Assembly (NCBI GenBank): GCA_018396995.1
Contig: JAGTQB010000002.1
Coordinates: 71,495 to 135,494 of the forward strand
Reading direction: 5' to 3'
Source of the DNA: Candidatus Bathyarchaeota archaeon
GTDB taxonomy: Archaea > Thermoproteota > Bathyarchaeia > Bathyarchaeales > DTEX01
Length of the DNA stretch: 64,000 bases
In this document: one piece after another, positions 1 to 64,000 of the stretch
How positions within the stretch are numbered: position 1 is the first letter of the stretch
Layout: the number at the start of each line of letters is the position of its first letter
Program-made: the position numbers and the translations under genes
Notes under the pieces: model-generated
The model's input: only the letters and a program-made list of their open reading frames with translations
Database searches by the model: none
What the model was told of the DNA's origin: nothing

Positions 1-132
1 ATGTAGACACTGCAAGCGTTTCATTTTTCCTGGTGTGAGTTCTCGGGTTCGCCTGCAATCTAGGAGAGAGCCACATATAGTTATTACATGCTTATATTGT
101 GGGAAGCATATGAGGAAGCCTTTAAGGAGGCG

Positions 133-417
133 ATGTTAGTGAGGGGAAGCTCGGTTAGAAGGAAGGGCGGGCATATGAAAGCTACTGTTCGAATAGGGAA
201 GAAGGGTGTTACTGAGACTCAGATAAGGGAAATATTTAAACAGCTTGAGGCTAGGAAAAGGGTTAAGGTTAAAGTCCTGAGATCTGCTCTGGTGGAAAGT
301 AGTGTGGAGGAGATTGCCCAGAAAGTGGCTTCTAAGACGGGCTCAAAAGTAGTTCAGATAATAGGGCATACATTTACGCTCTATAAACCAAAAAGAAAAA
401 TAAGCATTATTGAGTGA
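133..417 (+). CDS. YhbY/CRS1 (CRM-domain) RNA-binding protein
   Basis: ORF 88..417. The KATVRIGKKGVTETQIREI...VKVKVL pattern is typical of archaeal YhbY. The ATG at 133 follows AAGGAGG, so it is preferred over the frame-maximal start. Confidence 0.7.
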   Translation: MLVRGSSVRRKGGHMKATVRIGKKGVTETQIREIFKQLEARKRVKVKVLRSALVESSVEEIAQKVASKTGSKVVQIIGHTFTLYKPKRKISIIE

Positions 418-517
418 ATATAAAATGGATACATCGCCTCTAACTGGGTTAACTCAGCAAATAAATATTTAAGGCAGATCTTAAAATAGTGAAAGAGAAT
501 TATTGAGGGGGACGAAA

Positions 518-973
518 GTGCCGACACCATTTGATGTGCCTGCATCGATACTGATTGAAAGGTTAGCGAGGTATCTGAAGGATAATGTTGACGTTATAGA
601 GCCGCCGGAATGGGCAGCCTACGTGAAGACTGGCGTACACGCTGAGCGCGGCCCCCAGAACCCAGACTGGTGGTACACTAGGTGTGCCTCACTTCTAAGG
701 AAGATTTACATCCTAGGACCTATTGGTGTTGAGCGTCTCAGAGCAAAGTACGGCGGTAGAAAGAGTAAGGGTACTAGGCCGAAGCATGCTGCTAAGGGCA
801 GTAGCGCAATAATTAGAAAGGCTCTCCAGCAACTTGAGAAAGCTGGTCTCGTTCAAACGATTAAGGGGAAGGGTAGAGTAATAACTCCTGAGGGGAGAAG
901 GTTGTTAGATTCCCTTTCAGCAGATATTAAAAGGGAGCTTGAAAAAGTTATCCCAGCGCTAAGTAAGTATTAG
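518..973 (+). CDS. rps19e: 30S ribosomal protein eS19
   Basis: ORF 503..973. PTPFDVPASILIERLARYLK...PDWWYTRCASLLRKIY is the S19e signature. The GTG at 518 follows GAGGGGG. Confidence 0.9.
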   Translation: MPTPFDVPASILIERLARYLKDNVDVIEPPEWAAYVKTGVHAERGPQNPDWWYTRCASLLRKIYILGPIGVERLRAKYGGRKSKGTRPKHAAKGSSAIIRKALQQLEKAGLVQTIKGKGRVITPEGRRLLDSLSADIKRELEKVIPALSKY

Positions 974-987
974 TGGGGTGCATGTTG

Positions 988-1326
988 ATGAGTTTGGGCG
1001 AGGATGTGGAGCTTGAGGAGATAAGGAAACGAAGGCTCATGGAGCTGCAGCAGAGGCTCGCCCAAGAGCAGGAGGCTCTTGAGGCACAGAAGAGGGCTGA
1101 AATGCAGAGACAAGCCATTCTTAGGAAGATATTGACCCCAGAAGCCAGGCAGAGACTGGCCAATCTCAGGATGGTTAAACCTGAATTTGCCGCCCAGCTG
1201 GAGACTCAGCTAATTCAGCTTGTGCAGCGTGGTCTCCTACAAATCCCCATAGATGATGACCAATTAAAGGAGATTCTGAGGAGGATGCAGGCTGGTAAGA
1301 GGGAGATCCATATAAGGAGGATTTAG
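988..1326 (+). CDS. PDCD5/TFAR19-family DNA-binding protein
   Basis: ORF 973..1326. LEEIRKRRLMELQ...ILRKILTPEARQRLANLRMVKPEFA matches the family. Start is ambiguous (973 GTG, 982 or 988 ATG). Confidence 0.8.
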   Translation: MSLGEDVELEEIRKRRLMELQQRLAQEQEALEAQKRAEMQRQAILRKILTPEARQRLANLRMVKPEFAAQLETQLIQLVQRGLLQIPIDDDQLKEILRRMQAGKREIHIRRI

Positions 1327-1329
1327 GGT

Positions 1330-1482
1330 TTGGCTAGACATAAACCATTGGCTAAAAAGCTTAGATTAATAAGTGCTGAAAAAGAGAATAGGCCGATACC
1401 AGCGTGGGTTATAGCGAAGACCCTTGGCAAGATTACAAGATTGCCTAGAAGGCATTGGAGAAGAACTAAAATAAAGCCTTAA
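1330..1482 (+). CDS. rpl39e: 50S ribosomal protein eL39
   Basis: Absent from the ORF track (50 codons, TTG start). My translation is [50 protein letters not shown], the L39e signature. It sits in the conserved slot between the PDCD5-like gene and rpl31e. Confidence 0.85.
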
Positions 1483-1491
1483 GGTGGTTAT

Positions 1492-1806
1492 ATGGTCGCT
1501 CTTAAGGAAGAAGTAAAAGAGGAGACCAAGAAAAGCGAGGATATCGTGGAGGAGCGTATTTACACAGTTCCTCTTGACAGAGCTTGGATCAGACCTAGAA
1601 CAAAGAGGGCTCCAAGAGCTATACGTCTCCTTAAAGCCTTTATAAGGAGACACATGAAGGTTAATGAAGAATCCATAAAAATATTGAATGAAGTTAATGA
1701 GAGGATTTGGAGTAGGGGGATCCAAAAGCCTCCCCGCAGAATAGTGGTGAGGGTTACAAAGGATAAGGAGGGCACCGTAACAGTTCATTTAGCCGAAGGA
1801 GGATAA
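1492..1806 (+). CDS. rpl31e: 50S ribosomal protein eL31
   Basis: ERIYTVPLDRAWIRPRTKRAPRAIRLLKAFIRRHMK is typical of L31e. Confidence 0.9.
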   Translation: MVALKEEVKEETKKSEDIVEERIYTVPLDRAWIRPRTKRAPRAIRLLKAFIRRHMKVNEESIKILNEVNERIWSRGIQKPPRRIVVRVTKDKEGTVTVHLAEGG

Positions 1807-1807
1807 T

Positions 1808-2491
1808 ATGCCGCTCTTCCTCCTAGATGCGTTTGGAAGCGCGAGCATAGGAGTCTTCATGCGCGTAACAGAGAAAATTGTTATTGTTCCAAACCAGTTT
1901 CCAGAGAGCATAGTGAAGAAGATTGAAAGCTGGTTTAAGCTGCCGGTCGTAAGGACAAATATAGGCGGCTCCGTCCTCATAGGCTCCCTCATATGCGCTA
2001 ATTCTTACGGCATTGTGCTACCACATTTTGTAAGGGAGGAGGAGCTTACAGCGATAAAGTCCCTGGGAGGAGATATTAATATAGCTATCATGGAAGAGAG
2101 CAAGAAAACAGCTTTTGGAAACCTTGTCTTGGCAAACGATTATGGTGCGATCGCTGACCCTCGGCTTAAGAGAAGCGAGATTAAAATTATATCTGATACC
2201 CTGGGGGTTGATGTTGCGCAGGGAGAGATAGCTGGACTGCCATACGTTGGGGCATTGGCAGTTGCGACAAACAAAGGGGTTTTAGCCCATCCACTACTTA
2301 AGCCGGAAGAAGAAAGAGTTTTAAGCGAGGTGTTAAAAGTTCAAGTTAATGTTGGTACAGTTAATTGTGGAATACCGTATGTGGGGACAGGTCTTGCTGG
2401 GAATACTCGGGTTGCGGTCGTGGGTTCCCTCACAACTGGTCCGGAGCTATTCATAATAGGTCAAGCTCTTAAGGTGGTTGGTGAGGAATGA
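1808..2491 (+). CDS. eif6: translation initiation factor 6 (aIF6)
   Basis: FGSASIGVFMRVTEKIVIVP plus repeated pentein-like segments; conserved position after rpl31e. Confidence 0.9.
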   Translation: MPLFLLDAFGSASIGVFMRVTEKIVIVPNQFPESIVKKIESWFKLPVVRTNIGGSVLIGSLICANSYGIVLPHFVREEELTAIKSLGGDINIAIMEESKKTAFGNLVLANDYGAIADPRLKRSEIKIISDTLGVDVAQGEIAGLPYVGALAVATNKGVLAHPLLKPEEERVLSEVLKVQVNVGTVNCGIPYVGTGLAGNTRVAVVGSLTTGPELFIIGQALKVVGEE

Positions 2492-2685
2492 GCGAGATTA
2501 AGACCTATATGGTGATTTGCAGGATAGATAAGCCAAACCTAAAAACAGTATTCAGAAAGGAAATTAGAGCATTAAGGCCAGAGCACGCTATTGAGGAAAT
2601 CTATAAGATCATCGGAAGCAAACATAGGGCTAAACGTTTCCAAATAAAGATTATGAAGGTTGAGGAGATCGCTGGGGAAAAATAG
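2488..2685 (+). CDS. rplX: 50S ribosomal protein LX (eL20 family)
   Basis: 65 aa with the motif EEIYKIIGSKHRAKRFQIKIMKVEEI; 4-nt overlap with eif6. Confidence 0.8.
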   Translation: MSEIKTYMVICRIDKPNLKTVFRKEIRALRPEHAIEEIYKIIGSKHRAKRFQIKIMKVEEIAGEK

Positions 2686-2737
2686 AAGAACTAATATAGG
2701 CTTAAAGGGTTTAATAGTGTTTTAGGGTGTCCTTTTT

Positions 2738-3181
2738 ATGTCGACGCAGTCTGAAGATGTTGAAGAGGAGCTTAGGCGACTAATAGTTGAGCTTAGGCTC
2801 CTAGAGAACACAGCTGAACAGATACAGACCAGGTTAAACCTCGTTAATGCAGCTCTAACCGAGCTAGATTTGGCAAGTAAGGCGCTTGAGGGAATAGAGA
2901 ATAAGAGTTCTGACCACATTTTTGTCCCAATAGGTGGTGGATCGTACATTAAGGCTAGACTTGAAGATACGGATAAAGTTGTGTATGGGATAGGCGCGGG
3001 AATAGCTATTGAGAAGCCGCTTAAGGAGGCTAAGGAGGACATAGCAAATAGAATATCGGAGTTAAGTAGGGCCAAGGTAGCGCTAGAGCAGCAACTAAGC
3101 CAGGTTTTAGCTAGAATGCAGGAAGGACGAAACAGACTACAAGAATTAACCTCTATGTTCAGGAGAGCAGAGATGAAGTAA
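2738..3181 (+). CDS. pfdA: prefoldin alpha subunit
   Basis: Coiled coil, then beta-hairpin core (VPIGGGSYIKARLEDTDKVVYGIGAGIAIEK), then coiled coil. Confidence 0.85.
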   Translation: MSTQSEDVEEELRRLIVELRLLENTAEQIQTRLNLVNAALTELDLASKALEGIENKSSDHIFVPIGGGSYIKARLEDTDKVVYGIGAGIAIEKPLKEAKEDIANRISELSRAKVALEQQLSQVLARMQEGRNRLQELTSMFRRAEMK

Positions 3182-3183
3182 TA

Positions 3184-4089
3184 ATGTTTGAGAAGCTGCG
3201 CGGAGTACTAAGCGGATTTATAGAGAAGCTCTCTGTAAATGAGCTCAAACCGGAGAAAATTCAGGAGATACTTTGGGAGCTGAAGCTAACGCTTATAGAG
3301 AATGATGTTGCCCTCATCGTCGCTGACCATATATGTGATGAAGTAGAGAAAAAGGTTTCCGGGCTAAAGGTTGGCAGATTTGAAGATAAGCGCAAAGTAG
3401 TCAAAGAGATATTAAGGAAGATACTTTTAGATTTACTTGATACTCCGGATAAAGTAGATATATTTAATGTTATTGAGAGAAAGCGTAGCCTGAGAGAGCC
3501 ATGTATAATTGTTTTTGTTGGGGTGAATGGTTCTGGGAAAACTACAACTATAGCTAAGATAGCGAATTTACTTCTTAAGAGGGACTACTCAATCCTATTA
3601 GCCTGTAGTGATACGTTTAGGGCTGGAGCTATAGAGCAACTTGAGCAGCATGCCAAGAGGCTTGGTGTTCCAATGATAAAGCATAAATATGGCTCAGACC
3701 CCGCTGCAGTAGCCTACGATGCTGTCCAATATGCGAGGGCAAAAGGAATAAACGTTATCCTCGTGGACACTGCTGGAAGGATGCAAACAAATAAGAATCT
3801 TATGGCCGAAATGGAGAAGATCGTACGCGTTATTAAGCCTGATATGGTGATATTTGTCGGCGATGCCCTCACAGGAAACGATGCCGTTATGCAAGCTGAG
3901 GAATTTAATAGGTATGTGAATATAACTGGGTCAATATTAACCAAAATGGATGCCGACGCTAAAGGTGGTGCAGCCATATCAATAGCCTATATAACTAAGA
4001 AACCAATACTGTTTCTCGGGGTTGGACAAAGATATGAGGATATAGAAGTTTTTAGACCAGAAATCATTGTAAATAACATATTAGACTAA
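3184..4089 (+). CDS. ftsY: signal recognition particle receptor FtsY
   Basis: SRP GTPase motifs GVNGSGKTTT, DTAGR and TKMDADAKGG. Confidence 0.9.
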   Translation: MFEKLRGVLSGFIEKLSVNELKPEKIQEILWELKLTLIENDVALIVADHICDEVEKKVSGLKVGRFEDKRKVVKEILRKILLDLLDTPDKVDIFNVIERKRSLREPCIIVFVGVNGSGKTTTIAKIANLLLKRDYSILLACSDTFRAGAIEQLEQHAKRLGVPMIKHKYGSDPAAVAYDAVQYARAKGINVILVDTAGRMQTNKNLMAEMEKIVRVIKPDMVIFVGDALTGNDAVMQAEEFNRYVNITGSILTKMDADAKGGAAISIAYITKKPILFLGVGQRYEDIEVFRPEIIVNNILD

Positions 4090-4332
4090 AAATTTCACCT
4101 TTCTTCTAAGGGAGGAAGGGAGTGCTCGGTCAGATGAGTAACTCTCGGTCATAGGCTTATTGTCCCTTGACTCTTCCTACATCATCCCAAGAAATAGAAG
4201 GTGACGTAAATCTATTTAAGTTTATGCTGCCATTTGGCCCTGAAAATTGTGTTATAGTAATATTATGGAAATAAATTTCCGGCTAAATATTGCATGGTTA
4301 AATTTTTACCTGAATTAAAGAAAATTTAGGTT

Positions 4333-4821
4333 GTGAAAGATTATCTTGCAGAGCGGACTTTAATGTGCTCCCAAGAGGGAAAATCATTAAGGAAGAAGGT
4401 TGAAGAAGAGTTTGAGGAGAGCATTGGCATAAATAAGCTTATTGATACTCTTTTGAAGAGCTTTCTGAAGAGTGATAGTGCCTATGGCCTAATAACTGAC
4501 ATAAAAGCTGACATAGACGATGTTTTCAGAATGGTAAAGGAGGCTATTTCCGGCAAGGGGCTCGATATATATGCGCTTAAAATAAGGAATGAAATCTATC
4601 TGTCAAAGGCTATTGAACAATTCAATAAGTTATATGAGGTTGTAAGGAAGAGATCGCTGTTAAGAGCGAAGAAAGGCTTAATGGAGATATGGGACGACTG
4701 TGAGAGCAGGATATTACATTTCCTTATCCCATCTTTGAGGAGACATCTCCCAATAGAGTATAAAGATGATCATGAGAAGAAGGAGATCATTGAAGCCCTT
4801 CTAAAAAGTTATGTTGATTAA
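4333..4821 (+). CDS. hypothetical protein (helical)
   Basis: 162-aa ORF with a GTG start. I recognise no motif. Confidence 0.4.
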   Translation: MKDYLAERTLMCSQEGKSLRKKVEEEFEESIGINKLIDTLLKSFLKSDSAYGLITDIKADIDDVFRMVKEAISGKGLDIYALKIRNEIYLSKAIEQFNKLYEVVRKRSLLRAKKGLMEIWDDCESRILHFLIPSLRRHLPIEYKDDHEKKEIIEALLKSYVD

Positions 4822-4826
4822 ATAGC

Positions 4827-5264
4827 TTATCTCCTAGGTTTCTCCTTCTTACCAGTGATGAGGTCTTGAAGAGCTATTCCATTAACCGTAACGACCTTCC
4901 ACCTAACTCCAGGTATGTCTCCCATTGAACGGCCCCTTGAGCCTCCTATACCAGCAATGATAACTTCGTCATGCTCGTCGACAACGTTTAATGCTCCATC
5001 GCCCGGAAGGAAAGCTGTCACAACTTTTCCATTCTTTATAAGTTGGACTCTAACACATTTCCTTATGGCGCTGTTAGGCTGCTTACTCTCCCTTCCAACC
5101 TTCTCTAAAACTATTCCACGGGCCATTGGGGCGCCCTCAAGAGGATCCGCTTTTACATCTAGCATGAGCATCCTCCTTTTATAGTATCTATCCTTCCAGC
5201 GGAGCTTCTTCCTTCTCAACATGAGCTTTCTTGCGGCAAATTCCCCTCGGGGCTTTTTGGCCAT
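4827..5264 (-). CDS. rps12: 30S ribosomal protein uS12
   Basis: [30 protein letters not shown] is the S12 signature. Confidence 0.95.
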
Positions 5265-5329
5265 CTTCTTAACCCCACACCCCTAACATTGCCAAATATT
5301 TCTATATTATAAGTGTTTCGTTTAAAAGT

Positions 5330-5776
5330 TTAAACTATTAGAACATTGCTTATATTGAAGTATCGTTTCGCCAGGGTTCTTGCCTTCTCAATATTCCGCC
5401 CATTCTTTCCTATAGCAATGCCCTTATCCTTAATGTCAACTGAGACGACGGCTATCATGTTTCCATCAGGCTTCTTAGTTATCCTAATCTCCTTAACGTT
5501 TGCTGGCTTCAACGCATTCTTTATAAATTGTATCGGATCCTCGGAGAATTCTACAACCTCATAGTTCTTTCCAGTTATCTTTCTGAGTAGAGATATGTTT
5601 CTACCACCCTTACCTATTGCCATTCCAGCCTCCCCCTCTTTAATCACAAAGATCACTCTATCGAATTTATTATCTATTATGCAGTCTCTGGCGGTAGCAC
5701 CAGTTACACTTTCAAAGAGGCGTATATACTCCAACTCTTCGTTAGTTAGGCGTATACCTCTAGACATTTCCACCAC
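5330..5776 (-). CDS. nusA: NusA-like transcription factor (two KH domains)
   Basis: Two GKGGRNI/GKNGRNI KH motifs; conserved position between rpl30e and rps12. Confidence 0.9.
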   Translation of the reverse strand: MVEMSRGIRLTNEELEYIRLFESVTGATARDCIIDNKFDRVIFVIKEGEAGMAIGKGGRNISLLRKITGKNYEVVEFSEDPIQFIKNALKPANVKEIRITKKPDGNMIAVVSVDIKDKGIAIGKNGRNIEKARTLAKRYFNISNVLIV

Positions 5777-6086
5777 CTACAAGCTCAAGTATATTTGAAT
5801 CGCCTGGATCCCTGATTGTGAGAGCGGAAACCACAAAGGGTTTTCCGCACGTAAAACCCAGATCTAAGCTAGAGCCGGGATATACGAGTAATGGAATATT
5901 GGATAATTTACAGTACTGTTCAATTTTTTCCCGTATATCTTGTGGGCAGTTTGATGCAATTACTATCATCTTGGCTCTCCCAGTTAGGGCGCTCTTTATA
6001 GCCGTATTTGAACCAAATAAAACTTTCCCACTTTTAATGGTTATGTTAAGAGCCTTATCTATTTCACTCTTACTAATTTTACTCAA
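5760..6086 (-). CDS. rpl30e: 50S ribosomal protein eL30
   Basis: L7Ae/L30e fold pattern KSGKVLFGSNTAIKS...MIVIASNCP; follows rpoA. Confidence 0.9.
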   Translation of the reverse strand: MSKISKSEIDKALNITIKSGKVLFGSNTAIKSALTGRAKMIVIASNCPQDIREKIEQYCKLSNIPLLVYPGSSLDLGFTCGKPFVVSALTIRDPGDSNILELVGGGNV

Positions 6087-9000
6087 CTTTTTCGCTCACC
6101 TCACCCATTAATGGGGCTGTCATATAAACTTCTACTAATCCAGTACCAACTGGTATTGTTTGGCCTACAATGACATTTTCAGTTACACCTTTAAGTGGGT
6201 CAATCTCGCCCCTAACCGCAGCCTCAACAATATTTGGGACTGTTATCTCGAAAGCCGCTCTAGCTAGAACGCTTGGCTTCTCACCACTAACCCCATGGCG
6301 GCCTATCTGCCTAACCGCGCCAGTTGCTGTCATCACATCTGCTACAAGCATTATATGTCTGATATCCACGTCAAGTCCCTGTTCCTGCAATACACCAATA
6401 GCCTCCTCAACGATAGCGTTTCTAGCAGCCTCTATACCTAATGTCTTCTCTATCTCATGAATATTATTTGTTGTTGTCCTCGTTGGGTCAACTCCAACAA
6501 CCTCAAGAACCTTAGATAGCTTTGATCCATCAGTCCTTATAATCCACTCACCCTTCTCCTCGGTCACATACACCCTCTTTATTCCGGGTATGCCCTTCAC
6601 ATGATAAGCCATAACCTTACTTATCAGCTTTTTTGTATCCATCTTCTTCTTAGGTTCAACAATCATCATTTTTCCCTCAAACTTTACTGAACAGTTTGAA
6701 ATGTTAACTGTCTCGCTCAAATACTCTAAGGTTATGCCCCGCTCTTTCATGCTCCGCTCACTTAACCTTATTATAAGACTACCAGTCTCCGGGTCTACAT
6801 AAGTCTCCTCAGAAATATCCTCAATTGTAGTATATAGGATTCTCTGGGCAACCTCAGTTGCCTTCTCCCGGCTCTTTCTATGCTCCTCATCGAGATAAAT
6901 TGTCATGATCGGAGTTGACGGCTCCCTTCTGGCATCAACTATCTCTATTAGGCGGGGTAGGCCTAACGTTACATTCTGCTCCCTAACGCCAGCATAGTGA
7001 AAGGTTCTAAGGGTCATTTGGGTACCTGGCTCGCCAATAGACTGAGCGGCTACAACGCCGACCGCTTCGCCGGGCTCAACAAGCGCCTTCTTATAGCGCT
7101 CTACAGCTAACTTAATGGCTAAATTAACTCCCTCTTTACTTAAGCCTGATGCTGAGAGCCCCTCGATGAGCTCCTGTGCGAGGAGCTGTGTGATTTCACT
7201 CCTAACACTATTCACCTGCTGCTCAATATACTCTTTAGGGGCTGGCTCTCCAGCTTCAACCATAAGCTTAACCTGCTCGATAAGCCTGCTCACGTTAACG
7301 GCCTTTCCATGGTCGCTCTTAGAGGGATCGACGCCATCTTCACCGTAAATGAATTGAATTATTTCGCCCAATGGGTTCCTTACGGTTCCATCATATTCTA
7401 CACGCAAGTGCTCTAATGCATTAATCAATCTTCTCTGCATGTATCCGCTCTGTTGTGTTCTTACGGCCGTATCCACCAGCCCCTCACGCCCACCCATAGC
7501 GTGGAAGAAGAACTCTATTGGGTCTAGACCGTCTCTATAAGAGGAGTATACAAAGCCTCTGGCCTTAGGTGATGGGTCTCCAAGATTAAAGTGTGGTAGG
7601 GCTCTCTCCATATATCCACGTATAATTCGCTTACCTCTAACAGACTGTTGCCCAAGCATGGCGGTCATCTGACCTATATTTAGAGTTGTCCCTCTGGCGC
7701 CAGTCTTAGTCATAACTATCCCCGAGTTTTCTATACTTAGATCTGCTTCAGCAACTTTTCCAGCCTTTTCACGCGCCTCGGCAAGTTCATTCATCACATA
7801 GAGTTCAAAGGAATCCTCAAGGGTTTGTCCAGGAAGTCTCTCTAAAGTTCCCTCATGTAACGCCCTGACTAGCAACTCTATCCTTTTCTCAGAATCCTTT
7901 ATTATTTGACGTATCTTTTTCTTGGCTTCAGCCGATAAGTCTAATTCGTCAAGAGAATACGTAAAACCGCGCATAGTTATAAATCTATTAAGGAGGCGGC
8001 AGATCTGATTAAGGAACTTCCTACCTGCTTCAGTTCCATAATCCTTTATTATCCTATGCAGAACGCTTTCAGATTTTTCTGCACCAATTGAGTTTTTATC
8101 GATTACACCCTTAACTAAAATACCATTCTTAATAACTACATAAGCATCGTAAGGACAATCCTCCTTCAAGCAAACCTCACAATTCCTGCAGATGCTTGCC
8201 TTAATGGCGTAGTTAAAGTCTTTTGGCAGGAATATACTGAATATTTGTTTTCCAGTCCATAGTGGCTCAGGCTCCTTGATTGCTGGCTCCGGTAGCGAAC
8301 CCTCATAACCAGCCGCGGCGAGTAATTCGCAGACTTCCTTCTTATTTAAAAGTGTATCTTTCTTAGTTAGGAGGTAGGATGCTGTAATGAAATCTCTTAT
8401 TGCGCCTATTATTGGCCCACCAAACCTTGGTGAGAGTATATGGTCCTGAACTTGCATTAAGAGGCGGGCCTCGGTCTGAGCCTCCTCACTCTGCGGGACG
8501 TGGAGATTCATCTCGTCCCCGTCAAAGTCCGCGTTGTATGGTGGGCAGACACATAGGTGGAGCCTGAAAGTTTTGCCGGGAAGCACCTTAACATAGTGAG
8601 CCATTATAGACATTCTATGGAGGGACGGTTGCCTATTAAATATGACTATATCCCCGTCTTGGAGATGCCTCTCAACTATAAAGCCAGGCTCAAGAGCGTC
8701 GGCAAGCTTACTTCTATCACTAACGAATTCAAGCCTGATGCGCTTTCCATCAGGCCTAATGATATATTGTGCCCCTGGATAAACGTTCGGCCCGTTTCTC
8801 ACGAACTGGCGGAGTCTCTCAATGTTCCACGGGGTAACCTTCTCGGGGACAGTTAGCCTCATTGCAATGCTTATTGGCACACCAACCTCATTTATGTCCA
8901 GGTTTGAGTCGGGGCTTATAACCGTACGCGCTGAAAAGTCAACCCTCTTGCCAGAAAGGTTCCCTCTAAATCTACCTTCCTTTCCCTTCAGGCGCTGAGA

Positions 9001-9912
9001 TAAAGTCTTTAGTGCTCTTCCAGAGCGGTGCTTTGATGGTGGTATACCAGAAGCCTCATTATTAAAATATGTTGTAACGTGGTATTCTAGGAGCTCCGCT
9101 AAGTCTTGTATTATTAATGTGGGTGCCCCAGCCTCAATATTCTCCTTAAGCCTCTGATTTATCCTTATTATATCGACAAGCTTATGTGTTAAGTCGTCTT
9201 CCGACCTTATTCCCGATTCAAGGGTTATTGATGGCCTAACATATACTGGTGGGACTGGCAGCACTTGTATAATCATCCACTCTGGGCGGGCATTTTTTGG
9301 ATCGAAGCCCAACAGCTCAAGATCCTCATCAGGAATCCTCTCAAACCTCTCCCTTATCATGCTTGCATTTAAGCGCTGTGACCCACCCTCCTCCGTATAC
9401 TCGTGAAAGATTATTGGCTTAGTAAATTCTATTTTATATTGCTTTGCACCGCACCATGGGCACTCCCGATTCCTTTTAGCCTCCTCAAAAACCCTATCAT
9501 AAAATGATGCTGGTACACTTCCAAGAATCTTTTTGAGCCTTTCCATCCTAGCCCTAAGAGACTTTACTGTTTTCTCTGGGAGGAGAATGCGCCCGCAGTT
9601 CCTACATATTGCCTGTAGGAGGTTATAAATTATTTCAGCAAATTCCACATGAATTACTGGTACAGCAAGTTCTATGTGGCCGAAGTGGCCTGGGCAGTTA
9701 ACCGAGGTGTTACCGCACGTTTTACACCTTTGCCCGGGTTCTAGGACGCCTAGACGGCTGTCCATTAGGCCGGAGGGGATTGCCGCGCCATCCTCATCAT
9801 AGGTGTCGGCCGTCTGAATCTCTGTGACTGACATCTTCCTTATTTCTTGAGGCGATAGAATACCGAACTTGATGTGATCTATTGCCTTATATATTTCTTC
9901 AGCTAACGCCAT
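6079..9912 (-). CDS. rpoA: DNA-directed RNA polymerase subunit A, unsplit (A' and A'' fused)
   Basis: Single 1277-aa ORF. It contains the N-terminal Zn motifs, the NADFDGDEM active site and, in the same frame, the A''-type trigger-loop region (VAAQSIGEPGTQMTLRTFHYAGV). Confidence 0.95.
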   Translation of the reverse strand: MALAEEIYKAIDHIKFGILSPQEIRKMSVTEIQTADTYDEDGAAIPSGLMDSRLGVLEPGQRCKTCGNTSVNCPGHFGHIELAVPVIHVEFAEIIYNLLQAICRNCGRILLPEKTVKSLRARMERLKKILGSVPASFYDRVFEEAKRNRECPWCGAKQYKIEFTKPIIFHEYTEEGGSQRLNASMIRERFERIPDEDLELLGFDPKNARPEWMIIQVLPVPPVYVRPSITLESGIRSEDDLTHKLVDIIRINQRLKENIEAGAPTLIIQDLAELLEYHVTTYFNNEASGIPPSKHRSGRALKTLSQRLKGKEGRFRGNLSGKRVDFSARTVISPDSNLDINEVGVPISIAMRLTVPEKVTPWNIERLRQFVRNGPNVYPGAQYIIRPDGKRIRLEFVSDRSKLADALEPGFIVERHLQDGDIVIFNRQPSLHRMSIMAHYVKVLPGKTFRLHLCVCPPYNADFDGDEMNLHVPQSEEAQTEARLLMQVQDHILSPRFGGPIIGAIRDFITASYLLTKKDTLLNKKEVCELLAAAGYEGSLPEPAIKEPEPLWTGKQIFSIFLPKDFNYAIKASICRNCEVCLKEDCPYDAYVVIKNGILVKGVIDKNSIGAEKSESVLHRIIKDYGTEAGRKFLNQICRLLNRFITMRGFTYSLDELDLSAEAKKKIRQIIKDSEKRIELLVRALHEGTLERLPGQTLEDSFELYVMNELAEAREKAGKVAEADLSIENSGIVMTKTGARGTTLNIGQMTAMLGQQSVRGKRIIRGYMERALPHFNLGDPSPKARGFVYSSYRDGLDPIEFFFHAMGGREGLVDTAVRTQQSGYMQRRLINALEHLRVEYDGTVRNPLGEIIQFIYGEDGVDPSKSDHGKAVNVSRLIEQVKLMVEAGEPAPKEYIEQQVNSVRSEITQLLAQELIEGLSASGLSKEGVNLAIKLAVERYKKALVEPGEAVGVVAAQSIGEPGTQMTLRTFHYAGVREQNVTLGLPRLIEIVDARREPSTPIMTIYLDEEHRKSREKATEVAQRILYTTIEDISEETYVDPETGSLIIRLSERSMKERGITLEYLSETVNISNCSVKFEGKMMIVEPKKKMDTKKLISKVMAYHVKGIPGIKRVYVTEEKGEWIIRTDGSKLSKVLEVVGVDPTRTTTNNIHEIEKTLGIEAARNAIVEEAIGVLQEQGLDVDIRHIMLVADVMTATGAVRQIGRHGVSGEKPSVLARAAFEITVPNIVEAAVRGEIDPLKGVTENVIVGQTIPVGTGLVEVYMTAPLMGEVSEKVE

Positions 9913-9913
9913 T

Positions 9914-12900
9914 CTAAGTCCTCTCCTTTAACCTAAGTCTTGGTGCAATACATAAGCTCATAAGCTCTTGAAGCAGGAGCTTAAATGCGTAGGAAACGGT
10001 TACTGGGGAGACTCTGGCCTTATCACCACATAGGTGACACATATACTTACGCTGTCTCGCATCATAATAGGCTATAAAACCACAGTTCTCACAGACATAA
10101 AGCGTATACTTGTCTGACTCCTCGAGGAGCCTATCCTGAAGGAGCATGGCAGCCCCATGGCCGATGAGACAATCTCTCTCCATCTCACCAAAGCGTAGCC
10201 CACCACCTCTGGCTCTCCCCTCAGTGGGCTGCCTAGTTAACATCTGAACTTGACCCCTAGCCCTTGCATGTATTTTATCAGAAACCATATGATGCAGCTT
10301 CTGGTAATAAACAATTCCAATAAAAATGTCCGCCACATACTTTTCTCCAGTTATGCCGTTATACAAGACTTCACGCCCAGTATAACTAAAACCTAGGCTA
10401 GTAAGCATGCGCTTTAGGATCTCGCCCCTTCTCCTACCCATAAATGGAGTTCCATCAACAGGCTCTCCTTTAAGGGCGGCTATTTTACCAGCCATGGACT
10501 CTAGGAATTGGCCTATGGTCATTCTTGACGGAATCGCATGTGGGTTAATTATTATGTCCGGGACAATTCCATCAGCCGAGAAGGGCATATCCTCCTGGGG
10601 GGCAATCATTCCTATAACGCCCTTCTGCCCATGTCTCGAAGCAAATTTGTCACCTATCTCTGGCACGCGCTCATCCCTAACCCTAACCTTAACAAGCCTA
10701 TTTTCCTCGTTAGTTTCAGTTATGAAGATTGCGTCTACTATGCCCTTCTCCGATGGCCTCATCTCAATAGATGAATCCCTCATCGTTGGACCACGCACCT
10801 CAAACTCCTTATATTCCTCTAAGAACCTTGGCGGGCTTATCCTACCAATTAACACGTCTCCACCCGAAACCTCTGCCTCAAGGCCAACTATTCCATCAGG
10901 CTCCAAGAGCCGGTAATACTGCTCTCCTCTATAACCCTTTATTCCGGCCTCGGGTACAGCTAGCTTATCCCTCAGTCCCCCAAGATATTGGCGGCACTCG
11001 GCTTCATAAAGCCTATAGAAGGTTGAGCGGAAGAGGCCGCGTTCTATTGAGGCCTTATTAATTATTATTGCATCCTCCATATTATATCCTTCATAGGAGA
11101 GAATGGCAACAATACAATTCTGTCCAGAGGGGCGTAGATCATAACCAATTATTTCCATTGGCTTAGTCCTAACAAGTGGCTTCTGTGGATAATGGAGTAG
11201 ATGCGCCCTCGAGTCAACCCTCAATAAGAAGTTAGATGCGTAGATCCCAAGAGCCTGCTTCGCCATCGCCGACTCATATGAGTTGCGCGGGGACTGGTTA
11301 TGCTCCGCGTAGGGTATTAATGAAGCACATATTCCAAGGATAGCGTAGGGTGTTAATTCGAGGTGAGTATGCTCTGGGGTCACATCTTCTGGATAAAGCG
11401 CTATATAGGCGTTTTCTTCCTCCTCGGCATCCAAATATTCTATTATGCCATTCTTTATTAAGTCGCTCCAAATCCACTCCTTAGAAATTATTTTCTCAAC
11501 ATGCTCCTTCCTGAGTCTAGGTACACCATTATCAACGATTATTAGAGGTCTGCGTATTCTACCCTCATCACAGTTAATATAAACCTCACGCCTAGGAACA
11601 CCGTACCTCTCATCAAAGTATGCAACATTAATCTCAGGAGAGATCTCTCCCCTCCGCCTAGCCTCCCTCAAGCTTTTAACGAGGGCTTCTGGATTACTAC
11701 AGTAACCTATTGGGGCGCCGTTTACGAAAACCTTCGCCCCAGTCCTCTTTAAATTCTCATTTGCTTCAAGGAGCGGGACAACACCCCGCCTATATAGCTC
11801 CCTCTTCACTTTATCTGAATCAACGCTAATTGAGAGCGAGGCTGAAAGGGCAAGGTTTTTAACAAGGCCGCAATTCGCGCCCTCCGGAGTCTCATTTGGG
11901 CAGAATCTACCCCAGTGGGTGGCGTGCAGATCCCTTGCCTCAAAGTTGGGCTGACCCCGACTTAATGGCGACTGAATCCTCCTAAGGTGACTATAAGTTG
12001 ATATCAAATTAGTTCTATCGAGGAGCTGCGTTATACCAACCCTGCCGCGCCCCCAGTTTCCAGTCGCAAGCGCATGCTGTAGCTTTTCAGTTATTATGCC
12101 GGGCCTAACTGCAATTGAGACATTTATTATGCGCTTCTTCGAACCCATCCTTTCAAGCTGATACTTGATGTCGCGGCAAAGGTTTCTAAAGGCAACTCGG
12201 AATAAGTCGGCGAGGAGGGGGCCTGCAAGCTTCAATCTCTTGTTCTTCACGTGATCCTTATCGTCTGGTTTACGCCTTCCCATCTTTAACTCGATTACCC
12301 TGGCAGCCATCTCGCCGAGGAGGTAAGCCTTCTCAATCCTTTTATCAGGGGTTCTCCCAATATGCGGCATAAAGATTCTGTCTAAAATTAACTCAGCTCT
12401 TTGCAATCTGTAGCTCTTAACCTGGCCCGGCGCAACTCTATTCCCAATATATAGCAAAGCATCCTCAACGGTTGTTACCTCGGCAGCCTCCTCAAAGGAG
12501 GGCTCCAGTTCACTTTGAACACTTTTGTCTAAGGAGACCGCCTCGGCTATATCCCTATCCGATTCAAGTCCAAGAGCCCTCATCAAAACAACAAATGGGA
12601 TCTCCGCTGGGACCCCAGGTATAGAAATGACCAGTGCACCACTCGGCTTCATGCGCATCTCAATTCTAGCCCTGAAGCCAACAGTCGTTGAGAATATCTT
12701 AGCTTTATAGACTGGTGTCGCCCCCTTAGTCTCTACATCAACAAGTATGCGGTTAGGAGCGAGGTCCTCAAGCGCCACAATAACCCTTTCAGACCCATTA
12801 ATTATAAAGTATCCCCCAGGGTCTAGTGGATCCTCACCCTGCCTAATGAGTTCCTCCTCAGATAAGCCGTATAGGTGACAATATTTAGACTTAAGCATTG

Positions 12901-13285
12901 TTGGCATATCACCTATATACACAATCTCCTTATCTATCTCTCTACCATCAACAACCTTTATCATTTCAATTGATATCGGCATTGCATACGTTAAATTCCT
13001 TAATCTAGCTTCCATTGGATAAATTTCGTGGCGCGTTCCATCAACCTCGGTAACATAGGGCCCGCATATAACTCCATTCTCAGTCTCACGTGCAATGAAG
13101 ACCTTGCCAAACCTAATTTTGTATGGCTTCTCAGGAACCTCTATCTCTATTTCACCAACCTCATTAACTATTTCCTGGAGTCCATGTTCTATAAACTCAT
13201 TATAAGAGTCAAGGTGCTGTCTAACAAGCCCCTTCTCCTCAATAAATGACTTAAATACAATGAAAGTATCTTCAGGACTAACCAA
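9914..13285 (-). CDS. rpoB: DNA-directed RNA polymerase subunit B (unsplit)
   Basis: 1123 aa with GDKFASRHGQKG and a C-terminal Zn ribbon (CENCG...CHLCG). TTG start preceded by GGAGGT. Confidence 0.95.
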   Translation of the reverse strand: MVSPEDTFIVFKSFIEEKGLVRQHLDSYNEFIEHGLQEIVNEVGEIEIEVPEKPYKIRFGKVFIARETENGVICGPYVTEVDGTRHEIYPMEARLRNLTYAMPISIEMIKVVDGREIDKEIVYIGDMPTMLKSKYCHLYGLSEEELIRQGEDPLDPGGYFIINGSERVIVALEDLAPNRILVDVETKGATPVYKAKIFSTTVGFRARIEMRMKPSGALVISIPGVPAEIPFVVLMRALGLESDRDIAEAVSLDKSVQSELEPSFEEAAEVTTVEDALLYIGNRVAPGQVKSYRLQRAELILDRIFMPHIGRTPDKRIEKAYLLGEMAARVIELKMGRRKPDDKDHVKNKRLKLAGPLLADLFRVAFRNLCRDIKYQLERMGSKKRIINVSIAVRPGIITEKLQHALATGNWGRGRVGITQLLDRTNLISTYSHLRRIQSPLSRGQPNFEARDLHATHWGRFCPNETPEGANCGLVKNLALSASLSISVDSDKVKRELYRRGVVPLLEANENLKRTGAKVFVNGAPIGYCSNPEALVKSLREARRRGEISPEINVAYFDERYGVPRREVYINCDEGRIRRPLIIVDNGVPRLRKEHVEKIISKEWIWSDLIKNGIIEYLDAEEEENAYIALYPEDVTPEHTHLELTPYAILGICASLIPYAEHNQSPRNSYESAMAKQALGIYASNFLLRVDSRAHLLHYPQKPLVRTKPMEIIGYDLRPSGQNCIVAILSYEGYNMEDAIIINKASIERGLFRSTFYRLYEAECRQYLGGLRDKLAVPEAGIKGYRGEQYYRLLEPDGIVGLEAEVSGGDVLIGRISPPRFLEEYKEFEVRGPTMRDSSIEMRPSEKGIVDAIFITETNEENRLVKVRVRDERVPEIGDKFASRHGQKGVIGMIAPQEDMPFSADGIVPDIIINPHAIPSRMTIGQFLESMAGKIAALKGEPVDGTPFMGRRRGEILKRMLTSLGFSYTGREVLYNGITGEKYVADIFIGIVYYQKLHHMVSDKIHARARGQVQMLTRQPTEGRARGGGLRFGEMERDCLIGHGAAMLLQDRLLEESDKYTLYVCENCGFIAYYDARQRKYMCHLCGDKARVSPVTVSYAFKLLLQELMSLCIAPRLRLKERT

Positions 13286-13430
13286 CTTTAAGGACCTCCG
13301 GCAATCTCACAAATCTAATTAAAGAGTTACATAAATTTTCCATCATATTTCTCAGCAAGCTAAGCAAGAAATAAACAACAAATAATGAAATTAATAAACT
13401 TTGCTTTCCCACTAAGACACTCAGCGCATG

Positions 13431-13440
13431 AAAAAAATAA
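13431..13440 (-). terminator. T-run terminator of the permuted tRNA transcript
   Basis: The minus strand reads TTATTTTTTT a few nt after the trailer arm. Oligo-T is the usual archaeal termination signal. Confidence 0.5.
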
Positions 13441-13447
13441 TTTCTCA

Positions 13448-13571
13448 GTCCGCACCCCAGCTCCGCAGGCCGACGTCATAATCCTGGCTAGACCACGGGT
13501 CCAGAGGGTTATGGCGGACCCGGCGGGATTTGAACCCGCGACCTCCGGCTCTCTGCGCTGAGGTGTCGGAC
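13448..13571 (-). tRNA. circularly permuted tRNA-Arg(GCG) gene: leader, 3' half (38-76 with CCA), 9-nt linker, 5' half (1-37), trailer
   Basis: Hand-folded. 3' half at 13550->13512, linker TAACCCTCT at 13511->13503, 5' half at 13502->13463. Acceptor GGACCCG/CGGGTCC, anticodon arm TCGGC-CTGCGGA-GCCGG, T arm GCGGG-TTCAAAT-CCCGC. Leader and trailer form a canonical BHB at 37/38. Confidence 0.8.
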
Positions 13572-13593
13572 TAAAAATATTCTTTGAACACGA

Positions 13594-13602
13594 TTAATTA
13601 AA
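13594..13602 (-). promoter_or_regulatory. TATA box for the permuted tRNA
   Basis: The minus strand reads TTTAATTAA, ending 22 nt upstream of the first leader nucleotide (13571). This is the expected archaeal TATA-to-TSS spacing. Confidence 0.5.
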
Positions 13603-13658
13603 TGTTTTTGGGAAGATGATATAGGGGCGCTGGCCCCTCAAGTGTAGTATACATTAAG

Positions 13659-15656
13659 ATGAGATGTTTGCTTTATTCCATCAAGAATCCAATAAATAAA
13701 ATCTATATGTGGATATTAATAGATAATGGGGGTGATGTGTTATTGGGGTTAAACCAATTTGTTGTTGAATGGCCTTACCCTGTGAATTACGATGGTATTA
13801 ATGTTATTGAGACTGATGTTCTAGTGGTTGGCGGCGGAATCTCCGGTTCATGGGCTGCTATAGAGGCCGCTAGGAGGGGAGCTAAAGTTGTGGTTGCTGA
13901 GGAAATGGATGTCTTCTCAGCCGGTCCAGCTGGGTGCGACCACTGGCATAATGCCTTTGACAACCCCGCATGTAAAGTTACTCCCGATGAAGCTATTGAA
14001 ACTATGGAACGCTACGTGATGGAGCGGGGAATACCATTTAATCCCATTGGCCGCTACATAACTTATAACGAATCTTTTAAGACGCTTCTGGAACTTGAGA
14101 AATTAGGCGCTAAAATTAGAGATACAGAGGATGAATTTAAGGGGGCGCCCTTCAGGGATGAAGAAACTAAACTCTTATATGCTTACACATATGATGTAAA
14201 ATGTACCCTTAGAGTTTGGGGGCAAACCTTCCGCCAAGCCCTTTATGCCGAGCTAGTTAGGCTGAGGGTCCCGCTGTATGGCCGGGTGCTCATCACAAGC
14301 TTACTTACAGAAGACGGGAAGATTGGGGGGCGTGTAGTAGGCGCGGTGGGTGTGCACACAAGGACTGGCGAATTTTATGTCTTTAAATCAAAAGCCACAA
14401 TACTGTGTACAGGATCATTCGACGGCGGCCTCAGGATCTTTGGCTACTTAGGATATGGTTTCTACTCTTTGCATTCGCCATCAATGGCTGGAGTCGGACA
14501 TAATGCGGCATGGAGGGCAGGCGCCGAGTTTCTAGGGATAGATGCGCGCTTTAGGAGAGGCACTGGACACGGAAGCATGCCCTCATATGCTACTGGCAAT
14601 CCAAGTAACACGTGGTATCCGTGCACTATAGTGGATGCTGATGGGAAGGAGATTCCATGGATTGATCCCCTAACCATGAAGCCCGTCTCCTCGATCGAAG
14701 AGCGTGTTATATCGGACCTAAGGGGATACAAAGCATTGGGAGGGCCGCCAAGCTGGCCTGAGACTACGCCCATATCTCACGCCTTCTTCATTCCATCAGT
14801 CGCCCAAGATTTTCTTGAGCGTGTGAAGAGAGGCGAATATAAGCTGCCCCTATATGCGGATCTACCAGGCATGCCGGAGCATGAGAGGAGGGCAATATTT
14901 GGTTTAATGGTTGCTCAAGAGGGCAAAACTTGGATAGTCTACTATAATTTGACGCGGGCTGGCTTCGACCCAAATAAAGATATGCTTCAGTCTTATTGGT
15001 TTGGCGGACGCCACCTCGATCCCATCGCAAACCTATTCACCTCTGCTCATGGGGGCTTCATCCACGACTGGGATTTCAGAACGAACCTTGAAGGCTTATT
15101 CGTTGCCGGTGACGCCTGCTTTTATGGGCTGGAGCATGCTGGGGCGGCTGTTTCTGGCAGATGGGCGGGAGCAAAGGCTGCAGATTACGCTAAGAGTGTC
15201 TCTCTCGGAAAAATTGATTGGGATCAAGTTGAGAGGGAGAGGAAGCGAGTCTACGCGCCTACTGCTAAAACCTCTGGGGTAGATTGGAGAGAGCTTAACG
15301 TTGCCATATGCACCGTTATGCGCACATATGTTAATGACTTATCTAATGAGGAGATGCTGAAAATAGCCTTAAAGTGGCTTGATGAATTGGAGCGGGGTGA
15401 GGCTGAGAAAGTGGTTGCAAGGAACCCGCATGAATTAACCCGCACCCTTGAGACGCTAAGCGCCCTATCAAATGCAAAGCTGATTACACTTTATACTCTT
15501 GAGAGGGTGCGCAGGCCAAACTTAAAAGGCTTTTTAACGATGATACTTAAAAGTAGTGGTGAGGTGGAGTTTGTTGTGCGTCCTTGGAGGTGGTGGCTTT
15601 TGCCGCCATATGCTCCTACTTATAGGGAGAATTATGAGAGGCATAAGCCGTGGTGA
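13659..15656 (+). CDS. AprA-like FAD-dependent oxidoreductase (APS reductase alpha / fumarate reductase flavoprotein superfamily)
   Basis: ETDVLVVGGGISGSWAAIEAARRG dinucleotide fold. EFYVFKSKATILCTGSF, LEGLFVAGDA and ERKRVYAP resemble AprA as I remember it. A GTG at 13737 after GGGGGTGAT is a likelier start. Confidence 0.65.
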   Translation: MRCLLYSIKNPINKIYMWILIDNGGDVLLGLNQFVVEWPYPVNYDGINVIETDVLVVGGGISGSWAAIEAARRGAKVVVAEEMDVFSAGPAGCDHWHNAFDNPACKVTPDEAIETMERYVMERGIPFNPIGRYITYNESFKTLLELEKLGAKIRDTEDEFKGAPFRDEETKLLYAYTYDVKCTLRVWGQTFRQALYAELVRLRVPLYGRVLITSLLTEDGKIGGRVVGAVGVHTRTGEFYVFKSKATILCTGSFDGGLRIFGYLGYGFYSLHSPSMAGVGHNAAWRAGAEFLGIDARFRRGTGHGSMPSYATGNPSNTWYPCTIVDADGKEIPWIDPLTMKPVSSIEERVISDLRGYKALGGPPSWPETTPISHAFFIPSVAQDFLERVKRGEYKLPLYADLPGMPEHERRAIFGLMVAQEGKTWIVYYNLTRAGFDPNKDMLQSYWFGGRHLDPIANLFTSAHGGFIHDWDFRTNLEGLFVAGDACFYGLEHAGAAVSGRWAGAKAADYAKSVSLGKIDWDQVERERKRVYAPTAKTSGVDWRELNVAICTVMRTYVNDLSNEEMLKIALKWLDELERGEAEKVVARNPHELTRTLETLSALSNAKLITLYTLERVRRPNLKGFLTMILKSSGEVEFVVRPWRWWLLPPYAPTYRENYERHKPW

Positions 15657-15662
15657 TCCGAT

Positions 15663-16061
15663 ATGAGTGGTGAAAAGAAGTATTATGCTCCGTTAACCCC
15701 AAGCATAATTATAGAGTTTGATCCAAACGTTTGTGACGGATGCTATCCAACTTTCAGAGAGCCCTTATGCGTTAAGGCATGTAGAATGGATATTTTATTG
15801 CCTAACCCATATGATAGGAGTAAGCCGCCAATACTAATTTATCCGGATGAGTGCTGTGAATGCGGCTGCTGCGTACACGCATGCCCAAAATCACTCCAGG
15901 GGGCAATAAAGTTAAATTGGCCAACACATAAGCTGCCTAGGTGGAAGAGGAAGGAGACGGGTGAACACTTCAGGGTTGGGATGCCGAACCCACCGCCGCC
16001 AAACCCAACACCACCAGTCGGAGGATGGTACCCAGAAGTAAAGAGAAGGGAGGAGCGGTAA
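15663..16061 (+). CDS. AprB-like 2x[4Fe-4S] ferredoxin subunit with Pro-rich tail
   Basis: CDGC...C..VKAC and YPDECCECGCCVHACP cysteine groups resemble AprB (PxxCWECxxC). C-terminal PNPPPPNPTPPVGGWYP tail. Confidence 0.6.
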   Translation: MSGEKKYYAPLTPSIIIEFDPNVCDGCYPTFREPLCVKACRMDILLPNPYDRSKPPILIYPDECCECGCCVHACPKSLQGAIKLNWPTHKLPRWKRKETGEHFRVGMPNPPPPNPTPPVGGWYPEVKRREER

Positions 16062-16080
16062 GACGCTAAACCTGATAGGT

Positions 16081-16917
16081 ATGGAGGCGCCACCCGCCCC
16101 CCTCATAGACATCAACCCAAAACTATGCGTCTTCTGTGGAGTGTGTGAGGTTCTCTGTCCATTTGGAGCAATAAAAATATACATCAATGGCAAACGTTCA
16201 AACCCGGTTTTAGAAAAAGGTTGTCTCTCAGAAGTAATAAGGGAAATTAAGATCGACGTAGAGACATGTAGGCGTGTTAATCTTTTATGTGATAGGCTTT
16301 GTGTTGCCGTTTGCCCATTAAATCTACTTTACTTTAATGGCTTCAGCGTCTCTATAAGTGACGTGAGCAAGTGCCCTACATGCAAATGGTGTGAAAATGC
16401 TTGCCGCTCGGTTATACATGTTAGAAAGATCTTTAGTGGGGTAATTGAGGTTTATAATGAAAAGTGCCCTGTTGGATGCAAAAATTGTGTTTATCAGTGC
16501 CCGGTTGGTGCGCTATACGTTGATGAAGATGGAAAGGTGTATGTCTTAGATGACTTCTGTATCTACTGTGGAGCATGCGTAAACGTTTGTCCAATTGATG
16601 GAGCGATAAATATAAAGATAACCTATATAAACACAGCGGCCCTTGAATCAAGAATGTGGAAGATAGCCCTTGAAAAACTATCTAAGTATAACTTCATTCA
16701 AAATATTGGTGAACAAAAGGGCGATCTCGCCCAATATGCCTTATGGCCTAAGGTAATCAAGAGCAACGATGAGAGGAAATTACTTATTCAAAGGATAGTG
16801 TATACCAAAAGTTATACTCTTGTACTGGATAGAGAGGTTTGTAAGGGTTGCCGTATATGCCATCTAGTGTGCCCAAAGGGTGCAGTTATAATTAATAAAG
16901 TTTCAGACCACGGCTAA
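16081..16917 (+). CDS. polyferredoxin (multiple 4Fe-4S binding motifs)
   Basis: About six CxxCxxCxxxCP-type motifs, e.g. CVFCGVCEVLCP, CIYCGACVNVCP, CKGCRICHLVCP. Confidence 0.8.
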   Translation: MEAPPAPLIDINPKLCVFCGVCEVLCPFGAIKIYINGKRSNPVLEKGCLSEVIREIKIDVETCRRVNLLCDRLCVAVCPLNLLYFNGFSVSISDVSKCPTCKWCENACRSVIHVRKIFSGVIEVYNEKCPVGCKNCVYQCPVGALYVDEDGKVYVLDDFCIYCGACVNVCPIDGAINIKITYINTAALESRMWKIALEKLSKYNFIQNIGEQKGDLAQYALWPKVIKSNDERKLLIQRIVYTKSYTLVLDREVCKGCRICHLVCPKGAVIINKVSDHG

Positions 16918-16965
16918 AGTAGCTTTTATATGCGCTCTTATTAGAGATTATGTTGGGAGCTTTGA

Positions 16966-17706
16966 ATGATTACGGACTCTTATTCCGGGTTCATATTACC
17001 AATTTGGAGCTGGAGGACGCCTGCTACAGATATACCTGAAAAGGTATATGGTAACTTTAGGGTGACGAAGCGGGTTGTTAAGCCTGGGACAGCATGGCCA
17101 ATGTGTAGAACTCTTGGATATGATTACTGCGTCTTTATGCGGGAGGCTACATTAACTCTTCTCCAGGAGAAGGTTGGGGATAGATGGAAAGACTGGATGG
17201 TCGATAGCCCATATGAATGGTATGCTATGGGTGAGTATTCTATGCGCACCCGTGGACCAAGGGTTTTAGTGGGCGGTTTAGGTTTAGGTCTCATTTTACA
17301 TCACTTAACAATGAGAAGGGATATCGATGAGATAACAGTTGTCGAGGTGAGCGGGGACGTTATCCAAATAATCTCTCCTCATATTCCAAAGGATCGGCGA
17401 ATAGGAATAATTCAGGGAGATATCTTCGATGTGATACCGCGACTTGCATCCGAGGGTAGAGAGTTTGACACAATAATTATTGATATTTGGGCTGGGAGGG
17501 ACTATGAATTTGTTGAAGACTTTAGAAGGTTGAGGTCTATATTATATAGGTACTACGCTAATGCCTTACATCTCTTCCATCCATTCCAAAAGACCTTGGA
17601 TACGGAGTTATTCCTCAGTTATCTGGGTGACGTTAAAAAACCGATAAGATTTATTCCTGAAGATGTTCTTCACGTGCTTAGGGAGGGGAATAGTTCTAAA
17701 ATATAG
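16966..17706 (+). CDS. spermidine-synthase-like class I SAM-dependent transferase
   Basis: WMVDSPYEW...RVLVGGLGLGLILHHL...VVEVSGDV...IIIDIW resembles the spermine/spermidine synthase fold. Confidence 0.5.
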   Translation: MITDSYSGFILPIWSWRTPATDIPEKVYGNFRVTKRVVKPGTAWPMCRTLGYDYCVFMREATLTLLQEKVGDRWKDWMVDSPYEWYAMGEYSMRTRGPRVLVGGLGLGLILHHLTMRRDIDEITVVEVSGDVIQIISPHIPKDRRIGIIQGDIFDVIPRLASEGREFDTIIIDIWAGRDYEFVEDFRRLRSILYRYYANALHLFHPFQKTLDTELFLSYLGDVKKPIRFIPEDVLHVLREGNSSKI

Positions 17707-17764
17707 TAGATGAGATATTATTGCTCTAAGAACGCTTCTAAAAACTCAGTTTCTTGCCCTCGAA

Positions 17765-18562
17765 CTATATGAGGTCAATTTCATAAACTATTCTATCAAC
17801 GCCTATCTTATCTATATAGCTAGGCACCTTCTCATTTCTTACAAAAATAGTATTCCCCTTCCGTATAAGTATCGTAGGCATCGCGCTGCTCTTAAGATAA
17901 AAAGTATACTTTTGGCATTCCCTCTTACATGGGAATATTCCAACAATGTCTTCCATTCCGTATACGTCGCAGTTTATGGCTAGACATGCGCGCGTCGTTG
18001 TAACATATGCATATGGAACGTATATAGATGCAGATATCCCAGAGATGGATAGATTGATGTCAAAGCCTTGAAAAACATTGTCTAGCTCAATTCTGGTAAT
18101 GTTATTCTGTATGAGAAAATCACGGTATATCGGGTTATCGATGCTGAGTCCCCTGAAATATCTTATGGCGTCTATTGGTAGCATGCTGGCTATAAACAAT
18201 ATTCTTGGATCGCGTTTCATTTTATTTAGTAGTCTCCCCATGACCGGCTTTAGCTCAGGGTATCTTCTCTTCAGCATCCTCAGTACCCCATAATCATTGA
18301 AGACAACTTCATTTTGTGGAGTCTCGCTTGCTATGAGGTCGAGCAAGTATCTTAGTTCCCTAAGCCCCCTGTTTGTAACATATGGTGTGATGAGGGTGAA
18401 CTGAAGTTTATTTTCCCTTGCGAAATCAATGGCTCTCTTTAAGTCTTCGGGGCTGGGTAAGAGGCGCTCGCAAAACTCCTGTCCAAAATAGATTCTCTGG
18501 TAAAACTTAGTATCTATGCGGAGTATATTTTCAATTTTCGTTATATATGCTGCTCGCTCCAT
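17765..18562 (-). CDS. peptidase U32-family protein (UbiV-like small partner)
   Basis: TIM-barrel-like N-terminus (YFGQEFCERLLP). Cys cluster ACLAINC...FPCKRECQ. Overlaps the upstream U32 gene by 22 nt. Confidence 0.6.
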   Translation of the reverse strand: MERAAYITKIENILRIDTKFYQRIYFGQEFCERLLPSPEDLKRAIDFARENKLQFTLITPYVTNRGLRELRYLLDLIASETPQNEVVFNDYGVLRMLKRRYPELKPVMGRLLNKMKRDPRILFIASMLPIDAIRYFRGLSIDNPIYRDFLIQNNITRIELDNVFQGFDINLSISGISASIYVPYAYVTTTRACLAINCDVYGMEDIVGIFPCKRECQKYTFYLKSSAMPTILIRKGNTIFVRNEKVPSYIDKIGVDRIVYEIDLI

Positions 18563-19548
18563 TCTAGCATCACCTCAGGATAATAGCACATTATGACCCT
18601 GCATTCTCGATTGTAAAAGCGGTTATATAGGCTCTTAGCAAATAATCTAAAGGCTTCTCTTGAGGGTTTCTTCTCATACAAGTAGTTTAACAGCGTGCGG
18701 ATAAATGTTACATCAAGAATCTTTTTTGGCGTAGGATATCCACGCCCTACAATCTTAACGAACCCTAAGTTCATCTCATTGAAATCATATAATGCGCATG
18801 CTCCGCAGGGTCTATCATCGATGTGAAATCTCTCCCAAACCTTTTGTCTAACTCCAGCAACAATTTTCTTCTCCTCATCCTCATTAGAGTCCACAAAGAC
18901 TTCATATGACAACATACATGCATTGTTGTAGAGTGGGCCCATTGGTGGGAAATGTAGGAAGGTGCAGAATCCGTCAATATTCGCGCACTTAGAGTTCAGT
19001 ATAAAAGCGCCCAATTGAATCCCTGAAACCTCATTACAGATTTCCCTTATCTCTTCTATTGTAAGATCTCTTGGAAGCTGTACCCTTAAAACTCCCAGCT
19101 CCTGATAAAATTTTATAGCTTCAGAATTAAGCGCAACGCCGCCAATACTGACGTGCAACTTTACTCCTATATTCATCTTCCTCAGCGTTAATAGGAGGCC
19201 GAGGTCTGAGAGCACTATATAATCTACGCCGATATCAGCAGCCTTTTCCGTAATCTTTAAGAGAAGGTCGTATTGATCTGCCCTATAATAGTGTTCGTTT
19301 ATAGTTAGGGAGACCTCAGCGTTATGTGAATGAGCTATTTCAACACACTCCTCCAGCTCCTTGAAAGATTTGAGGTTAGCTGAGGGAGCCGGTCTCCTGG
19401 TTAAAGCGACTATAGCCGTGTACTTATGCAGCCACTCAGAGGGCACGAGACCGCAATAAATTTCATCTGCGCCAGCATCAATCAACTTGTCTACTTCATC
19501 AACCCTATCCACGGGAGCTAGTATCCTAATCATGCGCCCTCTACTCAA
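18541..19548 (-). CDS. peptidase U32-family protein (UbiU/YhbU-like)
   Basis: ILAPVDRVDEVDKLIDAGADEIYCG is the typical U32 N-terminus. Cys groups KCANIDGFC and RPCGAC. Confidence 0.75.
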   Translation of the reverse strand: MSRGRMIRILAPVDRVDEVDKLIDAGADEIYCGLVPSEWLHKYTAIVALTRRPAPSANLKSFKELEECVEIAHSHNAEVSLTINEHYYRADQYDLLLKITEKAADIGVDYIVLSDLGLLLTLRKMNIGVKLHVSIGGVALNSEAIKFYQELGVLRVQLPRDLTIEEIREICNEVSGIQLGAFILNSKCANIDGFCTFLHFPPMGPLYNNACMLSYEVFVDSNEDEEKKIVAGVRQKVWERFHIDDRPCGACALYDFNEMNLGFVKIVGRGYPTPKKILDVTFIRTLLNYLYEKKPSREAFRLFAKSLYNRFYNRECRVIMCYYPEVMLEWSEQHI

Positions 19549-20794
19549 GCGCCATGGCTACAAGCTCTATTAAATCATAGTATGCCATTCTCTCCCCCGC
19601 ATCAGCTATTGCCCTCTCAAAGTTTAAGGCACACCGCGGGCAACATGAGACTATTGCCTCCGCCGCGGCGTCTCTCGCCTCCTTAATTCTCTCCTTTGCA
19701 GTCCAAAGCGCGAAGCTTGGGTTAGCCTCTAGAACCCCACCTCCAGCCCCACAACACCATGCATACTCCCTTATCCTCTCCATCTCAACGAGCTCCAATC
19801 CCGGTATCGCGCGCAATACTTTCCTCGGGGCATCATAAACCCCCTTAGATCCGAAAAGCCAGACCTTTGGGGGCTCCCTCACGCCCAGCGCCTTAATCTC
19901 CCCCTGCCAAGGGACATAGGTTTCGCCGAGCCTTCCGAGCAAACATGGGTCATGATATGTTGCCCTTAAATCCACCCTTCTTGTCAGCTTTAGTCTACCT
20001 TCGTCCAGGAGTTTCTTTACAAGCTCGCTTACATGCATAACCTCAAAATTCATCTCTCTAATAACCTTCGGATACTCCCTCTTAAATGTCCCGTAGCAGT
20101 GGGCGCAGCTAACCAGTAGGGTTCTGGCTCCGGTCCTCCTAATGGAGTTAATATTATGCTCAATTAAATTTTTGGCTACGTTCCTCTGCCCGGTTCTCCA
20201 TAGGACAGCTCCGCAACAGTACTCCTCGCCTCCAAGCGTAGTAAAGTCTAGTCCAGCAGTCTTGAGTATTTTCACGGTCGCCTGTGCTATTCTTGGCTTC
20301 AAGTATGCTGTTGTGCACCCAACAAAATAGACTATCTCAGCCTTCTCCGCGGGTCCACATGCTTCCGGCATCCAGTTAAATCTCTTTTCATGGGGCTTCC
20401 CGTAGATGTTGTGGTGTCTAGTAACGTTCTCAGCAATAATCTTATGCTGGGGGAGAGGGGCTACTCCATCCTCAACGAGCTTTGCCCTGAGCTCAAGTAT
20501 TATATCGAGGACCTCGGCGTTTGCGTGAACCCATTTACATGCGTAATCGCAGTAGCCGCATATGGTACAGGAGTAAATTATTTCCTTAAGCTTCTCAGTG
20601 TAGCTCAGCTTACCTTCGAGCAGTGCGTTTGCGATGTACAGCATGCCCTGAGCCGAATATGCGTCGAATCCGAATCTTTTATGTATTGGGCAAGCCCTAT
20701 TATATTTCCAGCTCCTCTGTTTTTGGGTTGATATAACTTTGCAGAAGCCGCATCGGGTGCAGCATAATATGTCGCGCTTATAATCCTCTAGCAT
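19541..20794 (-). CDS. (Fe-S)-binding CCG-domain protein (GlcF/HdrD/GlpC-like)
   Basis: Two ferredoxin-type Cys motifs (CTRCGFC, CTICGYCDYAC) followed by two CCG-domain repeats (YCCG..., HDPC, WCCGAGGG). Confidence 0.85.
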   Translation of the reverse strand: MLEDYKRDILCCTRCGFCKVISTQKQRSWKYNRACPIHKRFGFDAYSAQGMLYIANALLEGKLSYTEKLKEIIYSCTICGYCDYACKWVHANAEVLDIILELRAKLVEDGVAPLPQHKIIAENVTRHHNIYGKPHEKRFNWMPEACGPAEKAEIVYFVGCTTAYLKPRIAQATVKILKTAGLDFTTLGGEEYCCGAVLWRTGQRNVAKNLIEHNINSIRRTGARTLLVSCAHCYGTFKREYPKVIREMNFEVMHVSELVKKLLDEGRLKLTRRVDLRATYHDPCLLGRLGETYVPWQGEIKALGVREPPKVWLFGSKGVYDAPRKVLRAIPGLELVEMERIREYAWCCGAGGGVLEANPSFALWTAKERIKEARDAAAEAIVSCCPRCALNFERAIADAGERMAYYDLIELVAMALE

Positions 20795-20805
20795 AGAACA
20801 CCCCC

Positions 20806-22314
20806 CTAAAATATTGATAATACTCCGGGGTTGAGGATATTATTAGGATCAAATATTCTCTTAAGCTGTTTAAGAATTGCCACTCCCTCAGTATACCGGT
20901 TGTATACCATGTCAGCCCAGAGACCGTAAGGCCTACTAAAGAAGGCGCCCATATTCATGAGCTCCTTGCTAGCCCTAATATAAATTCTCTTAACGATATC
21001 TGTCTCCCTTGGGTCCGCTGGGTTATATGGAAAGTCGAACTCTATGTGGTAGGCATGGCCTTGCACAATTGGCTGTATGTAGCCGCCTATATCTGTTATA
21101 GAATAGCCCATTTCAGACGCAATTCTATAAACGACCTTGGGGTATATGCTTGCTCTGCTTGGTGGTGCAAGAAAGAATACTTCGCAACATGAAGCCTTAT
21201 ACCTCAGCTTCCAATACGGCTCTTCATCCCAAGGTCTGGAGAGAAGTCTAAGCATCTTCTTCTCCTTCCCCGGAGCGCCCGGTAGCGATGGGAGGGGATC
21301 GAATGCTAGCTCCTGCGCTATGTCCATCAGACACTTCTCTTGAACTCTTATTCTCTCCTCAGCCCTCCGATATCCTCCAATCGTCAATATTACTATCCAC
21401 GGCGGAAGATTTCTCCTCAGCTTCTCAAACTCCTCAGGCCACTTCTCCGCAAGGATAACAGCCATATTAAAGTTGTTTAATGCAAGGATTTGATCGGCCA
21501 CGCTTCCCATAACCCCATATCTTAGGAGCCTATTCATGGGCTCAATAGTATCCTCAGGCTTATCAAATGGTATAAAGTAGATCTTCTGGAGGGCGGGAGC
21601 TACCTCAGCTTTAACCATAGCCCATGTAATAATTCCGAATGCTCCCTGCGCCCCCGAGAGGAGCTTAAAGTATTTTATGTCCCCTGGTCCAAAGGGATTA
21701 ACCATATCCGCATTTATCTCCTCTATTACTCCCGGACCGGAGGCGGTTCCAGTCCTGAACTCATCCCCGGTCCCGAAGATCACCTCCATTGTTAATAGTG
21801 GGTCTACGTAATCAAATTGATATTTGGGTATTGTTGGCGGCTCCCTCTCTAAGTAGCTTGTGACTACGGACTTTGATGCCCGCGGGAGGAATGGCATGTT
21901 AAGCCTTAAACCATGTTTTTCGAGTTCCGGTATGAGTTCACCGAAGGTTACACCGGGCTCAATCATCACAGCCCTATTTCTAGCATCGATTCTCAGAATA
22001 CTCTTCATCTTACTGAGGTTTACTATTATGCCCCCTTGCCTTGGTACGGTGTCTCCGCGGAAGTGGGGTGGTCCTGAGCTGACAGGTATAAGCGGAATAT
22101 TATTCTCGTTTGCGAAGAGCACTATTCTTTTAATCTCCTCCTTGCTCCTAGGGTATACCACGCATAAGGGCTTCATGGGCTTAACGAAACTATGGTCTCT
22201 TGAAAACTCCTCAAGCACTTTAGGATCATCTGAAACATTTTCTGTTCCCACAATCTCCGCTAATCTCTTAACTATCAGGTTTGGTTCCAGTAAGGTCATA
22301 TAACTTAACCTCAC
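20806..22314 (-). CDS. FAD-linked oxidase (PCMH/VAO-type, GlcD/GlcE-like)
   Basis: FAD_binding_4-type N-terminal half (IPLIPVSSGPPHFRGDTVP...MIEPGVTFGEL). Confidence 0.85.
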   Translation of the reverse strand: MRLSYMTLLEPNLIVKRLAEIVGTENVSDDPKVLEEFSRDHSFVKPMKPLCVVYPRSKEEIKRIVLFANENNIPLIPVSSGPPHFRGDTVPRQGGIIVNLSKMKSILRIDARNRAVMIEPGVTFGELIPELEKHGLRLNMPFLPRASKSVVTSYLEREPPTIPKYQFDYVDPLLTMEVIFGTGDEFRTGTASGPGVIEEINADMVNPFGPGDIKYFKLLSGAQGAFGIITWAMVKAEVAPALQKIYFIPFDKPEDTIEPMNRLLRYGVMGSVADQILALNNFNMAVILAEKWPEEFEKLRRNLPPWIVILTIGGYRRAEERIRVQEKCLMDIAQELAFDPLPSLPGAPGKEKKMLRLLSRPWDEEPYWKLRYKASCCEVFFLAPPSRASIYPKVVYRIASEMGYSITDIGGYIQPIVQGHAYHIEFDFPYNPADPRETDIVKRIYIRASKELMNMGAFFSRPYGLWADMVYNRYTEGVAILKQLKRIFDPNNILNPGVLSIF

Positions 22315-23912
22315 TCCTCTGGTATAACATAGAATTTTGGATTTGATACCAAGTTTGGATCTAAAGCCTTCTTAACCCTCATCTGCCAAATGTGGAAATT
22401 GCTATATAGTGGCCCAACTCTTTTGATATGCTCATCACCGTATGATCCAAACCGAAACATTATGTCTGGAAACTTCTCCCTAAAGTTTCTTTCCATTATT
22501 TTCCCCGCATATTCTTCCATGGCTTTCCTAGAGGCGGGGTCTGTTGGGTCGCCTAAAATTAGGTGCTCCGTGCACGCCATATGCCCATATTCTGTGGGCA
22601 CGATCCAGTAGCTGTCGGTTATGTCTACGATAAGGCCTTTCTCTACAAATTCCCTCATTATTTCAGGTATGGCCATCCCCCACTTCACCATTGTGTCAAT
22701 GGAGTCTACGCCGCAAGCGGTGCTAATGAAGCCGCCAAATTTCTGTACTCGGCAACTTGAGATTCCAAGTAGGACGCTTATCGTCGCTTGGTCAAATGTT
22801 AAGGTCTTTCCCTCTTCAAACCCATCCTCATAAAATTCTCTCGGAGCCTCCCTCCCCCCGTACTCGGCTATTATCTCTCTCACAACTTTCTCCTGATATT
22901 CCAAGTCTTCGCGGCAACAGGCTTCAATAAACACGTTAATCATGCGGGAGGTCTCAGCTTGATATATTCCACTTCTAATCTTTTCCCAGGCCTCCTCAAC
23001 CGTGGTGCAGCTCTCTATCATCATGGGCCAGTTAAAATACTTGAATATAGCTGTGCCAACTTCAGCCTTGCTTATCTCATATAAGGCGTCAGCCAAATTC
23101 CTAATACTCTTCTCCCAGCCCACTTCATTAATTCCCGGCATCTGAAACATCAATAGCTTAAATTTGTCTTCGGGAAGGTTAGTTTTATATACGAATGCTC
23201 CAGTCTTTGGATGTATAATGGTCTCTACATCAAGTTCTCTTGGACCCCACCAAGGATATAGTTTAATGGCTATTTTAGTGACTATGCCCATACCCGCCCG
23301 TGTTAGTAAGCCGTCTAGGCCTGGACCCGGCCCTGTGGGGCAGAACCAGCCAGCTCCCACACCCAGCGAACCTACCCTCACAATATCGCCGGTTGGCGTC
23401 ACCCATTCCGCGGCCAATGCGTGTCTCCGCCCATCAGAGAACCTGTTGGCCATATACCCATGCCCCTCTATACCCTTTGCCAGAGCCCCCACTAAAGCGG
23501 ACCCTACAACACTGGCCGCTGGGTACTGTAGCCCCCTCTTAAAACACTCTATCGCGAGAGCAGCTCTTGTAACCCCGGGCTCAACAACGGCATACATATC
23601 CTTCTCATTAATCTCAATTATTCTATCCATTCTCTTTAGATCGAATAGGAGCATGTCTGGCTCTGTGCACGCTGGCTGCATTGTAACGAAGCATGAGAAC
23701 CTTATCTTATACCTGTTACATACTTTTACGATTGCGGAAACCTCCTCCGTAGTCTTTGGCATAACGACAGCTGCTGGAGGATATGAGGGGGGCATCGCTC
23801 CACTGCGGTGATACGCGGCGAGCACTGCTGGGTCATCGCTTATATTCTCCGGTCCAACGATGTCCTCAATTATCCTATAAGCGATTCTAGGCAAACCCAC
23901 AATTACCACCAC
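22311..23912 (-). CDS. FAD-linked oxidase (PCMH/VAO-type), divergent second subunit
   Basis: IVGPENISDDPAVLAAY...VVEPGVTRAAL; 4-nt overlap with the downstream paralogue. Confidence 0.8.
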   Translation of the reverse strand: MVVIVGLPRIAYRIIEDIVGPENISDDPAVLAAYHRSGAMPPSYPPAAVVMPKTTEEVSAIVKVCNRYKIRFSCFVTMQPACTEPDMLLFDLKRMDRIIEINEKDMYAVVEPGVTRAALAIECFKRGLQYPAASVVGSALVGALAKGIEGHGYMANRFSDGRRHALAAEWVTPTGDIVRVGSLGVGAGWFCPTGPGPGLDGLLTRAGMGIVTKIAIKLYPWWGPRELDVETIIHPKTGAFVYKTNLPEDKFKLLMFQMPGINEVGWEKSIRNLADALYEISKAEVGTAIFKYFNWPMMIESCTTVEEAWEKIRSGIYQAETSRMINVFIEACCREDLEYQEKVVREIIAEYGGREAPREFYEDGFEEGKTLTFDQATISVLLGISSCRVQKFGGFISTACGVDSIDTMVKWGMAIPEIMREFVEKGLIVDITDSYWIVPTEYGHMACTEHLILGDPTDPASRKAMEEYAGKIMERNFREKFPDIMFRFGSYGDEHIKRVGPLYSNFHIWQMRVKKALDPNLVSNPKFYVIPEE

Positions 23913-23948
23913 CTAAAAACGTTGGAGATACGCCACCCGCACATAGTT

Positions 23949-24434
23949 TTACTTCTTGCGTAGGCGGCGGATCTCTTCAGGAGTGAAGAGCACTCGTTGC
24001 CTATGCGTTGGAATCTGGTGTCCAACGCTAGTATATGTTGATGCAAAAAGAATGTGACCCCATAGGAATGGCTTGCCAACCCTTTTTATAATGATGGGGC
24101 CATGTGGCATTCCCTTAGGAACATAAACTATGGATGTATTCTCAATAACGTGCTTTTCCTGTTCCTCACCCAAATATACTTCGACTTCGGCATCAAACTC
24201 GAAAAAGTTCGCTGGGTTGCCACCTAATATGAACAGTATTTCGTCCGAATCATGCCAATGGGGTCTACCCACCATTGTAAACGGCTCTGTTATATACATG
24301 AGTTGGAGGTCTGCTGGGAAACCGGGGAGCCTTATAAAACATTCTTCATGGCCGCACGCATGTATACTTGGGTATCCTCTTATGTTCTCTAATGGCTCCT
24401 TAATAATATACTTCCCATACTTTGTCTCGCTCAA
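23949..24434 (-). CDS. single-domain cupin, same family as the three bicupins at 26.8-29.9 kb
   Basis: PHWHDSDEILFILGG...AEVEVYLGEEQEKHVI...VPKGMPHGP aligns with each half of the 308-316-aa paralogues. Confidence 0.6.
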   Translation of the reverse strand: MSETKYGKYIIKEPLENIRGYPSIHACGHEECFIRLPGFPADLQLMYITEPFTMVGRPHWHDSDEILFILGGNPANFFEFDAEVEVYLGEEQEKHVIENTSIVYVPKGMPHGPIIIKRVGKPFLWGHILFASTYTSVGHQIPTHRQRVLFTPEEIRRLRKK

Positions 24435-24558
24435 TGTTACCTCCTCCGTGAGACTGAAGTCTCCGGAAAATATTTAAAACTTTCCTAAAGTTATTAAGCT
24501 GGCTTCAGATTTTTTAAAAAAAGATTTAAGGTGATTGTATTGTTTAGCAAGGTTTTCT

Positions 24559-24702
24559 TTACATTAGCCTATCCAATAGATAGTAGAATGCTGTTGAGAA
24601 TATCTCTATTAATACTACAGCAATAATTGACCCTGAGAGTTCACCAGTAAAAACATATGTTATGAGTAGAGCGACTGGGTCAACTACAAGCCGATATATC
24701 AA
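24559..24702 (-). CDS. possible DUF2061-like small membrane ORF (may be truncated)
   Basis: My translation is LIYRLVVDPVALLITYVFTGELSGSIIAVVLIEIFSTAFYYLLDRLM*. It resembles DUF2061 two-TM proteins. Only a TTG start is available and an in-frame stop lies 14 codons upstream. Confidence 0.3.
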   Translation of the reverse strand: MIYRLVVDPVALLITYVFTGELSGSIIAVVLIEIFSTAFYYLLDRLM

Positions 24703-24834
24703 TGTCTTCTTTAGGCTGGTTTTTCGAGGGCGGTAAATTGGCTAGGCATCCCTTCCACCACTCAGTGGATAAAAAGTATAGAGTAAAAAATATTTAAGAG
24801 TTACTTCCCACACGAGTCTACTTAATTATTCTTT

Positions 24835-25416
24835 TCACCTTGGCTTACATATAATCTCCTTAATTTTTCTTCTTTCTTCCTTTCTACCGAGGATAGGCTC
24901 TAATTTAAGGAAGTCTTTGCTTTTTATAGCTTCCATAATAATGGCTGTGTCTACGCCGCCACCCTTCTCATAGCCTAGTCCTCCGGTTCCGCCAATTGCA
25001 ATAACTTCTTCTCCGGGCTGAATGAAGCCGGCCTCGGTGGCCACTAATACGATCTCAACACAAACTTTGAGTCCCTCACAGAATCTGCGTAAAGTGTCCT
25101 GTAGGACTTCTGGAAACTCATATTTTACGTCTGTGGCGTAGCAGAAATTGTGCCCCATCTGCTCCAGCTTACGTCGTAAATTCTCTGGAAAACCAGGGAA
25201 GGGCGAGCCCGGCGGGCCTCTTAAACCCACGACAGTCAGCTTAATGTTAGTGTCCTTAAATATTTCTAAGGCCTTCTCAGCCGAGAAACCCGTAACTGAG
25301 GCTAAAATAACATTCTTTATTCCCCTCGCAATTGCTCTTTCCCTAGCCAATTTAAGTGTATCTTCAGTGTTATGTTTCCCCCCGCTCTCAAAGTAAACTA
25401 TCTTCTCCATAATCAT
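24835..25416 (-). CDS. pyruvate kinase C-terminal (alpha/beta) domain-like protein
   Basis: YFESGGKHNTEDTLKLARERA...VILASVTG...AIGGTGG resembles stand-alone PK_C-like proteins. Confidence 0.55.
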   Translation of the reverse strand: MIMEKIVYFESGGKHNTEDTLKLARERAIARGIKNVILASVTGFSAEKALEIFKDTNIKLTVVGLRGPPGSPFPGFPENLRRKLEQMGHNFCYATDVKYEFPEVLQDTLRRFCEGLKVCVEIVLVATEAGFIQPGEEVIAIGGTGGLGYEKGGGVDTAIIMEAIKSKDFLKLEPILGRKEERRKIKEIICKPR

Positions 25417-25497
25417 AACTAAAACTTCCCTCCCTATGGATTAAAAATTCATAGCTTCCTTAGAGTATTTAAAATCTTTTACTTGAACATCTCATAT

Positions 25498-26634
25498 TTA
25501 TTGGGATAAAAGTCCACGGGCTTTCTTTAGCCAATCTATTATTGGGATTTTTCTCGGACACTTCTTTACGCACTCGCCGCATTCGTTGCAATCTTCTATT
25601 CTATGTCCCTCAATCTTATAGTAAAAGCGGGAAGTCTTAGCATCGTCATAAGCTATGGCGTCCTCATAGAGCTCAAATACGCGGGGAACATTAATCCCCT
25701 GGGGACAAGGCATACAACAATAGCATGTGGCGCACTTAATTGGTCTCATTTTGAGATAAGCATCCTTAATGTTCTCGAAGGCTATTAGCTCCTGTACGCT
25801 GAGATTGTTTGCATCAGATTTTTCTACTAATGCAATATACTCAAGCATCTGCTCTACTCCATTAAAATCAACAACAACAGTTGAAACCTCCGGGTGATTC
25901 CATATCCACCTCAGCCCCCACTCAGCTAAAGAACCCCTGCTGAGTAGCTCCTCCCAATACTTAGTAACGGGCTCAGGCGGCTTTTTAAGGAGATTACCCC
26001 CCTTAAATGGATCAGTAACAACCACAGCTAATCCATTACTAGCAGCATATTTGAGCCCGGTGATCCCGGGGTGGTGGTTTACATCAACATAGCTATACTT
26101 TATTTGGCAAAACGCCCATCCTTTATAGGCTGTTATGATATCTCTTAGGTATGGTGTGTCATCGTGGAAAGAGAACCCAACTATCCCTATTTTCCCCTCC
26201 TCAATAGTTTTATCCACCCACTCAATTATATTCAACTTCTTTATTTTAGGCCACGTCTCTCTATTCAGCTCCCCTATAACACAGAAGTCGATTCTCGAAG
26301 CTCTCAAAGTCCTGAGATATTCATCTAAATAATGGTTTAGGTCAGAAATAGAATTTATTGAGGCTATGGGAAAAGTTAGAGAAATCTTAGCTTTTTCTAG
26401 ATAATTCCCCCGAAGGGCCTCACTTATAACTTCTAGTCTTCGCCTATATGTTTCCATGTCGTAGGGGTGGCCTAAGTCAAAGTAATTTATTCCTTGATCC
26501 ACAGCACATTGTATAAGTTCAATTGCTTTATTCTCGTTCATTGAGTCTAGGTAGCAGGCGCCGAAAGATAGCACTGAAACCTCAAACTTAGTGTTACCAA
26601 ACTTTCTGTACTTCATGTTTAGCACCCGAGACAA
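25498..26634 (-). CDS. aldo/keto reductase with C-terminal 4Fe-4S domain (COG1453-like)
   Basis: MKYRKFGNTKFEVSVLSFG AKR N-terminus. C-terminal CATCYCCMPCP and CNECGECVKKCP. Confidence 0.85.
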   Translation of the reverse strand: MSRVLNMKYRKFGNTKFEVSVLSFGACYLDSMNENKAIELIQCAVDQGINYFDLGHPYDMETYRRRLEVISEALRGNYLEKAKISLTFPIASINSISDLNHYLDEYLRTLRASRIDFCVIGELNRETWPKIKKLNIIEWVDKTIEEGKIGIVGFSFHDDTPYLRDIITAYKGWAFCQIKYSYVDVNHHPGITGLKYAASNGLAVVVTDPFKGGNLLKKPPEPVTKYWEELLSRGSLAEWGLRWIWNHPEVSTVVVDFNGVEQMLEYIALVEKSDANNLSVQELIAFENIKDAYLKMRPIKCATCYCCMPCPQGINVPRVFELYEDAIAYDDAKTSRFYYKIEGHRIEDCNECGECVKKCPRKIPIIDWLKKARGLLSQ

Positions 26635-26839
26635 CTCATTTTACGTAATTGGTGAACTTGTTATTTTAGAGACATTCTTAGCATCAATATTTAAAAGTAT
26701 TTGAATCAACTCTTTTCCACTATAAACTTTCATAGGCTATTATGGCAGTTTCTGGGTGATAGAAGAATAATGTTATTGATGTATATGAGCCTACGTCCCA
26801 TGTGAGAATAGAAATAAATAATGAGGGTAAATGTTTTAG

Positions 26840-27790
26840 TTATTCCTCTTGGGGTAGCCAAGTGGTTTCATGTTCGGCGTCGAGACACATAACTATGAAC
26901 CCATAGGGCTTATCAACCCATAACGTTATCTCTGGACAGTGAACTAAGTTTCTAGGAGCTATGACTGCAGAGGGCACTTTAATTAAATGTCTCTCTCCCT
27001 CTTCTCCTAAAGCGAACTCCACTTCGGCTCCCAAGTACTGCAGGTTATTTGGGTCTAAGCCTACAAAGATTAATGCTTCGTCAACCGGGTGTACATGCGC
27101 TCCTCCCCTACCAATCCTATGCCAGATTCCAGGGCGACTATAAAACCCCCATGAAACATTCAACTTTATGTTCTCAAGGTTTTCACCATAAAACCATACA
27201 ATCTGTTCGGCGTTCCCAGGCCCTGGAGGAATAAATCTAGACCTGGCTGCTGTGGGCGGCATTAATTTTTTGCTCATGCAGAAGCGGGCCATCCTGAATG
27301 GTTTTATCAAGCGCATATACTTTGTTCCCGGGGCCGCAGATGTCTTCTTTGGCACTCTATCCGCCCTATATTCGGAACTTAGCCCCACTAAATAGTGAGC
27401 TATTGGTTTTTCGAGCCATTTAACCTTTACTGGTCCATGTGGTGTACCCCTCGGAATAACCACTGCAGCTGCCTCATAAAAAGTGTACTCCTCATTTTCT
27501 TTTCCAAGACATATAGATATCTCTGCGTTTAGATCGAGGATATCGCCTGATGCGTCAATAGGAGCAAAAATTAAGACTTCATCATATGGATGTAGGAGCA
27601 GCTCATCGCTCACTGGGTGACAGATGCACGGTTCCTTTATGAATCCATAGGAGAATATTACATTTAACCCCTCAAGATCCCTCGACTCCATCCAGAAGCG
27701 TGGTTCAGGGTAAAGTCCTTCTGGGCCAGATTTAACAATTAATGGTTTAACTAAATTCCTATACTTTTTCTCCATAAGAGTGGCGCCCAT
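26840..27790 (-). CDS. bicupin protein, uncharacterised family (paralogue A)
   Basis: Two internal cupin repeats. The C-terminal repeat keeps HVHPVDE (HxHxxxE) plus a downstream His; the N-terminal repeat has LHPYDE. Confidence 0.6.
   Translation of the reverse strand: MGATLMEKKYRNLVKPLIVKSGPEGLYPEPRFWMESRDLEGLNVIFSYGFIKEPCICHPVSDELLLHPYDEVLIFAPIDASGDILDLNAEISICLGKENEEYTFYEAAAVVIPRGTPHGPVKVKWLEKPIAHYLVGLSSEYRADRVPKKTSAAPGTKYMRLIKPFRMARFCMSKKLMPPTAARSRFIPPGPGNAEQIVWFYGENLENIKLNVSWGFYSRPGIWHRIGRGGAHVHPVDEALIFVGLDPNNLQYLGAEVEFALGEEGERHLIKVPSAVIAPRNLVHCPEITLWVDKPYGFIVMCLDAEHETTWLPQEE
27057..27106. repeat. 50-nt exact inverted repeat, partner at 28606..28655
   Basis: By-eye alignment of paralogue A against the reverse complement of B over the GGAHVHPVDEALIFVGL codons. 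The same spurious ORF peptide LQRLMLRQPGVHALL appears in both antisense frames. Confidence 0.7.
27637..27694. repeat. 58-nt exact inverted repeat, partner at 28018..28075
   Basis: By-eye alignment over the WMESRDLEGLNVIFSYGFI codons. The flanks diverge immediately. Confidence 0.7.
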
Positions 27791-27927
27791 AACTATTTTC
27801 GGCTCTATCCAATATATAAGTGTGGGGGATCTATAAGTTTAAATTCGCTTTAAAATAGTGTTGCAGCAAGTTCTCTAAAAATAGAGAAGTCTTAAATACT
27901 TGGTGGAGAAAGTAAGCTGAGATTGAG

Positions 27928-28875
27928 GTGAGAGGCTTGGCAAAAAAGTATGAGCGCTTTGTTAAGCCACTGATTGTTAGGATGGGACCTGAGGGGCTTT
28001 ACCCAGAAATGCGTATATGGATGGAGTCGAGGGATCTTGAGGGGTTAAATGTAATATTCTCCTATGGATTCATAAGAAACCAAGGAGTACCCTGCCATCC
28101 AGTGAAAGGAGATCAGGCCGTTGTTCATCCATATGATGAAGTCCTAGCTTTTGTCGGTATTGACACAAGGGATATAACGAGACTCGGGGGAGAAATTTCG
28201 ATAGAGATCGGTGAAAAGCCTGAAGAATACACTTTTAATGAACCAACTGTTGTCGTTATTCCGAGGGGTACACCACATGGACCTATAGTCGCCAAAAAGT
28301 TAGAGATGCCAATTGCACACTATCTTGTGGGCTTAGCTCCTGAATACAAAGGGGCGCTGGTTCCCAAAAAAGAAAAGTCTACTGAGAAGAATTATGCGCA
28401 TTTAGTAAAGAAGTTTAAAACAACGCCCATTTTACAATATTCAGTTGGCCTTGTAGACGAAAGAGGTGTAATTAAAGCCACAAAGTATGTTGGTCCGGGA
28501 AACGCTGACGAGCTAATATGGATATATGGAGTTGATCTCGGGCTTCCGCTAAATATATCTTGGGGCTTCTATAGCCAATGCGGCATATGGCATAAGAGGC
28601 CTGGTGGAGGAGCGCATGTACACCCGGTTGACGAAGCATTAATCTTTGTAGGCTTGAACCCCTTTGACCTATACTATTTGGGTGCACAGGTAGAATTTGA
28701 CCTTGGTGAAGAAGCTGAGCGACATATAATAAATGTTCCGACAGCAGTTATAGCCCCGAAAGGTCTTGTTCATTGTCCAGAAATAACTTGGTGGGTTGAG
28801 AGACCTTACGGTTTCATTGTACTCTGTCTCCACGAAGAACATGAAACGCACTGGCTTCCGACACTACCCTTCTAA
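27928..28875 (+). CDS. bicupin protein, uncharacterised family (paralogue B)
   Basis: Collinear with A and C, divergently oriented to A with a 137-nt spacer. Confidence 0.6.
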   Translation: MRGLAKKYERFVKPLIVRMGPEGLYPEMRIWMESRDLEGLNVIFSYGFIRNQGVPCHPVKGDQAVVHPYDEVLAFVGIDTRDITRLGGEISIEIGEKPEEYTFNEPTVVVIPRGTPHGPIVAKKLEMPIAHYLVGLAPEYKGALVPKKEKSTEKNYAHLVKKFKTTPILQYSVGLVDERGVIKATKYVGPGNADELIWIYGVDLGLPLNISWGFYSQCGIWHKRPGGGAHVHPVDEALIFVGLNPFDLYYLGAQVEFDLGEEAERHIINVPTAVIAPKGLVHCPEITWWVERPYGFIVLCLHEEHETHWLPTLPF

Positions 28876-28942
28876 ACTCTCCAAAATTTCTGCTAATACC
28901 TGTATAATAATCCATCACGATTTTTATCTCTAAAATCAAAAA

Positions 28943-29869
28943 TTATTGCGTGAATAACCATCTCGCCTCATATTTTAATCCTAAGTAGAGATGGAAGTGC
29001 GCATAGGGTGTTTCCACCCATCGTGTTATAACTGGGCAGTGAACGAAGTTCTTTGGAGCCACTACAGCTGTCGGCCTATTGATGACGTGTCTTTCATCCT
29101 CTTCCCCCAATCCTATTTCTATCTCCGCTCCTAAGTAGTTGATATCGTTTGGATTAAGGCCTAAGAAGAAGAGCACTTCATCAACTGGATGTATGTGTGC
29201 TCCTCCACCCTGTGTGCCATGCCAAATGCCTGGACTGCTATAGAATCCCCATGAAATGTTCAGTTCTATTCCCTCAAGATCTTTTCCACTAAACCATGCT
29301 ATTTGATCTGCATTGCCAGGATTTCTTGCCCTCACACCTGGGGGCATGGTTCTCGCAAGTTTCTTACTGAGCAGGAGCCAAGCTCCTCTAAACCTCTTTA
29401 TCAAATGAGAGTAATTCATCCCTCTGGACTTACCCTCCCTCGGGGTAGAAACAGCTTTATACTCCGGCCACAGTCCAACTAAGTAGTGTACTATAGGTTC
29501 CTCTAACGCTCTTACTGTGATGGGTCCATGTGGCGTGCCTCTCGGAATAACTACAGCTGAGGGTTCATTAATTACATGTTCCTCAAACTCTCTTCCCAGA
29601 GTTATAGTGATCTCGGCATTTAAGTCTAGTATGTCTTTGGATGCATTGCATGGAGCGAAGACTAATACTTCATCATAGGGGTGCATGAGGGCTTTATCCG
29701 TATTAATTGGATGAAATGATTCTCCAACATTCTTTAGAAACCCATATGAGAAGTGGACGCCAAGCCCCTCTAGATCCCTATAATCCGCCCATATCCGCGG
29801 CTCGGGGTAAAGTCCCTGAGGCCCCTCCCTTAAATTTAAGAGCTTAAGTAGATGACCATGTTTCTTCAT
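28943..29869 (-). CDS. bicupin protein, uncharacterised family (paralogue C)
   Basis: Collinear with A and B (HIHPVDEVLFFLGLNP..., PRGTPHGP). Confidence 0.6.
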   Translation of the reverse strand: MKKHGHLLKLLNLREGPQGLYPEPRIWADYRDLEGLGVHFSYGFLKNVGESFHPINTDKALMHPYDEVLVFAPCNASKDILDLNAEITITLGREFEEHVINEPSAVVIPRGTPHGPITVRALEEPIVHYLVGLWPEYKAVSTPREGKSRGMNYSHLIKRFRGAWLLLSKKLARTMPPGVRARNPGNADQIAWFSGKDLEGIELNISWGFYSSPGIWHGTQGGGAHIHPVDEVLFFLGLNPNDINYLGAEIEIGLGEEDERHVINRPTAVVAPKNFVHCPVITRWVETPYAHFHLYLGLKYEARWLFTQ

Positions 29870-29930
29870 AATAAACCCCTAAACTAGTTAACTAAAAATC
29901 TATTTATGGCTTGCTAAATCTGGAAAATTT

Positions 29931-30377
29931 TTAGGGAGTGAAGAGTATTTTCTCCCAAGTTACGCTCACAGAAGCTTCAAGTCTATTTACTGAAGCATTG
30001 AGCTCTTCTAAGGCTCTCCTAAAGTTATATATGCATGTTCCAACATCGCCCTTATCACACATTATTACCGCAATTACATCGTGCTGCCCGTAAGTTCTCC
30101 ATAATAATTTAACTTGGTGTTGAACTTTCAAGAAGGAAATAACTTTATCAATATCCTTTGGGCTTAAATTCATACCTATAATTACGGCTGAAAATCCAAT
30201 TTTACTAAAATCTGGAATAGCCATAATTATCTTCCTTATAACACCATCTTTTTCAAGTCTAGCCACCCTCCGATAAACTGTATTCCGGCTAGTTCCACAA
30301 AGTCTCGCTAGATCTTCATAAGAATATAGCCCCTCACACATATATCTCAGTATTTTCATGTCAAGTTGATCTATCAT
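29931..30377 (-). CDS. Lrp/AsnC-family transcriptional regulator
   Basis: The HTH (LDMKILRYM...YEDLARLCGTSRNTVYRRVARLEKDGVI) is followed by an RAM/ACT-like domain. Confidence 0.85.
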   Translation of the reverse strand: MIDQLDMKILRYMCEGLYSYEDLARLCGTSRNTVYRRVARLEKDGVIRKIIMAIPDFSKIGFSAVIIGMNLSPKDIDKVISFLKVQHQVKLLWRTYGQHDVIAVIMCDKGDVGTCIYNFRRALEELNASVNRLEASVSVTWEKILFTP

Positions 30378-30533
30378 TATATCTCTCCTCTTATAGTATA
30401 TTTTTTCAGCCTTTATATATACTTATTTTCAAAAGTATTTATCAAATAATGACAAATGTTCATAAGTAAATACTTAACATGAGATTTTCGTATCATCAGT
30501 TAATGATAACATAGCCTTCACTCTTAATCATTC

Positions 30534-30764
30534 TTGGGTGATGTGATAATGGCGCAAACGGTAGTTAGTAAAGAGGTGTTGTCAGAGGAGAAGATAATGG
30601 GTTTAAGGGAGCTTAGATGTACAAATGGCCGTCCTCATAGGGTTCGTGTAGTTAGGTATGGAGACGGTTCGATATGGGTCTTTTGCCCCTACTTTGGTTA
30701 CATGGGGCCAGAACTAAAATGTAAAGTTAGAAAGAACCGCTGTAGATACTTCAAGGCGACTTAA
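30534..30764 (+). CDS. hypothetical small Cys-containing protein
   Basis: 76-aa ORF with a TTG/GTG-type start and four Cys. No family recognised. Confidence 0.3.
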   Translation: MGDVIMAQTVVSKEVLSEEKIMGLRELRCTNGRPHRVRVVRYGDGSIWVFCPYFGYMGPELKCKVRKNRCRYFKAT

Positions 30765-30923
30765 AATTCGCCCTCAATTTTTTACTATTGTCGCTATTTT
30801 TCGGTAACGAAATCTCACTCTAGAAAAAGAGCTTATCGACCATTTGCTCCAATAGGTTATAAACGCTTAAGTGAAAGATGCTTAAGAAAGGTTCTATTAA
30901 AGAAGATTACTTTCTCCCAGGAG

Positions 30924-32639
30924 TTAAAGATGTTCAGCTGGTTCCCTTTTGAATTCAATTTTCCTCTTAAGAACCTTCCCGGACGGGCCTTTCGGCAACT
31001 CTTCTATGAATTCTATCTTCTTAGGTACCTTATATTTAGCCAGCTTTTCCTCACAATACTTCATTAGCTCTTCTTCCGTGATCCTGCCCTTATACTCGCT
31101 TCTCACTACAACATAAGCCTTAGGGACTTCGCCATGATATTCATCCGGTATACCTATAACCGCAGCTTCTAGAACAGCTGGATGTGAACACAATACATCT
31201 TCAACCTCCATGGGCCAAACCTGGAAACCACTAACTTTTATAACATCTTTAAGGCGGCCCACAAAATAGAACATTCCATCTTCATCCATGTATCCTAAAT
31301 CCCCTGTACATAACCACCCATTAGAGAATACCCTCGCCGTCTCCTCAGGTTTATTCCAGTAGCCCTTCATTATTTGAGGCCCCCTAGCCCTAAGCTCCCC
31401 AACAACACCTACCGGAACCTCTACATTCTTTTCAGGGTCAAAAACAGCAACATCTGTATCTATTTCTGGTATGCCAATCATTCCCGGCTTATACTCCTTT
31501 ATTTCCAGAGGCGTGAGCGTCAGGCCCGGACTGGCCTCTGTTAACCCCCACCCAATCACTATACTTGCTCCGATGAGGTCCCTAAACTTCAGCCATGTGC
31601 TCGTTGGAAGAGGAGCTGCAGCTGACTTCCATATGCGAACTGACCTAAGGTCATATTTTTTGATGTCTGGGTAGCTGATTAACGCGTTATAAACTGTAGG
31701 CACTCCTGGAAAAACTGTTACCTTATATTTCTGGATTGCCTCCAGAACTTTAATTATATTGAACCGTTCAAGGAGAATTATTGTTGCAGCTGCGGCTAAA
31801 TATGTGCCCATGCACCGATTTAAACCATAAATATGGAATAATGGGAGGAATAATAAGAGAACTTCTTCCCCCCTCTTGAGCTGATAAAAAAGTATTTCAT
31901 GTAGCTGATCTACCACGCAGTTAAAATGTGTAAGCATGCATCCCTTAGGCGTACCCGTTGTGCCACCCGTATAACATAAAAAGGCTAAGTCCTCTTTAGG
32001 GTTAATGGCTACGGGGGTTGGTGTTGGCTCATATTCCTGGAGAAGCTTTAGCAGCGGAATATATTTATCTCCATTGCTTTTAGGGGCGTTATTTACATCT
32101 TCTAGATACCGATAATCTTGCTCCGATGTAACGATTAAATGCTCTATTGAGGTCTTCCTAATAGTTTCGCTAGCAATTTGGAGAAGTCTCTCATGGGTGA
32201 TTAAAACTCTAGCCCCCGAATCATCAAGCTGGCGCTTCAACTCCATCTCTTTATAAGCCGTGCTGCATGGAACAACTACAGCGCCAGCTTCAAGAGCACC
32301 ATATGTAGTCACAATAAATTGGGGGCAATTAGGTAGATAAACAGCTACGCGGTCACCCTTCCTTACCCTTAGATCTTGAAGAGCTGACGCAAATCTTCTA
32401 ACATTCTCATAAAGCTTCTCATAGGTTAATGTGGTGTCCTCAAATATTATAGCCGCTCTCTTAGGATATTCTGTAGTTGACTTCTCTAGAACTTGGGGAA
32501 GAGTTATCTCCGGATATTCAAGCGTTTTTGGAACATTCTTAGGCCAAAGTCTAAACCAGGGTTTCTCACGATGTGGCACGCCAACCACACAAGAGTTTAA
32601 AGTGCTTGCAGTATAAAAAAGTAGTTTTAATATTTTCAT
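30924..32639 (-). CDS. AMP-dependent acyl-CoA synthetase/ligase
   Basis: The AMP-binding motif YTGGTTGTPKGCMLTH, plus GELRARGPQIMKGYW and GWLCTGDLGYMDEDG. The true start may be an internal GVPHREKPW... GTG. Confidence 0.9.
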   Translation of the reverse strand: MKILKLLFYTASTLNSCVVGVPHREKPWFRLWPKNVPKTLEYPEITLPQVLEKSTTEYPKRAAIIFEDTTLTYEKLYENVRRFASALQDLRVRKGDRVAVYLPNCPQFIVTTYGALEAGAVVVPCSTAYKEMELKRQLDDSGARVLITHERLLQIASETIRKTSIEHLIVTSEQDYRYLEDVNNAPKSNGDKYIPLLKLLQEYEPTPTPVAINPKEDLAFLCYTGGTTGTPKGCMLTHFNCVVDQLHEILFYQLKRGEEVLLLFLPLFHIYGLNRCMGTYLAAAATIILLERFNIIKVLEAIQKYKVTVFPGVPTVYNALISYPDIKKYDLRSVRIWKSAAAPLPTSTWLKFRDLIGASIVIGWGLTEASPGLTLTPLEIKEYKPGMIGIPEIDTDVAVFDPEKNVEVPVGVVGELRARGPQIMKGYWNKPEETARVFSNGWLCTGDLGYMDEDGMFYFVGRLKDVIKVSGFQVWPMEVEDVLCSHPAVLEAAVIGIPDEYHGEVPKAYVVVRSEYKGRITEEELMKYCEEKLAKYKVPKKIEFIEELPKGPSGKVLKRKIEFKREPAEHL

Positions 32640-32843
32640 TCTCAGCTAATCCATTACGCACCTAAATTAATGTCTTTTGAGTATCCCAGAACTATTTTTC
32701 CACATAAAGAGAAAATTGCATTTCTGAATGTAAAACCTAAAGTTAGAAGCACTGTACCCCTACTTGCTTTGATTAAACATGTTTTTAGTTGGGGTCTTAG
32801 ATCTACAATTTCAGAGATTTCAGTGACATATTGTGTTCTTGCA

Positions 32844-33239
32844 CTAAACTAATATGGCTTTCAGCCCTAGATCTCTCGCTATTTCTGCTTGCTTAGTATC
32901 GCTTGTTACTAGCTCTTGGCTTCTCTCTTTTGCTAGGGCTATGAATAGTGCGTCATATATTGTTATCCCGTGCTTTGCTGAGATCTCAAATGCACTGATC
33001 AAATACTTATCTTGGCTTATAATTGGTAAAGGTTTCTCTTCTACGAGATCCTTAAGAATTTGTATTGCAGTTTCATAGTTCATATCTCCCCTTAAAACTT
33101 TTTTACACAATGCATTCGCCACCTCTTTTATTGCTAGATCCACTGTTATTACACCCTCTAGGAGGACCTCTCTAACTTCCTCCCACCCATACTCACGCGT
33201 AAAATACTTTATCAAAGTTGAGGAGTCAATGACTCTCAC
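32844..33239 (-). CDS. vapC: PIN-domain toxin VapC
   Basis: MRVIDSS...YDALFIALA...LVTSD acidic PIN residues; overlaps the upstream antitoxin ORF. Confidence 0.85.
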   Translation of the reverse strand: MRVIDSSTLIKYFTREYGWEEVREVLLEGVITVDLAIKEVANALCKKVLRGDMNYETAIQILKDLVEEKPLPIISQDKYLISAFEISAKHGITIYDALFIALAKERSQELVTSDTKQAEIARDLGLKAILV

Positions 33240-33456
33240 GATCTTCCCTCACAGACTTCTCAGAGAAGCCCGCCTCACTCGGCTTTACATCCCTTAGAAT
33301 AGCATCCCATTTCTCAATCATTTTCTTAATCTTTACCTTCCACGCCAGTTCCTCCAAATACTTTCTGATCTCTTCACCTATATCCAGACCACTTTCCTCC
33401 AACAGCTTCTTAATCTCTTCTTTAACCCTGACGCTAATTACAGTGGTCGTAAACAT
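33226..33456 (-). CDS. vapB: VapB-type antitoxin
   Basis: 76 aa with ISVRVKEEIKKLLEES...IREDRESH, typical of the archaeal VapB family. 14-nt overlap with vapC. Confidence 0.7.
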   Translation of the reverse strand: MFTTTVISVRVKEEIKKLLEESGLDIGEEIRKYLEELAWKVKIKKMIEKWDAILRDVKPSEAGFSEKSVREDRESH

Positions 33457-33703
33457 TACCGCAATTATTATCGTCTACAAAATTTATAAACATATTTTTC
33501 TAACATAAACCAAAACAAGATAAGTTAGAATTAAATTTGTTTAAGGATTTTAAGATCTTTCAGTATTCATCTGGGAAAAATGGCTAAATTAAGAGAAATT
33601 ATAGTATATCTCCCAACGGAAACTTAATTAAGTCTTAAAACAAAGAAACAACAAAACTCTTTTATACTAAAGTGTCTGAGACTTTTGTGTAGAAGGGGTT
33701 TAT

Positions 33704-35905
33704 ATGAAGGTCAAAGGAAGAAGAACTTTTTTCAGAGAAATAATTTATGCCTTTGCAATCTTACTTTTAGTAACGCCTACTTCATTGAGCTTGCCTTTCA
33801 CCAAATCAATTAATGCATCTCCCACTATAGAGGACGACGTCAAGCAATTCCTTCCGAACCTAAATTATTCATGGTCTCTAGAGAAGGGAGATGAGGGATC
33901 CACGCGTTCCTCTCCCTCGCTAATCCCCTGTAGACCGCAGATAGCGTATGAAAGCGATATCCCCACGGCGCAAATCGTTTTGGCGGAGGATGGAGTGATC
34001 TTCTCATTTGACCCGGATGGAGGGGCCGGAGACGCATACGCTCTAAACGAAACTACGGGGAAAATACTTTGGCGCACAGACATTTTCGGCTCATTTGGCA
34101 AGCTTATTACGAAAAATGCCTTGGGAAAATATTATTATATTGGAACAAGAGGTTCTTTAGAAAAACCTTCTTTGCTCATAGCATTAGACAAGAGGACCGG
34201 GAAGATAATTTGGGTATCTGAAATAGATAAAGGAGACGTAACCGCGCTTATCGCATATAACAATAGGGTATATCTTGGTACAAGAAATGGGTTAGTTTTC
34301 TGCGTCGATGAGAATGGGAATATATTATGGAGGAGAACCTTAGAGAATAAGGTTATTTTGGACTTAGCTTATGGCAACGGTAGGCTTTACGTGAACCTTG
34401 AATATAGCAAAAGCCTTTATGCATTAAGCGCTGAAAACGGTGAGTCTATTTGGACATTTAATGGAGACGACTATTTGTCAGGAGTAGCATTCAAAAATAA
34501 CCTGGTTTTAGTCCAAGAATATAATAGGAGGTTAATTGGGCTCTCGCCAGACGGCACAGTGGTATGGAGAAAAGAAATAGGAGTTCAAAGTTTCTCTGTA
34601 GGAGAAGACGCCATTTACGTAGTTGATAGTAGAAGGGTCTCTGTACTCGACTTCCAGGGGAGAGATATAGGTAAGTTCGATTTGCCTGAGGAAGAGCGTT
34701 TCCATGAGCCTTACGGGATTGCAGTAGCCGCTAAAAAGATCTTGGCTCTCCCAGTATACGGTAAGAGGTACGGTCGCCTTTACCTATTATGGAGGGGTAT
34801 AACTCCCATCTTTAATCTAACTTATTTCGGGGAGGGGGCTATTTCTCCAAAGGTAAGTATAGCCTATGGTAGGATTTATGCCGTATTTTATACATCTGAT
34901 AGAATATTGCTCTATAAACTTCATGACGCCGAAAAGCCGGTTATTGTCTCGGCAGGGGCGGCGAGCGAAGTATGTGAGGGAGAGGATCTTATTGTGAGGG
35001 CAAACATCTATGATAATAGAAGTGGAATATACAGGGCCTTGTTAGCTTATAGTGTTGACGGCGGCAAATGGAATTACGTAGACATGGAGTTGGAGAGAAG
35101 ATATATAATTGAACCAATATGTGGCTATGGGTTCAATGAGGAACCATACTTAGGTAAAATACCCGCTCAGCGCGCTGGCTCAAGAATAAATTGGAGGATC
35201 ATTGCGATAGATAATGTTGGCAATTATATTGTATCTCAGGAATATGTCTGCCGAGTTATTGAGAAGAGAGATGTCACCCCTCCAGTAACCAGAGCTTTAT
35301 ATGAGGACATATGGCATAACGCGGACTTCACCATAACCTTGAAGGCTAACGATGACATGAGTGGGGTCGCGGAAACCTACTATAGAATAAATAATGGTCC
35401 GGTGAAGAAAGTTAGTGTTGATGGTCATCCACTCATAACGGTGGAGGGCGCTAATAACACTTTAGAATACTGGAGCATTGATAAGGCTGGGAATGAAGAA
35501 ACTCACAAATTTATAACCGGCATAAAGCTGGATAAGAGTAAACCTATCGCAAATGCTGGACAGAACCAAAAAGTAAACGTTGGTGACACAGTAATCCTTG
35601 ATGCAAGTGCATCAACGGATAATATAGGGATAATTAGCTACGAATGGGATTTCGGAGATGGGGAGAAAGGAACTGGCGTAAAAGTAGCACATATCTATAA
35701 TAAAGCCGGAACTTACACGGTGACCCTTGTAGTAAAAGATGGAGCTGGGAACATTGATACTCATAGCATAACAATTACTGTCGCAGAGATATTCCCGACA
35801 CCACTAATATTTGCAGCTATAATTCTGGCAGTAATCATCGTTACAATCATAATTCTGGTACTACTACGCCGCCAGCGATCTTGCCGTTATGGCCGAATCC
35901 AGTGA
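33704..35905 (+). CDS. surface-anchored PQQ-like beta-propeller / PKD-domain protein
   Basis: N-terminal signal/TM. Repeated G(K/N)I(L/I)W motifs. PKD domain (YEWDFGDGEKGTG...YTVTLVVKD). C-terminal TM followed by RRQR. Confidence 0.75.
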   Translation: MKVKGRRTFFREIIYAFAILLLVTPTSLSLPFTKSINASPTIEDDVKQFLPNLNYSWSLEKGDEGSTRSSPSLIPCRPQIAYESDIPTAQIVLAEDGVIFSFDPDGGAGDAYALNETTGKILWRTDIFGSFGKLITKNALGKYYYIGTRGSLEKPSLLIALDKRTGKIIWVSEIDKGDVTALIAYNNRVYLGTRNGLVFCVDENGNILWRRTLENKVILDLAYGNGRLYVNLEYSKSLYALSAENGESIWTFNGDDYLSGVAFKNNLVLVQEYNRRLIGLSPDGTVVWRKEIGVQSFSVGEDAIYVVDSRRVSVLDFQGRDIGKFDLPEEERFHEPYGIAVAAKKILALPVYGKRYGRLYLLWRGITPIFNLTYFGEGAISPKVSIAYGRIYAVFYTSDRILLYKLHDAEKPVIVSAGAASEVCEGEDLIVRANIYDNRSGIYRALLAYSVDGGKWNYVDMELERRYIIEPICGYGFNEEPYLGKIPAQRAGSRINWRIIAIDNVGNYIVSQEYVCRVIEKRDVTPPVTRALYEDIWHNADFTITLKANDDMSGVAETYYRINNGPVKKVSVDGHPLITVEGANNTLEYWSIDKAGNEETHKFITGIKLDKSKPIANAGQNQKVNVGDTVILDASASTDNIGIISYEWDFGDGEKGTGVKVAHIYNKAGTYTVTLVVKDGAGNIDTHSITITVAEIFPTPLIFAAIILAVIIVTIIILVLLRRQRSCRYGRIQ

Positions 35906-36048
35906 TTATCCCCCTATACCGCTTAAGCTTCTCCTCATACCAAATAGTAATAGATCTCGCTCTTCACGCTAAACCCATTACTTCCAGACTTAAAAAGGGA
36001 GGGGAAGAGATTTAAACCCGGAGATCTGGTGCGGGAAGCGGGATTTAA
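35899..36048. repeat. diverged direct repeat S1; copy S2 at 36716..36849
   Basis: By-eye alignment, roughly three-quarters identical. It ends in the tRNA 3'-end fragment. Confidence 0.55.
36027..36048 (-). other. orphan tRNA 3'-end fragment (T-loop/T-stem, acceptor, ACCA)
   Basis: The minus strand reads TTAAATCCCGC-TTCCCGC-A-CCA with no matching 5' part upstream. The acceptor differs from the tRNA-Asp acceptor. Confidence 0.45.
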
Positions 36049-36242
36049 GCACATTTTTACTGGTAAAATTCTTATTTATGAGAAATGCTGTCTTTTTCTA
36101 GTTAAGCCGCTCATCTTATGGAACCTTATTTTGACCACTAAACCTCTTGCGGGGCTAGTGGTTTCCTGTAAGCAGCAAATAGCTTAACAAAACACTCTTA
36201 AATCATTTATAATAGAGATAATTATGAGGAGCCTGGCTTCAT

Positions 36243-36617
36243 TTGGGTTTCATTAAGGTTAAATTTGGTGTCTTTAATCCGCTTTCTCCCACAAAAATTA
36301 CTGAGGTAGAGGGTATAGTTGATACAGGAGCAATATACAGCGTTATACCTAGAAGGAGACTTGAGGAGCTGGGTGTTAAGCCAATTGAGAGGAGAAGGTT
36401 TAGGGCCTTCGGCGGATACGTTGAGAGGGATATAAGTGAGGTTGGAATGGAGATTATGGGAAGGAGGAGGACAGTAACCGTTATTATGGGGGAGGATGAA
36501 GATCAAATCATTTTAGGCATAACAGCCCTAGAATCCTTCGGTTTAGAAGTCGACCCAATAAAGGGAACGCTGAAAGAGGCGGAGCTCCCACTTCTCATAA
36601 TTCCATCCCTCTGCTAA
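36243..36617 (+). CDS. retropepsin-like (clan AA) aspartic protease
   Basis: VDTGA active-site motif and ILGITALESFGL flap-like region. 124 aa, TTG start. Confidence 0.75.
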   Translation: MGFIKVKFGVFNPLSPTKITEVEGIVDTGAIYSVIPRRRLEELGVKPIERRRFRAFGGYVERDISEVGMEIMGRRRTVTVIMGEDEDQIILGITALESFGLEVDPIKGTLKEAELPLLIIPSLC

Positions 36618-36715
36618 GCTCCCCCAGAGATGAATAGTGTACTAATAACTTTTCGTTAAGCCGGGCGAAAATTTCGGATTTCATGCCCAAAGGTGTATTG
36701 TGGATGCGAGGGAAG

Positions 36716-36849
36716 CCAGCGATGATCCGCCTATAACGCTCAAGCCTCTCATCATAATTTCATCCTTCACGCTAAACTCATTATTTCTAAATTTAAAAGG
36801 AGTGTAAGGGATTTGGAGCCGGAAGGCTGGCGCCCTGGCCGGGATTTGA
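36716..36849. repeat. diverged direct repeat S2 (downstream flank plus 3' end of tRNA-Asp)
   Basis: Aligns with S1 (35899..36048). Confidence 0.55.
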
Positions 36850-36905
36850 ACCCGGGTCAGGCGGGTGACAGCCGCCTATACTAGGCCGGACTATACTACC
36901 AGGGC
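36828..36905 (-). tRNA. tRNA-Asp(GUC), intron-less, CCA encoded
   Basis: Hand-folded: GCCCTGG-TA-GTAT..GTAT-A-GGCGG-CTGTCAC-CCGCC-TGAC-CCGGG-TTCAAAT-CCCGG-CCAGGGC-G-CCA. Confidence 0.9.
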
Positions 36906-37187
36906 TTCCACAACCAATTAATTAGTTTCATGTGACCAGTTTAAATACGTTTTCCTTTAAATATATTTTGACGTGAATAATGAAATTCCGGAGAAGTATT
37001 CATAGATGATTGAAAGTCTCTATTAGACAATTACGTGAATTTAGTTGGTGTCTATGTTTTAAGTCAATAATTGCCAAGGAGTATAAAGTTTTGTAATTCC
37101 TGAAGAAACTATGAAGGCTTGTGCTTATAGAAGAGTGTACACTCAGCGCTTCTGGATTAAAGTCTAACTAAAAAATGGGGAGGATAG

Positions 37188-39542
37188 TTATCTTGGCTTT
37201 TTTCTCATGAAATAGACTGTAGTTGCCATGAAGATTATGGTTAAAGCTATGAAAGCGAATGCTATATACTGCCAAGGTTTCAGTTTCTCATATTCTTGCT
37301 GAAGAGCTTGGTGAATAGATTGGAGTTGCTTATAACTTGCGCTTAAAGAGTTATAGCTTGCTTTAAGCCCGCTAATCTCTGATTGCAACCCGCTATATTC
37401 TGACTGAAGTTGCTTAAACCTTTGGTTAAGAGTGTTATACTCATTCTTTAAAGTAGTGTAATTGAACTGAAGATCCTTATAGCTCTGCTGTAATGCAGCT
37501 AATTGTGTCTGAAGGTCAGAGTACTCATCCATTAATGTGGCGTAATTTAACGAAAGCTCATCATATTTTTGCTTTAAATCAAGGTATGCTTGGCTTATAT
37601 CGAACTCTATAACTCTTACTGTATCAGAGCCTTCGAAGGCGAATTTTCTTCCGTTTTGCTCGAAAATCGCTGTTACTGTGAATATTATGTTCTCTTTAGG
37701 TTTTATGTTTATTAAGTTCTGTGGGTTAAACTTAGCTATCACTACTCTACCATTCATAGTAAAATTAATGCTTACCGCTGCGGCTCCCTCACAAGTTATT
37801 ACCGTGAAATTTTGTACATTATAGCCCTCAGGTATTCTAATGAAAGCTGTAAAGGTTTCCCTACTGCTAAGGTTAATTGTCTTTGGCACTATATGTACCT
37901 CAGCAGGAATCAACTCAACACCTATGTAGTTCTGGGCGTCATCGATACTGCCCTTTCCAATATATCTTGCAACCAACGGATAAGGCGGAATTAAGAATGT
38001 TCTAGCAGTCAGATTTAATTCGGGATCGGCTCTCCGGGAAAGTATAAGGCAGCTCGGTTCAATTCCATTTTCAACCCAGTCGATAAGCGCCTTAAAAAGA
38101 GGACACGTTGGATCATACCAAGTAAAAGTGGGTCCTATACTTCCTACATGAGTTAGTCCAGGGATCATGTACAGCCTATAAAACTCTTTAACAGACTCCT
38201 CACCCATAAAATTCACAACACTTTCATAGTAAGCAATTGATTGATATGGTGTGACGAGCTGATCCGCCCACCCATGCCAATGAATAATCTTACCACCCCT
38301 TTCCTTAAAAGCCCGAAGGTCAGGATTAACGGCATTAACTTTCTCTGCGAGGTCAGGTCTTAATCTAAATGGGTCAACATCAAAGTTAAATGTTCGCCAA
38401 TCCCACTCAGGCCCAAACCGTGGTTCAGTAGCCATGTATTGCCATAGGCTTCCACCGAGACTAAGACCAAGATTAGGTTGACCAATAACCCAATATGCCC
38501 AATTGCTCATAATTCCCCCGAAAATGTGGCGCATGAGAGCTTCTCCTCCCACTGGTGTGCCATAAAAGAGCTGAAAGCCCCATGAAGTCCTCGGCCCCTC
38601 ATATATCTTTGCCAAGCTTTCCCTTTGTTCTGGGGTAAAGTAGTAGCAATAAGGGGGTACGGCAAGGTCAACTATTGGATCAAACTTGCATTTACGTGGG
38701 TCGTCTATTAAATTATCTATAAGACCGTCAACGCTATCGCATTTCTCATAAACCGCCTTGGCAAGCATTGATAGACTCTCAACTGGAATAGCTCCGGGTC
38801 CAAGTAACGCTGCATGCGCGTTCCATATATCTTGTAGTGCTTCCCACGTTATATTAAGCACTGGCATGCCAACAAGAATCCCATTAAAGATTTCCGGAAA
38901 CATTTGTGCCATCTTTAGGCCTTCTCGACCACCATTAGATGCTCCAATAAAGTAGGAATAAAGCGGTTCACTGCCATAATACGCCTCAATAACCTTTTTC
39001 GCTAGAACCGCATTTTCGTAGGCAGCTTTATAGCAGTAATGCTCCTCTTTTTGTCTCCAATATGGATTGGGTTCATCTCGAATTCCCGGAATTGGGTCAG
39101 GATAAGCATATGTTGCACCGGGTTCTTTTGTTGCTTCATGACCTTGATTATTTGCCGCAACTGCATAACCCATACTTAAAGCAGGCAACATTGCAGGTTC
39201 ATTAAGCATGCCCCCTAAACCACCGCCACCTATCTGAATGTAGCGGCCATTCCATTTCTCAGGTACAGGAAGTTTAATCACAAATCTAGTCTCTGGCCAT
39301 ATAACCCCCTCAATGCGAACGTGCTCTGGCACACCCGGCATGTCTGTAATTAATTCCGCGGATAATATTGTAACTGGGTTACCTTCTGTATCCGTTAATC
39401 CAAGGGATTCGAAGTACTCTTTTAAATCATTTTTTGTGCTTGCAGCTAAAGAAGCGCGTGGAGCTAGACTTAAAAGCAAGACAACAAGTACGATAGATAT
39501 TCTATAATTATTAGTATTTATTTTCATTGGCATAACACCCAT
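37188..39542 (-). CDS. secreted tannase/feruloyl-esterase-family hydrolase with coiled-coil stalk and C-terminal TM anchor
   Basis: Signal peptide. GASNGGREGLKMAQMFPEIF matches the GCSxGGRxG nucleophile region of the tannase/feruloyl esterase family. About 120 aa of YxxLQ-type heptads, then one TM. Confidence 0.7.
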   Translation of the reverse strand: MGVMPMKINTNNYRISIVLVVLLLSLAPRASLAASTKNDLKEYFESLGLTDTEGNPVTILSAELITDMPGVPEHVRIEGVIWPETRFVIKLPVPEKWNGRYIQIGGGGLGGMLNEPAMLPALSMGYAVAANNQGHEATKEPGATYAYPDPIPGIRDEPNPYWRQKEEHYCYKAAYENAVLAKKVIEAYYGSEPLYSYFIGASNGGREGLKMAQMFPEIFNGILVGMPVLNITWEALQDIWNAHAALLGPGAIPVESLSMLAKAVYEKCDSVDGLIDNLIDDPRKCKFDPIVDLAVPPYCYYFTPEQRESLAKIYEGPRTSWGFQLFYGTPVGGEALMRHIFGGIMSNWAYWVIGQPNLGLSLGGSLWQYMATEPRFGPEWDWRTFNFDVDPFRLRPDLAEKVNAVNPDLRAFKERGGKIIHWHGWADQLVTPYQSIAYYESVVNFMGEESVKEFYRLYMIPGLTHVGSIGPTFTWYDPTCPLFKALIDWVENGIEPSCLILSRRADPELNLTARTFLIPPYPLVARYIGKGSIDDAQNYIGVELIPAEVHIVPKTINLSSRETFTAFIRIPEGYNVQNFTVITCEGAAAVSINFTMNGRVVIAKFNPQNLINIKPKENIIFTVTAIFEQNGRKFAFEGSDTVRVIEFDISQAYLDLKQKYDELSLNYATLMDEYSDLQTQLAALQQSYKDLQFNYTTLKNEYNTLNQRFKQLQSEYSGLQSEISGLKASYNSLSASYKQLQSIHQALQQEYEKLKPWQYIAFAFIALTIIFMATTVYFMRKKPR

Positions 39543-39827
39543 TTAAGTTTTATCCAAAAAAGATAAAAAGTTTTCTTTTTTTCCCTTGGCATAAGTTCCT
39601 CATTGAATTTTAGTTCTATAAAGCAAGCTTTAATGAAAATACTTTAGTCATACTGAATTGTCGCCTTTTATTCCTCTCCATCAGAAATGTTATATGGGGT
39701 TAAAGGTGAAGGGAAGCGGAATTGAGAATGAGAGATAAACTCTGCTAGCTTTTTAATTCCATTCTAATTAGTGTTTTGTAATGCATAGATTTTATGCTGC
39801 CGGCGCTGGGAGATGAATTTAATTAAA

Positions 39828-40355
39828 TCATTTTGCTAGCGCCTTAGCTATGGCTTCACCGAATTGGGATGCTGCCTCAGGCCCTCTTGCTGTTATCACT
39901 TTCCCGTCTACTGTTACTGGTTCTCCGGTATACTTGGCTCCTTTTGCCCTTAAATTTTCAGCCTCGCTTGGGAAGGATGTAGCCGATTTTCCTTTGAGTA
40001 TGCCCGCGTTTGCCAGTATTGATGGTGCTATGCATATTGCGGCTACAACTTTCCCTTGCTCGTAGGCTTCTTTCGCTATTTTTAGAGCTGTTGGATCATT
40101 AAAGTAGGTTGATGAGCCGACTCCTCCAACAAAAACTATTGCGTCATAGTCCTTGACGTCAACTTTATTTATATCAATATCCACATTTGCGACTGTGCCG
40201 AACATGCCCGTAGCCCTAGTAACACCTTTAGAGGCTACGGTAATCTTTGCATTCATGCTTCCTAGGATTTCTTTAGGCTTTAAAAACTCTTCATCTCTAA
40301 AGTCCTTTGGGGCTATTATTAATAAAACCCTTTTCCCACTTAAACTCATGACCAT
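39828..40355 (-). CDS. DJ-1/PfpI-family protein (intracellular protease I-like)
   Basis: YDAIVFVGG...AAICIAPSILA nucleophile-elbow Cys. Confidence 0.9.
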   Translation of the reverse strand: MVMSLSGKRVLLIIAPKDFRDEEFLKPKEILGSMNAKITVASKGVTRATGMFGTVANVDIDINKVDVKDYDAIVFVGGVGSSTYFNDPTALKIAKEAYEQGKVVAAICIAPSILANAGILKGKSATSFPSEAENLRAKGAKYTGEPVTVDGKVITARGPEAASQFGEAIAKALAK

Positions 40356-40498
40356 TATCCTCCATAAATGGATGAACGATATTAACTAGAGCGTTTACAG
40401 CTTAAATAATTTGTGTCACTTGATACATCATTAAAAGTCCCCCTTTACTCGCGAAGACTTATATCCAATCCTCCAATTATTTACCAGAGGGTGAGATA

Positions 40499-43048
40499 TT
40501 GGCAGAAGAGGTTGTTATTAGAAAGATTGGTTGTCATGCAGGGGAGCCAGGCTGCGGCTTACGTTGCGGATTGCTGGCTTATGTCGATAAGAGAACTGGG
40601 AAGCTTCTAAGGGTTGTGGGTAACCCGGAGCACCCCATAAGCCGGGGCTACGTTTGTAGTGAAAGAGTAAGTCACATGATTGACTTTATTTACCATCCGG
40701 AGCAGTTGAAGCATCCCCTTAAGCGTGTAGGTGAGAGGGGTTCAGGGGAGTGGCAACGGGTGTCTTGGGAACAGGCTCTTGATGAGATATCTTTAAAGAT
40801 AAAATACCTGATAAAAGAGTATGGTCCTGAATGTATAGCTATTGTTGAGGGGACTTACAGGACAGATCTTTATTGGGCTAGATCCAGCTTCCTCTTCGCT
40901 ATAGGTAACCCCGGCAACGTTTCATCTCCGGGAACATCATGTTCAATGAATGCCACAGCCCTACAACACTGCATCTTCGGCGCTAGAACAGATGCCGACA
41001 TATTAAACGCAAAGTGTATAGTGAATGATGGCAGAGATTTTCCGAACTCTGGCCCACTTCAATGGCATAAATTGATGGAGAGGAAGAGGCGCGGCGACGA
41101 CTTTATTCTCATAGTTATAGACCCGTGCCGCACAATACCCGCTAAAAACGCTGACTACTGGATTCAGCTTAGACCCGGAACGGACGCGGCTATTTTCTTG
41201 GCGTGGTTAAACGTGATCATTAGGGAAAATCTCTATGATAGAAAGTTTGTTGAGAGGTGGTCGAATGGCCCGTTGCTCTTAAGAATTGATAGGGATTGGT
41301 GGTTAACTGAGCAGGATATTGTTAAGGGAGGTAGGAGTGATAGGTATGTTGCTTGGGATAAGAGGAAGAGATGTCCGATTATATGGGATCCTGTGAGACA
41401 ACAATTTTATAGCCTTAATGGGGAGCCTATACCAGACGATGAGGTTAAGGTTGAGCTCGAGGGATACTTCGAAATTGAGGGTATCGATGGAGTGCCCATG
41501 AAATGTAAAACGGCTTTTACGGCGCTTAAAGAGAGGGTTATGGAGTATCCGCCAGAGAAAATGGCTGAGGTTGCGTGGGTCCAGAAAAAGTTGCTTGAGG
41601 AGACTGCTAGAGTCTATGCTACTACAAAGCCTGCCTGCATACAGAGGGCGTTACCTACGGATCAGCTTGGGAGGGCGGCTTCATCTATTGAGGTTGCAAG
41701 AGCCATGTTGAAGATATTAACGGGGAATATAGATGTGGTGGGCGGCGACTTACTAAATCAGCCCGGCCCAATAATTGATGGTAAAATGTTCATAAGAGAT
41801 TCCCTTCTCGATTACCAGGATCACGTTACACCTGAGGTAAAAAAGAAGATGCTTGGTGCCGACATGTTTCCGTTAATGGCGTGGCCCATGTTTGACCTCA
41901 TTAAGCCTCATTTCAAGAGGGTTTGGAAGATTAATCCATGCGCTTCAAGCCACATGCTCGGTGTACCATGGCCAGTGTTGGCTCGGGCAATACTTACCGG
42001 AAAGCCATATCCAATAAAGTGTTTAATTGTTTGGACTGGTAACCCGGCAGCCTGGGCACCAAACACAAAGCTTGTCTACGAGACTTTATGTAGCCCTAAC
42101 CTAGAGCTTACGGTCGTGATAGATAGGTGGATGACTCCAACGGGCGCCCTAGCAGACTATGTTCTGCCAGCGGTCACAAAATCCCTTGAGAGACCATACG
42201 TGAGCACCCATGAAGACTTATCACCGAATGTTGTGGTATGGGAGAGAGCTATTGAACCATTAGGTGAAAGAAGAGATGAATACTGGATCTTTAGGGAGCT
42301 TGCCAAAAGGTTGTTGCCCGAGGAAAAATGGAGAGAAGTCTTTCCATGGGAGACGCTTGAAGAATTCTATAACTGGAGATTATCCTCAATAGGCTTAACG
42401 CTGGATAAGGCTAAGGATCTATACACCATCTCAACATGGACCCAAAAGAGCTATGAGCAAATAAACCCTGAGACAAATAGGCCTAGGGGATTTGCAACTC
42501 CAACTGGTAGGGCTGAGATCTGGGTTACGATCTTCAGACAATTGGGCAGGAGCCCCCTGCCATACTATGTGGAGCCATATGAGAGCCCTGTATCTCAGCC
42601 TGAGCTGGCGGAGGAGTATCCGTTAATACTTGGTACTGGCAGAAGGTTTAGGCCCCAATTCCATTCTGAGCTGAGGCAGTGGGGGATGGGTTTGCGTGAA
42701 CAGCATCCAGAGCCGTTGGTTGAGATACACCCCAAGACCGCTAAGGAGCTGGGAATATGTGAAGGGGATTGGGTTTGGATTGAAACAAAGAGGGGTAAGA
42801 TAATGATGAAGGCGAAGATTACAAGCGATATACATCCAAAATGCATTAATGCTGAGGCGAGCTGGTGGTATCCTGAGCTTCCAGGGGACAAATACTGGTG
42901 GTACGGCAACTTTATATCAAATGCTAACGTTTTGGTTCCAGACGATCTGGAAACATTAGATCCGTACACTGGTTCTTGGCAGGCTAGGGCCCTCTTATGT
43001 AAAGTTTATAAAGTAAGGGGCTTCACACCATTCATGCAGTCTCCCTAA
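40499..43048 (+). CDS. molybdopterin (bis-MGD) oxidoreductase catalytic subunit
   Basis: N-terminal Cys group (CHAGEPGCGLRC...GYVC), MGD-binding domains and a C-terminal beta-barrel (VEIHPKTAKELGICEGDWVWIETKRG). Confidence 0.85.
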   Translation: MAEEVVIRKIGCHAGEPGCGLRCGLLAYVDKRTGKLLRVVGNPEHPISRGYVCSERVSHMIDFIYHPEQLKHPLKRVGERGSGEWQRVSWEQALDEISLKIKYLIKEYGPECIAIVEGTYRTDLYWARSSFLFAIGNPGNVSSPGTSCSMNATALQHCIFGARTDADILNAKCIVNDGRDFPNSGPLQWHKLMERKRRGDDFILIVIDPCRTIPAKNADYWIQLRPGTDAAIFLAWLNVIIRENLYDRKFVERWSNGPLLLRIDRDWWLTEQDIVKGGRSDRYVAWDKRKRCPIIWDPVRQQFYSLNGEPIPDDEVKVELEGYFEIEGIDGVPMKCKTAFTALKERVMEYPPEKMAEVAWVQKKLLEETARVYATTKPACIQRALPTDQLGRAASSIEVARAMLKILTGNIDVVGGDLLNQPGPIIDGKMFIRDSLLDYQDHVTPEVKKKMLGADMFPLMAWPMFDLIKPHFKRVWKINPCASSHMLGVPWPVLARAILTGKPYPIKCLIVWTGNPAAWAPNTKLVYETLCSPNLELTVVIDRWMTPTGALADYVLPAVTKSLERPYVSTHEDLSPNVVVWERAIEPLGERRDEYWIFRELAKRLLPEEKWREVFPWETLEEFYNWRLSSIGLTLDKAKDLYTISTWTQKSYEQINPETNRPRGFATPTGRAEIWVTIFRQLGRSPLPYYVEPYESPVSQPELAEEYPLILGTGRRFRPQFHSELRQWGMGLREQHPEPLVEIHPKTAKELGICEGDWVWIETKRGKIMMKAKITSDIHPKCINAEASWWYPELPGDKYWWYGNFISNANVLVPDDLETLDPYTGSWQARALLCKVYKVRGFTPFMQSP

Positions 43049-43119
43049 AAGCCACATGCAAAAATCTTATCAAAGGGTACTGCTCTCTCCTAAATTGATA
43101 GACGGGGTTAGAATAGACT

Positions 43120-43767
43120 GTGGGTGAATGCGGAGGGCAGAGAATTTTAATAAAGTTTTATAGTGAGAGGACGGGGAAATTTTATAGGCTTGTTGAGACT
43201 AGTACATGGCCTTACCTTGAAATATCTGGCATACGCATGCATAGGGCTGATGATGTTGACCCTAAAACTGATGCTATACTAAAGATTAGGGCTTTGGGGA
43301 GGATTTTCGGTTCAGTTCTTGATTGCTGCACTGGCTTGGGTTATACAGCCATTTTGGCGGCTAAAGCCAAGAATGTTAGGGAGGTAATAACCATTGAGAA
43401 GGATGAGAACGTCATATTTATTGCTAGGCAAAACCCATACTCAAAGCCGCTTTTCGAGAATAAGAAGATTCGTCTCATAGTTGGCGACGTAATGGATGTA
43501 ATAAAGGAGTTTGAGGATGAACACTTCAATTTCATTATTCATGATCCTCCTAGAATAAGTATTGCTCCAGAACTTTACTCACTAAACTTCTATAAGCAAC
43601 TCTTTAGGGTTCTTAAGGATGGTGGGAGAATGCTCCATTATGTTGGGAGACCAGGAGAGAGACAGGGGAAAAACTATCTTAGGGGTATAGCTGAGCGGCT
43701 CCGGCTCGCGGGCTTTAAAAGAATTAGAAAGGTTGATTATGCCTTGAGCCTAATCCTCGAGAAATAG
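43120..43767 (+). CDS. class I SAM-dependent methyltransferase (DPPR motif)
   Basis: VLDCCTGLGYTAI (motif I) and IIHDPPR (motif IV of N-methyltransferases). Confidence 0.65.
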   Translation: MGECGGQRILIKFYSERTGKFYRLVETSTWPYLEISGIRMHRADDVDPKTDAILKIRALGRIFGSVLDCCTGLGYTAILAAKAKNVREVITIEKDENVIFIARQNPYSKPLFENKKIRLIVGDVMDVIKEFEDEHFNFIIHDPPRISIAPELYSLNFYKQLFRVLKDGGRMLHYVGRPGERQGKNYLRGIAERLRLAGFKRIRKVDYALSLILEK

Positions 43768-43843
43768 TTAAAAGTCTTGTTATATGCTATTTTACCTGAT
43801 AAGCGTTAGAAAGAGAGAAGATTTAAAGAGATGAACTAGGAAA

Positions 43844-44563
43844 ATGAACGTGTTTGTCCTCGGCCCAGCCGGATCCGGAAAAAGCCTCTTTGTAAAAAAC
43901 TTCTCAGCATACTTAATTGATGAAGGCTATAGGGTTAGGTTGGTGAACCTTGATCCCGGTGTCCTTGATCCAGGATATGAACCCGACTTTGATATAAGAT
44001 CTCTATTCACTGTGGAGGGTATAATGCGGGAGAAGAAGCTTGGGCCAAATGGTGCGATACTTGAAGCCATGAGTAGACTGGCTAATATAGATCTGCCAGA
44101 GTTTATGGATGCTGATTACATATTATTTGATACTCCAGGGCAACTAGAACCCTTTCTCTTTAGGGATACTGGGAAAATAATTGTCGGCAAATATGTAGAT
44201 GCGTGCTGCCTATTCCTAGGCGACCTCCCGGCTCTCCGGGGGAACCTGACAAGCTTCTTCCTATATGCATTGGCTGCACACTACACTCTTGGAGCAGACA
44301 CTATAGCCATATTAAATAAAGTTGATCTTCTATCAGATGAAGAGGTAAATGAGATCAGGGAGATTCTCAGAAGCCCTGAGGTTCTCCTCGGAAAGAAGCC
44401 GTCTAATGTTAAGGAGGAAATGGATATAGAGCTCTTAAAAACCCTGAGACAATTCTTTCCCCCAAGGAGGGTTCCATTGATATCCGCTAAAACCGGCGAA
44501 AACTTCAGTGAGGTCCTAACAATCCTTTATGAAATTAAGTGTGTATGCGGCGACCTAACATAG
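43844..44563 (+). CDS. GPN-loop GTPase
   Basis: GPAGSGKS P-loop, LGPNGA GPN motif and DTPGQLE. Confidence 0.85.
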   Translation: MNVFVLGPAGSGKSLFVKNFSAYLIDEGYRVRLVNLDPGVLDPGYEPDFDIRSLFTVEGIMREKKLGPNGAILEAMSRLANIDLPEFMDADYILFDTPGQLEPFLFRDTGKIIVGKYVDACCLFLGDLPALRGNLTSFFLYALAAHYTLGADTIAILNKVDLLSDEEVNEIREILRSPEVLLGKKPSNVKEEMDIELLKTLRQFFPPRRVPLISAKTGENFSEVLTILYEIKCVCGDLT

Positions 44564-44621
44564 AGAAATAGAATAATCTTTAATAATTTGCCCGCAATTT
44601 AATTGATAAACTAAGCTTAAG

Positions 44622-45194
44622 GTGATGGAGCTTATGGTTCTCGTTGAGGTTCGTTGGCATGGTAGAGGTGGTCAAGGTATAGTAACTGTCAGTAGAATTC
44701 TCGCCCAAGCAGCTCTCCTCGATGGAAAGTACGCCCAATCCTTCCCAGAGTTTGGTCCTGAGAGAAGAGGTGCTCCAGTAACTGGTTATACTCGAATTTC
44801 CGACGAGCCAATACTCATACATAGCCAAATATATAATCCCAATATAGTAGTCGTTGTTGATCCAACTCTCATAGGAAAGGTTGATGTTATTAGGGGTTTG
44901 TCGCCCAAGGGCTTAGTCGTAGCGCACGCAAGTAGGGGTCCAGATGAACTAAAGAAGATCCTGGGCGTGAGCGACGTGAGCGTATACACCGTTGACGCCA
45001 TGAAGATAGCGCTTGAGGTGCTGGGTAGACCGATATATAACACGGCTATGTTAGGAGCCCTTCTAAAGGCTTACCCATTAGTTACAATGGACTCTCTAGT
45101 TAAGGTTATAAGGGAAAGATTTCCTGGAGCAGTTGGCGAGAAAAATGTTGCAGCAATAAAGAGGGCTTATGAGGAGGCTATCGGGGTTGAGTGA
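44622..45194 (+). CDS. porG: 2-oxoacid (pyruvate/ketoisovalerate):ferredoxin oxidoreductase gamma subunit
   Basis: GRGGQGIVTVSRILAQAAL...FGPERRGAPV. Confidence 0.85.
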   Translation: MMELMVLVEVRWHGRGGQGIVTVSRILAQAALLDGKYAQSFPEFGPERRGAPVTGYTRISDEPILIHSQIYNPNIVVVVDPTLIGKVDVIRGLSPKGLVVAHASRGPDELKKILGVSDVSVYTVDAMKIALEVLGRPIYNTAMLGALLKAYPLVTMDSLVKVIRERFPGAVGEKNVAAIKRAYEEAIGVE

Positions 45195-45207
45195 GACTGG
45201 AAGAAAG

Positions 45208-45477
45208 ATGGGGTGGAAGGAACTGCCGATAGGCGGGTACCTGCTTGAACCAGGTTCATCAATGAAGTATAAAACTGGAGACTGGAGGGCCTTTAGACCA
45301 ATTATAGATCAAAAGAAGTGCGTGAACTGTCTTTTATGTTGGATATATTGCCCGGATGGGGCCATAATTAGGCTTGAAAAAAATGTTGACGTAAACTATG
45401 ATTATTGTAAGGGCTGTGGCATCTGCGCGAATGAATGCCCTGTGAAATGTATATCCATGGTCGAGGAAAAATGGTGA
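45208..45477 (+). CDS. porD: 2-oxoacid:ferredoxin oxidoreductase delta subunit (2x[4Fe-4S])
   Basis: CVNCLLCWIYCPDGAI and CKGCGICANECP. The ATG at 45208 (MGWKELPIGG) is preferred over the frame-maximal 45169. Confidence 0.85.
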   Translation: MGWKELPIGGYLLEPGSSMKYKTGDWRAFRPIIDQKKCVNCLLCWIYCPDGAIIRLEKNVDVNYDYCKGCGICANECPVKCISMVEEKW

Positions 45478-45482
45478 TTTTT

Positions 45483-46661
45483 ATGGCTAAGGTTATGGGT
45501 TTAACTGGAAATGAAGCAATAGCCTACGCTGTTAAGCAGTGCAATGTGGATGTTGTAGCGGCTTATCCAATTACCCCACAGACCGTGATGGTTGAAGTGA
45601 TAAGTGAATACATTTATAATGGCGAAATGGACGCCGAGTTCATATGCGTTGAATCGGAGCACTCTGCGATGTCTGCATGTATAGGCGCGAGTTTAGCTGG
45701 CGCAAGGGTTTTTACTGGAACAGCAAGCCAGGGCTTAGCGTTGATGCATGAGATGCTTTATATTGCTTCTGGACTTAGGTGCCCAATAGTTATGGGGGTT
45801 GCCAATAGAGCCCTCTCAGCACCACTTAACATTCACGGAGACCATTCAGATATGATGGGTTCCAGAGATTGTGGCTGGATACAAATATATGCTGAAAACG
45901 TTCAAGAGGCATATGACTGGACGATCCAGGCATTCAAGATAGCTGAGGATCCAAGGGTTCTACTGCCAGTAAGCGTCAATATTGACGGCTTTATATTGTC
46001 ACATTGCGTTGAGAACGTTTTCGTCTTAGAGGACGATGTTGTTGCGAGATTTCTCCCTCCAAGGAAGCCCCTTATAACAATTGATCCAACAAACCCCATC
46101 ACTGTTGGGGCAATGTGTCTCCCAGACTACTATTTCGAGGTAAAGTTCCAGCAGTTTCAGACATTAAATGAGTCTCTTAAGGTCATACGTGAAGTTACTA
46201 AAGAATATGAGAGTTTATCTGGGCGGAAATATGATGTCTTAGAGGCATATGCCATGGAGGATGCTGAAGCAGCAATCCTATGTATAGGTAGCACTGCCGG
46301 AACCGCGAAGGAGGTTGCTAAGGGTCTTAGGAGGGAGGGGAAGAAAGTTGGCGTAGTGAAGCTATGGGTGTATAGGCCTTTCCCGCAAGAGGATTTGATT
46401 AAGGCCTTGGGAGATGTAAAGGCTCTAGCTGTCCTCGATAGGGCTTTTAGTTTCGGAGCTCCCTTCAATGCACTTTGTAGCGATGTTATATCAACATTAT
46501 ACAAATATAGGAAAGATATAAGGGTATTTAACTGCGTTTATGGCTTGGGTGGAAGGGATATAACTCCCATGGAAATTAGGGGCATCTTTGAGGAGACCTT
46601 AGAGATCGCTGATACTGGCAGATTAAAGGAGTATGTTAGGTTTATAGGGGTGAGGGAGTAA
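45483..46661 (+). CDS. porA: 2-oxoacid:ferredoxin oxidoreductase alpha subunit
   Basis: MAKVMGLTGNEAIAYAV...AYPITPQT. Alternative ATG at 45471 overlaps the porD stop. Confidence 0.9.
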   Translation: MAKVMGLTGNEAIAYAVKQCNVDVVAAYPITPQTVMVEVISEYIYNGEMDAEFICVESEHSAMSACIGASLAGARVFTGTASQGLALMHEMLYIASGLRCPIVMGVANRALSAPLNIHGDHSDMMGSRDCGWIQIYAENVQEAYDWTIQAFKIAEDPRVLLPVSVNIDGFILSHCVENVFVLEDDVVARFLPPRKPLITIDPTNPITVGAMCLPDYYFEVKFQQFQTLNESLKVIREVTKEYESLSGRKYDVLEAYAMEDAEAAILCIGSTAGTAKEVAKGLRREGKKVGVVKLWVYRPFPQEDLIKALGDVKALAVLDRAFSFGAPFNALCSDVISTLYKYRKDIRVFNCVYGLGGRDITPMEIRGIFEETLEIADTGRLKEYVRFIGVRE

Positions 46662-46663
46662 AG

Positions 46664-47587
46664 ATGGTTAAGCTTCACGAGTTATCAACTGAGGAGTTAT
46701 TCACGTCCGGCCATAGGTTATGCGCTGGATGCGCGGCTGGAACAATAATGAGGATGACTATGAAAGCTCTACGGAGACCGACAATAGTTGTAAATGCCAC
46801 TGGATGCGTCGAGGTCTCCTCAACGCCATACCCATACACTTCGTGGAAGGTCTCATATGTACACGTGGCCTTCGAGAATACGGCTGCAGTGGCGGCTGGA
46901 ATAGAGGCTGCATACAAGGTCCTTAAACGTAAGGGTCTCTATGATAAAGACGTCGATATAATTGCGATAGCCGGAGATGGAGGGACATTTGATATTGGTC
47001 TCCAAGCTCTCTCTGGGGCTCTTGAGAGGATGCATGATTTTCTATTTATATGCTATGATAATGAGGCCTATATGAATACTGGCATACAGAGGTCCGGTGC
47101 AACCCCGCATGGCGCCGCCACCACAACGAGCCCTGCTGGGAGGAAGATTCCAGGTAAGCCAGAATTTAAGAAGGATTTAATTGGCATATGTGTCGCTCAT
47201 GGGATAGAGTATGCTGCGACAGCCTCTCCAGCATACTGGAACGATTATATAACGAAGGTTATGAAGGGGCTTGAGGTTAATGGGCCGGCCGTTATACATG
47301 TCTTCTCTCCATGCCCAACAGGGATGAGGTTTGATCCATCGAAGAGCATAGAGGTTGCAAGGCTAGCTGTTCAGACAAGGTACTGGCCTGTATACGAATA
47401 TGAGGGAGGGACATATAGGCTTAACATAAAGGTTCCACAACCTAAACCATTAATAGACTTCCTGAAGATGCAGGGAAGATTTGCGCATTTATTCCAGCCA
47501 AGCTTCCAACGTGAACTTGAAGCCTTGCAGAAATGGGTTGAGGAAAACTGGAGGAGAATAACCATACTCTGCGGCGAGAAGACTTAA
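46664..47587 (+). CDS. porB: 2-oxoacid:ferredoxin oxidoreductase beta subunit (TPP-binding)
   Basis: CAGCAAGT...GDGGTFDIGLQALSGA...YDNEAYMNTGIQ. Confidence 0.9.
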   Translation: MVKLHELSTEELFTSGHRLCAGCAAGTIMRMTMKALRRPTIVVNATGCVEVSSTPYPYTSWKVSYVHVAFENTAAVAAGIEAAYKVLKRKGLYDKDVDIIAIAGDGGTFDIGLQALSGALERMHDFLFICYDNEAYMNTGIQRSGATPHGAATTTSPAGRKIPGKPEFKKDLIGICVAHGIEYAATASPAYWNDYITKVMKGLEVNGPAVIHVFSPCPTGMRFDPSKSIEVARLAVQTRYWPVYEYEGGTYRLNIKVPQPKPLIDFLKMQGRFAHLFQPSFQRELEALQKWVEENWRRITILCGEKT

Positions 47588-48987
47588 TCTCCAATATCCT
47601 TATTTCTTCTTAAAAGTCTTTTAATAAGACTTCCCCTCAAACTTTTTCTTGACAGGAGGCTTTGCGATGTCTCAGTAGCCTTTCTCATAACTTCATGCTC
47701 GTCCACAGTCTCTATTAAACGTCCTCTCATCACAACCTTTCCATCAATTATAACGGTGTCAACATCACTACCACGAGCCGAATAGACAAGAGCTGCATAA
47801 ATGTCATGTAAGGGGGTTAAATGTGGCTTATTAACGTCAATCAATATTATATCTGCTCTCTTACCCACCTCGATAGAGCCAATAAAATGATCTAAGCCGA
47901 GAACCCTGGCGCCATCAATTGTCGCCATCTCAACGACCTTTTTAGCTGGCAAAACACGAGGATCCCTATATAACGCCTTTTGGAGCAACGCGGCAACTTT
48001 CATAGTTTCAAACATGTCTAAGCAATTATTACTGGCTGGGCCATCTGTTCCAAGACCAACAGTTAAGCCCGCATCAAGAAGATCCTTTACCCGCGGGATA
48101 CCTGAGGAGAGTTTCATATTGGATATGGGGTTATAGACTACTTTAACACCTTTTTTAGCCATGAGGGATACATCGTGATTCGAGAGGTGAATGCAGTGCG
48201 CGGCAACTAAATTTGGTCTCAAGAGGCCAACCTCGTCCAGGAGCTCCACCTCACTTTTCCCATAGATCCTCCTAATATTGATAGACTCGCTCTCCGACTC
48301 CGCTAAATGTATATGCACTCCAATGTTTAGTCTCGCCGCTTCCTCACCTATCATCCTAAGAAGATCTGGGCTGCACGTGTAGACTGCATGCGGCCCAAGC
48401 ATAGCGTGTATTCTACCACTCCCCTTACCATGATACTTCTTAACAAATTTTAAGGCCCTTCTGAGAAGAATGCTTCCAAGCATTTTATGCCCAGCATCAA
48501 ATATTCCGGGAGCTAAAACACAGCGCATTCCACTTTCCTCAGCAGCCCTTGCAACTATATCCTCATAAAAATACATGTCTAGTAGACATGTTGTTCCACT
48601 CTTAATCATCTCAACGAAGCCCAGCAACGCGCCATAGTACACGTCGCTTGGCTTAAGTTTAGATTCGAGAGGCCATATCGTCTCCCTGAGCCACGTACTT
48701 AACTCCTTATCCTCAGCCACCCCTCTGAAAAGGGTCATCGCTATATGGGTGTGACAGTTAATTAAGCCTGGCATGGCTATCTTTCCCCGCCCATCTATTA
48801 TTTCATCAGACTCGAAACTCGGCGCCTCACTCTCCCCTCCAACATAAAGTATCTTCCCATCTCTTATTGCAATGATCCCACGCTCTATTATGCCGGCCCT
48901 GCCCATCGTGAGGACCGCGCAGCCGCTTACAATTATATCCGCCCTCATTATACCAGGCCCAGCAAAAATTATAGTTAGAGCTCTCAT
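47584..48987 (-). CDS. amidohydrolase, MtaD-like (methylthioadenosine/SAH deaminase family)
   Basis: PGLINCHTHIAMTLFRG metal-binding HxH, HLAES and GTDG motifs. Confidence 0.75.
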   Translation of the reverse strand: MRALTIIFAGPGIMRADIIVSGCAVLTMGRAGIIERGIIAIRDGKILYVGGESEAPSFESDEIIDGRGKIAMPGLINCHTHIAMTLFRGVAEDKELSTWLRETIWPLESKLKPSDVYYGALLGFVEMIKSGTTCLLDMYFYEDIVARAAEESGMRCVLAPGIFDAGHKMLGSILLRRALKFVKKYHGKGSGRIHAMLGPHAVYTCSPDLLRMIGEEAARLNIGVHIHLAESESESINIRRIYGKSEVELLDEVGLLRPNLVAAHCIHLSNHDVSLMAKKGVKVVYNPISNMKLSSGIPRVKDLLDAGLTVGLGTDGPASNNCLDMFETMKVAALLQKALYRDPRVLPAKKVVEMATIDGARVLGLDHFIGSIEVGKRADIILIDVNKPHLTPLHDIYAALVYSARGSDVDTVIIDGKVVMRGRLIETVDEHEVMRKATETSQSLLSRKSLRGSLIKRLLRRNKDIGD

Positions 48988-48993
48988 TCTATA

Positions 48994-50019
48994 TCAATAT
49001 GCTTTTCCCTCTCCCACTAGATTATTTAATGCCACGAGTATGTCTGCAGCCACATTAACATCTTTAATTCTAACTCGTTCCCATTTCGTATGGCATGCAT
49101 ATAGCTCTCCGGGCCCGAAGATGGCGGTGTCGCAGCCAGCAATCTCATGTAAGTTAACGGCATCCGTCCATGAGGGCATCTCAGTGTACTCAACTCTATA
49201 TCCAATTGACCGCATGGCATCCTCAAGGATTTTAGGCGCCCTACTACTTATGAAACCATTATAGGCGTCGATAACAGTAAGGTTGATGTTGCTAGAGCAT
49301 AAAATTTCCCTGACTTTTGATAAAATGTTTGTGGCTGTTAAGTGTGGCTTGAATAGTATCTCTATGCGGGCTTCACATTTATCTGGTATAACAAAGTCGT
49401 CTGGGTCACCTCCTCGAATATATTGTACTGAAACCTTGGCACCATTAATACCCTTGAGTCTTCTCATCGCTTCTATACACCCTTCTATCGCGTTCTCGCC
49501 TATCTCCGGGTAAGCGCCATGCGCCCCCCTCCCCCTAACTTCAACCTTTAATTCAAGCCCGCCATACTGCACGTTTGCTATTGCCATGTTGGTTGGCTCC
49601 ATAACAACCGCCATCTTCGGCTTATATATCCTACAGAATTCTTTTGAGCCGCTACCATTGCCCTCCTCATCACTAAAGAACACAACTCCAAAGTTGAGTC
49701 TCTCGGGGCTAATCCTTTCTAGTGCCAAGAGAATGGCCGCTATACTAGCCTTAGCATCCGAGACTCCAGTTCCATACGCGTATTCACCATCAAACGAGAA
49801 AACGGACAAGATTTTAAAGGTGTCTATGTGAGAGGCGACAATAAAATCTCTCTCCGGTGAGATAAGAACATTTAATCCCTCCATAAAGGCATTATATCTC
49901 AGTTTTTGTAAATAGGTTAGAAGAAAGGATGCTAGTTTCTCCTCCCTTCCAGAGGGGGATTCAATACCCACCAGCTTTTCAAGAAGGGATAAGGTGTCCA
50001 TCGAGAAGTTTTTAAACAT
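48994..50019 (-). CDS. M20-family metallopeptidase (ArgE/DapE/LysK-like deacylase)
   Basis: VASHIDT..., GTGVSDAKAS and FSDEEGNGSG metal-ligand blocks. Confidence 0.7.
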   Translation of the reverse strand: MFKNFSMDTLSLLEKLVGIESPSGREEKLASFLLTYLQKLRYNAFMEGLNVLISPERDFIVASHIDTFKILSVFSFDGEYAYGTGVSDAKASIAAILLALERISPERLNFGVVFFSDEEGNGSGSKEFCRIYKPKMAVVMEPTNMAIANVQYGGLELKVEVRGRGAHGAYPEIGENAIEGCIEAMRRLKGINGAKVSVQYIRGGDPDDFVIPDKCEARIEILFKPHLTATNILSKVREILCSSNINLTVIDAYNGFISSRAPKILEDAMRSIGYRVEYTEMPSWTDAVNLHEIAGCDTAIFGPGELYACHTKWERVRIKDVNVAADILVALNNLVGEGKAY

Positions 50020-50059
50020 GAAGAGAATAAATAAATATTGTTGTGCGCGTGCGTATTGA

Positions 50060-50515
50060 ATGCGTATCCGTAGAGTTAAGATAGAGGACCTTCAACCCTT
50101 CATCAAGCTCTATAAGCTCTCGTATAAGGGGCTTGAAGAGTACGCTTATGCCAAAGATGGAGACATAAAAGATTATTTTAGATGGCTCCTTAAAAGGGAT
50201 CCGGAAGGCTTCTTCGTGGTGGAGTTAAGTAGCCCAGTAGCTTTTGTAGCATGTGACACTAATTGGTTCAGTTCCTTTGAAGGCAGCTTTTTAGGCGAAG
50301 TTCACGAAATATTTGTTCATCCAGAATATAGAGGAAGGGGTATCGGAAGCATTCTACTTGATAAGGCGGCGGAATACGCCAAGGAGAGAGGGAGAAAGCT
50401 TATGGGTCTGTGGGTCGGTGTAAAGAACTTCTTGGCAAAGGAGTTTTATAAGAAGAGGGGCTTTATCGAAACAATATCCCTTGGAAAATGGACAAGAATG
50501 ATAAAAAGGATTTAA
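50060..50515 (+). CDS. GNAT-family N-acetyltransferase
   Basis: VHPEYRGRGIGSILLDKAAEYAKERG acetyl-CoA binding motif. Confidence 0.85.
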   Translation: MRIRRVKIEDLQPFIKLYKLSYKGLEEYAYAKDGDIKDYFRWLLKRDPEGFFVVELSSPVAFVACDTNWFSSFEGSFLGEVHEIFVHPEYRGRGIGSILLDKAAEYAKERGRKLMGLWVGVKNFLAKEFYKKRGFIETISLGKWTRMIKRI

Positions 50516-50620
50516 ATATTTTAAAGAAGGTATATTGCTTTTATTCCTAAACTTTTAAATACATCTCTCTGATACGTAGAATATTGAGGTATATTAGGAA
50601 GAGGGGTTAAGGTAGAAGTA

Positions 50621-50929
50621 ATGGCGAATATATGCCCCATTTGTGGGCTTCCCGAGGATATATGCGTTTGTGGAGAAATAAGTAAAGAACAGCAGAAAAT
50701 TAGGATAAGGTTAGAAACTAGGAAGTTTAAGAGGATGATGACTTTAATTGAAGGATTAGACGTTAAGGATATTGATTTAGGTAGGCTTGCGCAGAAGATG
50801 AAGGCCTTCTGCGCCTGTGGTGGTACAGCTAAAAATGGACAAATAATGCTGCAGGGCGATCAAAGAGAGAAGGCTTATCGATTCTTGATTCAGATGGGTT
50901 ACCCCAAGGATAATATCGAAGTACAATAG
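50621..50929 (+). CDS. sui1: translation initiation factor aSUI1 (eIF1)
   Basis: CPICGLPEDICVC Zn knuckle plus the SUI1 core (MTLIEGLD...CACGGTAKNGQIMLQGDQR). Confidence 0.9.
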   Translation: MANICPICGLPEDICVCGEISKEQQKIRIRLETRKFKRMMTLIEGLDVKDIDLGRLAQKMKAFCACGGTAKNGQIMLQGDQREKAYRFLIQMGYPKDNIEVQ

Positions 50930-51024
50930 GCTGCGGATAAAGGCGATTTAACCTTATAGCATCAATAGTATTGTTAAGACGAGAAATAAGAGGAGTTTAG
51001 CGCATCTCATGAGTTATACTGGGA

Positions 51025-51975
51025 TTAATCTGGTATCTCTAAATTTAATTGTCTTTTTAGGGTCTTATACCTATTCCTGACGGTGACTTCAGTGACATTG
51101 GCTGCATCCGCAATCTCTTTTTGCGTCCTTTTTTCTCCAGCTAGGGCGGCTGCTATATAGAGTGCAGCTGCAGCTAAACCAACCGGATCCTTACCAGCTG
51201 ATATACGCTTCTGTCTAGCCTCATTTAATATTTTAAGCGCCAGCGTTTGAATATGCCCTGCTATGTTCGCCCTTTCAGCTATCTTCGGTATGTAGATTGC
51301 TGGATCAGTCACCGGCATAGCTAGGCTAAGCTCTCGCAGCAGAAGCCTATAACATCTTGCAATGTCCTTCCTACCAACAAGACTCGCTTCAGATATCTCC
51401 TTAAGGTTTCTCGGAGTTCCAGAGAGTCTGCAGGCTGCGTAAAGCGCTGCTGCTGCAATAGCCGCTATAGATCTGCCCCTCACTAAGCCCTGTTCAAGGG
51501 CCTTACGATATATAACTGCAGCCCTCTCCTTAATAGCTGAGGGAATGGCAAGCTTATCTGAGAGCCTATCGATCTCCGTCATTGCCTGGGCAAGGTTTCT
51601 ATCAATTGATGACTGAACCCTCGACCTGATCTGCCACTTCCTCAATCGCCACATCTGTAGCCTAGAGCTTAACGGTAATTTCCTTCCTAGGGCATCTCGA
51701 TCAACCTTATCGATCGATGTTGAAAGGCCTTTATCATGTACTGAGAATGAGATTGGTATGCCGACACGGCTCCTACTTTTCTTCTCCTCCTGTGTGAAAG
51801 CTCTCCATTCTGGACCCTTATCCATAGTTGATTCCTGAACAACTAAACCACAATCACTACAAATAACTTCACCAGTATCAGGATCACTAACAAGGTTAGT
51901 GCTACCACACTCGGGACACCTATCAACTAATATTGTATGCGTGGGCCTCACCTCAACATCTTCCTCCTCACTCAT
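51025..51975 (-). CDS. tfb: transcription initiation factor B (TFB)
   Basis: Zn ribbon CPECGS...CSDCG, B-reader, and two cyclin repeats. Confidence 0.95.
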   Translation of the reverse strand: MSEEEDVEVRPTHTILVDRCPECGSTNLVSDPDTGEVICSDCGLVVQESTMDKGPEWRAFTQEEKKSRSRVGIPISFSVHDKGLSTSIDKVDRDALGRKLPLSSRLQMWRLRKWQIRSRVQSSIDRNLAQAMTEIDRLSDKLAIPSAIKERAAVIYRKALEQGLVRGRSIAAIAAAALYAACRLSGTPRNLKEISEASLVGRKDIARCYRLLLRELSLAMPVTDPAIYIPKIAERANIAGHIQTLALKILNEARQKRISAGKDPVGLAAAALYIAAALAGEKRTQKEIADAANVTEVTVRNRYKTLKRQLNLEIPD

Positions 51976-52042
51976 ACACTATCCTAACCTCCAAGACAGG
52001 AGTGAAAGTTATTCTCACAAAATCGATTCCTCATAAATTAGA

Positions 52043-52060
52043 CTGATCGGAATCGATCAG
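52043..52060. promoter_or_regulatory. perfect 7-bp palindrome CTGATCG-GAAT-CGATCAG in the tfb leader
   Basis: Read directly from the sequence. It overlaps a second 9-bp inverted repeat, ATCGATTCC (52022-30) / GGAATCGAT (52049-57). Confidence 0.5.
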
Positions 52061-52098
52061 TTCATTGATCCGTAAAGACCTTAAGGATGAGTTTATAT

Positions 52099-52112
52099 AT
52101 ATAAACTTTTCT
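52099..52112 (-). promoter_or_regulatory. BRE/TATA-like element (AGAAAAG-TTTATAT), proximal copy
   Basis: The minus strand reads AGAAAAGTTTATAT. An identical 14-mer lies at 52131..52144. Confidence 0.5.
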
Positions 52113-52130
52113 TTTTTTAAGTTCAGATTA

Positions 52131-52144
52131 ATATAAACTTTTCT
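52131..52144 (-). promoter_or_regulatory. BRE/TATA-like element, distal copy
   Basis: Exact 14-nt direct repeat of 52099..52112, 32 nt further upstream. Confidence 0.4.
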
Positions 52145-52192
52145 CTTCAATACTAGTCTATGGCGGTAGTCGGAAAGAAAGCATATTTTATC

Positions 52193-52897
52193 CTATTTTA
52201 TTTTAATTATTTTTGGTATCTTCCCAAATAATCCAACGTGACCCCTGTAGAATATTATGGTCCCCCTAACCCCCCTTATATCCTTAGCCCTCTCAATTCC
52301 CCTAAATATTGCTTTTTGGGCATTTTCGCCAATAATGGCATTACATACGGATGTTGCAGCTGCATCCGCTATCGACGCATTCTCCGCAATGACCGTGACC
52401 GAGTCCGCAACCCCAAAGCTTACTACTTTTTGACTAACCCTTCCGGTAGCTGTGGCTATGCCGAGTGGCGTATCCTCGCGTCTTACCAATAGGCCTATTT
52501 TTCCCGAAAGAATGTTTTCATTAGTTGAGATGGAGACCACTATTTCTTTACCAGAAGTGTAAGCTGCTATCTCACCGCCATTTTCAACGATAGCTATCTC
52601 AGCACCACTCTCAAGCAGCTTCTTAAGACCTAAATCTGCTATGGCGCCGGCAACCGAAGCCATTGGCCCAACACCAGCCGCTCTAGAAGCCTCTGCCATC
52701 AACCTGACGATTAATGGTGCGTCTTGGTCCACGCTAAGAGGTTTGAGAGAGTACTGGAATAGCGGATTTCTCTCAATATATTCCCATAATGCCTTAATAT
52801 GATACTCTATTTCTTTAACTGTCTCCGCTATGGCCTCAGCCTTATCAGTCTTTATATGTATCTTTGAGGGGCCTATTGTTAAGCCGTACTCGTACAC
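52193..52897 (-). CDS. UPF0280/COG2122 (ApbE-like) protein
   Basis: GVGPMASVAGAIADL...IVENGGEI...GIATATG pattern. Clusters with the COG1900 and NIL-ferredoxin genes. Confidence 0.65.
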   Translation of the reverse strand: MYEYGLTIGPSKIHIKTDKAEAIAETVKEIEYHIKALWEYIERNPLFQYSLKPLSVDQDAPLIVRLMAEASRAAGVGPMASVAGAIADLGLKKLLESGAEIAIVENGGEIAAYTSGKEIVVSISTNENILSGKIGLLVRREDTPLGIATATGRVSQKVVSFGVADSVTVIAENASIADAAATSVCNAIIGENAQKAIFRGIERAKDIRGVRGTIIFYRGHVGLFGKIPKIIKIK

Positions 52898-52908
52898 AAT
52901 TCTTGTCC

Positions 52909-53301
52909 TCAGGGAATGCTTATTGCCTTTAGGGGGCAGGCGTTAATGCAGGTTCTACATAGAACGCATTTCCCCTCATCATATTCTAGTGACCAATCCT
53001 CCTTAAATCTTAGTGCGTTAGTTGGGCATGATGATATACATGCGCCACAGGCTATACATCGCTCCCAATCTATTCTAAGTGTCTCGGAGATTTCATGAAT
53101 CTCTACACCTTCTTCCTTGAATAGGTTGAGTATCTCTTTAAGTTTGTTGTTAGTTGCTGGGATTGAAACTATGAGCTCTCCCTTCTGGGCGTTCACCTTA
53201 GCCTCAATAATATTTATTGGGACGCCAGTCCTCAGAACTATATTTGCTAATATTGGCTTACTCACAACCTCATGGGAATATATTAACCTTACCTTCGCCA
53301 T
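52909..53301 (-). CDS. NIL-domain / 2x[4Fe-4S] ferredoxin protein
   Basis: MAKVRLIYSHEVVSKPILANIV (NIL domain), then CIACGACISSCP and CVLCRTCINACP. The frame-maximal ORF extends to 53337. Confidence 0.75.
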   Translation of the reverse strand: MAKVRLIYSHEVVSKPILANIVLRTGVPINIIEAKVNAQKGELIVSIPATNNKLKEILNLFKEEGVEIHEISETLRIDWERCIACGACISSCPTNALRFKEDWSLEYDEGKCVLCRTCINACPLKAISIP

Positions 53302-54823
53302 ACACTCTACCCCCAACAACTTTCCCCGATATATCATCAGTTGTTATTATCCCTATAACGCGTTTCATTTTATCTACCACTGGGACTCCTGAGATATTAT
53401 GCTGAGCCATCCTCCTAGCAACGATATCTATAGGCTCATTCTCAAGTGCTGTTACAACCTCCCTAGTCATTACCTCTTCAACCCTCATCTTATTGTAGGC
53501 TATTGCCCTTGCTAAGTCCCAAGATGTCACGATGCCAATTAGTCTACCTTCATCGTCAACTATTGGTAGGTGGTCTATACCCTTCTTGACTAGTGTTATG
53601 GCAGCTTCCCTTATATCCTCATCTGGTTTGGCTGTGATAACATCGCGTCTCATTATATCCCCGACAGTGAGTTCTCTACCTTTAACCTTAAGGGGCTTAA
53701 GCTCCCCCCTCTTTGGAAGCAGCTCGAGAGGCTCCGTCAGAAAGAATATTCCCTCTAGGATCCACTTCTTAAGTGTCTCAGCTATTTCCCTAGCCATTTT
53801 ATAGCTTGAGAGTGGAGATGATGGGACGCTTTTATCGCCAAAATAAACTTTCCCAGAGCGGAGCTCCGCATATGAGACCCGCTTAACTACTGGCCTAAGG
53901 TCTGGTCTAACTGGGACTGCATAGTCACGTATATTCACGAAGATTTCATCGTCCCTAAGGGCAGTTGTCTTAGCAACCCTCATATTTATTATTGGTATCG
54001 GCACTCCTACACCAACGTAGAGTGTGGTTCCGTACCTATAAAATGATGCGCCGCGCAAGTATCTACTATTCATTTTTTTCAGGTCTCCCATAACCATGAG
54101 TGTGCCGTAGCCGGTTTCTGGGCTGTGTTGCGTGCCCGCACCGATTATATATCCTATACCGCCTCCGAGAAATATCCTCGTTCCGAGGCCAATGGTCTCA
54201 TAATATGGATCCTTGCAGAGGGGGTTCAGCTGACCAGCACCAGAGAATGTTACGTTTCCATAGTGGGGTAGTAGTGTACCCATATAAGTGTATAAAATTC
54301 TATCTGAGCTATTTGTTGCGGCATCATACTTTTGGTAGCAGTTTCTTGGGTTAACCAATATTGCCTGGTTTACGTCATCTAGAGTTATAGTTGTTTCAAT
54401 ATATTTTCTCGGGTAGCAATCGGTTCCATAAGACTCTGCCCTTAAGACAACCTCCTTACCGGATACAAGATCCTCTATAACGTGCCCTCCACCATACTCA
54501 AAGCCCCTGGTCTCACTCATGGCTGTTGCTCCGAGGTAGCCGTCAACCGCCGCGAGACCCTTATAAACTGGGACATCGTTAAGCCAACATCTAACCATTT
54601 TTATTGGGGGATTAGAGTGCCCGAAATTTAGGAAGACCCCCGAGCTACACATCGCGCCAAAGGTCCCTGTGGTTACGACATCAACCTCCCTAGCAGCCAC
54701 CTCAAGGCCACTACTTTCAACAAGTTTAATCATTTCTTCGGCGGTTAAGACTACAACATCGCCACGCTTTATTTTCTCATTTATTTCACTAATAGTGCGT
54801 AATTTCTCCGCTTCATCCATCAA
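53270..54823 (-). CDS. COG1900/DUF39 homocysteine-biosynthesis protein with C-terminal CBS pair
   Basis: VVVLTAEEM...DVVTTGTFGAMCSSG...GGGHVIEDL are DUF39 blocks. Two CBS motifs follow. Architecture matches M. jannaschii MJ0100. Confidence 0.8.
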   Translation of the reverse strand: MMDEAEKLRTISEINEKIKRGDVVVLTAEEMIKLVESSGLEVAAREVDVVTTGTFGAMCSSGVFLNFGHSNPPIKMVRCWLNDVPVYKGLAAVDGYLGATAMSETRGFEYGGGHVIEDLVSGKEVVLRAESYGTDCYPRKYIETTITLDDVNQAILVNPRNCYQKYDAATNSSDRILYTYMGTLLPHYGNVTFSGAGQLNPLCKDPYYETIGLGTRIFLGGGIGYIIGAGTQHSPETGYGTLMVMGDLKKMNSRYLRGASFYRYGTTLYVGVGVPIPIINMRVAKTTALRDDEIFVNIRDYAVPVRPDLRPVVKRVSYAELRSGKVYFGDKSVPSSPLSSYKMAREIAETLKKWILEGIFFLTEPLELLPKRGELKPLKVKGRELTVGDIMRRDVITAKPDEDIREAAITLVKKGIDHLPIVDDEGRLIGIVTSWDLARAIAYNKMRVEEVMTREVVTALENEPIDIVARRMAQHNISGVPVVDKMKRVIGIITTDDISGKVVGGRVYGEGKVNIFP

Positions 54824-54973
54824 GAATTTGCCTCCGGGATTACTTAGTGCTTAATACTATTCTTGCCTTCCATATATTCTTTTACATACTTATATGCAAA
54901 AATATTCATTAAAGTACGCCCTAAGGATGCTTAAGCCAAGGTTATATACTCCGTTTAAGAGCTTACTTAATAT

Positions 54974-55570
54974 ATGGAATTAAGCGTCTTCCTACCAGCG
55001 CTCACCAAGAGCGTCATTTCACTATTCATCATCGTTGATCCACTCGGCAATGTACCAATTTTCATAAGCTTAACCCACGGGATGGGGGTTTCGGAGAGGA
55101 GGAAAGTTTTTCGTACGGCGGCGGTAACAGGGTTTATTTTGCTTTTGGCATTTGCGATAGCCGGTAACACGATATTGGACATATTTGGAGTTGGACTACC
55201 AAGCTTTATGATTGCTGGCGGCATCCTCCTACTTATACTCGCCATAAAAATACTTGTAATAGGTTGGGAGAGGGAAGAGAAGATGAGCCCTGAGAGCATA
55301 GGGGCAGTGCCAATGGCTGTTCCGCTTCTTGTTGGCCCCGGAGCCATAACAACAACGATTCTTAGTCTACAGGAGTATGGAGTATTGGTGACAGTTTCTT
55401 CAGTTGTGATAGTGTTTACGCTCACATGGTTAATTCTCAGACACATTGAATTACTATACAAGATACTTGGGAAAAATGGATCTGCAATTATTGCTAGGGT
55501 TATGGCCCTCCTAATCGCGGCTATAGCAATCCAATATATCACAAATGGCCTCAGGGTCTTCTTTACGTAA
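54974..55570 (+). CDS. MarC-family (UPF0056) integral membrane protein
   Basis: LFIIVDPLGNVPIFISL signature, about 6 TM segments. Confidence 0.85.
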   Translation: MELSVFLPALTKSVISLFIIVDPLGNVPIFISLTHGMGVSERRKVFRTAAVTGFILLLAFAIAGNTILDIFGVGLPSFMIAGGILLLILAIKILVIGWEREEKMSPESIGAVPMAVPLLVGPGAITTTILSLQEYGVLVTVSSVVIVFTLTWLILRHIELLYKILGKNGSAIIARVMALLIAAIAIQYITNGLRVFFT

Positions 55571-55590
55571 GTTCAAAGGTTATTATATCA

Positions 55591-56049
55591 CTATATATCA
55601 AGGATAAATTTCATAGTAACCTCGCCCGGTCTCTCATCAATTTCCATTCTGTGGTAAGTCACAGCCTTTATCCCAACCTTCTGCTTATGCCTCTCCGGAT
55701 CGAATTGTTCACCATATATCTTGGCTTTAAGCCTTAACTTTCCATTGATCCTCTCTATGCTCAGCACATTAAATCCCGAGTATAACATATTTTCAATTTC
55801 AAATTTCACTAGAAGACTTTCAAGCCAATTGTAGAGTAGGGACTCCATGTCATCCCCCTCAACCTCAATGGTGTCCTCACACTCATGTTTAACATCCGTT
55901 GTATCAGTCATTGTCTCAAACATTGCGAAGGCTGCGTTCTCAAAAGCCTCCTTCAAGTTCTTACCGTAAGCGGCTATATAGACATCAGCAGTGTGCTCCA
56001 GAAAATCAAACCGCTTCTCCCCAGCCACCGCGGCCACCCACCAATACAT
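55591..56049 (-). CDS. archease (RtcB tRNA-ligase activator)
   Basis: FDFLEHTADVYIAAYGKNLKEAFENAA...VKAVTYHRMEI. Confidence 0.9.
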   Translation of the reverse strand: MYWWVAAVAGEKRFDFLEHTADVYIAAYGKNLKEAFENAAFAMFETMTDTTDVKHECEDTIEVEGDDMESLLYNWLESLLVKFEIENMLYSGFNVLSIERINGKLRLKAKIYGEQFDPERHKQKVGIKAVTYHRMEIDERPGEVTMKFILDI

Positions 56050-56108
56050 CTACCTAAACTATCATTAACTTAAATTAACACTAGAGATATTAAAGGACAT
56101 TTTGATAT

Positions 56109-57566
56109 CTAGTATGCTATTTCGCTGAGTAAGCCGCGTATACAATCCTTTATTGATTGTAGGAGGGGATGCTTTACTTTATGCAGCTTTACGCTCTCAA
56201 GTCTCTCTATCCTGAATGATAGTGGTGGGTGGGGATCCATTCCAAGCCATGCACCAATTATGTTCGTGTTCCTCTCGAAGAGAAGGCGCCTATAGCCTAT
56301 CTTTCTGAGAGCATTTGCTAGCGCATCCGCCTTCCCAAGAACGATGGCTGATTCTAAATCCGCTCTAGCCTCAAAAAACTTTGCGATGAAATATATGACT
56401 GTTAATGCGAAGAACAGATATAGGAAACCGAATAGAGTGACTAAATAGGGCAGATAACGCAAGACAACATAGACTCTGAGCAGATATTCAGATGAGGCAA
56501 GTAGGAAGAATATGAGGGGATCCCTCCCCTTAACATGACTTATCTCGTGCCCTAAAACTGCTGATATCTCCTCTTCATCAAGTTGGATGAGGAGCCCACT
56601 GGTTATTAGGACAAGACTAGAGCGGGGTCTCGGCCCTGTTGCGGCCGCATTTGGAATTATTATGTTTGCAACGGCTATTTTTGGTGTAGGCATACCAAAC
56701 TTCTTGGCAACATCATCAACAATTCTGTAAATATCTATACTTTTTATAAGGAGGTTTTCAGGTCTAATTCTTATACCATATTTTAGGAAGACTTCTTGAA
56801 CCGTTTCGCTGTCAATAGTTTTTCTAATAGCCATGGTTCTTTCATAAATTTCCCTCTTAATCTGGAGGAGTTTCTCTTTAGGATAATTCTGCTTAATAAA
56901 TTCTAAATCCTCTGGAGGAATGTGATACTGCAGTATATATACTTTTGAGTTCTCTCTTGTGATGAGCCAGTCGCCCATCTGCATTACAATTTTATCCGCA
57001 AATAGGACAAGGATAAACTGCGATAACAATAGGAGTAATGGAGCATATTCTAGAATGCCAAGGATCCAGGCTACAGAGAACATAAAGTAGCTGAAGAGGA
57101 GAAAAATAATAAATAGTAATAGCATATTGCCAGTAAATATTTGGCTAAGAATTTTTTTCCTCTGCGTGAGTGCTTTCTCATCTACGAGGCGCTTCTCCGG
57201 ACCCCACACAAAGTATAATGTTCTTCTTCTAATCTCGTCCTCAAACATTTGAATGGTGATAATTAGGTCCTCTTTTATTCTATTCAATACCTCAGGGGGG
57301 ACATTAGGGCCGCTTGGCTTTATTTTAATCTCCATTGGCTCCCCTGACGTTATCTCAACATCAACATACCAAAAGTTGCTCGGCCCGAGGAGGGTGAATG
57401 CTAAAGTTTCTTTCCCATTAATGATCCAGCGTCTAACATTTGCAAATCTGTGGTAGTAGGGGACGATATATTTTCGATAGATAAATAAGAGTAGATCACT
57501 ATGATAGGCTGGCGAAACCTCTACATGAAGCATAAATAGAATTTCTTCCTGAGTCTTTATCTCCAT
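56109..57566 (-). CDS. M48-family Zn metalloprotease (HtpX-like) with N-terminal extension
   Basis: HEISHV zinc motif flanked by TM helices. Confidence 0.8.
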   Translation of the reverse strand: MEIKTQEEILFMLHVEVSPAYHSDLLLFIYRKYIVPYYHRFANVRRWIINGKETLAFTLLGPSNFWYVDVEITSGEPMEIKIKPSGPNVPPEVLNRIKEDLIITIQMFEDEIRRRTLYFVWGPEKRLVDEKALTQRKKILSQIFTGNMLLLFIIFLLFSYFMFSVAWILGILEYAPLLLLLSQFILVLFADKIVMQMGDWLITRENSKVYILQYHIPPEDLEFIKQNYPKEKLLQIKREIYERTMAIRKTIDSETVQEVFLKYGIRIRPENLLIKSIDIYRIVDDVAKKFGMPTPKIAVANIIIPNAAATGPRPRSSLVLITSGLLIQLDEEEISAVLGHEISHVKGRDPLIFFLLASSEYLLRVYVVLRYLPYLVTLFGFLYLFFALTVIYFIAKFFEARADLESAIVLGKADALANALRKIGYRRLLFERNTNIIGAWLGMDPHPPLSFRIERLESVKLHKVKHPLLQSIKDCIRGLLSEIAY

Positions 57567-57740
57567 CGCTCTTCAATAATCTCCCTTACTTTAATTAAGA
57601 GGATATGTCTCTCCTCTCTATTAAATATGCTTCTCAAGGTTAAGAGTTTTTGTACGCTCAATACTTTTAAACTTTAACGATAACATTTTTATGGATAAAT
57701 AATGAAAATGGTATTAGCCTAAGAGCGCCGGGATGAACAT

Positions 57741-57989
57741 ATGGAGCCGAGTAAGAAGCCATTAAATGTGCTAATAAAACAGTTGAATTCCTATATTGGC
57801 GTCACATTGAAGAATAACGTGGAGTATAGGGGGATAATGGTACACTGTGACAATTACATGAACATTATATTGGAGAAGGCTGAGGAATATAATGGCGACA
57901 AACCAATTGCAAACTATGGTAGGGTTTTGGTTAGGGGAAGCAACATATTATATATAACGCTGTCCTTCCCGCAGAAGAAGGAACAATAA
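57741..57989 (+). CDS. Sm-like archaeal protein (SmAP/LSm)
   Basis: Sm1/Sm2 motifs (IGVTLKNNVEYRGIMVHCDNYMNIIL ... RVLVRGSNILYI). Confidence 0.9.
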   Translation: MEPSKKPLNVLIKQLNSYIGVTLKNNVEYRGIMVHCDNYMNIILEKAEEYNGDKPIANYGRVLVRGSNILYITLSFPQKKEQ

Positions 57990-58061
57990 AAGTAGTGATA
58001 TTAGGAGAAACGAGGCTGAGATCATCTAGAAATAATTTCAACATTGGGTAGTTTTTGGGAA

Positions 58062-58667
58062 TCAATCTTGCTGCAAGTTCATCTGCGAAAGTGTATAGTA
58101 GACTATTTCCCCCCTCCTATTAACTACGGCGAGTATAAGTGTCTTCTTTAAGTTTTGGGAGCGCATCAAGACTTGTGTTAGGTCTTCAATGGATAGAGCC
58201 ATCCCCTCATAAACTCCATAAACTATATAGTCCGCAGCATCCTTGCTATATTCGCCCCTTCCATACAGCCTAAAATCTACACCTAAGCCAAACCCCTCCC
58301 TAACAACATATCCCCTGCTCCTTAAATCACGGTAAATTAAATATTTAATCCAAGCATTTCTCTCAACAGATTTATATTTCTCCAGAAGATCCTGAAAACT
58401 TAGGTAGTTGCCAGTTTTTTCATCGAGAACCTTAATTACTCCCTTACTATGTAAGTACATTGCTTCATAGAACGTTAAGTACAATCCTTCATCTCTATGG
58501 GTGCCATAGCCTTTAGATTGCAGTCTTTCTGAGTCCTCAGGGGATTTGACTAGGACTCCATCATCTTTGAGGACGGCTTCGATAACTTTCCTGCCAGACT
58601 CCTCCTTCTCATTCTTAAGCAGAATATCACCACCCAAGCTACGTATCTCCTCCGGCGAGTGCACCAA
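58062..58667 (-). CDS. endA: tRNA-splicing endonuclease family subunit, catalytic His not conserved (probable structural subunit)
   Basis: YLIYRDLRSRGYVVREGFGLGVDFRLYGRG...LKKTLILAVVNRRGEIVYY aligns with M. jannaschii EndA as I remember it. The EHS(V/K)Y His position reads AADY. Confidence 0.8.
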   Translation of the reverse strand: MVHSPEEIRSLGGDILLKNEKEESGRKVIEAVLKDDGVLVKSPEDSERLQSKGYGTHRDEGLYLTFYEAMYLHSKGVIKVLDEKTGNYLSFQDLLEKYKSVERNAWIKYLIYRDLRSRGYVVREGFGLGVDFRLYGRGEYSKDAADYIVYGVYEGMALSIEDLTQVLMRSQNLKKTLILAVVNRRGEIVYYTLSQMNLQQD

Positions 58668-59670
58668 ATTTTTCTCTCGTAATTATCCCTTTTTCACATA
58701 TTATGGCACTAACATATTTTATTGGCGTTATATCGAAGGCTGGGTTAAGTGCGGGGATGCCGAGTGGAGCAATGCGCTCTGATCCTACATTAGTTACCTC
58801 TTCCGGGGGGCGCTCTTCTATTATTACGTCTCTAGATGTTGACTTAAGGTCGAATGTTGATAGGGGGGCTGCGACGTAGAATGGAATACTATGCTCATGC
58901 GCGAGCACTGCAATCGTGTATGTTCCTATCTTGTTTATTACGGCGTCACAAACTATTCTGTCAGCACCAACTATAACTTTGTTAACAAGCCCTTTATACA
59001 TAACATACCCAGCCATATTATCGGTTATTAGTGTTACTGGAATGCCATCACGCATCAGCTCATAAGCTGTTAACCTAGCTCCCTGTAGTTTCGGTCTAGT
59101 TTCAGTGGCTATCACTTTTATGCGCTTTCCCTTCTCCCATGCCACGCGAATAATAGATAAGGCTGTTCCATAATCTACTGTGGCTAACCTTCCGGCATTA
59201 CAATGCGTTAGGACTGTGTCACCATCCTCTAACAGTTCTGAGCCATACTCCCCGATCCTTTTGTTAACTTCTACATCCTCATCAGCTATGCGCTGCGCTT
59301 CTTCAATAACTATGTGCCTTAATTCTTCTACTCCGCCTGTAGAAGATTTAACCTTGTTTAGTATTCGGTCTATAGCCCAAAATAGGTTAACTGCGGTTGG
59401 CCTAGTCTCCTTAAGCATATTAGCCGATAACTCGATTTCCCTCAGTAGCTCCTCAACGCTTCTTGCTTTTGAGTGGTATGCTGTTAGCGCTAGGCCGTAT
59501 GCCGCCATAACGCCTATTAGTGGAGCCCCTCGAACCCTCATCTCTTTAATGGCGGTAGCAACCTCGTTACAGCTCCTCAGCTTAATCCACTCTTCTTTAT
59601 GTGGAAGCATCGTTTGGTCAATGGTGACCACAACACCATTCTCCCATCTAACTGTCCTCATAGTGGTCAA
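58639..59670 (-). CDS. mtnA: methylthioribose-1-phosphate isomerase / eIF-2B alpha-beta-delta family
   Basis: RTVRWENGVVVTIDQTMLP...MRVRGAPLIG...THCNAG...GADRI. Confidence 0.85.
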   Translation of the reverse strand: MTTMRTVRWENGVVVTIDQTMLPHKEEWIKLRSCNEVATAIKEMRVRGAPLIGVMAAYGLALTAYHSKARSVEELLREIELSANMLKETRPTAVNLFWAIDRILNKVKSSTGGVEELRHIVIEEAQRIADEDVEVNKRIGEYGSELLEDGDTVLTHCNAGRLATVDYGTALSIIRVAWEKGKRIKVIATETRPKLQGARLTAYELMRDGIPVTLITDNMAGYVMYKGLVNKVIVGADRIVCDAVINKIGTYTIAVLAHEHSIPFYVAAPLSTFDLKSTSRDVIIEERPPEEVTNVGSERIAPLGIPALNPAFDITPIKYVSAIICEKGIITREKFGALAGGDT

Positions 59671-59697
59671 CCCAACTGCTCTATGAAAATTAAAAGA

Positions 59698-60093
59698 TCA
59701 CCTAACCTTATGAAATAGGATTGCTTCAATAACTACGAGCGCTATCACTAATAGCATCACACCAATAGCAATAAGCGTGTGTGCTTGATTTGGGTTATGC
59801 CTATATCTTATACTTCTATAAATTAATATCAATCCTATTGTTCCCAAGGTATAAGTCAGCATTATAGCTATGCCCTCAGCCGGAGTCTGGTCGTGTATCC
59901 CAGGATATATTATTAAGCCTCTATAATATGGTGCGGCTTCTATCATAGGCATAAAGATGAGATATATCCCCCCACTAATTAAAAAGATCGTAAGTAAAAA
60001 CAAGGTTACCGCTATAAGGCGTGGGGACGGCTGATACTTAATTATTTTTGTGAGTTTCTTCTGAAGACTATGTGATGAGAAATTCCTAGGCAT
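59698..60093 (-). CDS. hypothetical 3-TM membrane protein
   Basis: 131-aa ORF with three hydrophobic helices, divergent from the aglB unit. Confidence 0.4.
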   Translation of the reverse strand: MPRNFSSHSLQKKLTKIIKYQPSPRLIAVTLFLLTIFLISGGIYLIFMPMIEAAPYYRGLIIYPGIHDQTPAEGIAIMLTYTLGTIGLILIYRSIRYRHNPNQAHTLIAIGVMLLVIALVVIEAILFHKVR

Positions 60094-60209
60094 TTTTTAT
60101 CCGGCACCACCACTTAAAGATAGAGGATGAATGAGATTTAAGTATTGCTGGAAACTAATACAATTTTAGCCTAAAACGTTATCTAAATGATATTAATTAT
60201 CTTTTTAAG

Positions 60210-60407
60210 TTGGTGAGCTTAATGCCTCAAAAAGTGCTCTGTGACGGTTGCGGAGAAACCCTTTATGAAGGCTACGAAATAAAGTCTCCGGAAGAAATTT
60301 ATGAGACTTATAACGGTAGGTGTCCTAAATGCGGCAAAAAATTACTCTTAATACCAAAAAGAGTTGAAATTTTACCAGCAAGAGATTCCCTGAGGAGTAG
60401 TCAATAA
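60210..60407 (+). CDS. zinc-ribbon protein (CxxC...CxxC)
   Basis: CDGCG...CPKCGKK. It ends 17 nt before the aglB ORF. Confidence 0.4.
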   Translation: MVSLMPQKVLCDGCGETLYEGYEIKSPEEIYETYNGRCPKCGKKLLLIPKRVEILPARDSLRSSQ

Positions 60408-60423
60408 TAAATAGGTTGAGAGC

Positions 60424-62694
60424 TTGATTGCTTATAAAGCTGGGGAAAGTGGTGCCGAGATGAGAGCTACCAAGTTAATAAGGTTCCTTGGTAATGAAAT
60501 ACGTAAAGTTCTCTCTTATAGGCTTGAGATTAAGCATTCATCCATCATAAGGTTCTCCCTCATTTCAATAATCATAATGTTGGCTATTGGACTTAGAGTG
60601 CTCCCCCTTCCCTGGGGTTTCTACCTGAATGAGTTTGATCCATACTTCCATTACTACTCAGCAAAATATATATTGGAGAATGGGCTCTCATCATTTTTCT
60701 CTTGGCATGACTGGGCGGGCTGGTGGCCCTACGGCCGCTATATGCCAAGCTTAGCCAATATGGGCTTATCGTTAACTGCCGTCACACTCTATGGAATCCT
60801 CCAAGTTTTAGGGATTCCACTTGTTTCCACCTCAAACCCCTTAAGCCCGCTGCACTCTGATCCACTCTTCAATTTATGCGTAATCTTCCCAATCTTAGCT
60901 TCCGTGATAACATGTATCTTAGCGTATTTTCTTGGGAGGAGTCTTGGAGGAGATATTGTTGGTCTACTATCAGCCTTACTCTTAGCGTTAGATCCAGCCT
61001 ACATCGGCAGAACTTCTCTCGGATGGTTTGATGATGAGACAGTTGGCATATTATCCGTGTTATTAATCATTTTATCCTTCAGTAGGGCTATTGATGCTAA
61101 TAGGGTGTTAAAGAATAGCCTTATATATTCTATTCTCACGGGCCTATCACTCGGCTACCTCTGCATATCGTGGGGTGCGGCCCGCTACCTCATAGGTATA
61201 TTAGTTATATTCACAATAGTGTTGCTCCTCATGAGGAAATACACGCCCCGCCTCCTCACATCATATACATTGACGTTTGTTATCGCCCTTACAATAGCTG
61301 CTTCAAGCCCACGTCTTGGTGTAAGCTTCATGCTAGAGAGCTTTAATCTAGCAGTTTATGGCACCTTTATTTTGCTTCTAATGGCTGAAGTGCTTAGGCG
61401 GGAGAAAACTGGAAGAAAGAAGATTCTTTACGCTCTTGTATTCATTGTAGTATTAATAGCCGCCTTCGCCTCCCTAACGATGACTGGGGTTGTGAGGGAC
61501 TTAGGCAAAAAATTCGTTTATGCGATTCTCCCACATCTACGCTCGGAGAACCCACTCTTTGAGTCCGTTGCTGAGCACAAGCCCTCTGGATGGGCAACCT
61601 TTTATAACAGCTTTGGACCGGGTCTAATTTTCATACCAGTAGGCATTTTCTTTGCAGTTCTCTCAGCCACAAATCTAAGCTTACTCCTCAGCTTATATTG
61701 TCTAACATCTATTTACTTTGCGAGTTCAATGATTAGGCTACTTATCCTAGCTTCGCCAGCGGTATGCATGCTCTGGGCGCTGGCCATAAAAAAGATTTCC
61801 TTACCACTAGTTTCACAAGTAAGGGAAGAGACGAGACTTCTTAAGCGTAAGGTGAAGGTTAAGCCTATCAGTAAGGAGGTTATTGGTGGGATTCTTGTCC
61901 TCTTCCTCATAATATTTATCTTAGTATATATTTTAGGAACAACGTTCTCAGGGTCTGCTCTACTATCGTATGCTGATGCACCAACAGCAATATCAGGGGC
62001 AAGTCTGTCAGTTAAACCATCATCAACTGTTAGGGATTGGATAGATACATTGATATGGATGCGCGATAACCTCCCACCATCTCCCAGGAAGCCCGGGGAG
62101 AATGGAACTGTTGTAGCCTCATGGTGGGACTACGGCTACTGGATAACAGTATTCGCTAATAAAACGACGCTTGCGGATAATGGAACAATAAATGGCACAC
62201 AGATACAACAGATTGGGAGAATGTTCATGTCAAATGAGACTGAGGCTGTAGAGATACTTAAGCGATATAACGTAACACATGTGGTTGTCTTCGTAACCTT
62301 CCACTTAGATGTGGCGAGGTGGTGGGGTCCGGAATATGCGCTCTATTATGGCGGCGCTTACGGCGGGGATAATGGCAAGTGGAGGTGGATGGCCCTTATA
62401 CCTGGCCTTAGCGATAGAGATTTTGGAAACATCACTCTTGGATGGGACTGGGTAGACAAGAATAATAATAGGCAACTGGATTTCGGGGAATTTGTACCAA
62501 ACAGTCTAGGCCAGAATACAACATTATATAAGCTAATGATGTATGGAATAGAAATGGCAACCTTAGGGTTCTCGAGAGTAAGCATGAGCCACTTCAAGAA
62601 AGCATACTTCTCGAGAGAATATCCAATATACTCGGTTCCAGAGACAAACAATATTGTACCACTAGTCTGTGTATATGAAGTGATCTATGACTAA
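60424..62694 (+). CDS. aglB: oligosaccharyltransferase AglB/STT3
   Basis: About 13 TM N-terminal domain and the catalytic WWDYGYW motif. The ATG at 60460 is a likely start. Confidence 0.9.
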   Translation: MIAYKAGESGAEMRATKLIRFLGNEIRKVLSYRLEIKHSSIIRFSLISIIIMLAIGLRVLPLPWGFYLNEFDPYFHYYSAKYILENGLSSFFSWHDWAGWWPYGRYMPSLANMGLSLTAVTLYGILQVLGIPLVSTSNPLSPLHSDPLFNLCVIFPILASVITCILAYFLGRSLGGDIVGLLSALLLALDPAYIGRTSLGWFDDETVGILSVLLIILSFSRAIDANRVLKNSLIYSILTGLSLGYLCISWGAARYLIGILVIFTIVLLLMRKYTPRLLTSYTLTFVIALTIAASSPRLGVSFMLESFNLAVYGTFILLLMAEVLRREKTGRKKILYALVFIVVLIAAFASLTMTGVVRDLGKKFVYAILPHLRSENPLFESVAEHKPSGWATFYNSFGPGLIFIPVGIFFAVLSATNLSLLLSLYCLTSIYFASSMIRLLILASPAVCMLWALAIKKISLPLVSQVREETRLLKRKVKVKPISKEVIGGILVLFLIIFILVYILGTTFSGSALLSYADAPTAISGASLSVKPSSTVRDWIDTLIWMRDNLPPSPRKPGENGTVVASWWDYGYWITVFANKTTLADNGTINGTQIQQIGRMFMSNETEAVEILKRYNVTHVVVFVTFHLDVARWWGPEYALYYGGAYGGDNGKWRWMALIPGLSDRDFGNITLGWDWVDKNNNRQLDFGEFVPNSLGQNTTLYKLMMYGIEMATLGFSRVSMSHFKKAYFSREYPIYSVPETNNIVPLVCVYEVIYD

Positions 62695-62730
62695 ACGTTT
62701 TTAGAAAACTTTTAACCATAATAATTGTAG

Positions 62731-62830
62731 GGACCCGTGGCCTAGCCAGGATTAAGGCACCGAGCCATAAAAGTGGCGTGTATGCCTCCGGAGCCGGGGA
62801 TCCCGGGTTCAAATCCCGGCGGGTCCGCCA
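62731..62830 (+). tRNA. tRNA-Arg(CCG) with a 21-nt intron at non-canonical position 29/30 (intron 62763..62783), CCA encoded
   Basis: Hand-folded. The spliced anticodon arm CCG|GC-CTCCGGA-GCCGG pairs only after intron removal. The junctions sit in 3-nt bulges around the 4-bp helix GCAC/GTGT, with intron hairpin GCCA(T)-AAAA-(G)TGGC. Confidence 0.8.
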
Positions 62831-63036
62831 AACAATTATTTTCTTCTGTATAGATTGATAAACTTGAGGTTGTTCTTATGCTCCGGGAACGTTACGGAGA
62901 ATGCTTTAATTTTCACATGAAACTCTGCTTATAAATGCCTTGGAAGAGATTTTTATTGGTGATAAGCTCTAAAGTGAGGGATAAAAGTTGCTTGAGTTTC
63001 ATAAAGTGTTTTTTATGTTGCTGTATGCTTATCCAT

Positions 63037-63243
63037 TTAAGATGGGGCTTCTCTAATCTCACATTTAATTTGCTTCAATATTTCCTCAGCCTTAGCTGCA
63101 TCAACCTTAAGCGTATAGAGCATCTTTTTAGTCCTAAGCTTTAGCTTAACAATGTTCTCCTTCTTTAATTTCTTCACGATGCAGTAGCTTGCCTTCTCAG
63201 ACAACTCTATAAACTTTTTAACATCGAATATTTCGGCAGGCAT
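63037..63243 (-). CDS. rpl38e: 50S ribosomal protein eL38
   Basis: MPAEIFDVKKFIEL...IVKLKLRTKKMLYTLKVDAAKAEEILKQI parallels eukaryotic L38 (MPRKIEEIKDF...[29 protein letters not shown]). The frame-maximal start is a GTG at 63249. Confidence 0.8.
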   Translation of the reverse strand: MPAEIFDVKKFIELSEKASYCIVKKLKKENIVKLKLRTKKMLYTLKVDAAKAEEILKQIKCEIREAPS

Positions 63244-63269
63244 ACGCACACCGCCAATAATAAAGAGAA

Positions 63270-63623
63270 CTAGCTCGTTAGTAAAATATTATCTTTACTC
63301 TCTAGCCTTATAGCCTTAATTATTTCTCTGTAAAGACGCATATCTGAGACGTTCACTATAGGTATCTGCGCTCCCTTCTCAATCTCCAGGATTCGACTAT
63401 ACTTTGGGAAGCTTGCGTAGCAGAGCTGGCTTATATAGAATTCTCCTCTCTCAATCTCGTATTCAATAGACTTCTCATAAACCTCTAGGCATAAAAGGTA
63501 ACCCTCAGCCCAAAATAGCCTGGTTGCGCCAAACGTTATGGCACAGAAGCCAATGTTCTCTGGGTCACGTTTCTCAAGACCAAGGATAACTATTTTCCTC
63601 GTCGGCTTAATATCAATAATCAA
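63270..63623 (-). CDS. hypothetical protein
   Basis: 117-aa ORF upstream of rpl38e on the same strand. No motif recognised. Confidence 0.4.
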   Translation of the reverse strand: MIIDIKPTRKIVILGLEKRDPENIGFCAITFGATRLFWAEGYLLCLEVYEKSIEYEIERGEFYISQLCYASFPKYSRILEIEKGAQIPIVNVSDMRLYREIIKAIRLESKDNILLTS

Positions 63624-63850
63624 ATCTTACACCCATAAAGTGCAGCTATCCCTAAACAGAGTATACTATTTACAGTATTATATTACTACCCAAGCTTCCA
63701 GTTTATCTATTTTTCGCATCAATCAAATCTAAGTTAATATTGAATGAGCCGCTCCTTTAAGCTCGCTCATGATTTCCGGCGTAATGCATTAAGCTTAAAT
63801 TTAGATTTCGGGAGAATAAAATTTTCAATTATTTGGTAGGATGGGTGAAA

Positions 63851-64000
63851 ATGCGGGGATGGCGCGGTAAAATCCTAAGGGTGAATCTCTCGAAGGGGAA
63901 GGTTTTAACTGAAGAGTATGATGCTAACCTCGCGACAAAATATATTGGTGGGAGAGGATTCGCGGCAAGGATACTTTTCGACGAGCTGGAGCCTGGGATA
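63851..64000 (+). CDS. aldehyde:ferredoxin oxidoreductase (tungsten AOR family), 5' partial
   Basis: MRGWRGKILRVNLSKGKVLTEEYDANLATKYIGGRGFAARILFDE is the typical AOR N-terminus. The ORF runs off the window. Confidence 0.85.
   Translation, partial: MRGWRGKILRVNLSKGKVLTEEYDANLATKYIGGRGFAARILFDELEPGI

Follow-up and report, generated by a model that had tools for sequence, protein, structure and literature searches.

Organization of the locus and the rejoined tRNA

The stretch of DNA analysed here, the 64-kb window, comes from an uncultured hot-spring archaeon. On its minus strand, at 13571-13448, lie the parts of what reads as a tRNA-Arg(GCG) in permuted order: a leader is followed by tRNA positions 38-76, which end in CCA, and then by a 9-nt linker, positions 1-37 and a trailer. 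This order of the halves on one strand, the basis of the initial annotation, is seen directly in the sequence, and the coordinates and sequences that had been given for 13448-13571 were confirmed base for base. The leader GTCCGACACCTCAGCGCAGAG (13551..13571, minus strand, delimited by the minimum free energy (MFE) fold) consists of GTCCGACACCTCAGC as its strand of the outer helix, GCAG as its strand of the central helix and the bases AG, which are the first two of a 3-nt bulge completed by A38. The 3' half, A38-A76 (13512..13550, minus strand, delimited by ARAGORN on the rejoined sequence), contains the 3' strand of the anticodon stem, the variable loop, the T arm, the 3' strand of the acceptor stem, G73 and an encoded CCA. 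The 9-nt linker TAACCCTCT (13503..13511, minus strand) separates A76 from G1. The 5' half, G1-G37 (13463..13502, minus strand, delimited in the same way as the 3' half), contains the 5' strand of the acceptor stem, the D arm, the 5' strand of the anticodon stem and the loop bases CUGCGG, with the anticodon GCG at 13466-13464. The trailer AGCTGGGGTGCGGAC (13448..13462, minus strand, delimited by the MFE fold and covariation) starts with an A, the third base of the G36-G37-A bulge, and its remainder GCTGGGGTGCGGAC pairs with the leader.

Positions 38-76 are encoded upstream of positions 1-37 on the same strand, in what reads as one transcription unit, with no space for a second promoter and with a single conserved promoter box upstream. 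A putative archaeal promoter, CAAAAACATTTAATTAA (13594..13610, minus strand), is composed of an A-rich BRE-like stretch and a TATA-like box, and its function is suggested by the archaeal promoter consensus. The TATA-like box TTTAATTAA ends 22 nt ahead of the first leader base. The promoter signal pointed out in the initial annotation is also borne out by the relatives described below, since all variants for which upstream sequence is available have an A-rich stretch and a TTTA(A/T) box, situated 27-41 nt ahead of the leader base at which pairing begins. Downstream of the trailer, the T-run noted earlier is present as seven T residues at 13437-13431, within the T-rich stretch TTATTTTTTT (13431..13440, minus strand, read from the sequence), which is likely to be the transcription stop; runs of four or more T residues soon past the trailer occur in several variants, not in all.

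The rejoined 79-mer including CCA was scored with ARAGORN only, which calls it tRNA-Arg(gcg), and all four stems of the cloverleaf form, with a G-U pair at 27:43 and a U-U at 13:22; the two halves thus fit each other as had been claimed. By manual numbering U8, A14, G18, G19, A20, A21, U33, G53, U54, U55, C56, A58 and C61 are in place. In addition, 69 of the 79 positions are identical to the spliced tRNA-Arg(CCG) of the window, a sister tRNA that bears a non-canonical intron and so points to BHB (bulge-helix-bulge) splicing elsewhere in the window. The permuted locus is one of three non-coding G+C-rich islands in the window and carries one of the three tRNA-type GGTTCAAATCC T-arm motifs of the 64 kb; two looser matches to this motif are both within ORFs. 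As encoded, the locus gave no match by ARAGORN or Rfam at standard thresholds, as the initial annotation had foreseen for standard finders. A colinear tRNA-Arg(GCG) was found neither within the window nor in related sequence totalling about 745 kb.

The precursor 13571-13448 has an RNAfold MFE of -63.7 kcal/mol (z = -3.64), and none of 200 shuffled sequences folds as well. In the MFE structure the leader and the trailer form an outer helix of 14 bp with one bulged A; inside it the 3-nt bulge AGA comes first, then a helix of 4 bp (GCAG/CUGC), then GGA as a 3-nt bulge of the opposite strand, and last the anticodon stem. The precursor ends are a strict hBHBh' motif with both predicted cleavage sites at 37/38, and once the precursor has folded this BHB is complete and accessible. 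The earlier claim of such a BHB is therefore upheld by the MFE fold, and its helix is backed by cross-species covariation as well.

The permuted gene among the Bathyarchaeia

The locus is identical across six independent assemblies of one species. MAGs (metagenome-assembled genomes) with this locus include GCA_038842655.1, GCA_038860385.1 and GCA_038853925.1. The same permuted architecture was found in nine other species-representative Bathyarchaeia MAGs and in metagenome contigs, so that 20 distinct sequence variants are known overall, from at least ten species-level genomes. With a metagenome pattern that is independent of the acceptor stem, 19 of the 24 matches carry the permuted architecture. 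On 13 loci, comprising relatives and look-alikes, ARAGORN gave no match at the permuted sites and is for this reason unsuited to a survey of the relatives. The genome-collection matches do not include the window species, even though its RpoB is present unchanged in five public MAGs; this part of the contig may be absent from the species representative.

The tRNA body is nearly invariant across the 20 variants, an invariance which for the acceptor and anticodon stems is partly due to search patterns that require those stems. The 5' half is conserved in all the variants, as are the GCG anticodon loop and the encoded CCA, and the T-stem pair 50:64 covaries (CG/UA/GC). The linker, on the other hand, varies from 8 to 32 nt and is not conserved in sequence, but a T always precedes G1, which is what is expected of an excised spacer. 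The leader-trailer helix folds in all 20 variants. In the 16 sequences aligned for the outer helix, four of the eight leader-trailer pairs show compensatory changes and 98.4% of the alignment cells are paired, and when the 3' partner is slid by 1-3 columns the pairing of the whole structure falls from 98.1% to 34-50%. The central 4-bp helix contains a G-U pair in half of the variants, for which RNAfold favours a slightly shifted register, and an A-C mismatch in one (L019).

In eight variants the gene lies directly upstream of rpoB, and their RpoB proteins are 86-92% identical to that of the window; a second, marine group keeps the permuted gene amid different neighbours. The relatives with 86-92% identical RpoB that bear the gene are labelled Candidatus Bathyarchaeia or Bathyarchaeota, which bears out the guess of the initial annotation at a possibly new lineage. 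In view of the identical assemblies, the compensatory changes in the 19 other variants and the rarity of the G+C-rich island and T-arm motif, the locus is more than a product of chance.

The flanks also contain a hint of their own history. The trailer shares 7.0 of 12 positions with the start of the 3' half, where 3.8 are expected (p about 0.01), and this likeness suggests that the BHB may have originated in a duplicated anticodon arm belonging to a tandem copy of the tRNA. Between the leader and the end of the 5' half there is no significant likeness (6.3 of 16 identities, 4.9 expected, p = 0.16), so the modest support for an origin from a duplicated copy comes from the trailer half.

Proposed maturation and competing explanations

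Two genes of the window bear on how such a precursor could be matured, and together they represent a splicing endonuclease/ligase system there. The first (58062..58667, minus strand) encodes a catalytic-type subunit of the tRNA-splicing endonuclease EndA, 201 aa, with the Pfam domains tRNA_int_endo_N and tRNA_int_endo and a score of 83.9 bits against the NCBIfam endA equivalog (cutoff 59.6); its nearest solved structures are 5x89 and 1a79, and it is the enzyme expected to cut the BHB. The second (55591..56049, minus strand) encodes an archease of 152 aa (Pfam Archease, E = 7.7e-47; NCBIfam PRK00407, 157 bits). Archease is a known activator of the RtcB 3'-phosphate RNA ligase. The window holds neither RtcB nor RNase P, and the subunit type of EndA is not evident there. 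CGU and CGC codons number 147 in the long ORFs of the window and 21 in RpoB. Archaea read these codons with a G34 tRNA-Arg, so a genome in which they are in use needs a tRNA that reads CGY.

The identity of the gene as a permuted tRNA-Arg(GCG) is held with high confidence, and with only slightly less confidence it is considered to be a functional circularly permuted gene of type II (37/38 in Soma's classification) of a Bathyarchaeia archaeon, maturing in the following way. One promoter would give a transcript of about 125-140 nt that runs from the leader through the CCA-bearing 3' half, the 9-nt linker and the 5' half to the trailer. The leader would pair with the trailer and with the anticodon-loop bases 32-35, and together with the anticodon stem this would build the strict helix-bulge-helix-bulge-helix. 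The splicing endonuclease encoded in the window would cleave within each of the 3-nt bulges, on the 3' side of G37 and on the 5' side of A38, and an RtcB-type ligase with archease as its cofactor would join G37 to A38, most likely to yield a circular RNA made up of the tRNA and the linker. RNase P would then open the circle 5' of G1, the linker remaining after A76 would be trimmed, and the mature product would read CGU and CGC codons. The order of processing and the circular intermediate are inferred by analogy with Cyanidioschyzon merolae, and that the circle comes first is regarded as probable.

The same gene and the same product could be reached in another order, in which RNase P and 3' trimming excise the linker first and the halves, still paired, next undergo BHB cleavage and are joined as in a split, trans-spliced tRNA, with no circle at any stage. 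Such an order is conceivable because, in the MFE structure, RNase P could act on the linker-closed acceptor stem while the precursor is still linear and because split tRNAs with the same 37/38 BHB occur in Archaea (PMC3218864); moreover, a 2014 review considered it unclear whether archaeal permuted pre-tRNAs go through a circle (PMC3978253). It is nevertheless considered unlikely here, since circular intermediates have been shown for algal permuted tRNAs of the same type, in work cited in that review (PMC3978253), and since the BHB is already complete and accessible in the folded precursor, yet the sequence forces neither order.

A further explanation, which leaves the tRNA aside, is that the locus encodes a tRNA-like noncoding RNA that is never matured to tRNA, an archaeal counterpart of the Y RNA-like YrlA serving as a protein scaffold. 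YrlA is a tRNA mimic in which a closed acceptor stem stands on a long terminal stem and which acts as a protein scaffold, and its structure has been said to resemble circularly permuted tRNAs (10.1101/312249). The topology of the bacterial YrlA family (RF02553) is indeed alike, with a T arm, a loop-closed acceptor-like stem, a D arm and a long end-to-end stem, and the Rfam model aligns with the locus from end to end (21.7 bits, E = 0.019). Furthermore, the first DNA pattern used in the searches also matched 48 bacterial loci, among which a Mesorhizobium locus (L008) is a YrlA with 74.7 bits. These look-alikes were matched because that first pattern fixed the acceptor stem, however, and the 21.7 bits of the archaeal locus are far below the gathering score of 69, so membership in RF02553 was rejected. 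YrlA occurs in bacteria, is associated with Ro60 and lacks both an anticodon loop and a BHB. The terminal stem of the archaeal RNA, by contrast, is no generic stem: it forms a strict BHB whose 3-nt bulges are separated by 4 bp and fall precisely at 37/38, and 20 variants keep it. Conservation also extends to the full GCG anticodon loop, the encoded CCA and every universal tRNA base. No Ro60/TROVE protein was found by Pfam among the window ORFs scanned, a set without rpoB and rpoA, and the genome needs a CGY-reading tRNA. The likeness to YrlA is thus one of shape and not of membership, and this explanation is very improbable.

The least credible proposal, that the locus is a functionless remnant of a decaying tandem tRNA duplication or an assembly artefact, would account for the trailer likeness if the flanks stem from a neighbouring tRNA copy, but it is close to refuted by the comparative data, because the locus is the same in six independent assemblies, the tRNA body stays intact in 20 variants that come from various species and sites and have diverged in linker and flanks, compensatory changes uphold the leader-trailer helix, the promoter box is conserved, and a dead relic would not retain the 4-bp/3-nt BHB geometry.

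Other RNA families were also considered for these sequences. The permuted tmRNA model RF04321 reaches 18.8 bits against a threshold of 47 and covers only the T arm and part of the acceptor, and ARAGORN finds no tmRNA. Run at a permissive threshold, Rfam matches the locus to YrlA, tmRNA_permuted, tmRNA and plastid UTR motifs with tRNA-like arms, in each case partially and with a sub-threshold score, and none was accepted as a family assignment. The 48 bacterial loci were rejected as permuted alphaproteobacterial tmRNA, as the Mesorhizobium locus is YrlA and five others tested scored below any gathering score.

Relation to known permuted and split tRNA genes

The only published archaeal permuted tRNAs are tRNA-iMet and tRNA-Tyr of Thermofilum pendens, joined at 59/60 (PMC3218864). 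The initial annotation had named these two as the sole archaeal cases, rightly, and their 59/60 junction makes a 37/38 case more distinct. The T. pendens genes and the Bathyarchaeia gene are alike in that the 3' part comes first in a transcript served by a single upstream promoter, the junction has a BHB, CCA is encoded and the intervening sequence is short (7 and 1 nt in T. pendens, 9 nt here). They differ in that the T. pendens genes are of type IV, with the junction in the T loop and an upstream piece of 17 nt, while the Bathyarchaeia gene is of type II and is divided into true halves, with the T arm whole in the upstream one. In addition, the T. pendens genes carry a canonical intron, which the permuted tRNA-Arg does not, and they concern iMet and Tyr in one species of Thermoproteales, in contrast to an Arg gene in at least ten species-level genomes with 20 variants.

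Type II genes have been described from the algae Cyanidioschyzon merolae, Ostreococcus and Micromonas and from the Bigelowiella natans nucleomorph (PMC3978253). They share with the Bathyarchaeia gene the 37/38 junction, the BHB of leader and trailer and a short linker (5-64 nt in the algal genes), and a pathway of endonuclease, ligase, circle and then RNase P with 3' processing would be expected likewise. The algal genes, however, are eukaryotic, do not encode CCA and have internal Pol III promoters, unlike the upstream BRE/TATA-type putative promoter of the Bathyarchaeia gene. Their isoacceptors are Ser, iMet, Leu, Cys, Gly and others, and the table consulted contains no 37/38 Arg(GCG) (PMC3978253).

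Split tRNAs broken at 37/38 are known as Glu, His and iMet in Nanoarchaeum equitans and as Asp in Aeropyrum pernix as well as Thermosphaera aggregans (PMC3218864). Like the Bathyarchaeia gene they have complementary flanks that build a BHB for the same endonuclease and ligase, but their halves are separate transcripts with promoters of their own, whereas the Bathyarchaeia halves lie reversed on one transcript only 9 nt apart, so that ligation closes a circle unless the linker is cut. Two metagenome loci, L072 and L082, encode a colinear tRNA-Arg(GCG) with a canonical 37/38 intron and agree with the permuted gene in isoacceptor, cleavage positions and BHB logic. The intron of L072 forms a hairpin whose two arms, joined by a loop, correspond to the trailer and the leader of the permuted gene. 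The spliced products of L072 and L082 are identical to the rejoined tRNA at 62/79 and 61/81 aligned positions, respectively, and the two loci differ from the permuted gene in their normal order and in their acceptor stems.

The Bathyarchaeia gene appears to be the first archaeal permuted tRNA that is broken in the anticodon loop. Permuted tRNAs as such are already known, and 37/38 junctions of permuted genes were previously reported from algae only; what is new is the junction position for Archaea, the isoacceptor, the lineage and the clade-wide conservation. As late as 2025, Thermofilum pendens is the sole archaeal case cited in reviews and methods papers, and a search for permuted tRNA in Bathyarchaeota or Bathyarchaeia and for split or permuted tRNA in MAGs gave nothing relevant, although most subscription journals lay outside this search and a prior description is possible. 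A broader proposal, to which we give a slight preference over its denial, is that an entire clade within the Bathyarchaeia, with terrestrial hot-spring and marine hydrothermal lineages, has no source of tRNA-Arg(GCG) other than the permuted gene, that the permutation is ancient and stably inherited, that cutting and rejoining, probably through a circular intermediate, is obligatory for reading CGU and CGC, and that the BHB descends from a duplicated anticodon arm in a tandem tRNA copy.

Permuted tRNA genes are rare, and the 37/38 type is now found in a different and ecologically widespread archaeal group. With so many diverged copies, the leader-trailer structure rests on covariation and not on a single sequence. 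For annotation, tRNA-Arg(GCG) will seem to be missing from these Bathyarchaeia MAGs, which affects estimates of tRNA complement and completeness and any conclusion on codon reading. The variants, with linkers of 8-32 nt and covarying helices, form a natural series which can be used to study the origin of splicing-endonuclease substrates and which bears on whether such rearrangements last long or are recent accidents. Moreover, as the endonuclease gene lies in the same window, substrate and enzyme are both at hand for in vitro work. If the BHB did arise from a duplicated anticodon arm, this would be a concrete route by which a splice site originates de novo.

Layout and fold of the permuted gene

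The locus on the minus strand (13571-13448) reads as a leader (GTCCGACACCTCAGCGCAGAG, 13571-13551), the 3' half with tRNA positions 38-76 (AGCCGGAGGTCGCGGGTTCAAATCCCGCCGGGTCCGCCA, 13550-13512), a linker (TAACCCTCT, 13511-13503), the 5' half with positions 1-37 (GGACCCGTGGTCTAGCCAGGATTATGACGTCGGCCTGCGG, 13502-13463) and a trailer (AGCTGGGGTGCGGAC, 13462-13448), and the minus-strand reading of 13720-13300 agrees exactly with the layout and sequence given in the initial annotation. Upstream, 22 nt separate the end of a TTTAATTAA box from the leader; downstream, a T7 run comes 10 nt after the trailer. As had been anticipated, standard tRNA finders miss the gene: ARAGORN reports two tRNAs in all in the window, neither of them at this locus, and Rfam at gathering thresholds gives tRNA-Asp as its sole match there and leaves the permuted locus blank. 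With the two pieces rejoined, the downstream one first, ARAGORN identifies a 79-nt tRNA-Arg(gcg), the product expected from the proposed rejoining, with an acceptor stem of 7 bp, a D arm, an anticodon stem of 5 bp (one G-U), a T stem of 5 bp and a terminal CCA; every universal tRNA base is present by our own numbering.

The region 13571-13448 folds at -63.7 kcal/mol (RNAfold) against a shuffle mean of -49.5 (z = -3.64; none of 200 shuffles as stable). The minimum-free-energy structure consists of a leader-trailer helix of 14 bp with one bulged A, a 3-nt bulge A-G-A38, a central helix of 4 bp in which the leader GCAG pairs with loop bases C32-C35, and a 3-nt bulge G36-G37-A on the opposite strand, beyond which the anticodon stem lies. 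It is identical to the bulge-helix-bulge (BHB) with cuts at 37/38 that leader and trailer had been proposed to form, and the precursor, as modelled, has the strict hBHBh' form that archaeal splicing endonucleases recognise, the two scissile bonds both falling at 37/38.

CGU and CGC codons occur 147 times in the window's long ORFs (21 of them in RpoB) and are decoded in Archaea by a G34 tRNA-Arg, so the product of this gene should be needed. Neither the window nor some 745 kb of related loci contains a second tRNA-Arg(GCG) copy.

Processing machinery and proposed maturation

A Pfam survey of the window gave a tRNA-intron endonuclease (EndA, 58062-58667, minus strand), a catalytic-type subunit of 201 aa which is also above the NCBIfam endA equivalog cutoff and has the M. 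kandleri and M. jannaschii enzymes as its nearest solved relatives, and an archease (55591-56049, minus strand), the activator of RtcB ligase; the window showed no further ORF with an endonuclease domain. A distance of 2 kb separates the two genes, and the window that encodes them also holds two disrupted tRNA-Arg genes. The second of the latter (62732-62830, plus strand) is below the Rfam gathering threshold and is labelled tRNA-Tyr(ata) by ARAGORN, a mislabel, since removal of 21 nt (about 62762-62782) leaves a clean 79-nt tRNA-Arg(CCG) with an encoded CCA. The 21-nt insert, a putative non-canonical intron, interrupts the anticodon stem on its 5' strand, near position 29/30, and the spliced form is identical to the rejoined tRNA-Arg(GCG) at 69 of 79 positions, with the same acceptor stem and D loop. 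This second disrupted gene suggests that BHB-type splicing is routine in the organism.

In the best-supported pathway, transcription would start at the upstream promoter, the precursor would fold into the BHB, EndA would cleave in both bulges, RtcB and archease would ligate G37 to A38 to give an 88-nt circle of tRNA plus linker, and RNase P would open the circle 5' of G1, the 9-nt tail after the encoded CCA being trimmed. Gene structure, fold, conservation and enzyme genes are documented here, and the circle and the order of steps are proposed by analogy with Cyanidioschyzon merolae; for Archaea the circular route had not been examined according to the 2014 review of Soma (PMC3978253). Removal of the linker first, in the manner of split tRNAs, is a live alternative to this order.

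Relatives, look-alikes and covariation

The adjoining RpoB (9914-13285, minus strand) is found as an identical protein on 18 public contigs, including five NCBI MAG assemblies (GCA_038842655.1 and others) and one ENA assembly. With only 162 nt between the trailer and the start of rpoB, an rpoH gene would not fit there, and the permuted tRNA is the gene directly before rpoB. RNA polymerase subunit A (6079-9912, minus strand) is one polypeptide of 1277 aa (A' residues 6-882 and A'' 908-1264 by NCBIfam equivalog models); A' and A'' are separate genes in most Archaea.

Two pattern scans were made for relatives. The first took a single genome for each prokaryotic species and looked for a T arm and 3' acceptor strand followed, after no more than 31 nt, by the 5' acceptor strand; it matched 57 loci, nine of which belong to MAGs labelled Candidatus Bathyarchaeota or Bathyarchaeia (kingdom Thermoproteati in the NCBI taxonomy) from hot-spring (ZZQ, JZ) and marine sediment (Guaymas B71_G16, AUK193, M10) series, and all nine carry a full permuted tRNA-Arg(GCG). 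The window's own species is missing among these matches, though five NCBI MAGs have the exact RpoB and the exact locus; its species representative may lack the region or be outside the collection. The second, independent scan, of a metagenome collection, was anchored on the opposite side of the molecule (central-helix strand, bulge, first bases of the 3' half) and took no account of the acceptor stem; it gave 24 loci, 19 of them the permuted gene, and reached variants with linkers of 31 and 32 nt (L071, L074/L075) beyond the first pattern. The other five are two colinear archaeal tRNA-Arg(GCG) genes with canonical introns at 37/38 (L072, about 460-590, minus strand, 22 nt; L082, about 2570-2660, plus strand, 14 nt), a colinear archaeal tRNA-His(GUG) with a 16-nt intron (L066, about 12170-12260, minus strand) and two of another kind. 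Altogether 20 distinct permuted variants were obtained, and the leader-trailer helix closes onto the anticodon stem in the folds of all 20.

The remaining 48 loci of the first scan (within L007-L063) are bacterial, mostly from Rhizobiales (Rhizobium, Mesorhizobium) and other Alphaproteobacteria, and have a T arm, CGGGTCC(G)CCA, a spacer of 4-10 nt and then GGACCCGTAGCTCAGCGG. They were rejected as permuted tRNA genes, being look-alikes selected by the pattern; the Mesorhizobium locus L008 (5580-5710) is YrlA, a Y RNA-like tRNA mimic (74.7 bits, Rfam). Because the other five bacterial loci tested reached no Rfam gathering score, many of these loci, often beside repeated GACGAATGCCG modules, may be unannotated YrlA-like RNAs. 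A YrlA-like scaffold RNA shares its topology with the archaeal locus too, but the latter scores 21.7 bits where 69 are needed, no Ro60 gene turned up among the window ORFs surveyed with Pfam, and its exact BHB geometry, anticodon loop and CCA would be left unexplained.

Covariation was examined in a fixed-register alignment of 16 distinct permuted sequences, in which 98.1% of the named structure and 98.4% of the eight innermost leader-trailer pairs are paired. Double-sided changes (GC/AU, CG/UA, AU/GC) are seen at four of these eight pairs and one-sided changes via G-U at three others. Shifting the 3' partners 1 to 3 columns lowers pairing to 34-50% and leaves hardly any double change. In the central helix the sole variation is one pair that alternates between A-U and G-U, plus one A-C in variant L019. 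T-stem pair 50:64 is seen in three Watson-Crick combinations, and the acceptor and anticodon stems do not vary, in part since the search patterns fixed them. An earlier ten-species alignment gave the same picture. The linker is free in sequence and 8 to 32 nt long, except that the base preceding G1 (window 13503) is T in 20 of 20 variants, perhaps because RNase P prefers U at -1. Judged from sequence, the pattern is that of a functional RNA in which selection on the flanks acts on pairing rather than sequence and the linker is discarded.

In all variants with upstream sequence, an A-rich stretch is followed by a TTTA(A/T) box starting 27-41 nt before the first paired leader base, a spacing by which archaeal transcription would be expected to begin at the helix or shortly before it. 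The permuted gene is directly upstream of rpoB in eight variants with RpoB 86-92% identical to the window's and is not near rpoB in the marine group, so the permutation appears older than the rearrangement of the neighbourhood. The long-linker variants L071, L074 and L075 (31 and 32 nt) adjoin rpoB too; therefore linker length changed within the rpoB-adjacent lineage. The linker of L071 (5559-5690, plus strand) has its own hairpin, GGCCT-AAATGTTTC-AGGCC.

The 20 variants, in which compensatory changes occur and the promoter is conserved, contradict a dead duplication relic or assembly artefact, as do six assemblies in which the rpoB-upstream intergenic region with the tRNA locus is identical save one T in the T-run; the six assemblies exclude the artefact. 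The initial observation is confirmed and its reading supported, and the locus is very probably a functional permuted tRNA-Arg(GCG) gene.

Origin and comparison with known permuted tRNAs

Tandem duplication is the textbook origin model for permuted tRNA genes. The canonical intron of L072 is a hairpin, with arms equivalent to the permuted gene's trailer and leader; this fits a tandem duplication read across the junction. In addition, trailers in the window and relatives begin AGC(C/T)GG(G/A)G, like the 3'-half start AGCCGGAG, and share 7.0 of 12 identities with the first 12 nt of the 3' half versus 3.8 in column-permuted controls (p about 0.01); the leader shows no significant resemblance to the 5'-half end. 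That the outer helix descends from a duplicated anticodon arm is no more than a suggestion, and the trailer may be left over from a duplicated tRNA copy.

Published archaeal permuted tRNAs are limited to T. pendens iMet and Tyr, described by Chan, Cozen and Lowe (PMC3218864), which are joined at 59/60 with an encoded CCA and linkers of 7 nt and 1 nt. The Bathyarchaeia gene, which also encodes the CCA and has a 9-nt linker in the window, is joined at 37/38. Soma's review (PMC3978253) places type II genes (37/38) in algae and a nucleomorph only and type IV in Archaea, and later papers mention one archaeal species or cite Chan 2011 alone. Full-text searches gave no relevant report of a permuted tRNA in Bathyarchaeota or Bathyarchaeia, nor recent MAG cases. 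Within the literature searched, this gene is without precedent as a type II permuted tRNA in Archaea, as a permuted tRNA-Arg(GCG), as a permuted archaeal tRNA outside Thermofilum and as one conserved across many species. The mechanism is anticipated by the algal and Thermofilum cases; the finding is a solid extension of a rare phenomenon, worth publishing, with practical consequences for the annotation of Bathyarchaeia genomes.

What the first reader, a model, noticed from the sequence alone, without database searches (positions are those of the whole stretch)
17765..24434. Tightly coupled six-gene operon: cupin, two PCMH-type flavoproteins, a CCG Fe-S protein and a U32 pair
All six genes are on the minus strand, with spacings of 36 nt, a 4-nt overlap, 11 nt, an 8-nt overlap and a 22-nt overlap. 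This implies co-translation as one unit.

The middle three genes look like a GlcD/GlcE/GlcF-type dehydrogenase for 2-hydroxy acids or a related substrate.

The last two are a U32 'peptidase' pair, each with Cys clusters (KCANIDGFC...RPCGAC, and ACLAINC...FPCKRECQ). U32 pairs are now known as Fe-S-dependent, O2-independent hydroxylases. UbiU/UbiV act on ubiquinone, and RlhA and TrhP act on RNA.

I know of no described system that fuses a U32 heterodimer with a GlcDEF-like electron-transfer module and a cupin. A plausible reading is an anaerobic hydroxylation/oxidation pathway for a small organic, possibly aromatic, substrate. In that reading the flavoprotein/Fe-S part handles electrons.
Basis: inference. 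Interest (0 to 1): 0.65.

Follow-up and report, generated by a model that had tools for sequence, protein, structure and literature searches.

The report
U32 hydroxylase pair wired to flavo-iron-sulfur module
An uncultured hot-spring archaeon (Bathyarchaeia) carries a tight operon that joins a UbiU/UbiV-like iron-sulfur pair, of the kind thought to add oxygen to molecules without O2, to a flavoprotein/iron-sulfur electron-transfer module; the same combination recurs in many anaerobes and could reveal the missing electron acceptor of these enzymes.

Summary
Six minus-strand genes (17765-24434) sit within 48 nt of each other or overlap, whichever start codons are used.

Five of them recur together in about 18 species-level genomes: two distinct VAO/PCMH-fold flavoproteins (FADa, FADb), a GlcF/HdrD-like CCG Fe-S protein, a U32 protein and a 265-aa partner (ORF6). 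The genomes span Bathyarchaeia, Hadarchaeota, Dehalococcoidia, Desulfobacterota and Actinomycetota, often with EtfAB. The cupin is linked only within Bathyarchaeia.

The U32 protein is a full-length UbiU homologue but far below the UbiU family cut-off. It keeps three UbiU cluster cysteines exactly and has four extra invariant ones.

ORF6 has no Pfam or NCBIfam model. It is a divergent U32-like TIM barrel with UbiV-type cysteines, and its family holds about 1,900 clusters at 50% identity.

The flavoproteins are not GlcD/GlcE orthologues. FADb lacks the two GlcD motifs; the phenol-oxidase tyrosine is absent from both.

Best reading (inferred, untested): an O2-independent U32 hydroxylase whose electrons pass through the CCG protein to the flavoproteins and ETF. 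The setting looks catabolic and probably aromatic.

I found no published description. I rate it a new variant of a known kind, interest about 0.66.

The parts
24439..24479 (-). Putative operon promoter and ribosome-binding region: TATA-like TTTTAAATA (24471-24479) and GGAGGAGGT (24439-24447) just upstream of the cupin TTG start
   Evidence: Read from the sequence. It follows a 400-nt intergenic gap after the upstream gene. Its function is inferred, not shown.
23949..24434 (-). 161-aa single-domain cupin with intact metal motifs (HWHDSDE...G and PKGMPH). It is a single-domain relative of the three bicupin-like paralogues at 26840-29869.
   Evidence: Pfam Cupin_2 matches only below cut-off: 19.1 bits against 27.2. 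BLASTP to both halves of the bicupin gives E 4e-13 and 5e-11. Homologues lie near the U32 gene only in Bathyarchaeia loci L010, L011 and L012.
22311..23912 (-). FADa: VAO/PCMH-fold flavoprotein (533 aa; probable start GTG 23900). It belongs to a distinct orthologous family that is often duplicated in tandem in Dehalococcoidia.
   Evidence: Pfam FAD_binding_4, E 1.2e-20. The AF2 model has pLDDT 79.5 and gives TM 0.70-0.74 to vanillyl-alcohol dehydrogenase, PCMH and 4-ethylphenol oxidase, and 0.68 to LDHD. It is a separate family from FADb. It does not match GlcE.
20806..22314 (-). FADb: second VAO/PCMH-fold flavoprotein (502 aa; probable start ATG 22299). It is the more conserved of the two.
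   Evidence: Pfam FAD_binding_4 plus the FAD-oxidase_C tail. hhalign to E. coli GlcD covers the full length (prob 98.6%), but the GlcD motifs HAGDGNMHP and SGEHGIG are replaced. Orthologues score 370-880 bits across phyla.
19541..20794 (-). CCG Fe-S protein (417 aa): an N-terminal 2x[4Fe-4S] ferredoxin-like domain plus two complete CCG domains. GlcF/HdrD/GlpC/TfrB-like, soluble.
   Evidence: Pfam CCG x2 (E 1.3e-31) and Fer4_8. The best NCBIfam match is TfrB at 178 bits, below cut-off. Best PDB matches are an 'iron-sulfur-binding reductase' (9ojn) and HdrB. It is 24% identical to GlcF over the full length. No TM helix. In Thermodesulfobacteriota it also occurs paired with the U32 protein alone.
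18541..19548 (-). U32 protein, UbiU-like (335 aa; probable start ATG 19533, giving 330 aa). It has eight invariant cysteines.
   Evidence: Pfam Peptidase_U32, E 8.7e-29. NCBIfam UbiU scores 88 bits against a cut-off of 440. The clade profile against E. coli UbiU gives prob 100%, E 7e-41, over the full length. C188/C195/C211 align exactly with UbiU ligands C169/C176/C193. C32, C251, C316 and C321 are extra invariant cysteines.
17765..18562 (-). ORF6: 265-aa partner of the U32 protein. It is a divergent U32-like TIM barrel with a UbiV-type cysteine pattern (C31...C193-x18-C212-x3-C216) and belongs to a large unannotated family.
   Evidence: No Pfam or NCBIfam hit. For the AF2 model the best PDB fold match is the U32 peptidase Mk0906, 5D88 (E 9.7e-6, TM 0.48-0.51). 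Deep-profile hhalign to the partner U32 clade gives prob 75%, P 2.5e-5. C31, C212 and C216 align with UbiV C39, C193 and C197, and C193 lies one column from C180. It is adjacent to the U32 gene in 48 loci. The family holds 1,888 clusters at 50% identity.
17740..17744 (-). Oligo-T run 21 nt after the ORF6 stop codon, a possible archaeal terminator. The next gene downstream is convergent.
   Evidence: Read from the sequence and the ORF list. Inferred.
25498..26634 (-). Possible accessory gene: an aldo/keto reductase with a C-terminal 2x[4Fe-4S] domain, about 1 kb upstream of the operon on the same strand.
   Evidence: Pfam Aldo_ket_red plus Fer4. Homologues lie beside the module in Bathyarchaeia L076 and Omnitrophota L074 and L088. 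The linkage is weak and was not followed further.

Best explanation
The operon encodes a soluble multi-subunit oxidoreductase assembled from two modules that also exist on their own.

Module 1 is a UbiU/UbiV-like heterodimer, the U32 protein plus ORF6. Each subunit probably binds at least one [4Fe-4S] cluster. By analogy with UbiU-UbiV, TrhP and RlhA it would carry out an O2-independent hydroxylation of an sp2 C-H. In the characterised systems the oxygen comes from prephenate.

Module 2 is a heterotrimer of two different VAO/PCMH-fold flavoproteins (FADa, FADb) and a GlcF/HdrD-like CCG Fe-S protein. Many organisms add EtfAB to it.

I propose that the CCG protein is the hub. It would take the two electrons released by the hydroxylation from the U32 clusters and pass them to the flavins. 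From there they would go to ETF, ferredoxin or another soluble acceptor, or to a substrate turned over at one of the flavoproteins.

The pathway served is most likely catabolism of a small, probably aromatic or hydrophobic, compound. The Bathyarchaeia-specific metal cupin would be a lineage-specific accessory step.

Shown here: gene anatomy, homologies, cysteine conservation and conserved synteny. Inferred: complex formation, direction of electron flow, the hydroxylase chemistry and the substrate class.
For: Synteny:
- FADa, FADb, CCG, U32 and ORF6 are co-linear in 17 of 78 species-representative loci (18 counting a skipped duplicate locus). These cover Bathyarchaeia, Hadarchaeota, Dehalococcoidia/Chloroflexota, Desulfomonilia, Desulfonema-like bacteria and Actinomycetota. 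Genes often overlap, and EtfA/EtfB are adjacent in many.

CCG as the hub:
- Closely related CCG proteins (345-355 bits to the window protein) pair with the U32 protein alone in eight Thermodesulfobacteriota species.
- In metagenomic locus L007 the ORF6-U32 pair sits in a same-strand gene run with a NarI-like cytochrome b and a CCG/Fer4 protein; L026 also has a CCG gene after the ORF6-U32 pair.

U32 pair:
- The U32 clade aligns with UbiU over its full length, E 7e-41.
- Three UbiU cluster ligands are conserved exactly.
- ORF6 is U32-like by fold and by deep profile, and carries UbiV-type ligands.
- ORF6-family domains are fused to class I SAM methyltransferases in four representative proteins. 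That is the hydroxylate-then-methylate logic of ubiquinone synthesis.

Need for an acceptor:
- The published mechanism for U32 hydroxylases requires a still unidentified two-electron acceptor reached through the Fe-S clusters (PMC10990095).

Catabolic context:
- L070/L071/L073 have a one-strand operon: EtfAB-FADb-CCG-FADa-acyl-CoA mutase-MeaB-U32-ORF6-FAD_binding_3-BcrAD x2-HGD-D x2-hydantoinase A/B.
- L066 has a sigma-54/PAS activator upstream.
- L075 has a CoA ligase, and an SCP2 (UbiT-like) gene beside the U32 gene.
- L080 has a corrinoid protein plus a UroD-like methyltransferase upstream.
- The window itself holds a tannase/feruloyl esterase, a CoA ligase and an AsnC regulator.

None of the six proteins has a TM helix.
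Against: - There are no biochemical or expression data.
- The two modules are separable. FADb-CCG-FADa occurs without any U32 gene nearby in Nezhaarchaeota, another archaeal contig and Thermodesulfobacteriota. U32-ORF6 occurs without it in 26 loci. The link could therefore be at pathway level only.
- In most bacterial loci FADa, not the CCG gene, is next to the U32 gene.
- No chorismate or prephenate genes lie near any of the 88 loci or in the window.
- The flavoproteins fit neither the 2-hydroxy-acid nor the 4-phenol subfamily at signature positions. Their own substrate is unknown, and they may be catalytic rather than mere electron carriers.
- The ORF6 model has low confidence in its cysteine region. 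ORF6-U32 homology is not seen with shallow profiles or by sequence search of the PDB.
- The window lacks ETF genes beside the operon.
Confidence: 0.5

Rival explanations
1. Two independent enzymes of one pathway, with no electron exchange. The flavoprotein/CCG trio (with or without ETF) is a self-contained dehydrogenase that oxidises or hydroxylates one intermediate. The U32-ORF6 pair acts on another intermediate and uses a general cellular redox partner.
For: The trio occurs alone in several lineages. The pair occurs alone in many more. In the common bacterial order, FADb-CCG-FADa-U32-ORF6, the CCG gene is not adjacent to the U32 gene. Both flavoproteins are full-length two-domain enzymes that could be catalytic.
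Against: CCG-U32 two-gene pairs without any flavoprotein argue for a direct CCG-U32 partnership. So do the ORF6-U32 pairs with a CCG gene nearby on the same strand (L007, together with a NarI-like gene; L026). Overlapping or tightly spaced genes across the module boundary in archaea suggest co-assembly.
Confidence: 0.25
2. The U32-ORF6 pair works reductively, for example as an IspH-like Fe-S dehydroxylase of a hydroxylated aromatic or acyl-CoA compound. The flavoprotein/CCG/ETF module would supply low-potential electrons, possibly by flavin-based bifurcation.
For: A review notes that the Fe-S chemistry of U32 enzymes could resemble IspH. ETF, CCG and FAD combinations are typical of electron-bifurcating or confurcating complexes; this rests on established knowledge of LctBCD and Hdr systems, and LctD is among the PDB hits. 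A class I benzoyl-CoA-reductase-like set lies downstream in L070/71/73.
Against: Every U32 member with a genetically assigned role is linked to hydroxylation (PMC6747719, PMC10990095, PMC5727448, PMC6599085). The methyltransferase fusions of the ORF6 family fit formation of a hydroxyl group, not its removal.
Confidence: 0.1
3. The U32-ORF6 pair is a housekeeping modifier of RNA or of a cofactor or lipid, as TrhP, RlhA and UbiUV are. Its position next to the flavoprotein trio would reflect shared regulation or a supporting role, such as recycling a co-product like phenylpyruvate.
For: Many members of the wider clade sit among housekeeping genes: ispG-proS-relA, dnaJ, ATP synthase, nusA-infB. 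One Nezhaarchaeota trio abuts a shikimate/prephenate operon. An SCP2 gene lies beside the U32 gene in L075.
Against: The trio-linked subclade lies in inducible-looking catabolic operons with a sigma-54 activator, CoA ligases, a BCR-like reductase and carboxylase-like genes. No aro genes are near any U32 locus. FADb lacks the 2-hydroxy-acid dehydrogenase motifs expected of a phenylpyruvate/phenyllactate enzyme.
Confidence: 0.1
4. The U32 proteins are peptidases (collagenase-like), as the family name says, and the neighbouring redox genes are unrelated.
For: Only the historical family name and the database labels 'putative protease' and 'collagenase-like PrtC'.
Against: The invariant cysteine sets match the Fe-S ligands of UbiU and UbiV. 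Synteny with redox proteins is conserved across two domains. There is no signal peptide or TM segment.
Confidence: 0.02

Closest known systems
UbiU-UbiV (with UbiT), the O2-independent ubiquinone hydroxylase system of Proteobacteria
   Same: - It is a two-gene pair of a ~330-aa U32 protein and a smaller, much more divergent partner.
- The U32 clade aligns with UbiU over its full length (E 7e-41).
- The cysteine patterns are of UbiU type (C-x6-C-x15-C...C) and UbiV type (C...C-x18-C-x3-C).
- An SCP2 (UbiT-like) gene lies beside the U32 gene in one Actinomycetota locus.
   Different: - It scores 88 bits against the 440-bit UbiU cut-off.
- The hosts include archaea and other strict anaerobes, lineages not known to make ubiquinone (from general knowledge, not checked here).
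- It has four additional invariant cysteines.
- The partner is not detectable as U32 by Pfam.
- It is hard-wired to a CCG Fe-S protein, two flavoproteins and often ETF, which UbiUVT lacks.
- Its context is catabolic, not quinone biosynthesis.
GlcDEF glycolate dehydrogenase and related GlcD/GlcF-type D-2-hydroxy-acid dehydrogenases
   Same: Three genes: two FAD_binding_4 proteins plus one Fe-S protein with a 2x[4Fe-4S] domain and two CCG domains. CCG is 24% identical to GlcF over the full length. FADb aligns with GlcD over the full length.
   Different: - FADa is a full-length 533-aa enzyme with no match to the 350-aa GlcE.
- The GlcD motifs HAGDGNMHP and SGEHGIG are replaced in FADb.
- The flavoproteins score 66-80 bits against a cut-off of 568, and CCG scores 54 against 333 for GlcF.
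p-Cresol methylhydroxylase / vanillyl-alcohol oxidase 4-phenol oxidoreductases
   Same: These are the best sequence and fold matches in the PDB for both flavoproteins. From my recollection of Geobacter metallireducens (not checked here), PCMH there uses two different flavoprotein isoforms and Hdr-like electron-transfer genes.
   Different: In the profile alignments the phenolate-binding Tyr of the GYGG motif is absent from both proteins. The C-terminal Tyr-Arg pair is S-R in FADb and absent in FADa. There is no cytochrome c subunit. The similarity scores are no better than those to D-lactate dehydrogenases.
ETF-coupled flavoenzyme complexes (LctBCD lactate dehydrogenase-EtfAB; EtfD/EMO-type CCG ETF oxidoreductases)
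   Same: EtfA and EtfB are adjacent to the module in Hadarchaeota, Actinomycetota, Desulfomonilia, Desulfonema-like bacteria and Nezhaarchaeota. LctD is among the PDB hits. The best PDB hit of CCG is a 1042-aa 'iron-sulfur-binding reductase'.
   Different: The CCG protein here is soluble and lacks the membrane cytochrome b domain. The window locus has no ETF genes beside it. A U32 pair has not been described in any such complex.

Membership tests
Peptidase U32 family (PF01136): the 335-aa protein | Significant match to the U32 domain model above the Pfam gathering score | tested here: met
   100.9 bits against a cut-off of 22.4, residues 96-311.
Peptidase U32 family (PF01136): ORF6 | Significant match to the U32 domain model | tested here: not met
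   No Pfam or NCBIfam hit at E 0.01. None of 120 homologues carries a Pfam domain. Relatedness shows only by fold (5D88 is the best hit) and by deep profile-profile comparison (prob 75%, P 2.5e-5).
UbiU (NF047963 equivalog) | Score above the curated equivalog cut-off | tested here: not met
   88.1 bits against a cut-off of 440. It is homologous over the full length but not an orthologue.
UbiU/UbiV-type Fe-S U32 proteins | Four conserved cysteines that ligate a [4Fe-4S] cluster: UbiU C169, C176, C193, C232; UbiV C39, C180, C193, C197 (PMC6747719) | tested here: met
   In the U32 protein, C188, C195 and C211 align exactly with UbiU C169, C176 and C193. The fourth ligand falls in a gapped region, with invariant C248 and C251 nearby. 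In ORF6, C31, C212 and C216 align exactly with UbiV C39, C193 and C197, and C193 is one column from C180. All are invariant in the families. Cluster binding itself was not tested.
UbiU/UbiV-type Fe-S U32 proteins | Heterodimer formation and prephenate-dependent hydroxylation | not testable with these tools
   The only support is genomic pairing, with overlapping genes in 48 loci.
UbiUVT pathway | Association with the SCP2 protein UbiT and with ubiquinone biosynthesis genes | tested here: not met
   There is no SCP2 or ubi gene in the window. One Actinomycetota locus has an SCP2 gene next to the U32 gene.
GlcDEF glycolate dehydrogenase | GlcD-type catalytic subunit above the equivalog cut-off, with the conserved HxGDGNxH and GEHG motifs | tested here: not met
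   TIGR00387 scores 80 bits (FADb) and 66 bits (FADa) against 567.9. In the full-length hhalign the two motifs of E. coli GlcD face GYIQP and FSRPYG in FADb. That these motifs form the metal/catalytic site is from my knowledge of D-2-hydroxy-acid dehydrogenase structures.
GlcDEF glycolate dehydrogenase | Short GlcE-type second FAD subunit | tested here: not met
   FADa against E. coli GlcE gives prob 5%. FADa is a complete two-domain VAO-fold protein.
GlcF/HdrD/GlpC-type CCG Fe-S proteins | An N-terminal 2x[4Fe-4S] ferredoxin-like domain followed by two CCG domains (CXnCCGXmCXXC) | tested here: met
   Fer4_8 plus two CCG stretches. Both CCG motifs can be read in the sequence. It is 24% identical to GlcF over the full length. 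No equivalog cut-off is reached, so it is a family member of unassigned function.
VAO/PCMH 4-phenol oxidoreductases | VAO two-domain fold | tested here: met
   The FADa model gives TM 0.70-0.74 to 8S7N, 1DII, 7PBG and 5FXD.
VAO/PCMH 4-phenol oxidoreductases | Phenolate-binding Tyr/Tyr/Arg residues (VAO Y108, Y503, R504), and a cytochrome c partner for PCMH | tested here: not met
   In the profile alignments the GYGG Tyr faces Arg in FADb and a non-conserved stretch in FADa. The C-terminal YR faces S-R in FADb and nothing conserved in FADa. The C-terminal alignments have low scores, so this is tentative. There is no cytochrome c gene in the operon. The residue roles are from my knowledge of VAO and PCMH structures.
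Cupin superfamily | The two cupin motifs with their metal ligands (HxH...E...G and PxG..H) | tested here: met
   HWHDSDE...G and PKGMPH can be read in the sequence. Pfam Cupin_2 matches only below cut-off, 19.1 against 27.2. Metal binding was not tested.

The most novel reading that the evidence does not exclude
The CCG Fe-S protein, with the two VAO-fold flavoproteins and ETF behind it, is the dedicated physiological electron acceptor of a prephenate-type U32 hydroxylase. The combined complex would perform O2-independent ring hydroxylation in the catabolism of aromatic (for example lignin- or tannin-derived) or hydrophobic compounds by Bathyarchaeia, Hadarchaeota, Dehalococcoidia and sulfate reducers. 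That would be the first catabolic role and the first identified redox partner for the U32 hydroxylase family.
Probability: 0.3. Interest if true: 0.8.

Novelty: new variant of a known kind. Interest (0 to 1): 0.66.

Why it matters
U32 'peptidases' are emerging as a widespread family of O2-independent hydroxylases. No in vitro assay exists, and the oxidant that takes the two electrons is explicitly unknown (PMC10990095). All assigned roles so far are biosynthetic: ubiquinone, tRNA and rRNA.

This module offers a natural experiment. In a defined clade, the U32 pair is genetically coupled to a specific Fe-S protein, sometimes as a bare two-gene unit and sometimes extended by flavoproteins, ETF or a cytochrome b. 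That names concrete candidate partners for reconstitution.

It also brings to light a family of about 1,900 clusters at 50% identity of UbiV-like partner proteins that has no Pfam or NCBIfam model, so current annotation misses half of each pair.

If the catabolic reading is right, it would add a new way of activating or transforming aromatic compounds without oxygen. The lineages concerned, Bathyarchaeia and Dehalococcoidia, dominate anoxic sediments.

Tried and rejected
- **Shallow profiles.** hhalign with 20-sequence alignments found no ORF6-U32, ORF6-UbiV or ORF6-UbiU similarity. Only deeper profiles gave a significant in-register match to the partner U32 clade. ORF6 against UbiV stays weak (P 0.006). 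The bona fide U32 clade also fails to find UbiV (prob 4%), so that negative result is uninformative.
- **PDB sequence searches.** Searches with ORF6, as a single sequence and as a profile, found nothing relevant. The U32 protein alone also found no solved homologue by phmmer.
- **Assigning the flavoproteins to a subfamily.** PDB profile hits and Foldseek score 4-phenol oxidases and D-lactate dehydrogenases almost equally. Signature residues of both subfamilies are missing, so neither assignment was accepted.
- **A link to prephenate supply.** One Nezhaarchaeota trio abuts a shikimate/PheA operon. No PheA, chorismate synthase or EPSP synthase homologue is found in any of 88 U32 loci or in the window. 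I treat the Nezhaarchaeota case as an isolated observation.
- **Acetone pathway.** The mutase-containing Desulfonema-type operon might have been the known acetone (2-hydroxyisobutyryl-CoA mutase) pathway. The title and abstract listing from one literature search showed no link, and I did not pursue it.
- **Promoter and terminator scan.** The sigma-70 and intrinsic-terminator scan gave counts at chance level, and it does not apply to archaea anyway.
- **Upstream plus-strand genes.** The FAD_binding_2 protein, the two ferredoxins and the 246-aa ORF (13659-17706) have no homologues in related loci, so I excluded them from the unit.
- **Literature.** Searches for U32 together with Bathyarchaeota, CCG/heterodisulfide, benzoyl-CoA or Dehalococcoidia returned nothing relevant. 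I recalled a ferredoxin (YfhL) requirement for TrhP, but it could not be verified in the library and I do not use it.

Full report
**1. Observation**

- cupin 23949-24434 (161 aa)
- FADa 22311-23912 (533 aa)
- FADb 20806-22314 (502 aa)
- CCG protein 19541-20794 (417 aa)
- U32 protein 18541-19548 (335 aa)
- ORF6 17765-18562 (265 aa)

With these coordinates the spacings are exactly as stated. Homologue N-termini and Shine-Dalgarno-like motifs suggest three starts lie a few codons downstream: FADa at GTG 23900, FADb at ATG 22299 and U32 at ATG 19533. Two of the reported overlaps would then become gaps of 7-11 nt. This does not change the picture of a compact unit.

A TATA-like box and a strong GGAGGAGGT motif precede the cupin after a 400-nt gap. 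An oligo-T run follows ORF6, and the next gene is convergent. None of the six proteins has a predicted membrane helix.

The organism is an uncultured Candidatus Bathyarchaeia archaeon; the U32 protein is 100% identical to an NCBI MAG protein. The window also carries archaeal RNA polymerase, TFIIB and AglB genes.

**2. What the proteins are**

*U32 protein.* It is a clear Pfam U32 member. A deep profile of its clade aligns with E. coli UbiU over the full length (prob 100%, E 7e-41). It scores only 88 bits against the 440-bit UbiU equivalog cut-off, and a rough NJ tree places the whole clade far from UbiU.

In an L-INS-i alignment, C188, C195 and C211 coincide exactly with UbiU cluster ligands C169, C176 and C193. 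The fourth ligand falls in a gapped region next to invariant C248 and C251. Four more cysteines (C32, C251, C316, C321) are invariant in the clade with no UbiU counterpart. This hints at a second metal site.

*ORF6.* It has no Pfam or NCBIfam match, and none of its 120 best homologues carries a Pfam domain. Shallow profile comparisons and PDB sequence searches were negative. Three lines of evidence nevertheless make it a very divergent U32/UbiV-like protein:
- The best PDB fold match of its AF2 model (pLDDT 72.7) is the only solved U32 structure, 5D88 (E 9.7e-6, TM about 0.5).
- A deep profile aligns residues 21-161 in register with residues 27-159 of the partner U32 clade (prob 75%, P 2.5e-5).
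- Its invariant cysteines C31, C193, C212 and C216 fall on, or one column from, UbiV ligands C39, C180, C193 and C197 (ligands from PMC6747719).

The family is large: 1,888 clusters at 50% identity with E<=1e-3. Four representatives are fusions of the ORF6 domain with a class I SAM methyltransferase. That is the hydroxylate-then-methylate logic of quinone biosynthesis.

*CCG protein.* It has a 2x[4Fe-4S] ferredoxin-like N-terminus and two complete CCG domains. It is 24% identical to E. coli GlcF over the full length. Its best hits are TfrB, LdhH, GlpC and HdrB-type proteins, all below curated cut-offs.

*FADa and FADb.* They are two distinct orthologous families. Both hit the PDB through the FAD domain and the last ~70 residues only. 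4-Phenol oxidoreductases (PCMH, eugenol oxidase, vanillyl-alcohol dehydrogenase) and D-lactate/glycolate dehydrogenases score almost equally.

The AF2 model of FADa (pLDDT 79.5) is a complete two-domain VAO fold, with TM 0.70-0.74 to 4-phenol enzymes and 0.68 to LDHD. FADa does not match GlcE.

FADb aligns with GlcD over the full length, but the GlcD motifs HAGDGNMHP and SGEHGIG are replaced. The GYGG tyrosine of VAO/PCMH enzymes is absent from both proteins, and the C-terminal Tyr-Arg pair is S-R in FADb and absent in FADa. They therefore form an uncharacterised subfamily. 'GlcDEF-like' describes the architecture, not the chemistry.

*Cupin.* It has intact metal motifs and is a single-domain relative of three ~315-aa bicupin-like paralogues a few kb upstream. 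None of these has a database model.

**3. Is the arrangement conserved?**

Yes. I fetched 79 species-representative loci for the U32 clade, plus metagenomic contigs. I then searched their six-frame ORFs with the window proteins and clustered all neighbours.

FADa, FADb, CCG, U32 and ORF6 occur together, usually co-directional and often overlapping, in:
- Bathyarchaeia (L002, L010, L012-L014, L076)
- Hadarchaeota (L080)
- Dehalococcoidia/Chloroflexota (L001, L015-L017, L022), where FADa is present in up to three or four tandem copies
- Desulfomonilia (L066, L068)
- Desulfonema-like bacteria (L070, L071, L073)
- Actinomycetota (L075)

The common order elsewhere is FADb-CCG-FADa-U32-ORF6. The window's close relatives have FADa-FADb-CCG-U32-ORF6. 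EtfA and EtfB are adjacent in many of these loci.

The wider U32 clade shows other architectures:
- CCG-U32 alone in eight Thermodesulfobacteriota species
- ORF6-U32 followed by a NarI-like cytochrome b and a CCG/Fer4 protein in L007 (L026 also has a CCG gene after the pair)
- U32-ORF6 inside radical-SAM-rich clusters in Omnitrophota
- U32 with a metallo-beta-lactamase and radical-SAM genes

Conversely, the FADb-CCG-FADa trio occurs without any U32 gene nearby in Nezhaarchaeota (with EtfAB), in another archaeal contig and in Thermodesulfobacteriota.

Two autonomous modules are therefore combined in a coherent subclade. The recurring direct partner of the U32 protein is the CCG protein. The cupin accompanies the module only in Bathyarchaeia (L010-L012).

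**4. Context**

The trio-linked loci look catabolic:
- L070/71/73 carry a one-strand operon: EtfAB-FADb-CCG-FADa-acyl-CoA mutase (large subunit, B12 subunit, MeaB)-U32-ORF6-FAD_binding_3-two BcrAD ATPases-two HGD-D subunits (a class I benzoyl-CoA-reductase-like set)-hydantoinase A/B.
- L066 has a sigma-54/PAS activator upstream.
- L075 has a CoA ligase and, between the U32 gene and ORF6, an SCP2 (UbiT-like) gene plus MoxR, VWA and PNPOx-like genes.
- L080 has a corrinoid protein and a UroD-like methyltransferase upstream, of the kind found in O-demethylases.
- L010 has an MFS transporter.
- In Dehalococcoidia a thiolase and a DUF35-type protein lie nearby.

The window itself carries, within 20 kb, a tannase/feruloyl-esterase family protein, an acyl/aryl-CoA ligase, an AsnC regulator, an AKR-FeS protein, the bicupins and an acetylene-hydratase-like Mo/W enzyme.

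**5. Mechanism**

Published work proposes that U32 hydroxylases oxidise the substrate by two electrons and quench the cation with hydroxide released from prephenate, giving phenylpyruvate. The Fe-S clusters would relay the electrons to an acceptor that is still unidentified (PMC10990095).

The anatomy here fits a model in which the CCG protein receives those electrons from the U32-ORF6 pair. It would hand them to the flavoproteins, and then to ETF or another soluble carrier. In other lineages a cytochrome b appears to stand in for the flavoproteins.

This is inference from synteny and homology. I put it at about 0.5. The main rival (0.25) is pathway-level linkage without electron exchange. A reductive (dehydroxylase) role and a housekeeping role are less likely. 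A peptidase role is very unlikely.

**6. Novelty**

Literature searches for U32 together with Bathyarchaeota, CCG/heterodisulfide/FAD-binding, benzoyl-CoA, Dehalococcoidia or archaea found no description of such a system. A 2024 review lists only the ubiquinone and RNA roles.

I classify it as a new variant of a known kind: a UbiU/UbiV-like hydroxylase pair with a new, dedicated redox module and a probable catabolic role. The partner family (ORF6) is effectively unannotated.

Noticed in passing
window 26840-27790 (-), 27928-28875 (+), 28943-29869 (-): Three paralogous ~310-aa bicupin-like proteins with no Pfam or NCBIfam model and no PDB sequence hit. Both halves are related to the operon's 161-aa cupin. 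A homologue lies directly beside the U32 gene in Bathyarchaeia locus L012.
   Followed up: partly
window 40499-43048 (+); also L002 1578-4148: An 849-aa molybdopterin/tungstopterin enzyme whose best solved relative by far is acetylene hydratase (2E7Z, E 2.7e-110). A similar 856-aa protein lies just upstream of the flavoprotein/CCG/U32 cluster in another Bathyarchaeia genome.
   Followed up: partly
window 37188-39542 (-): A 784-aa tannase/feruloyl-esterase family protein with a C-terminal coiled-coil-like tail. This is unusual for an archaeon and fits polyphenol or lignin-derived substrate use.
   Followed up: no
window 16966-17706 (+): A 246-aa ORF convergent with ORF6. It has a glycine-rich VLVGGLGLG motif resembling SAM-methyltransferase/spermidine-synthase folds but no database hit, and it is not conserved in related loci. 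This is of interest because ORF6-family domains are fused to methyltransferases elsewhere (P0407, P0433, P0456, P0470).
   Followed up: partly
L092 (Nezhaarchaeota JASFYF010000001.1) 6804-19596: A FADb-like-CCG-FADa-EtfA-EtfB cluster without U32 lies back-to-back with a complete shikimate operon that includes chorismate mutase/prephenate dehydratase. No such adjacency was found in any of the 88 U32 loci.
   Followed up: yes
window 25498-26634 (-) and 24835-25416 (-): An aldo/keto reductase fused to a 2x[4Fe-4S] domain recurs beside the module in L076, L074 and L088. Next to it is a stand-alone pyruvate-kinase C-terminal-like 193-aa protein of unknown role.
   Followed up: partly
window 13659-16917 (+): A 665-aa SdhA/TfrA/AprA-like FAD_binding_2 flavoprotein is followed by a 132-aa ferredoxin and a 278-aa polyferredoxin. 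This is an unassigned redox trio that is not conserved next to the module elsewhere.
   Followed up: no
window 6079-9912 (-): RNA polymerase subunit A appears as a single 1277-aa ORF holding Rpb1 domains 1-5, rather than the split A'/A'' genes common in archaea.
   Followed up: no
window 62731-62830 (+): ARAGORN calls a 100-nt tRNA-Tyr with anticodon ATA that Rfam does not report at gathering threshold. It may be an intron-containing archaeal tRNA or a miscall.
   Followed up: no
L074, L077, L078, L082, L084-L088 (Omnitrophota/Planctomycetales): In these phyla the U32-ORF6 pair is embedded in clusters rich in radical SAM, B12-binding radical SAM and DegT aminotransferase genes. This suggests a separate biosynthetic role for the pair.
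   Followed up: no

What the first reader, a model, noticed from the sequence alone, without database searches (positions are those of the whole stretch)
23949..29869. Lineage-specific expansion of an uncharacterised cupin family: 7 cupin domains in 4 genes within 6 kb
Three paralogues of 308-316 aa lie at 26840-27790, 27928-28875 and 28943-29869. Each consists of two homologous cupin units. A 161-aa single-unit member (23949-24434) heads the U32/flavoprotein operon.

The C-terminal units keep a metal-site-like HxHxxxE (H[VI]HPVDE) plus a later His (LVHCP). The N-terminal units have LHPYDE and PRGTPHGP. The small protein has HWHDSDE. So only some of the units look metal-competent.

I cannot assign the family to any characterised cupin enzyme. 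The genes sit beside an Lrp/AsnC regulator, an acyl-CoA ligase, an Fe-S aldo/keto reductase and the flavoprotein operon. That neighbourhood suggests enzymes such as an isomerase, decarboxylase or dioxygenase-like protein, rather than storage or regulatory cupins.
Basis: partly seen in the sequence, partly recalled or inferred. Interest (0 to 1): 0.6.

Follow-up and report, generated by a model that had tools for sequence, protein, structure and literature searches.

The report
Uncharacterised bicupin family with Fe-S reductase partner
The four genes are real members of a cupin-fold protein family that no curated database describes. The family is not peculiar to this archaeon: it is widespread in uncultured anaerobes and almost always sits just upstream of an iron-sulfur aldo/keto-reductase-like gene, so it is probably a two-enzyme catabolic module of unknown substrate.

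Summary
Three paralogues of 308-316 aa, each an internal duplication of a cupin unit, and one 161-aa single-unit relative lie at the stated coordinates. AlphaFold2 models are confident (pLDDT 92). Foldseek confirms a bicupin and a monocupin fold, but the nearest solved structures (oxalate decarboxylase, MncA, seed globulins) are only generic matches. No Pfam or NCBIfam model reaches its cut-off, and no solved structure matches by sequence.

The interpretation needs three corrections.
- The family is not lineage-specific. Relatives at about 47-51% identity occur in Dehalococcoidales, Thermodesulfobacteriota/Myxococcota, Acidobacteriota, Bacillota and Actinomycetota genomes recovered from metagenomes (MAGs), and tandem copies are the rule there too. 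The three window copies form a Bathyarchaeia-only clade, and each has its own orthologues in other Bathyarchaeia.
- All units keep metal ligands. The N site has His/Glu/His in 104 of 107 sequences and the C site has 3 His + Glu in 106 of 107.
It lies in 69 of 79 genome loci, and the reverse search agrees. Uptake transporters often sit inside the same operon.

Most likely this is a metal-dependent, oxygen-independent enzyme (isomerase, epimerase or lyase type) paired with the Fe-S reductase. The substrate is unknown.

The parts
26840..27790 (-). Bicupin paralogue A (316 aa as the ORF; the identical database protein has 311 aa, consistent with a start at Met6, 27775)
   Evidence: AF2 model pLDDT 92.3, pTM 0.91. 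Foldseek finds bicupins with probability 1.0. Orthologues in L011 and L012.
27928..28875 (+). Bicupin paralogue B, transcribed divergently from A
   Evidence: Orthologues in L012, L014 and L016. It has the highest contig depth in a metatranscriptome from a roughly 98%-identical strain.
28943..29869 (-). Bicupin paralogue C, 61 nt downstream of the Lrp/AsnC gene
   Evidence: Orthologues in L013 and L015.
23949..24434 (-). Single-unit cupin of the same superfamily with a full HxHxxxE...PxGxxH ligand set; first gene of the FAD/FAD/CCG/U32 row
   Evidence: AF2 pLDDT 92.0. Foldseek finds only generic cupins.
25498..26634 (-). Aldo/keto-reductase-like TIM barrel fused to a domain with 8 conserved Cys (two CxxCxxCxxxC-type motifs, read as two [4Fe-4S] sites); the conserved partner of the bicupins
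   Evidence: Pfam Aldo_ket_red plus Fer4 models. A homologue is present in 69 of 79 bicupin loci and lies immediately downstream in 55. Reciprocal test. Residue conservation.
27791..27927 (.). 137-nt AT-rich divergent intergenic region between A and B (presumed promoters)
   Evidence: Sequence printed. Promoter function is inferred, not tested.
29931..30377 (-). Lrp/AsnC-type regulator directly upstream of C (local candidate regulator; bacterial loci use MarR, LysR, GntR or LuxR-type regulators instead)
   Evidence: Other regulators. An Lrp gene was found beside bicupins by tblastn in only 1 of 79 loci.
19541..23912 (-). Two FAD_binding_4 flavoproteins plus a CCG Fe-S protein (GlcDEF-like); the conserved neighbour of the small cupin within Bathyarchaeia
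   Evidence: The same trio lies next to the small-cupin orthologue in L094 and L095, in a different gene order and followed by a 2-oxoacid:ferredoxin oxidoreductase.

Best explanation
The four genes belong to one cupin family that no curated database describes.

The three long genes are two-domain bicupins. Together with the adjacent gene at 25498-26634 they form a two-gene module that is conserved across Archaea and Bacteria. That adjacent gene encodes an aldo/keto-reductase-like TIM barrel fused to a di-[4Fe-4S] domain. In relatives the module is co-oriented with, and often interleaved with, genes for solute uptake (TRAP, SBP5-type ABC and MFS transporters) and a local regulator. I therefore read it as a cytoplasmic catabolic enzyme pair of strict anaerobes.

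Inferred mechanism:
- Each bicupin carries two mononuclear metal sites: His/Glu/His in the N barrel and 3 His + Glu in the C barrel.
- It uses them for an oxygen-independent transformation of a carbonyl- or carboxylate-bearing small molecule. Metal-assisted enolisation would give isomerisation, epimerisation or a lyase/decarboxylase step.
- The Fe-S reductase then carries out the redox step on the same metabolite and passes electrons through its clusters.
- Tandem paralogues provide either different substrate specificities or hetero-oligomers.

The 161-aa monocupin is a single-unit relative. In Bathyarchaeia it works with a GlcDEF-like 2-hydroxy-acid dehydrogenase, plausibly on the 2-oxo or 2-hydroxy acid.

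Shown: the fold, ligand conservation, phyletic spread, the conserved gene pairing and the operon contexts. Inferred: metal binding, the reaction type and the direction of electron flow. Unknown: the substrate.
For: Fold:
- AF2 pLDDT is 92.3 for the bicupin and 92.0 for the monocupin.
- Foldseek matches bicupins and cupins with probability 1.0.

Family status:
- No Pfam or NCBIfam model reaches its cut-off for any of 43 members.
- All source names are 'hypothetical protein'.

Spread:
- 343 homologues were found.
- 562 representative clusters at the 50% identity level match.
- 208 genome loci encode relatives, and the best 79 are all MAGs of anaerobic lineages.

Partner gene:
- An AKR-FeS homologue is present in 69 of 79 loci.
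- It lies directly downstream on the same strand in 55 of them. In most of the rest it is separated only by further bicupin copies or a transporter operon.
- In a search seeded on the AKR-FeS protein, 44 of 80 metagenome loci have a bicupin directly upstream and 7 have one elsewhere in the locus. Of the other 29, 14 are too short to judge.

Operon contexts:
- bicupins-DctPQM-AKR in L059 and L068.
- bicupins-SBP5/ABC-AKR in L046.
- DctPQM-bicupins-AKR-SBP5/ABC in L017 and L036.

Ligands:
- H67/E71/H118 are kept in 104 of 107 sequences.
- H232/H234/E238/H284 are kept in 106 of 107.
- Further near-invariant His residues are H58, H224, H132, H268 and H307.

Partner protein residues:
- Eight Cys are invariant.
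- Asp, Tyr and Lys/Arg of the AKR tetrad are mostly kept, but the catalytic His position is Gly.

Expression: a metatranscriptome holds contigs over the bicupins and the small-cupin operon.

Anaerobic hosts: Dehalococcoidales, Bathyarchaeia, Desulfobacteraceae, Moorellales and Syntrophomonadaceae. That these are strict anaerobes is established knowledge, not a result obtained here.
Against: - There is no biochemical or genetic evidence for any member, and no cultured organism appears among the 79 loci read.
- The reaction type rests on analogy with other non-oxidative cupins. Foldseek's best matches (oxalate decarboxylase, MncA, globulins) are not isomerases.
- Contexts other than the AKR-FeS gene are heterogeneous.
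- In Dehalococcoidales the module sits beside MarR plus a MATE efflux pump, which fits a detoxification role as well.
- About 10 of 79 bicupin loci lack the AKR-FeS gene, and 15 of 66 informative AKR-FeS loci lack a bicupin.
- In the window a 205-nt gap separates A from the AKR gene, and the AKR gene has low metatranscriptome depth.
- The model coordinates could not be inspected, so the geometry of the proposed sites is not verified.
Confidence: 0.5

Rival explanations
1. The module is an electrophile or xenobiotic defence system. The bicupin and the AKR-FeS protein would detoxify reactive carbonyls, quinones or phenolics, under a MarR-type sensor and together with efflux pumps.
For: At least 10 Dehalococcoidales loci show the block MATE< MarR< bicupin> bicupin> AKR-FeS> MFS<. 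Nitroreductase, peroxiredoxin and flavodoxin/ODP genes lie nearby. That AKRs and some cupins serve carbonyl and quinone detoxification is established knowledge.
Against: In other phyla, uptake systems with solute-binding proteins (DctP, SBP_bac_5) sit inside the same operon, between the bicupins and the AKR gene. That pattern points to import and use, not export. Identity near 50% between domains of life, together with fixed paralogue order, suggests a specific substrate.
Confidence: 0.2
2. The bicupin is an oxygen-dependent enzyme of the oxalate decarboxylase/oxidase, quercetinase or ring-cleaving dioxygenase type.
For: The best Foldseek matches of the bicupin are Mn oxalate decarboxylases (E about 1e-13). 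Ni-quercetinase is among the best matches of the small cupin. A His/His/Glu triad is typical of non-haem Fe(II) oxygenases (established knowledge).
Against: The hosts belong to strictly anaerobic lineages. The partner carries oxygen-sensitive [4Fe-4S] clusters. Identity to OxdC is only 11-13% and TM-score about 0.55. Most N sites lack the fourth ligand that OxdC has. No oxalate, formate or aromatic ring-cleavage genes recur nearby.
Confidence: 0.07
3. The bicupins are not catalysts. They would be metal-binding, metal-delivery or structural subunits (for example for Ni or Mn) that serve the AKR-FeS enzyme or buffer metal.
For: - MncA, a Mn-binding bicupin, is a top structural match.
- The bicupin to AKR gene ratio is about 2:1, with conserved paralogue order.
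- HypA or HypB nickel chaperone genes lie beside the module in L013, L017, L021 and L072.
- The SBP5 proteins in the operons match nickel NikA models best, though below the cut-off.
Against: The proteins are cytoplasmic, with no signal peptide visible in the sequences. Near-invariant extra His, Tyr, Asp and Arg residues lie around both ligand sets, which is what a substrate pocket looks like. The hyp genes are present in only 4 of 79 loci and may serve hydrogenases.
Confidence: 0.1

Closest known systems
Bacillus subtilis oxalate decarboxylase OxdC (PDB 1J58, 1UW8) and cyanobacterial MncA (2VQA)
   Same: Two cupin barrels in one chain. The C-terminal barrel has the 3 His + 1 Glu ligand pattern. 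They are the best Foldseek matches (E from 1e-13 to 1e-11, probability 1.0).
   Different: Identity is 11-13% and TM-score about 0.5-0.57. There is no sequence-level match. Most N barrels lack the first His. OxdC needs O2, whereas the hosts here are anaerobes. MncA is periplasmic. Neither has an AKR-FeS partner.
Non-oxidative cupin isomerases and epimerases paired with a reductase: KduI/KduD, BacB/BacG(YwfH), MarH
   Same: The logic is the same: a metal cupin enolises or isomerises a keto acid or keto sugar acid, and a neighbouring reductase takes the product (established knowledge of those pathways). MarH and a non-haem-iron epimerase/lyase are among the structural matches of the small cupin. 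MarH is the only cupin among the weak PDB sequence hits (E 0.6). An SDR gene recurs in 21 of 79 loci.
   Different: The family does not match the KduI/IolB Pfam model, nor any other model beyond sub-threshold Cupin_1/Cupin_2 hits. The conserved reductase here is an AKR-like barrel with Fe-S clusters, not an SDR. No uronate, bacilysin or maremycin pathway genes are present.
Aldo/keto reductase-ferredoxin fusion proteins (COG1453 / K07079 type), for the partner gene
   Same: The architecture is Aldo_ket_red plus a two-cluster Fer4 domain. This group is also uncharacterised: the few papers that hold these identifiers are not studies of the protein, judged from their titles and abstracts only.
   Different: This subgroup is defined by its bicupin neighbour and has Gly at the catalytic His position. 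That it equals COG1453 / K07079 rests on my recollection of those definitions and was not tested.

Membership tests
Cupin superfamily (bicupin architecture) | Two double-stranded beta-helix (jelly-roll) barrels in one chain | tested here: met
   The AF2 model has pLDDT 92.3 and two all-beta halves. Foldseek matches solved bicupins with probability 1.0. The internal repeat scores E from 1e-14 to 1e-30.
Cupin superfamily (bicupin architecture) | Motif 1, G(X)5HXH(X)3-4E(X)6G | tested here: met
   The C units and the small protein have HxHxxxE. The N units have (L/V/I)xHxxxE, with the first His lost except in 11 of 107 sequences.
Cupin superfamily (bicupin architecture) | Motif 2, PxGxxH | tested here: met
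   N unit P113-x-G115-x-x-H118. C unit P279-x-(G/A/N)-x-x-H284. Both His are invariant in 107 of 107 sequences.
Cupin superfamily (bicupin architecture) | Score above the gathering threshold of a Pfam cupin model | tested here: not met
   Cupin_2 scores at most 19 bits against a cut-off of 27.2, and only 7 of 43 members reach E <= 0.1. Membership of the superfamily therefore rests on fold and motifs, not on a curated model.
Oxalate decarboxylase / oxidase (OxdC type) | 3 His + 1 Glu Mn site in both barrels | tested here: not met
   The N barrel lacks the first His in 96 of 107 sequences.
Oxalate decarboxylase / oxidase (OxdC type) | Detectable sequence relationship to OxdC | tested here: not met
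   OxdC does not appear in phmmer or hmmsearch against PDB even at E <= 10. Foldseek alignments show 11-13% identity.
Oxalate decarboxylase / oxidase (OxdC type) | O2-dependent catalysis | not testable with these tools
   The hosts are anaerobic lineages, which argues against it.
KduI / IolB keto-uronate isomerases | Match to the Pfam KduI/IolB model | tested here: not met
   No such hit at E <= 1 for the four window proteins or at E <= 0.1 for 43 members.
3-aminobutyryl-CoA ammonia lyase (NF052388) | Score above the model cut-off across family members | tested here: not met
   One member of 43 matches, at 18 bits against a cut-off of 160. This is chance-level.
Aldo/keto reductase superfamily (partner gene 25498-26634) | Catalytic tetrad Asp-Tyr-Lys-His | tested here: inconclusive
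   Among 54 orthologues, Asp is kept in 45, Tyr in 37 and Lys/Arg in 50. The His position is Gly in 45 and is never His. The Pfam Aldo_ket_red score of 67 bits is above the cut-off.

The most novel reading that the evidence does not exclude
The bicupin and the AKR-di[4Fe-4S] protein together form a previously unrecognised two-component enzyme that is independent of oxygen and possibly of nicotinamide cofactors. It may also be nickel-dependent. It would process an imported organic acid, with plant- or lignin-derived phenolic acids as candidates. It has been multiplied in Dehalococcoidales and Bathyarchaeia, two uncultured lineages that I recall as abundant in anoxic sediments. If so, it would account for part of their unexplained capacity to degrade organic matter.
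Probability: 0.15. Interest if true: 0.8.

Novelty: new variant of a known kind. Interest (0 to 1): 0.5.

Why it matters
Cupins are a well-known fold, so a new cupin family is not surprising in itself. Four things stand out here.
- The proteins are about 50% identical between Archaea and Bacteria, yet no curated model covers them and none of the relatives found comes from a cultured organism.
- The family is locked to an equally uncharacterised Fe-S aldo/keto-reductase-like partner.
- It is multiplied two- to four-fold per locus in several phyla independently.
- It sits in operons with uptake systems in Dehalococcoidales and Bathyarchaeia, organisms whose carbon metabolism is known mostly from genome inference.

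The module is small (two genes). It comes with its own solute-binding proteins, which could reveal the substrate. It is therefore a tractable entry point for assigning a function to several hundred 'hypothetical' genes.

Tried and rejected
- Curated family assignment. Pfam and NCBIfam scans of the four proteins and of 43 family members gave only sub-threshold Cupin_1/Cupin_2 hits and one chance hit to 3-aminobutyryl-CoA ammonia lyase (1 of 43 members).
- Sequence search of PDB, with a single sequence and with a profile, gave nothing meaningful. The hits were imidazoleglycerol-phosphate dehydratase at E about 0.3 and MarH at E 0.6.
- An enoyl-CoA-hydratase-cupin 'fusion' (P0143) looked like a Rosetta-stone clue to CoA-ester substrates. 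The alignment shows that the hydratase part replaces the first 86 residues of the N barrel, ligands included. I treat it as a chimera or a broken gene.
- Window neighbours as conserved partners. The Lrp regulator, the acyl-CoA ligase, the FAD/CCG genes, the U32 pair and the PK_C-like gene are found beside bicupins in 0-3 of 79 loci.
- Literature. Searches for bicupin plus AKR, anaerobic, COG1453 or K07079 found no characterised member. The anaerobic phloroglucinol pathway paper does not contain the word 'cupin'.
- O-demethylase link. A URO-D-like gene lies beside the module in 15 of about 165 loci, but a corrinoid protein accompanies it in only 2. This is suggestive, not established.
Whole-genome search for copy number and co-occurrence was shut. 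No model coordinates, no AlphaFold DB library and no multimer prediction were available.


Full report
**Observation**

- The three long proteins share 57-61% identity.
- Each is an internal duplication. N and C halves match at 30-42% identity, with E-values from 1e-14 to 1e-30.
- The 161-aa protein matches both kinds of half and is closer to the C halves (37-43% identity).
- A tblastn search of the whole 64-kb window finds these seven units and no others.
- The database protein identical to copy A has 311 aa, consistent with a start at Met6.

**Fold and family**

An AlphaFold2 model of copy A, built on 43 homologues, is confident (mean pLDDT 92.3, pTM 0.91) and consists of two beta barrels. 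Foldseek against the PDB returns bicupins with probability 1.0. The best matches are Bacillus oxalate decarboxylase, MncA and 11S/7S seed globulins, but identity is only 8-13% and TM-score about 0.5-0.57.

The small protein also models well (pLDDT 92.0). It matches a mixed set of monocupins at E about 1e-6: MncA, archaeal phosphomannose isomerase, Ni-quercetinase, a non-haem-iron epimerase/lyase, MarH, RemF and ectoine synthase.

- No Pfam or NCBIfam model reaches its cut-off for the four proteins or for any of 43 family members. Cupin_2 appears only below threshold, in 7 of 43 members.
- Sequence searches of the PDB find nothing.
- Every source name seen is 'hypothetical protein'.

**Distribution and history**

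The family is not lineage-specific.
- The word-indexed search found 343 homologues, with bacterial proteins at about 47-51% identity.
- The exhaustive search found 562 representative clusters at E <= 1e-3.
- A scan of one genome per species found 208 loci.
- The best 79 loci are all MAGs: mostly Dehalococcoidales, plus Bathyarchaeia, Desulfobacteraceae and other Thermodesulfobacteriota/Myxococcota, Acidobacteriota, Bacillota (including Moorellales and Syntrophomonadaceae) and Actinomycetota.
- In those 79 loci I count 129 family ORFs in 74 loci. Tandem copies are therefore the rule.

In a maximum-likelihood tree, the window's A, B and C fall in one Bathyarchaeia-only clade of 11 sequences (SH-aLRT 99). 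Each has its own orthologues in other Bathyarchaeia MAGs: A with L011 and L012, B with L012, L014 and L016, and C with L013 and L015. The triplication happened inside Bathyarchaeia but before these species separated.

Independent duplications exist elsewhere. Dehalococcoidales keep an ordered pair of paralogues upstream of the partner gene in at least 13 genomes. Bacillota and Myxococcota have their own sets.

**The conserved partner**

Of all the window neighbours, only the gene at 25498-26634 travels with the bicupins. It encodes Aldo_ket_red plus a two-cluster ferredoxin domain.
- A homologue lies in 69 of 79 loci.
- It is directly downstream on the same strand in 55 loci.
- In most of the others it is separated only by a further bicupin copy or a transporter operon.
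- The Lrp gene, the acyl-CoA ligase, the FAD/CCG genes, the U32 pair and the PK_C-like gene recur in 0-3 loci.

I tested the reverse direction with a scan of metagenome contigs seeded on the AKR-FeS protein alone.

| Result in 80 loci | Number |
|---|---|
| Bicupin directly upstream | 44 |
| Bicupin elsewhere in the locus | 7 |
| Too little upstream sequence to judge | 14 |
| No bicupin (12 of the 15 have an AKR at 39-42% identity) | 15 |

The partner keeps eight invariant Cys. It mostly keeps Asp, Tyr and Lys/Arg of the AKR tetrad, but has Gly where the catalytic His should be.

**Operon contexts**

Outside Dehalococcoidales the module is interleaved with uptake genes on one strand, with short gaps (Pfam checks).
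- L059 and L068: a LuxR/MalT-type regulator, bicupin, monocupin, bicupin, DctP-DctQ-DctM, AKR-FeS.
- L046: bicupin x2, SBP5, two permeases, two ATPases, AKR-FeS.
- L017 and L036: DctPQM, (SnoaL), bicupin x2-3, AKR-FeS, then SBP5/ABC.
- Dehalococcoidales: ABC ATPases, SDR, one or two small family members, MATE< MarR<, bicupin, bicupin, AKR-FeS, MFS<, a NifX-like gene and a CoA-binding gene.
- Bathyarchaeia relatives add MFS, SBP5/ABC, DUF169, a URO-D-like gene (with a corrinoid protein in L016) and a luciferase-like gene.

This pattern favours import and use of a small organic molecule. The MarR/MATE block keeps a detoxification reading alive.

**Metal sites**

Counts below are over 107 family sequences.

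| Site | Ligand residues | Kept in |
|---|---|---|
| C barrel | H232, H234, E238, H284 | 106 of 107 |
| N barrel | H67, E71, H118 | 104 of 107 |

The first His position of the N site is Leu, Val or Ile in most sequences and His in 11. Further near-invariant His residues sit at equivalent places in both barrels (H58 and H224) and at H132, H268 and H307.

All seven units in the window therefore look metal-competent. The N sites have three protein ligands and the C sites have four. I could not inspect the model coordinates, so the geometry is unverified.

**A nickel lead**

- HypA scores above its NCBIfam cut-off and lies upstream on the same strand in L013 (the orthologue group of copy C, next to an Mrp/MinD-type ATPase), L017 and L021.
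- HypB lies in L017 and L072.
- The four SBP5 proteins I tested from these operons all have nickel NikA models as their best hit. The scores are far below the cut-off, and GsiB and CntA follow closely.

This is a lead, not a finding. The hyp genes may serve hydrogenases, and L017 and L021 are not independent.

**The small cupin**

Its family is smaller, with 32 homologues in Bathyarchaeia, WOR-3, Acidobacteriota and others.
- In another Bathyarchaeia lineage it again lies next to the FAD/FAD/CCG trio. There the gene order differs, a 2-oxoacid:ferredoxin oxidoreductase follows, and there are no U32 genes.
- In bacteria it lies next to a glycyl-radical enzyme and its activase, or next to Fe-ADH and aldehyde dehydrogenase genes.
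- Single-unit relatives of 146-169 aa also lie inside bacterial bicupin operons.

**Expression**

A sediment metatranscriptome from a strain about 98% identical holds contigs over the FAD/CCG genes, the small cupin and the bicupins. Depth is highest over copy B (about 73x against 15-20x elsewhere) and low over the AKR gene. Contig depth is a poor measure, and DNA carry-over is possible. I take it only as support that the genes are transcribed.

**Mechanism and rivals**

I commit to a metal-dependent, oxygen-independent enzyme. It would work on a carbonyl- or carboxylate-bearing metabolite by metal-assisted enolisation (isomerase, epimerase or lyase/decarboxylase type), with the AKR-FeS protein doing the redox step. 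My confidence is about 0.5 for the whole statement, above 0.9 for the family and module facts, and about 0.35 for the reaction class.

| Rival reading | Confidence |
|---|---|
| Electrophile defence module | 0.2 |
| Non-catalytic metal-handling or structural subunit | 0.1 |
| O2-dependent oxidase or dioxygenase | 0.07 |

**Comparison with known systems and novelty**

It works most like the cupin-isomerase-plus-reductase pairs (KduI/KduD, BacB/YwfH) and the 2-oxo-acid epimerase MarH. It is not a member of those families: no model match was found. It is not an OxdC-type enzyme either, because that family's ligand-set and sequence criteria are not met. I class it as a new variant of a known kind: a new, widely distributed bicupin family defined by an Fe-S AKR-like partner.

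**Limits**

- The whole-genome search was shut.
- No AlphaFold DB library, multimer prediction or model coordinates were available.
- All related loci come from metagenome bins, at least one of which is in conflict: L071 and L072 carry identical bicupin proteins but are assigned to different phyla.

Noticed in passing
window 27057-28655 (genes A and B): A and B share exact identity tracts of 58 nt and 50 nt (plus one of 29 nt), although the genes are otherwise about 70-80% identical at best. No such tracts exist between A and C or between B and C. This fits gene conversion between the divergently oriented neighbours.
   Followed up: partly
L013:2565-3729, L017:231-2471, L021:246-620, L072:8473-9045: The nickel chaperone genes hypA and hypB (or an Mrp/MinD-type ATPase in the archaeon) lie beside bicupin operons in four loci from different lineages. 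The SBP_bac_5 proteins in the operons score best against nickel NikA models, though well below the cut-off. The family may be nickel-dependent.
   Followed up: partly
L017:916-1875, L072:5852-8173: Cys-rich proteins of 319-382 aa lie directly next to hypB in two phyla. They have a weak winged-helix match at the N terminus, CxxCxxCxxxC ferredoxin motifs and a CCxCCC motif. No Pfam family covers the whole protein.
   Followed up: no
L071 and L072: Contigs carrying identical bicupin proteins (their other genes 97-100% identical) are filed under a Dehalococcoidaceae MAG and a Bathyarchaeia MAG. One of the two bins is contaminated. By the tree, the genes are of the Dehalococcoidales type.
   Followed up: no
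window 25498-26634 and 54 orthologues: The AKR-like partner never has the catalytic His of the AKR tetrad (Gly in 45 of 54). In the C-terminal motif that I recall as binding NADPH, it has Asp where canonical AKRs have Gly. It may not be a standard NAD(P)H enzyme.
   Followed up: partly
L016:140-2067: A URO-D-like protein and a B12-binding corrinoid protein (a methyltransferase-system signature) lie directly beside three bicupins and the AKR-FeS gene in a Bathyarchaeia MAG. URO-D-like genes recur in 15 loci, mostly without the corrinoid protein.
   Followed up: partly
L092:3440-7411: In a WOR-3 bacterium the small-cupin orthologue follows a glycyl-radical enzyme and its radical-SAM activase on the same strand.
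   Followed up: no
P0143 (representative library): A 463-aa protein joins a truncated enoyl-CoA hydratase domain to a bicupin that lacks its first 86 residues or so. It is probably a chimeric or broken gene rather than a functional fusion.
   Followed up: yes
window 24835-25416: A 193-aa protein lies between the AKR-FeS gene and the small cupin. It has only a borderline match to the pyruvate kinase C-terminal domain (27.8 bits against a cut-off of 28) and no homologue in any of the 79 related loci.
   Followed up: no
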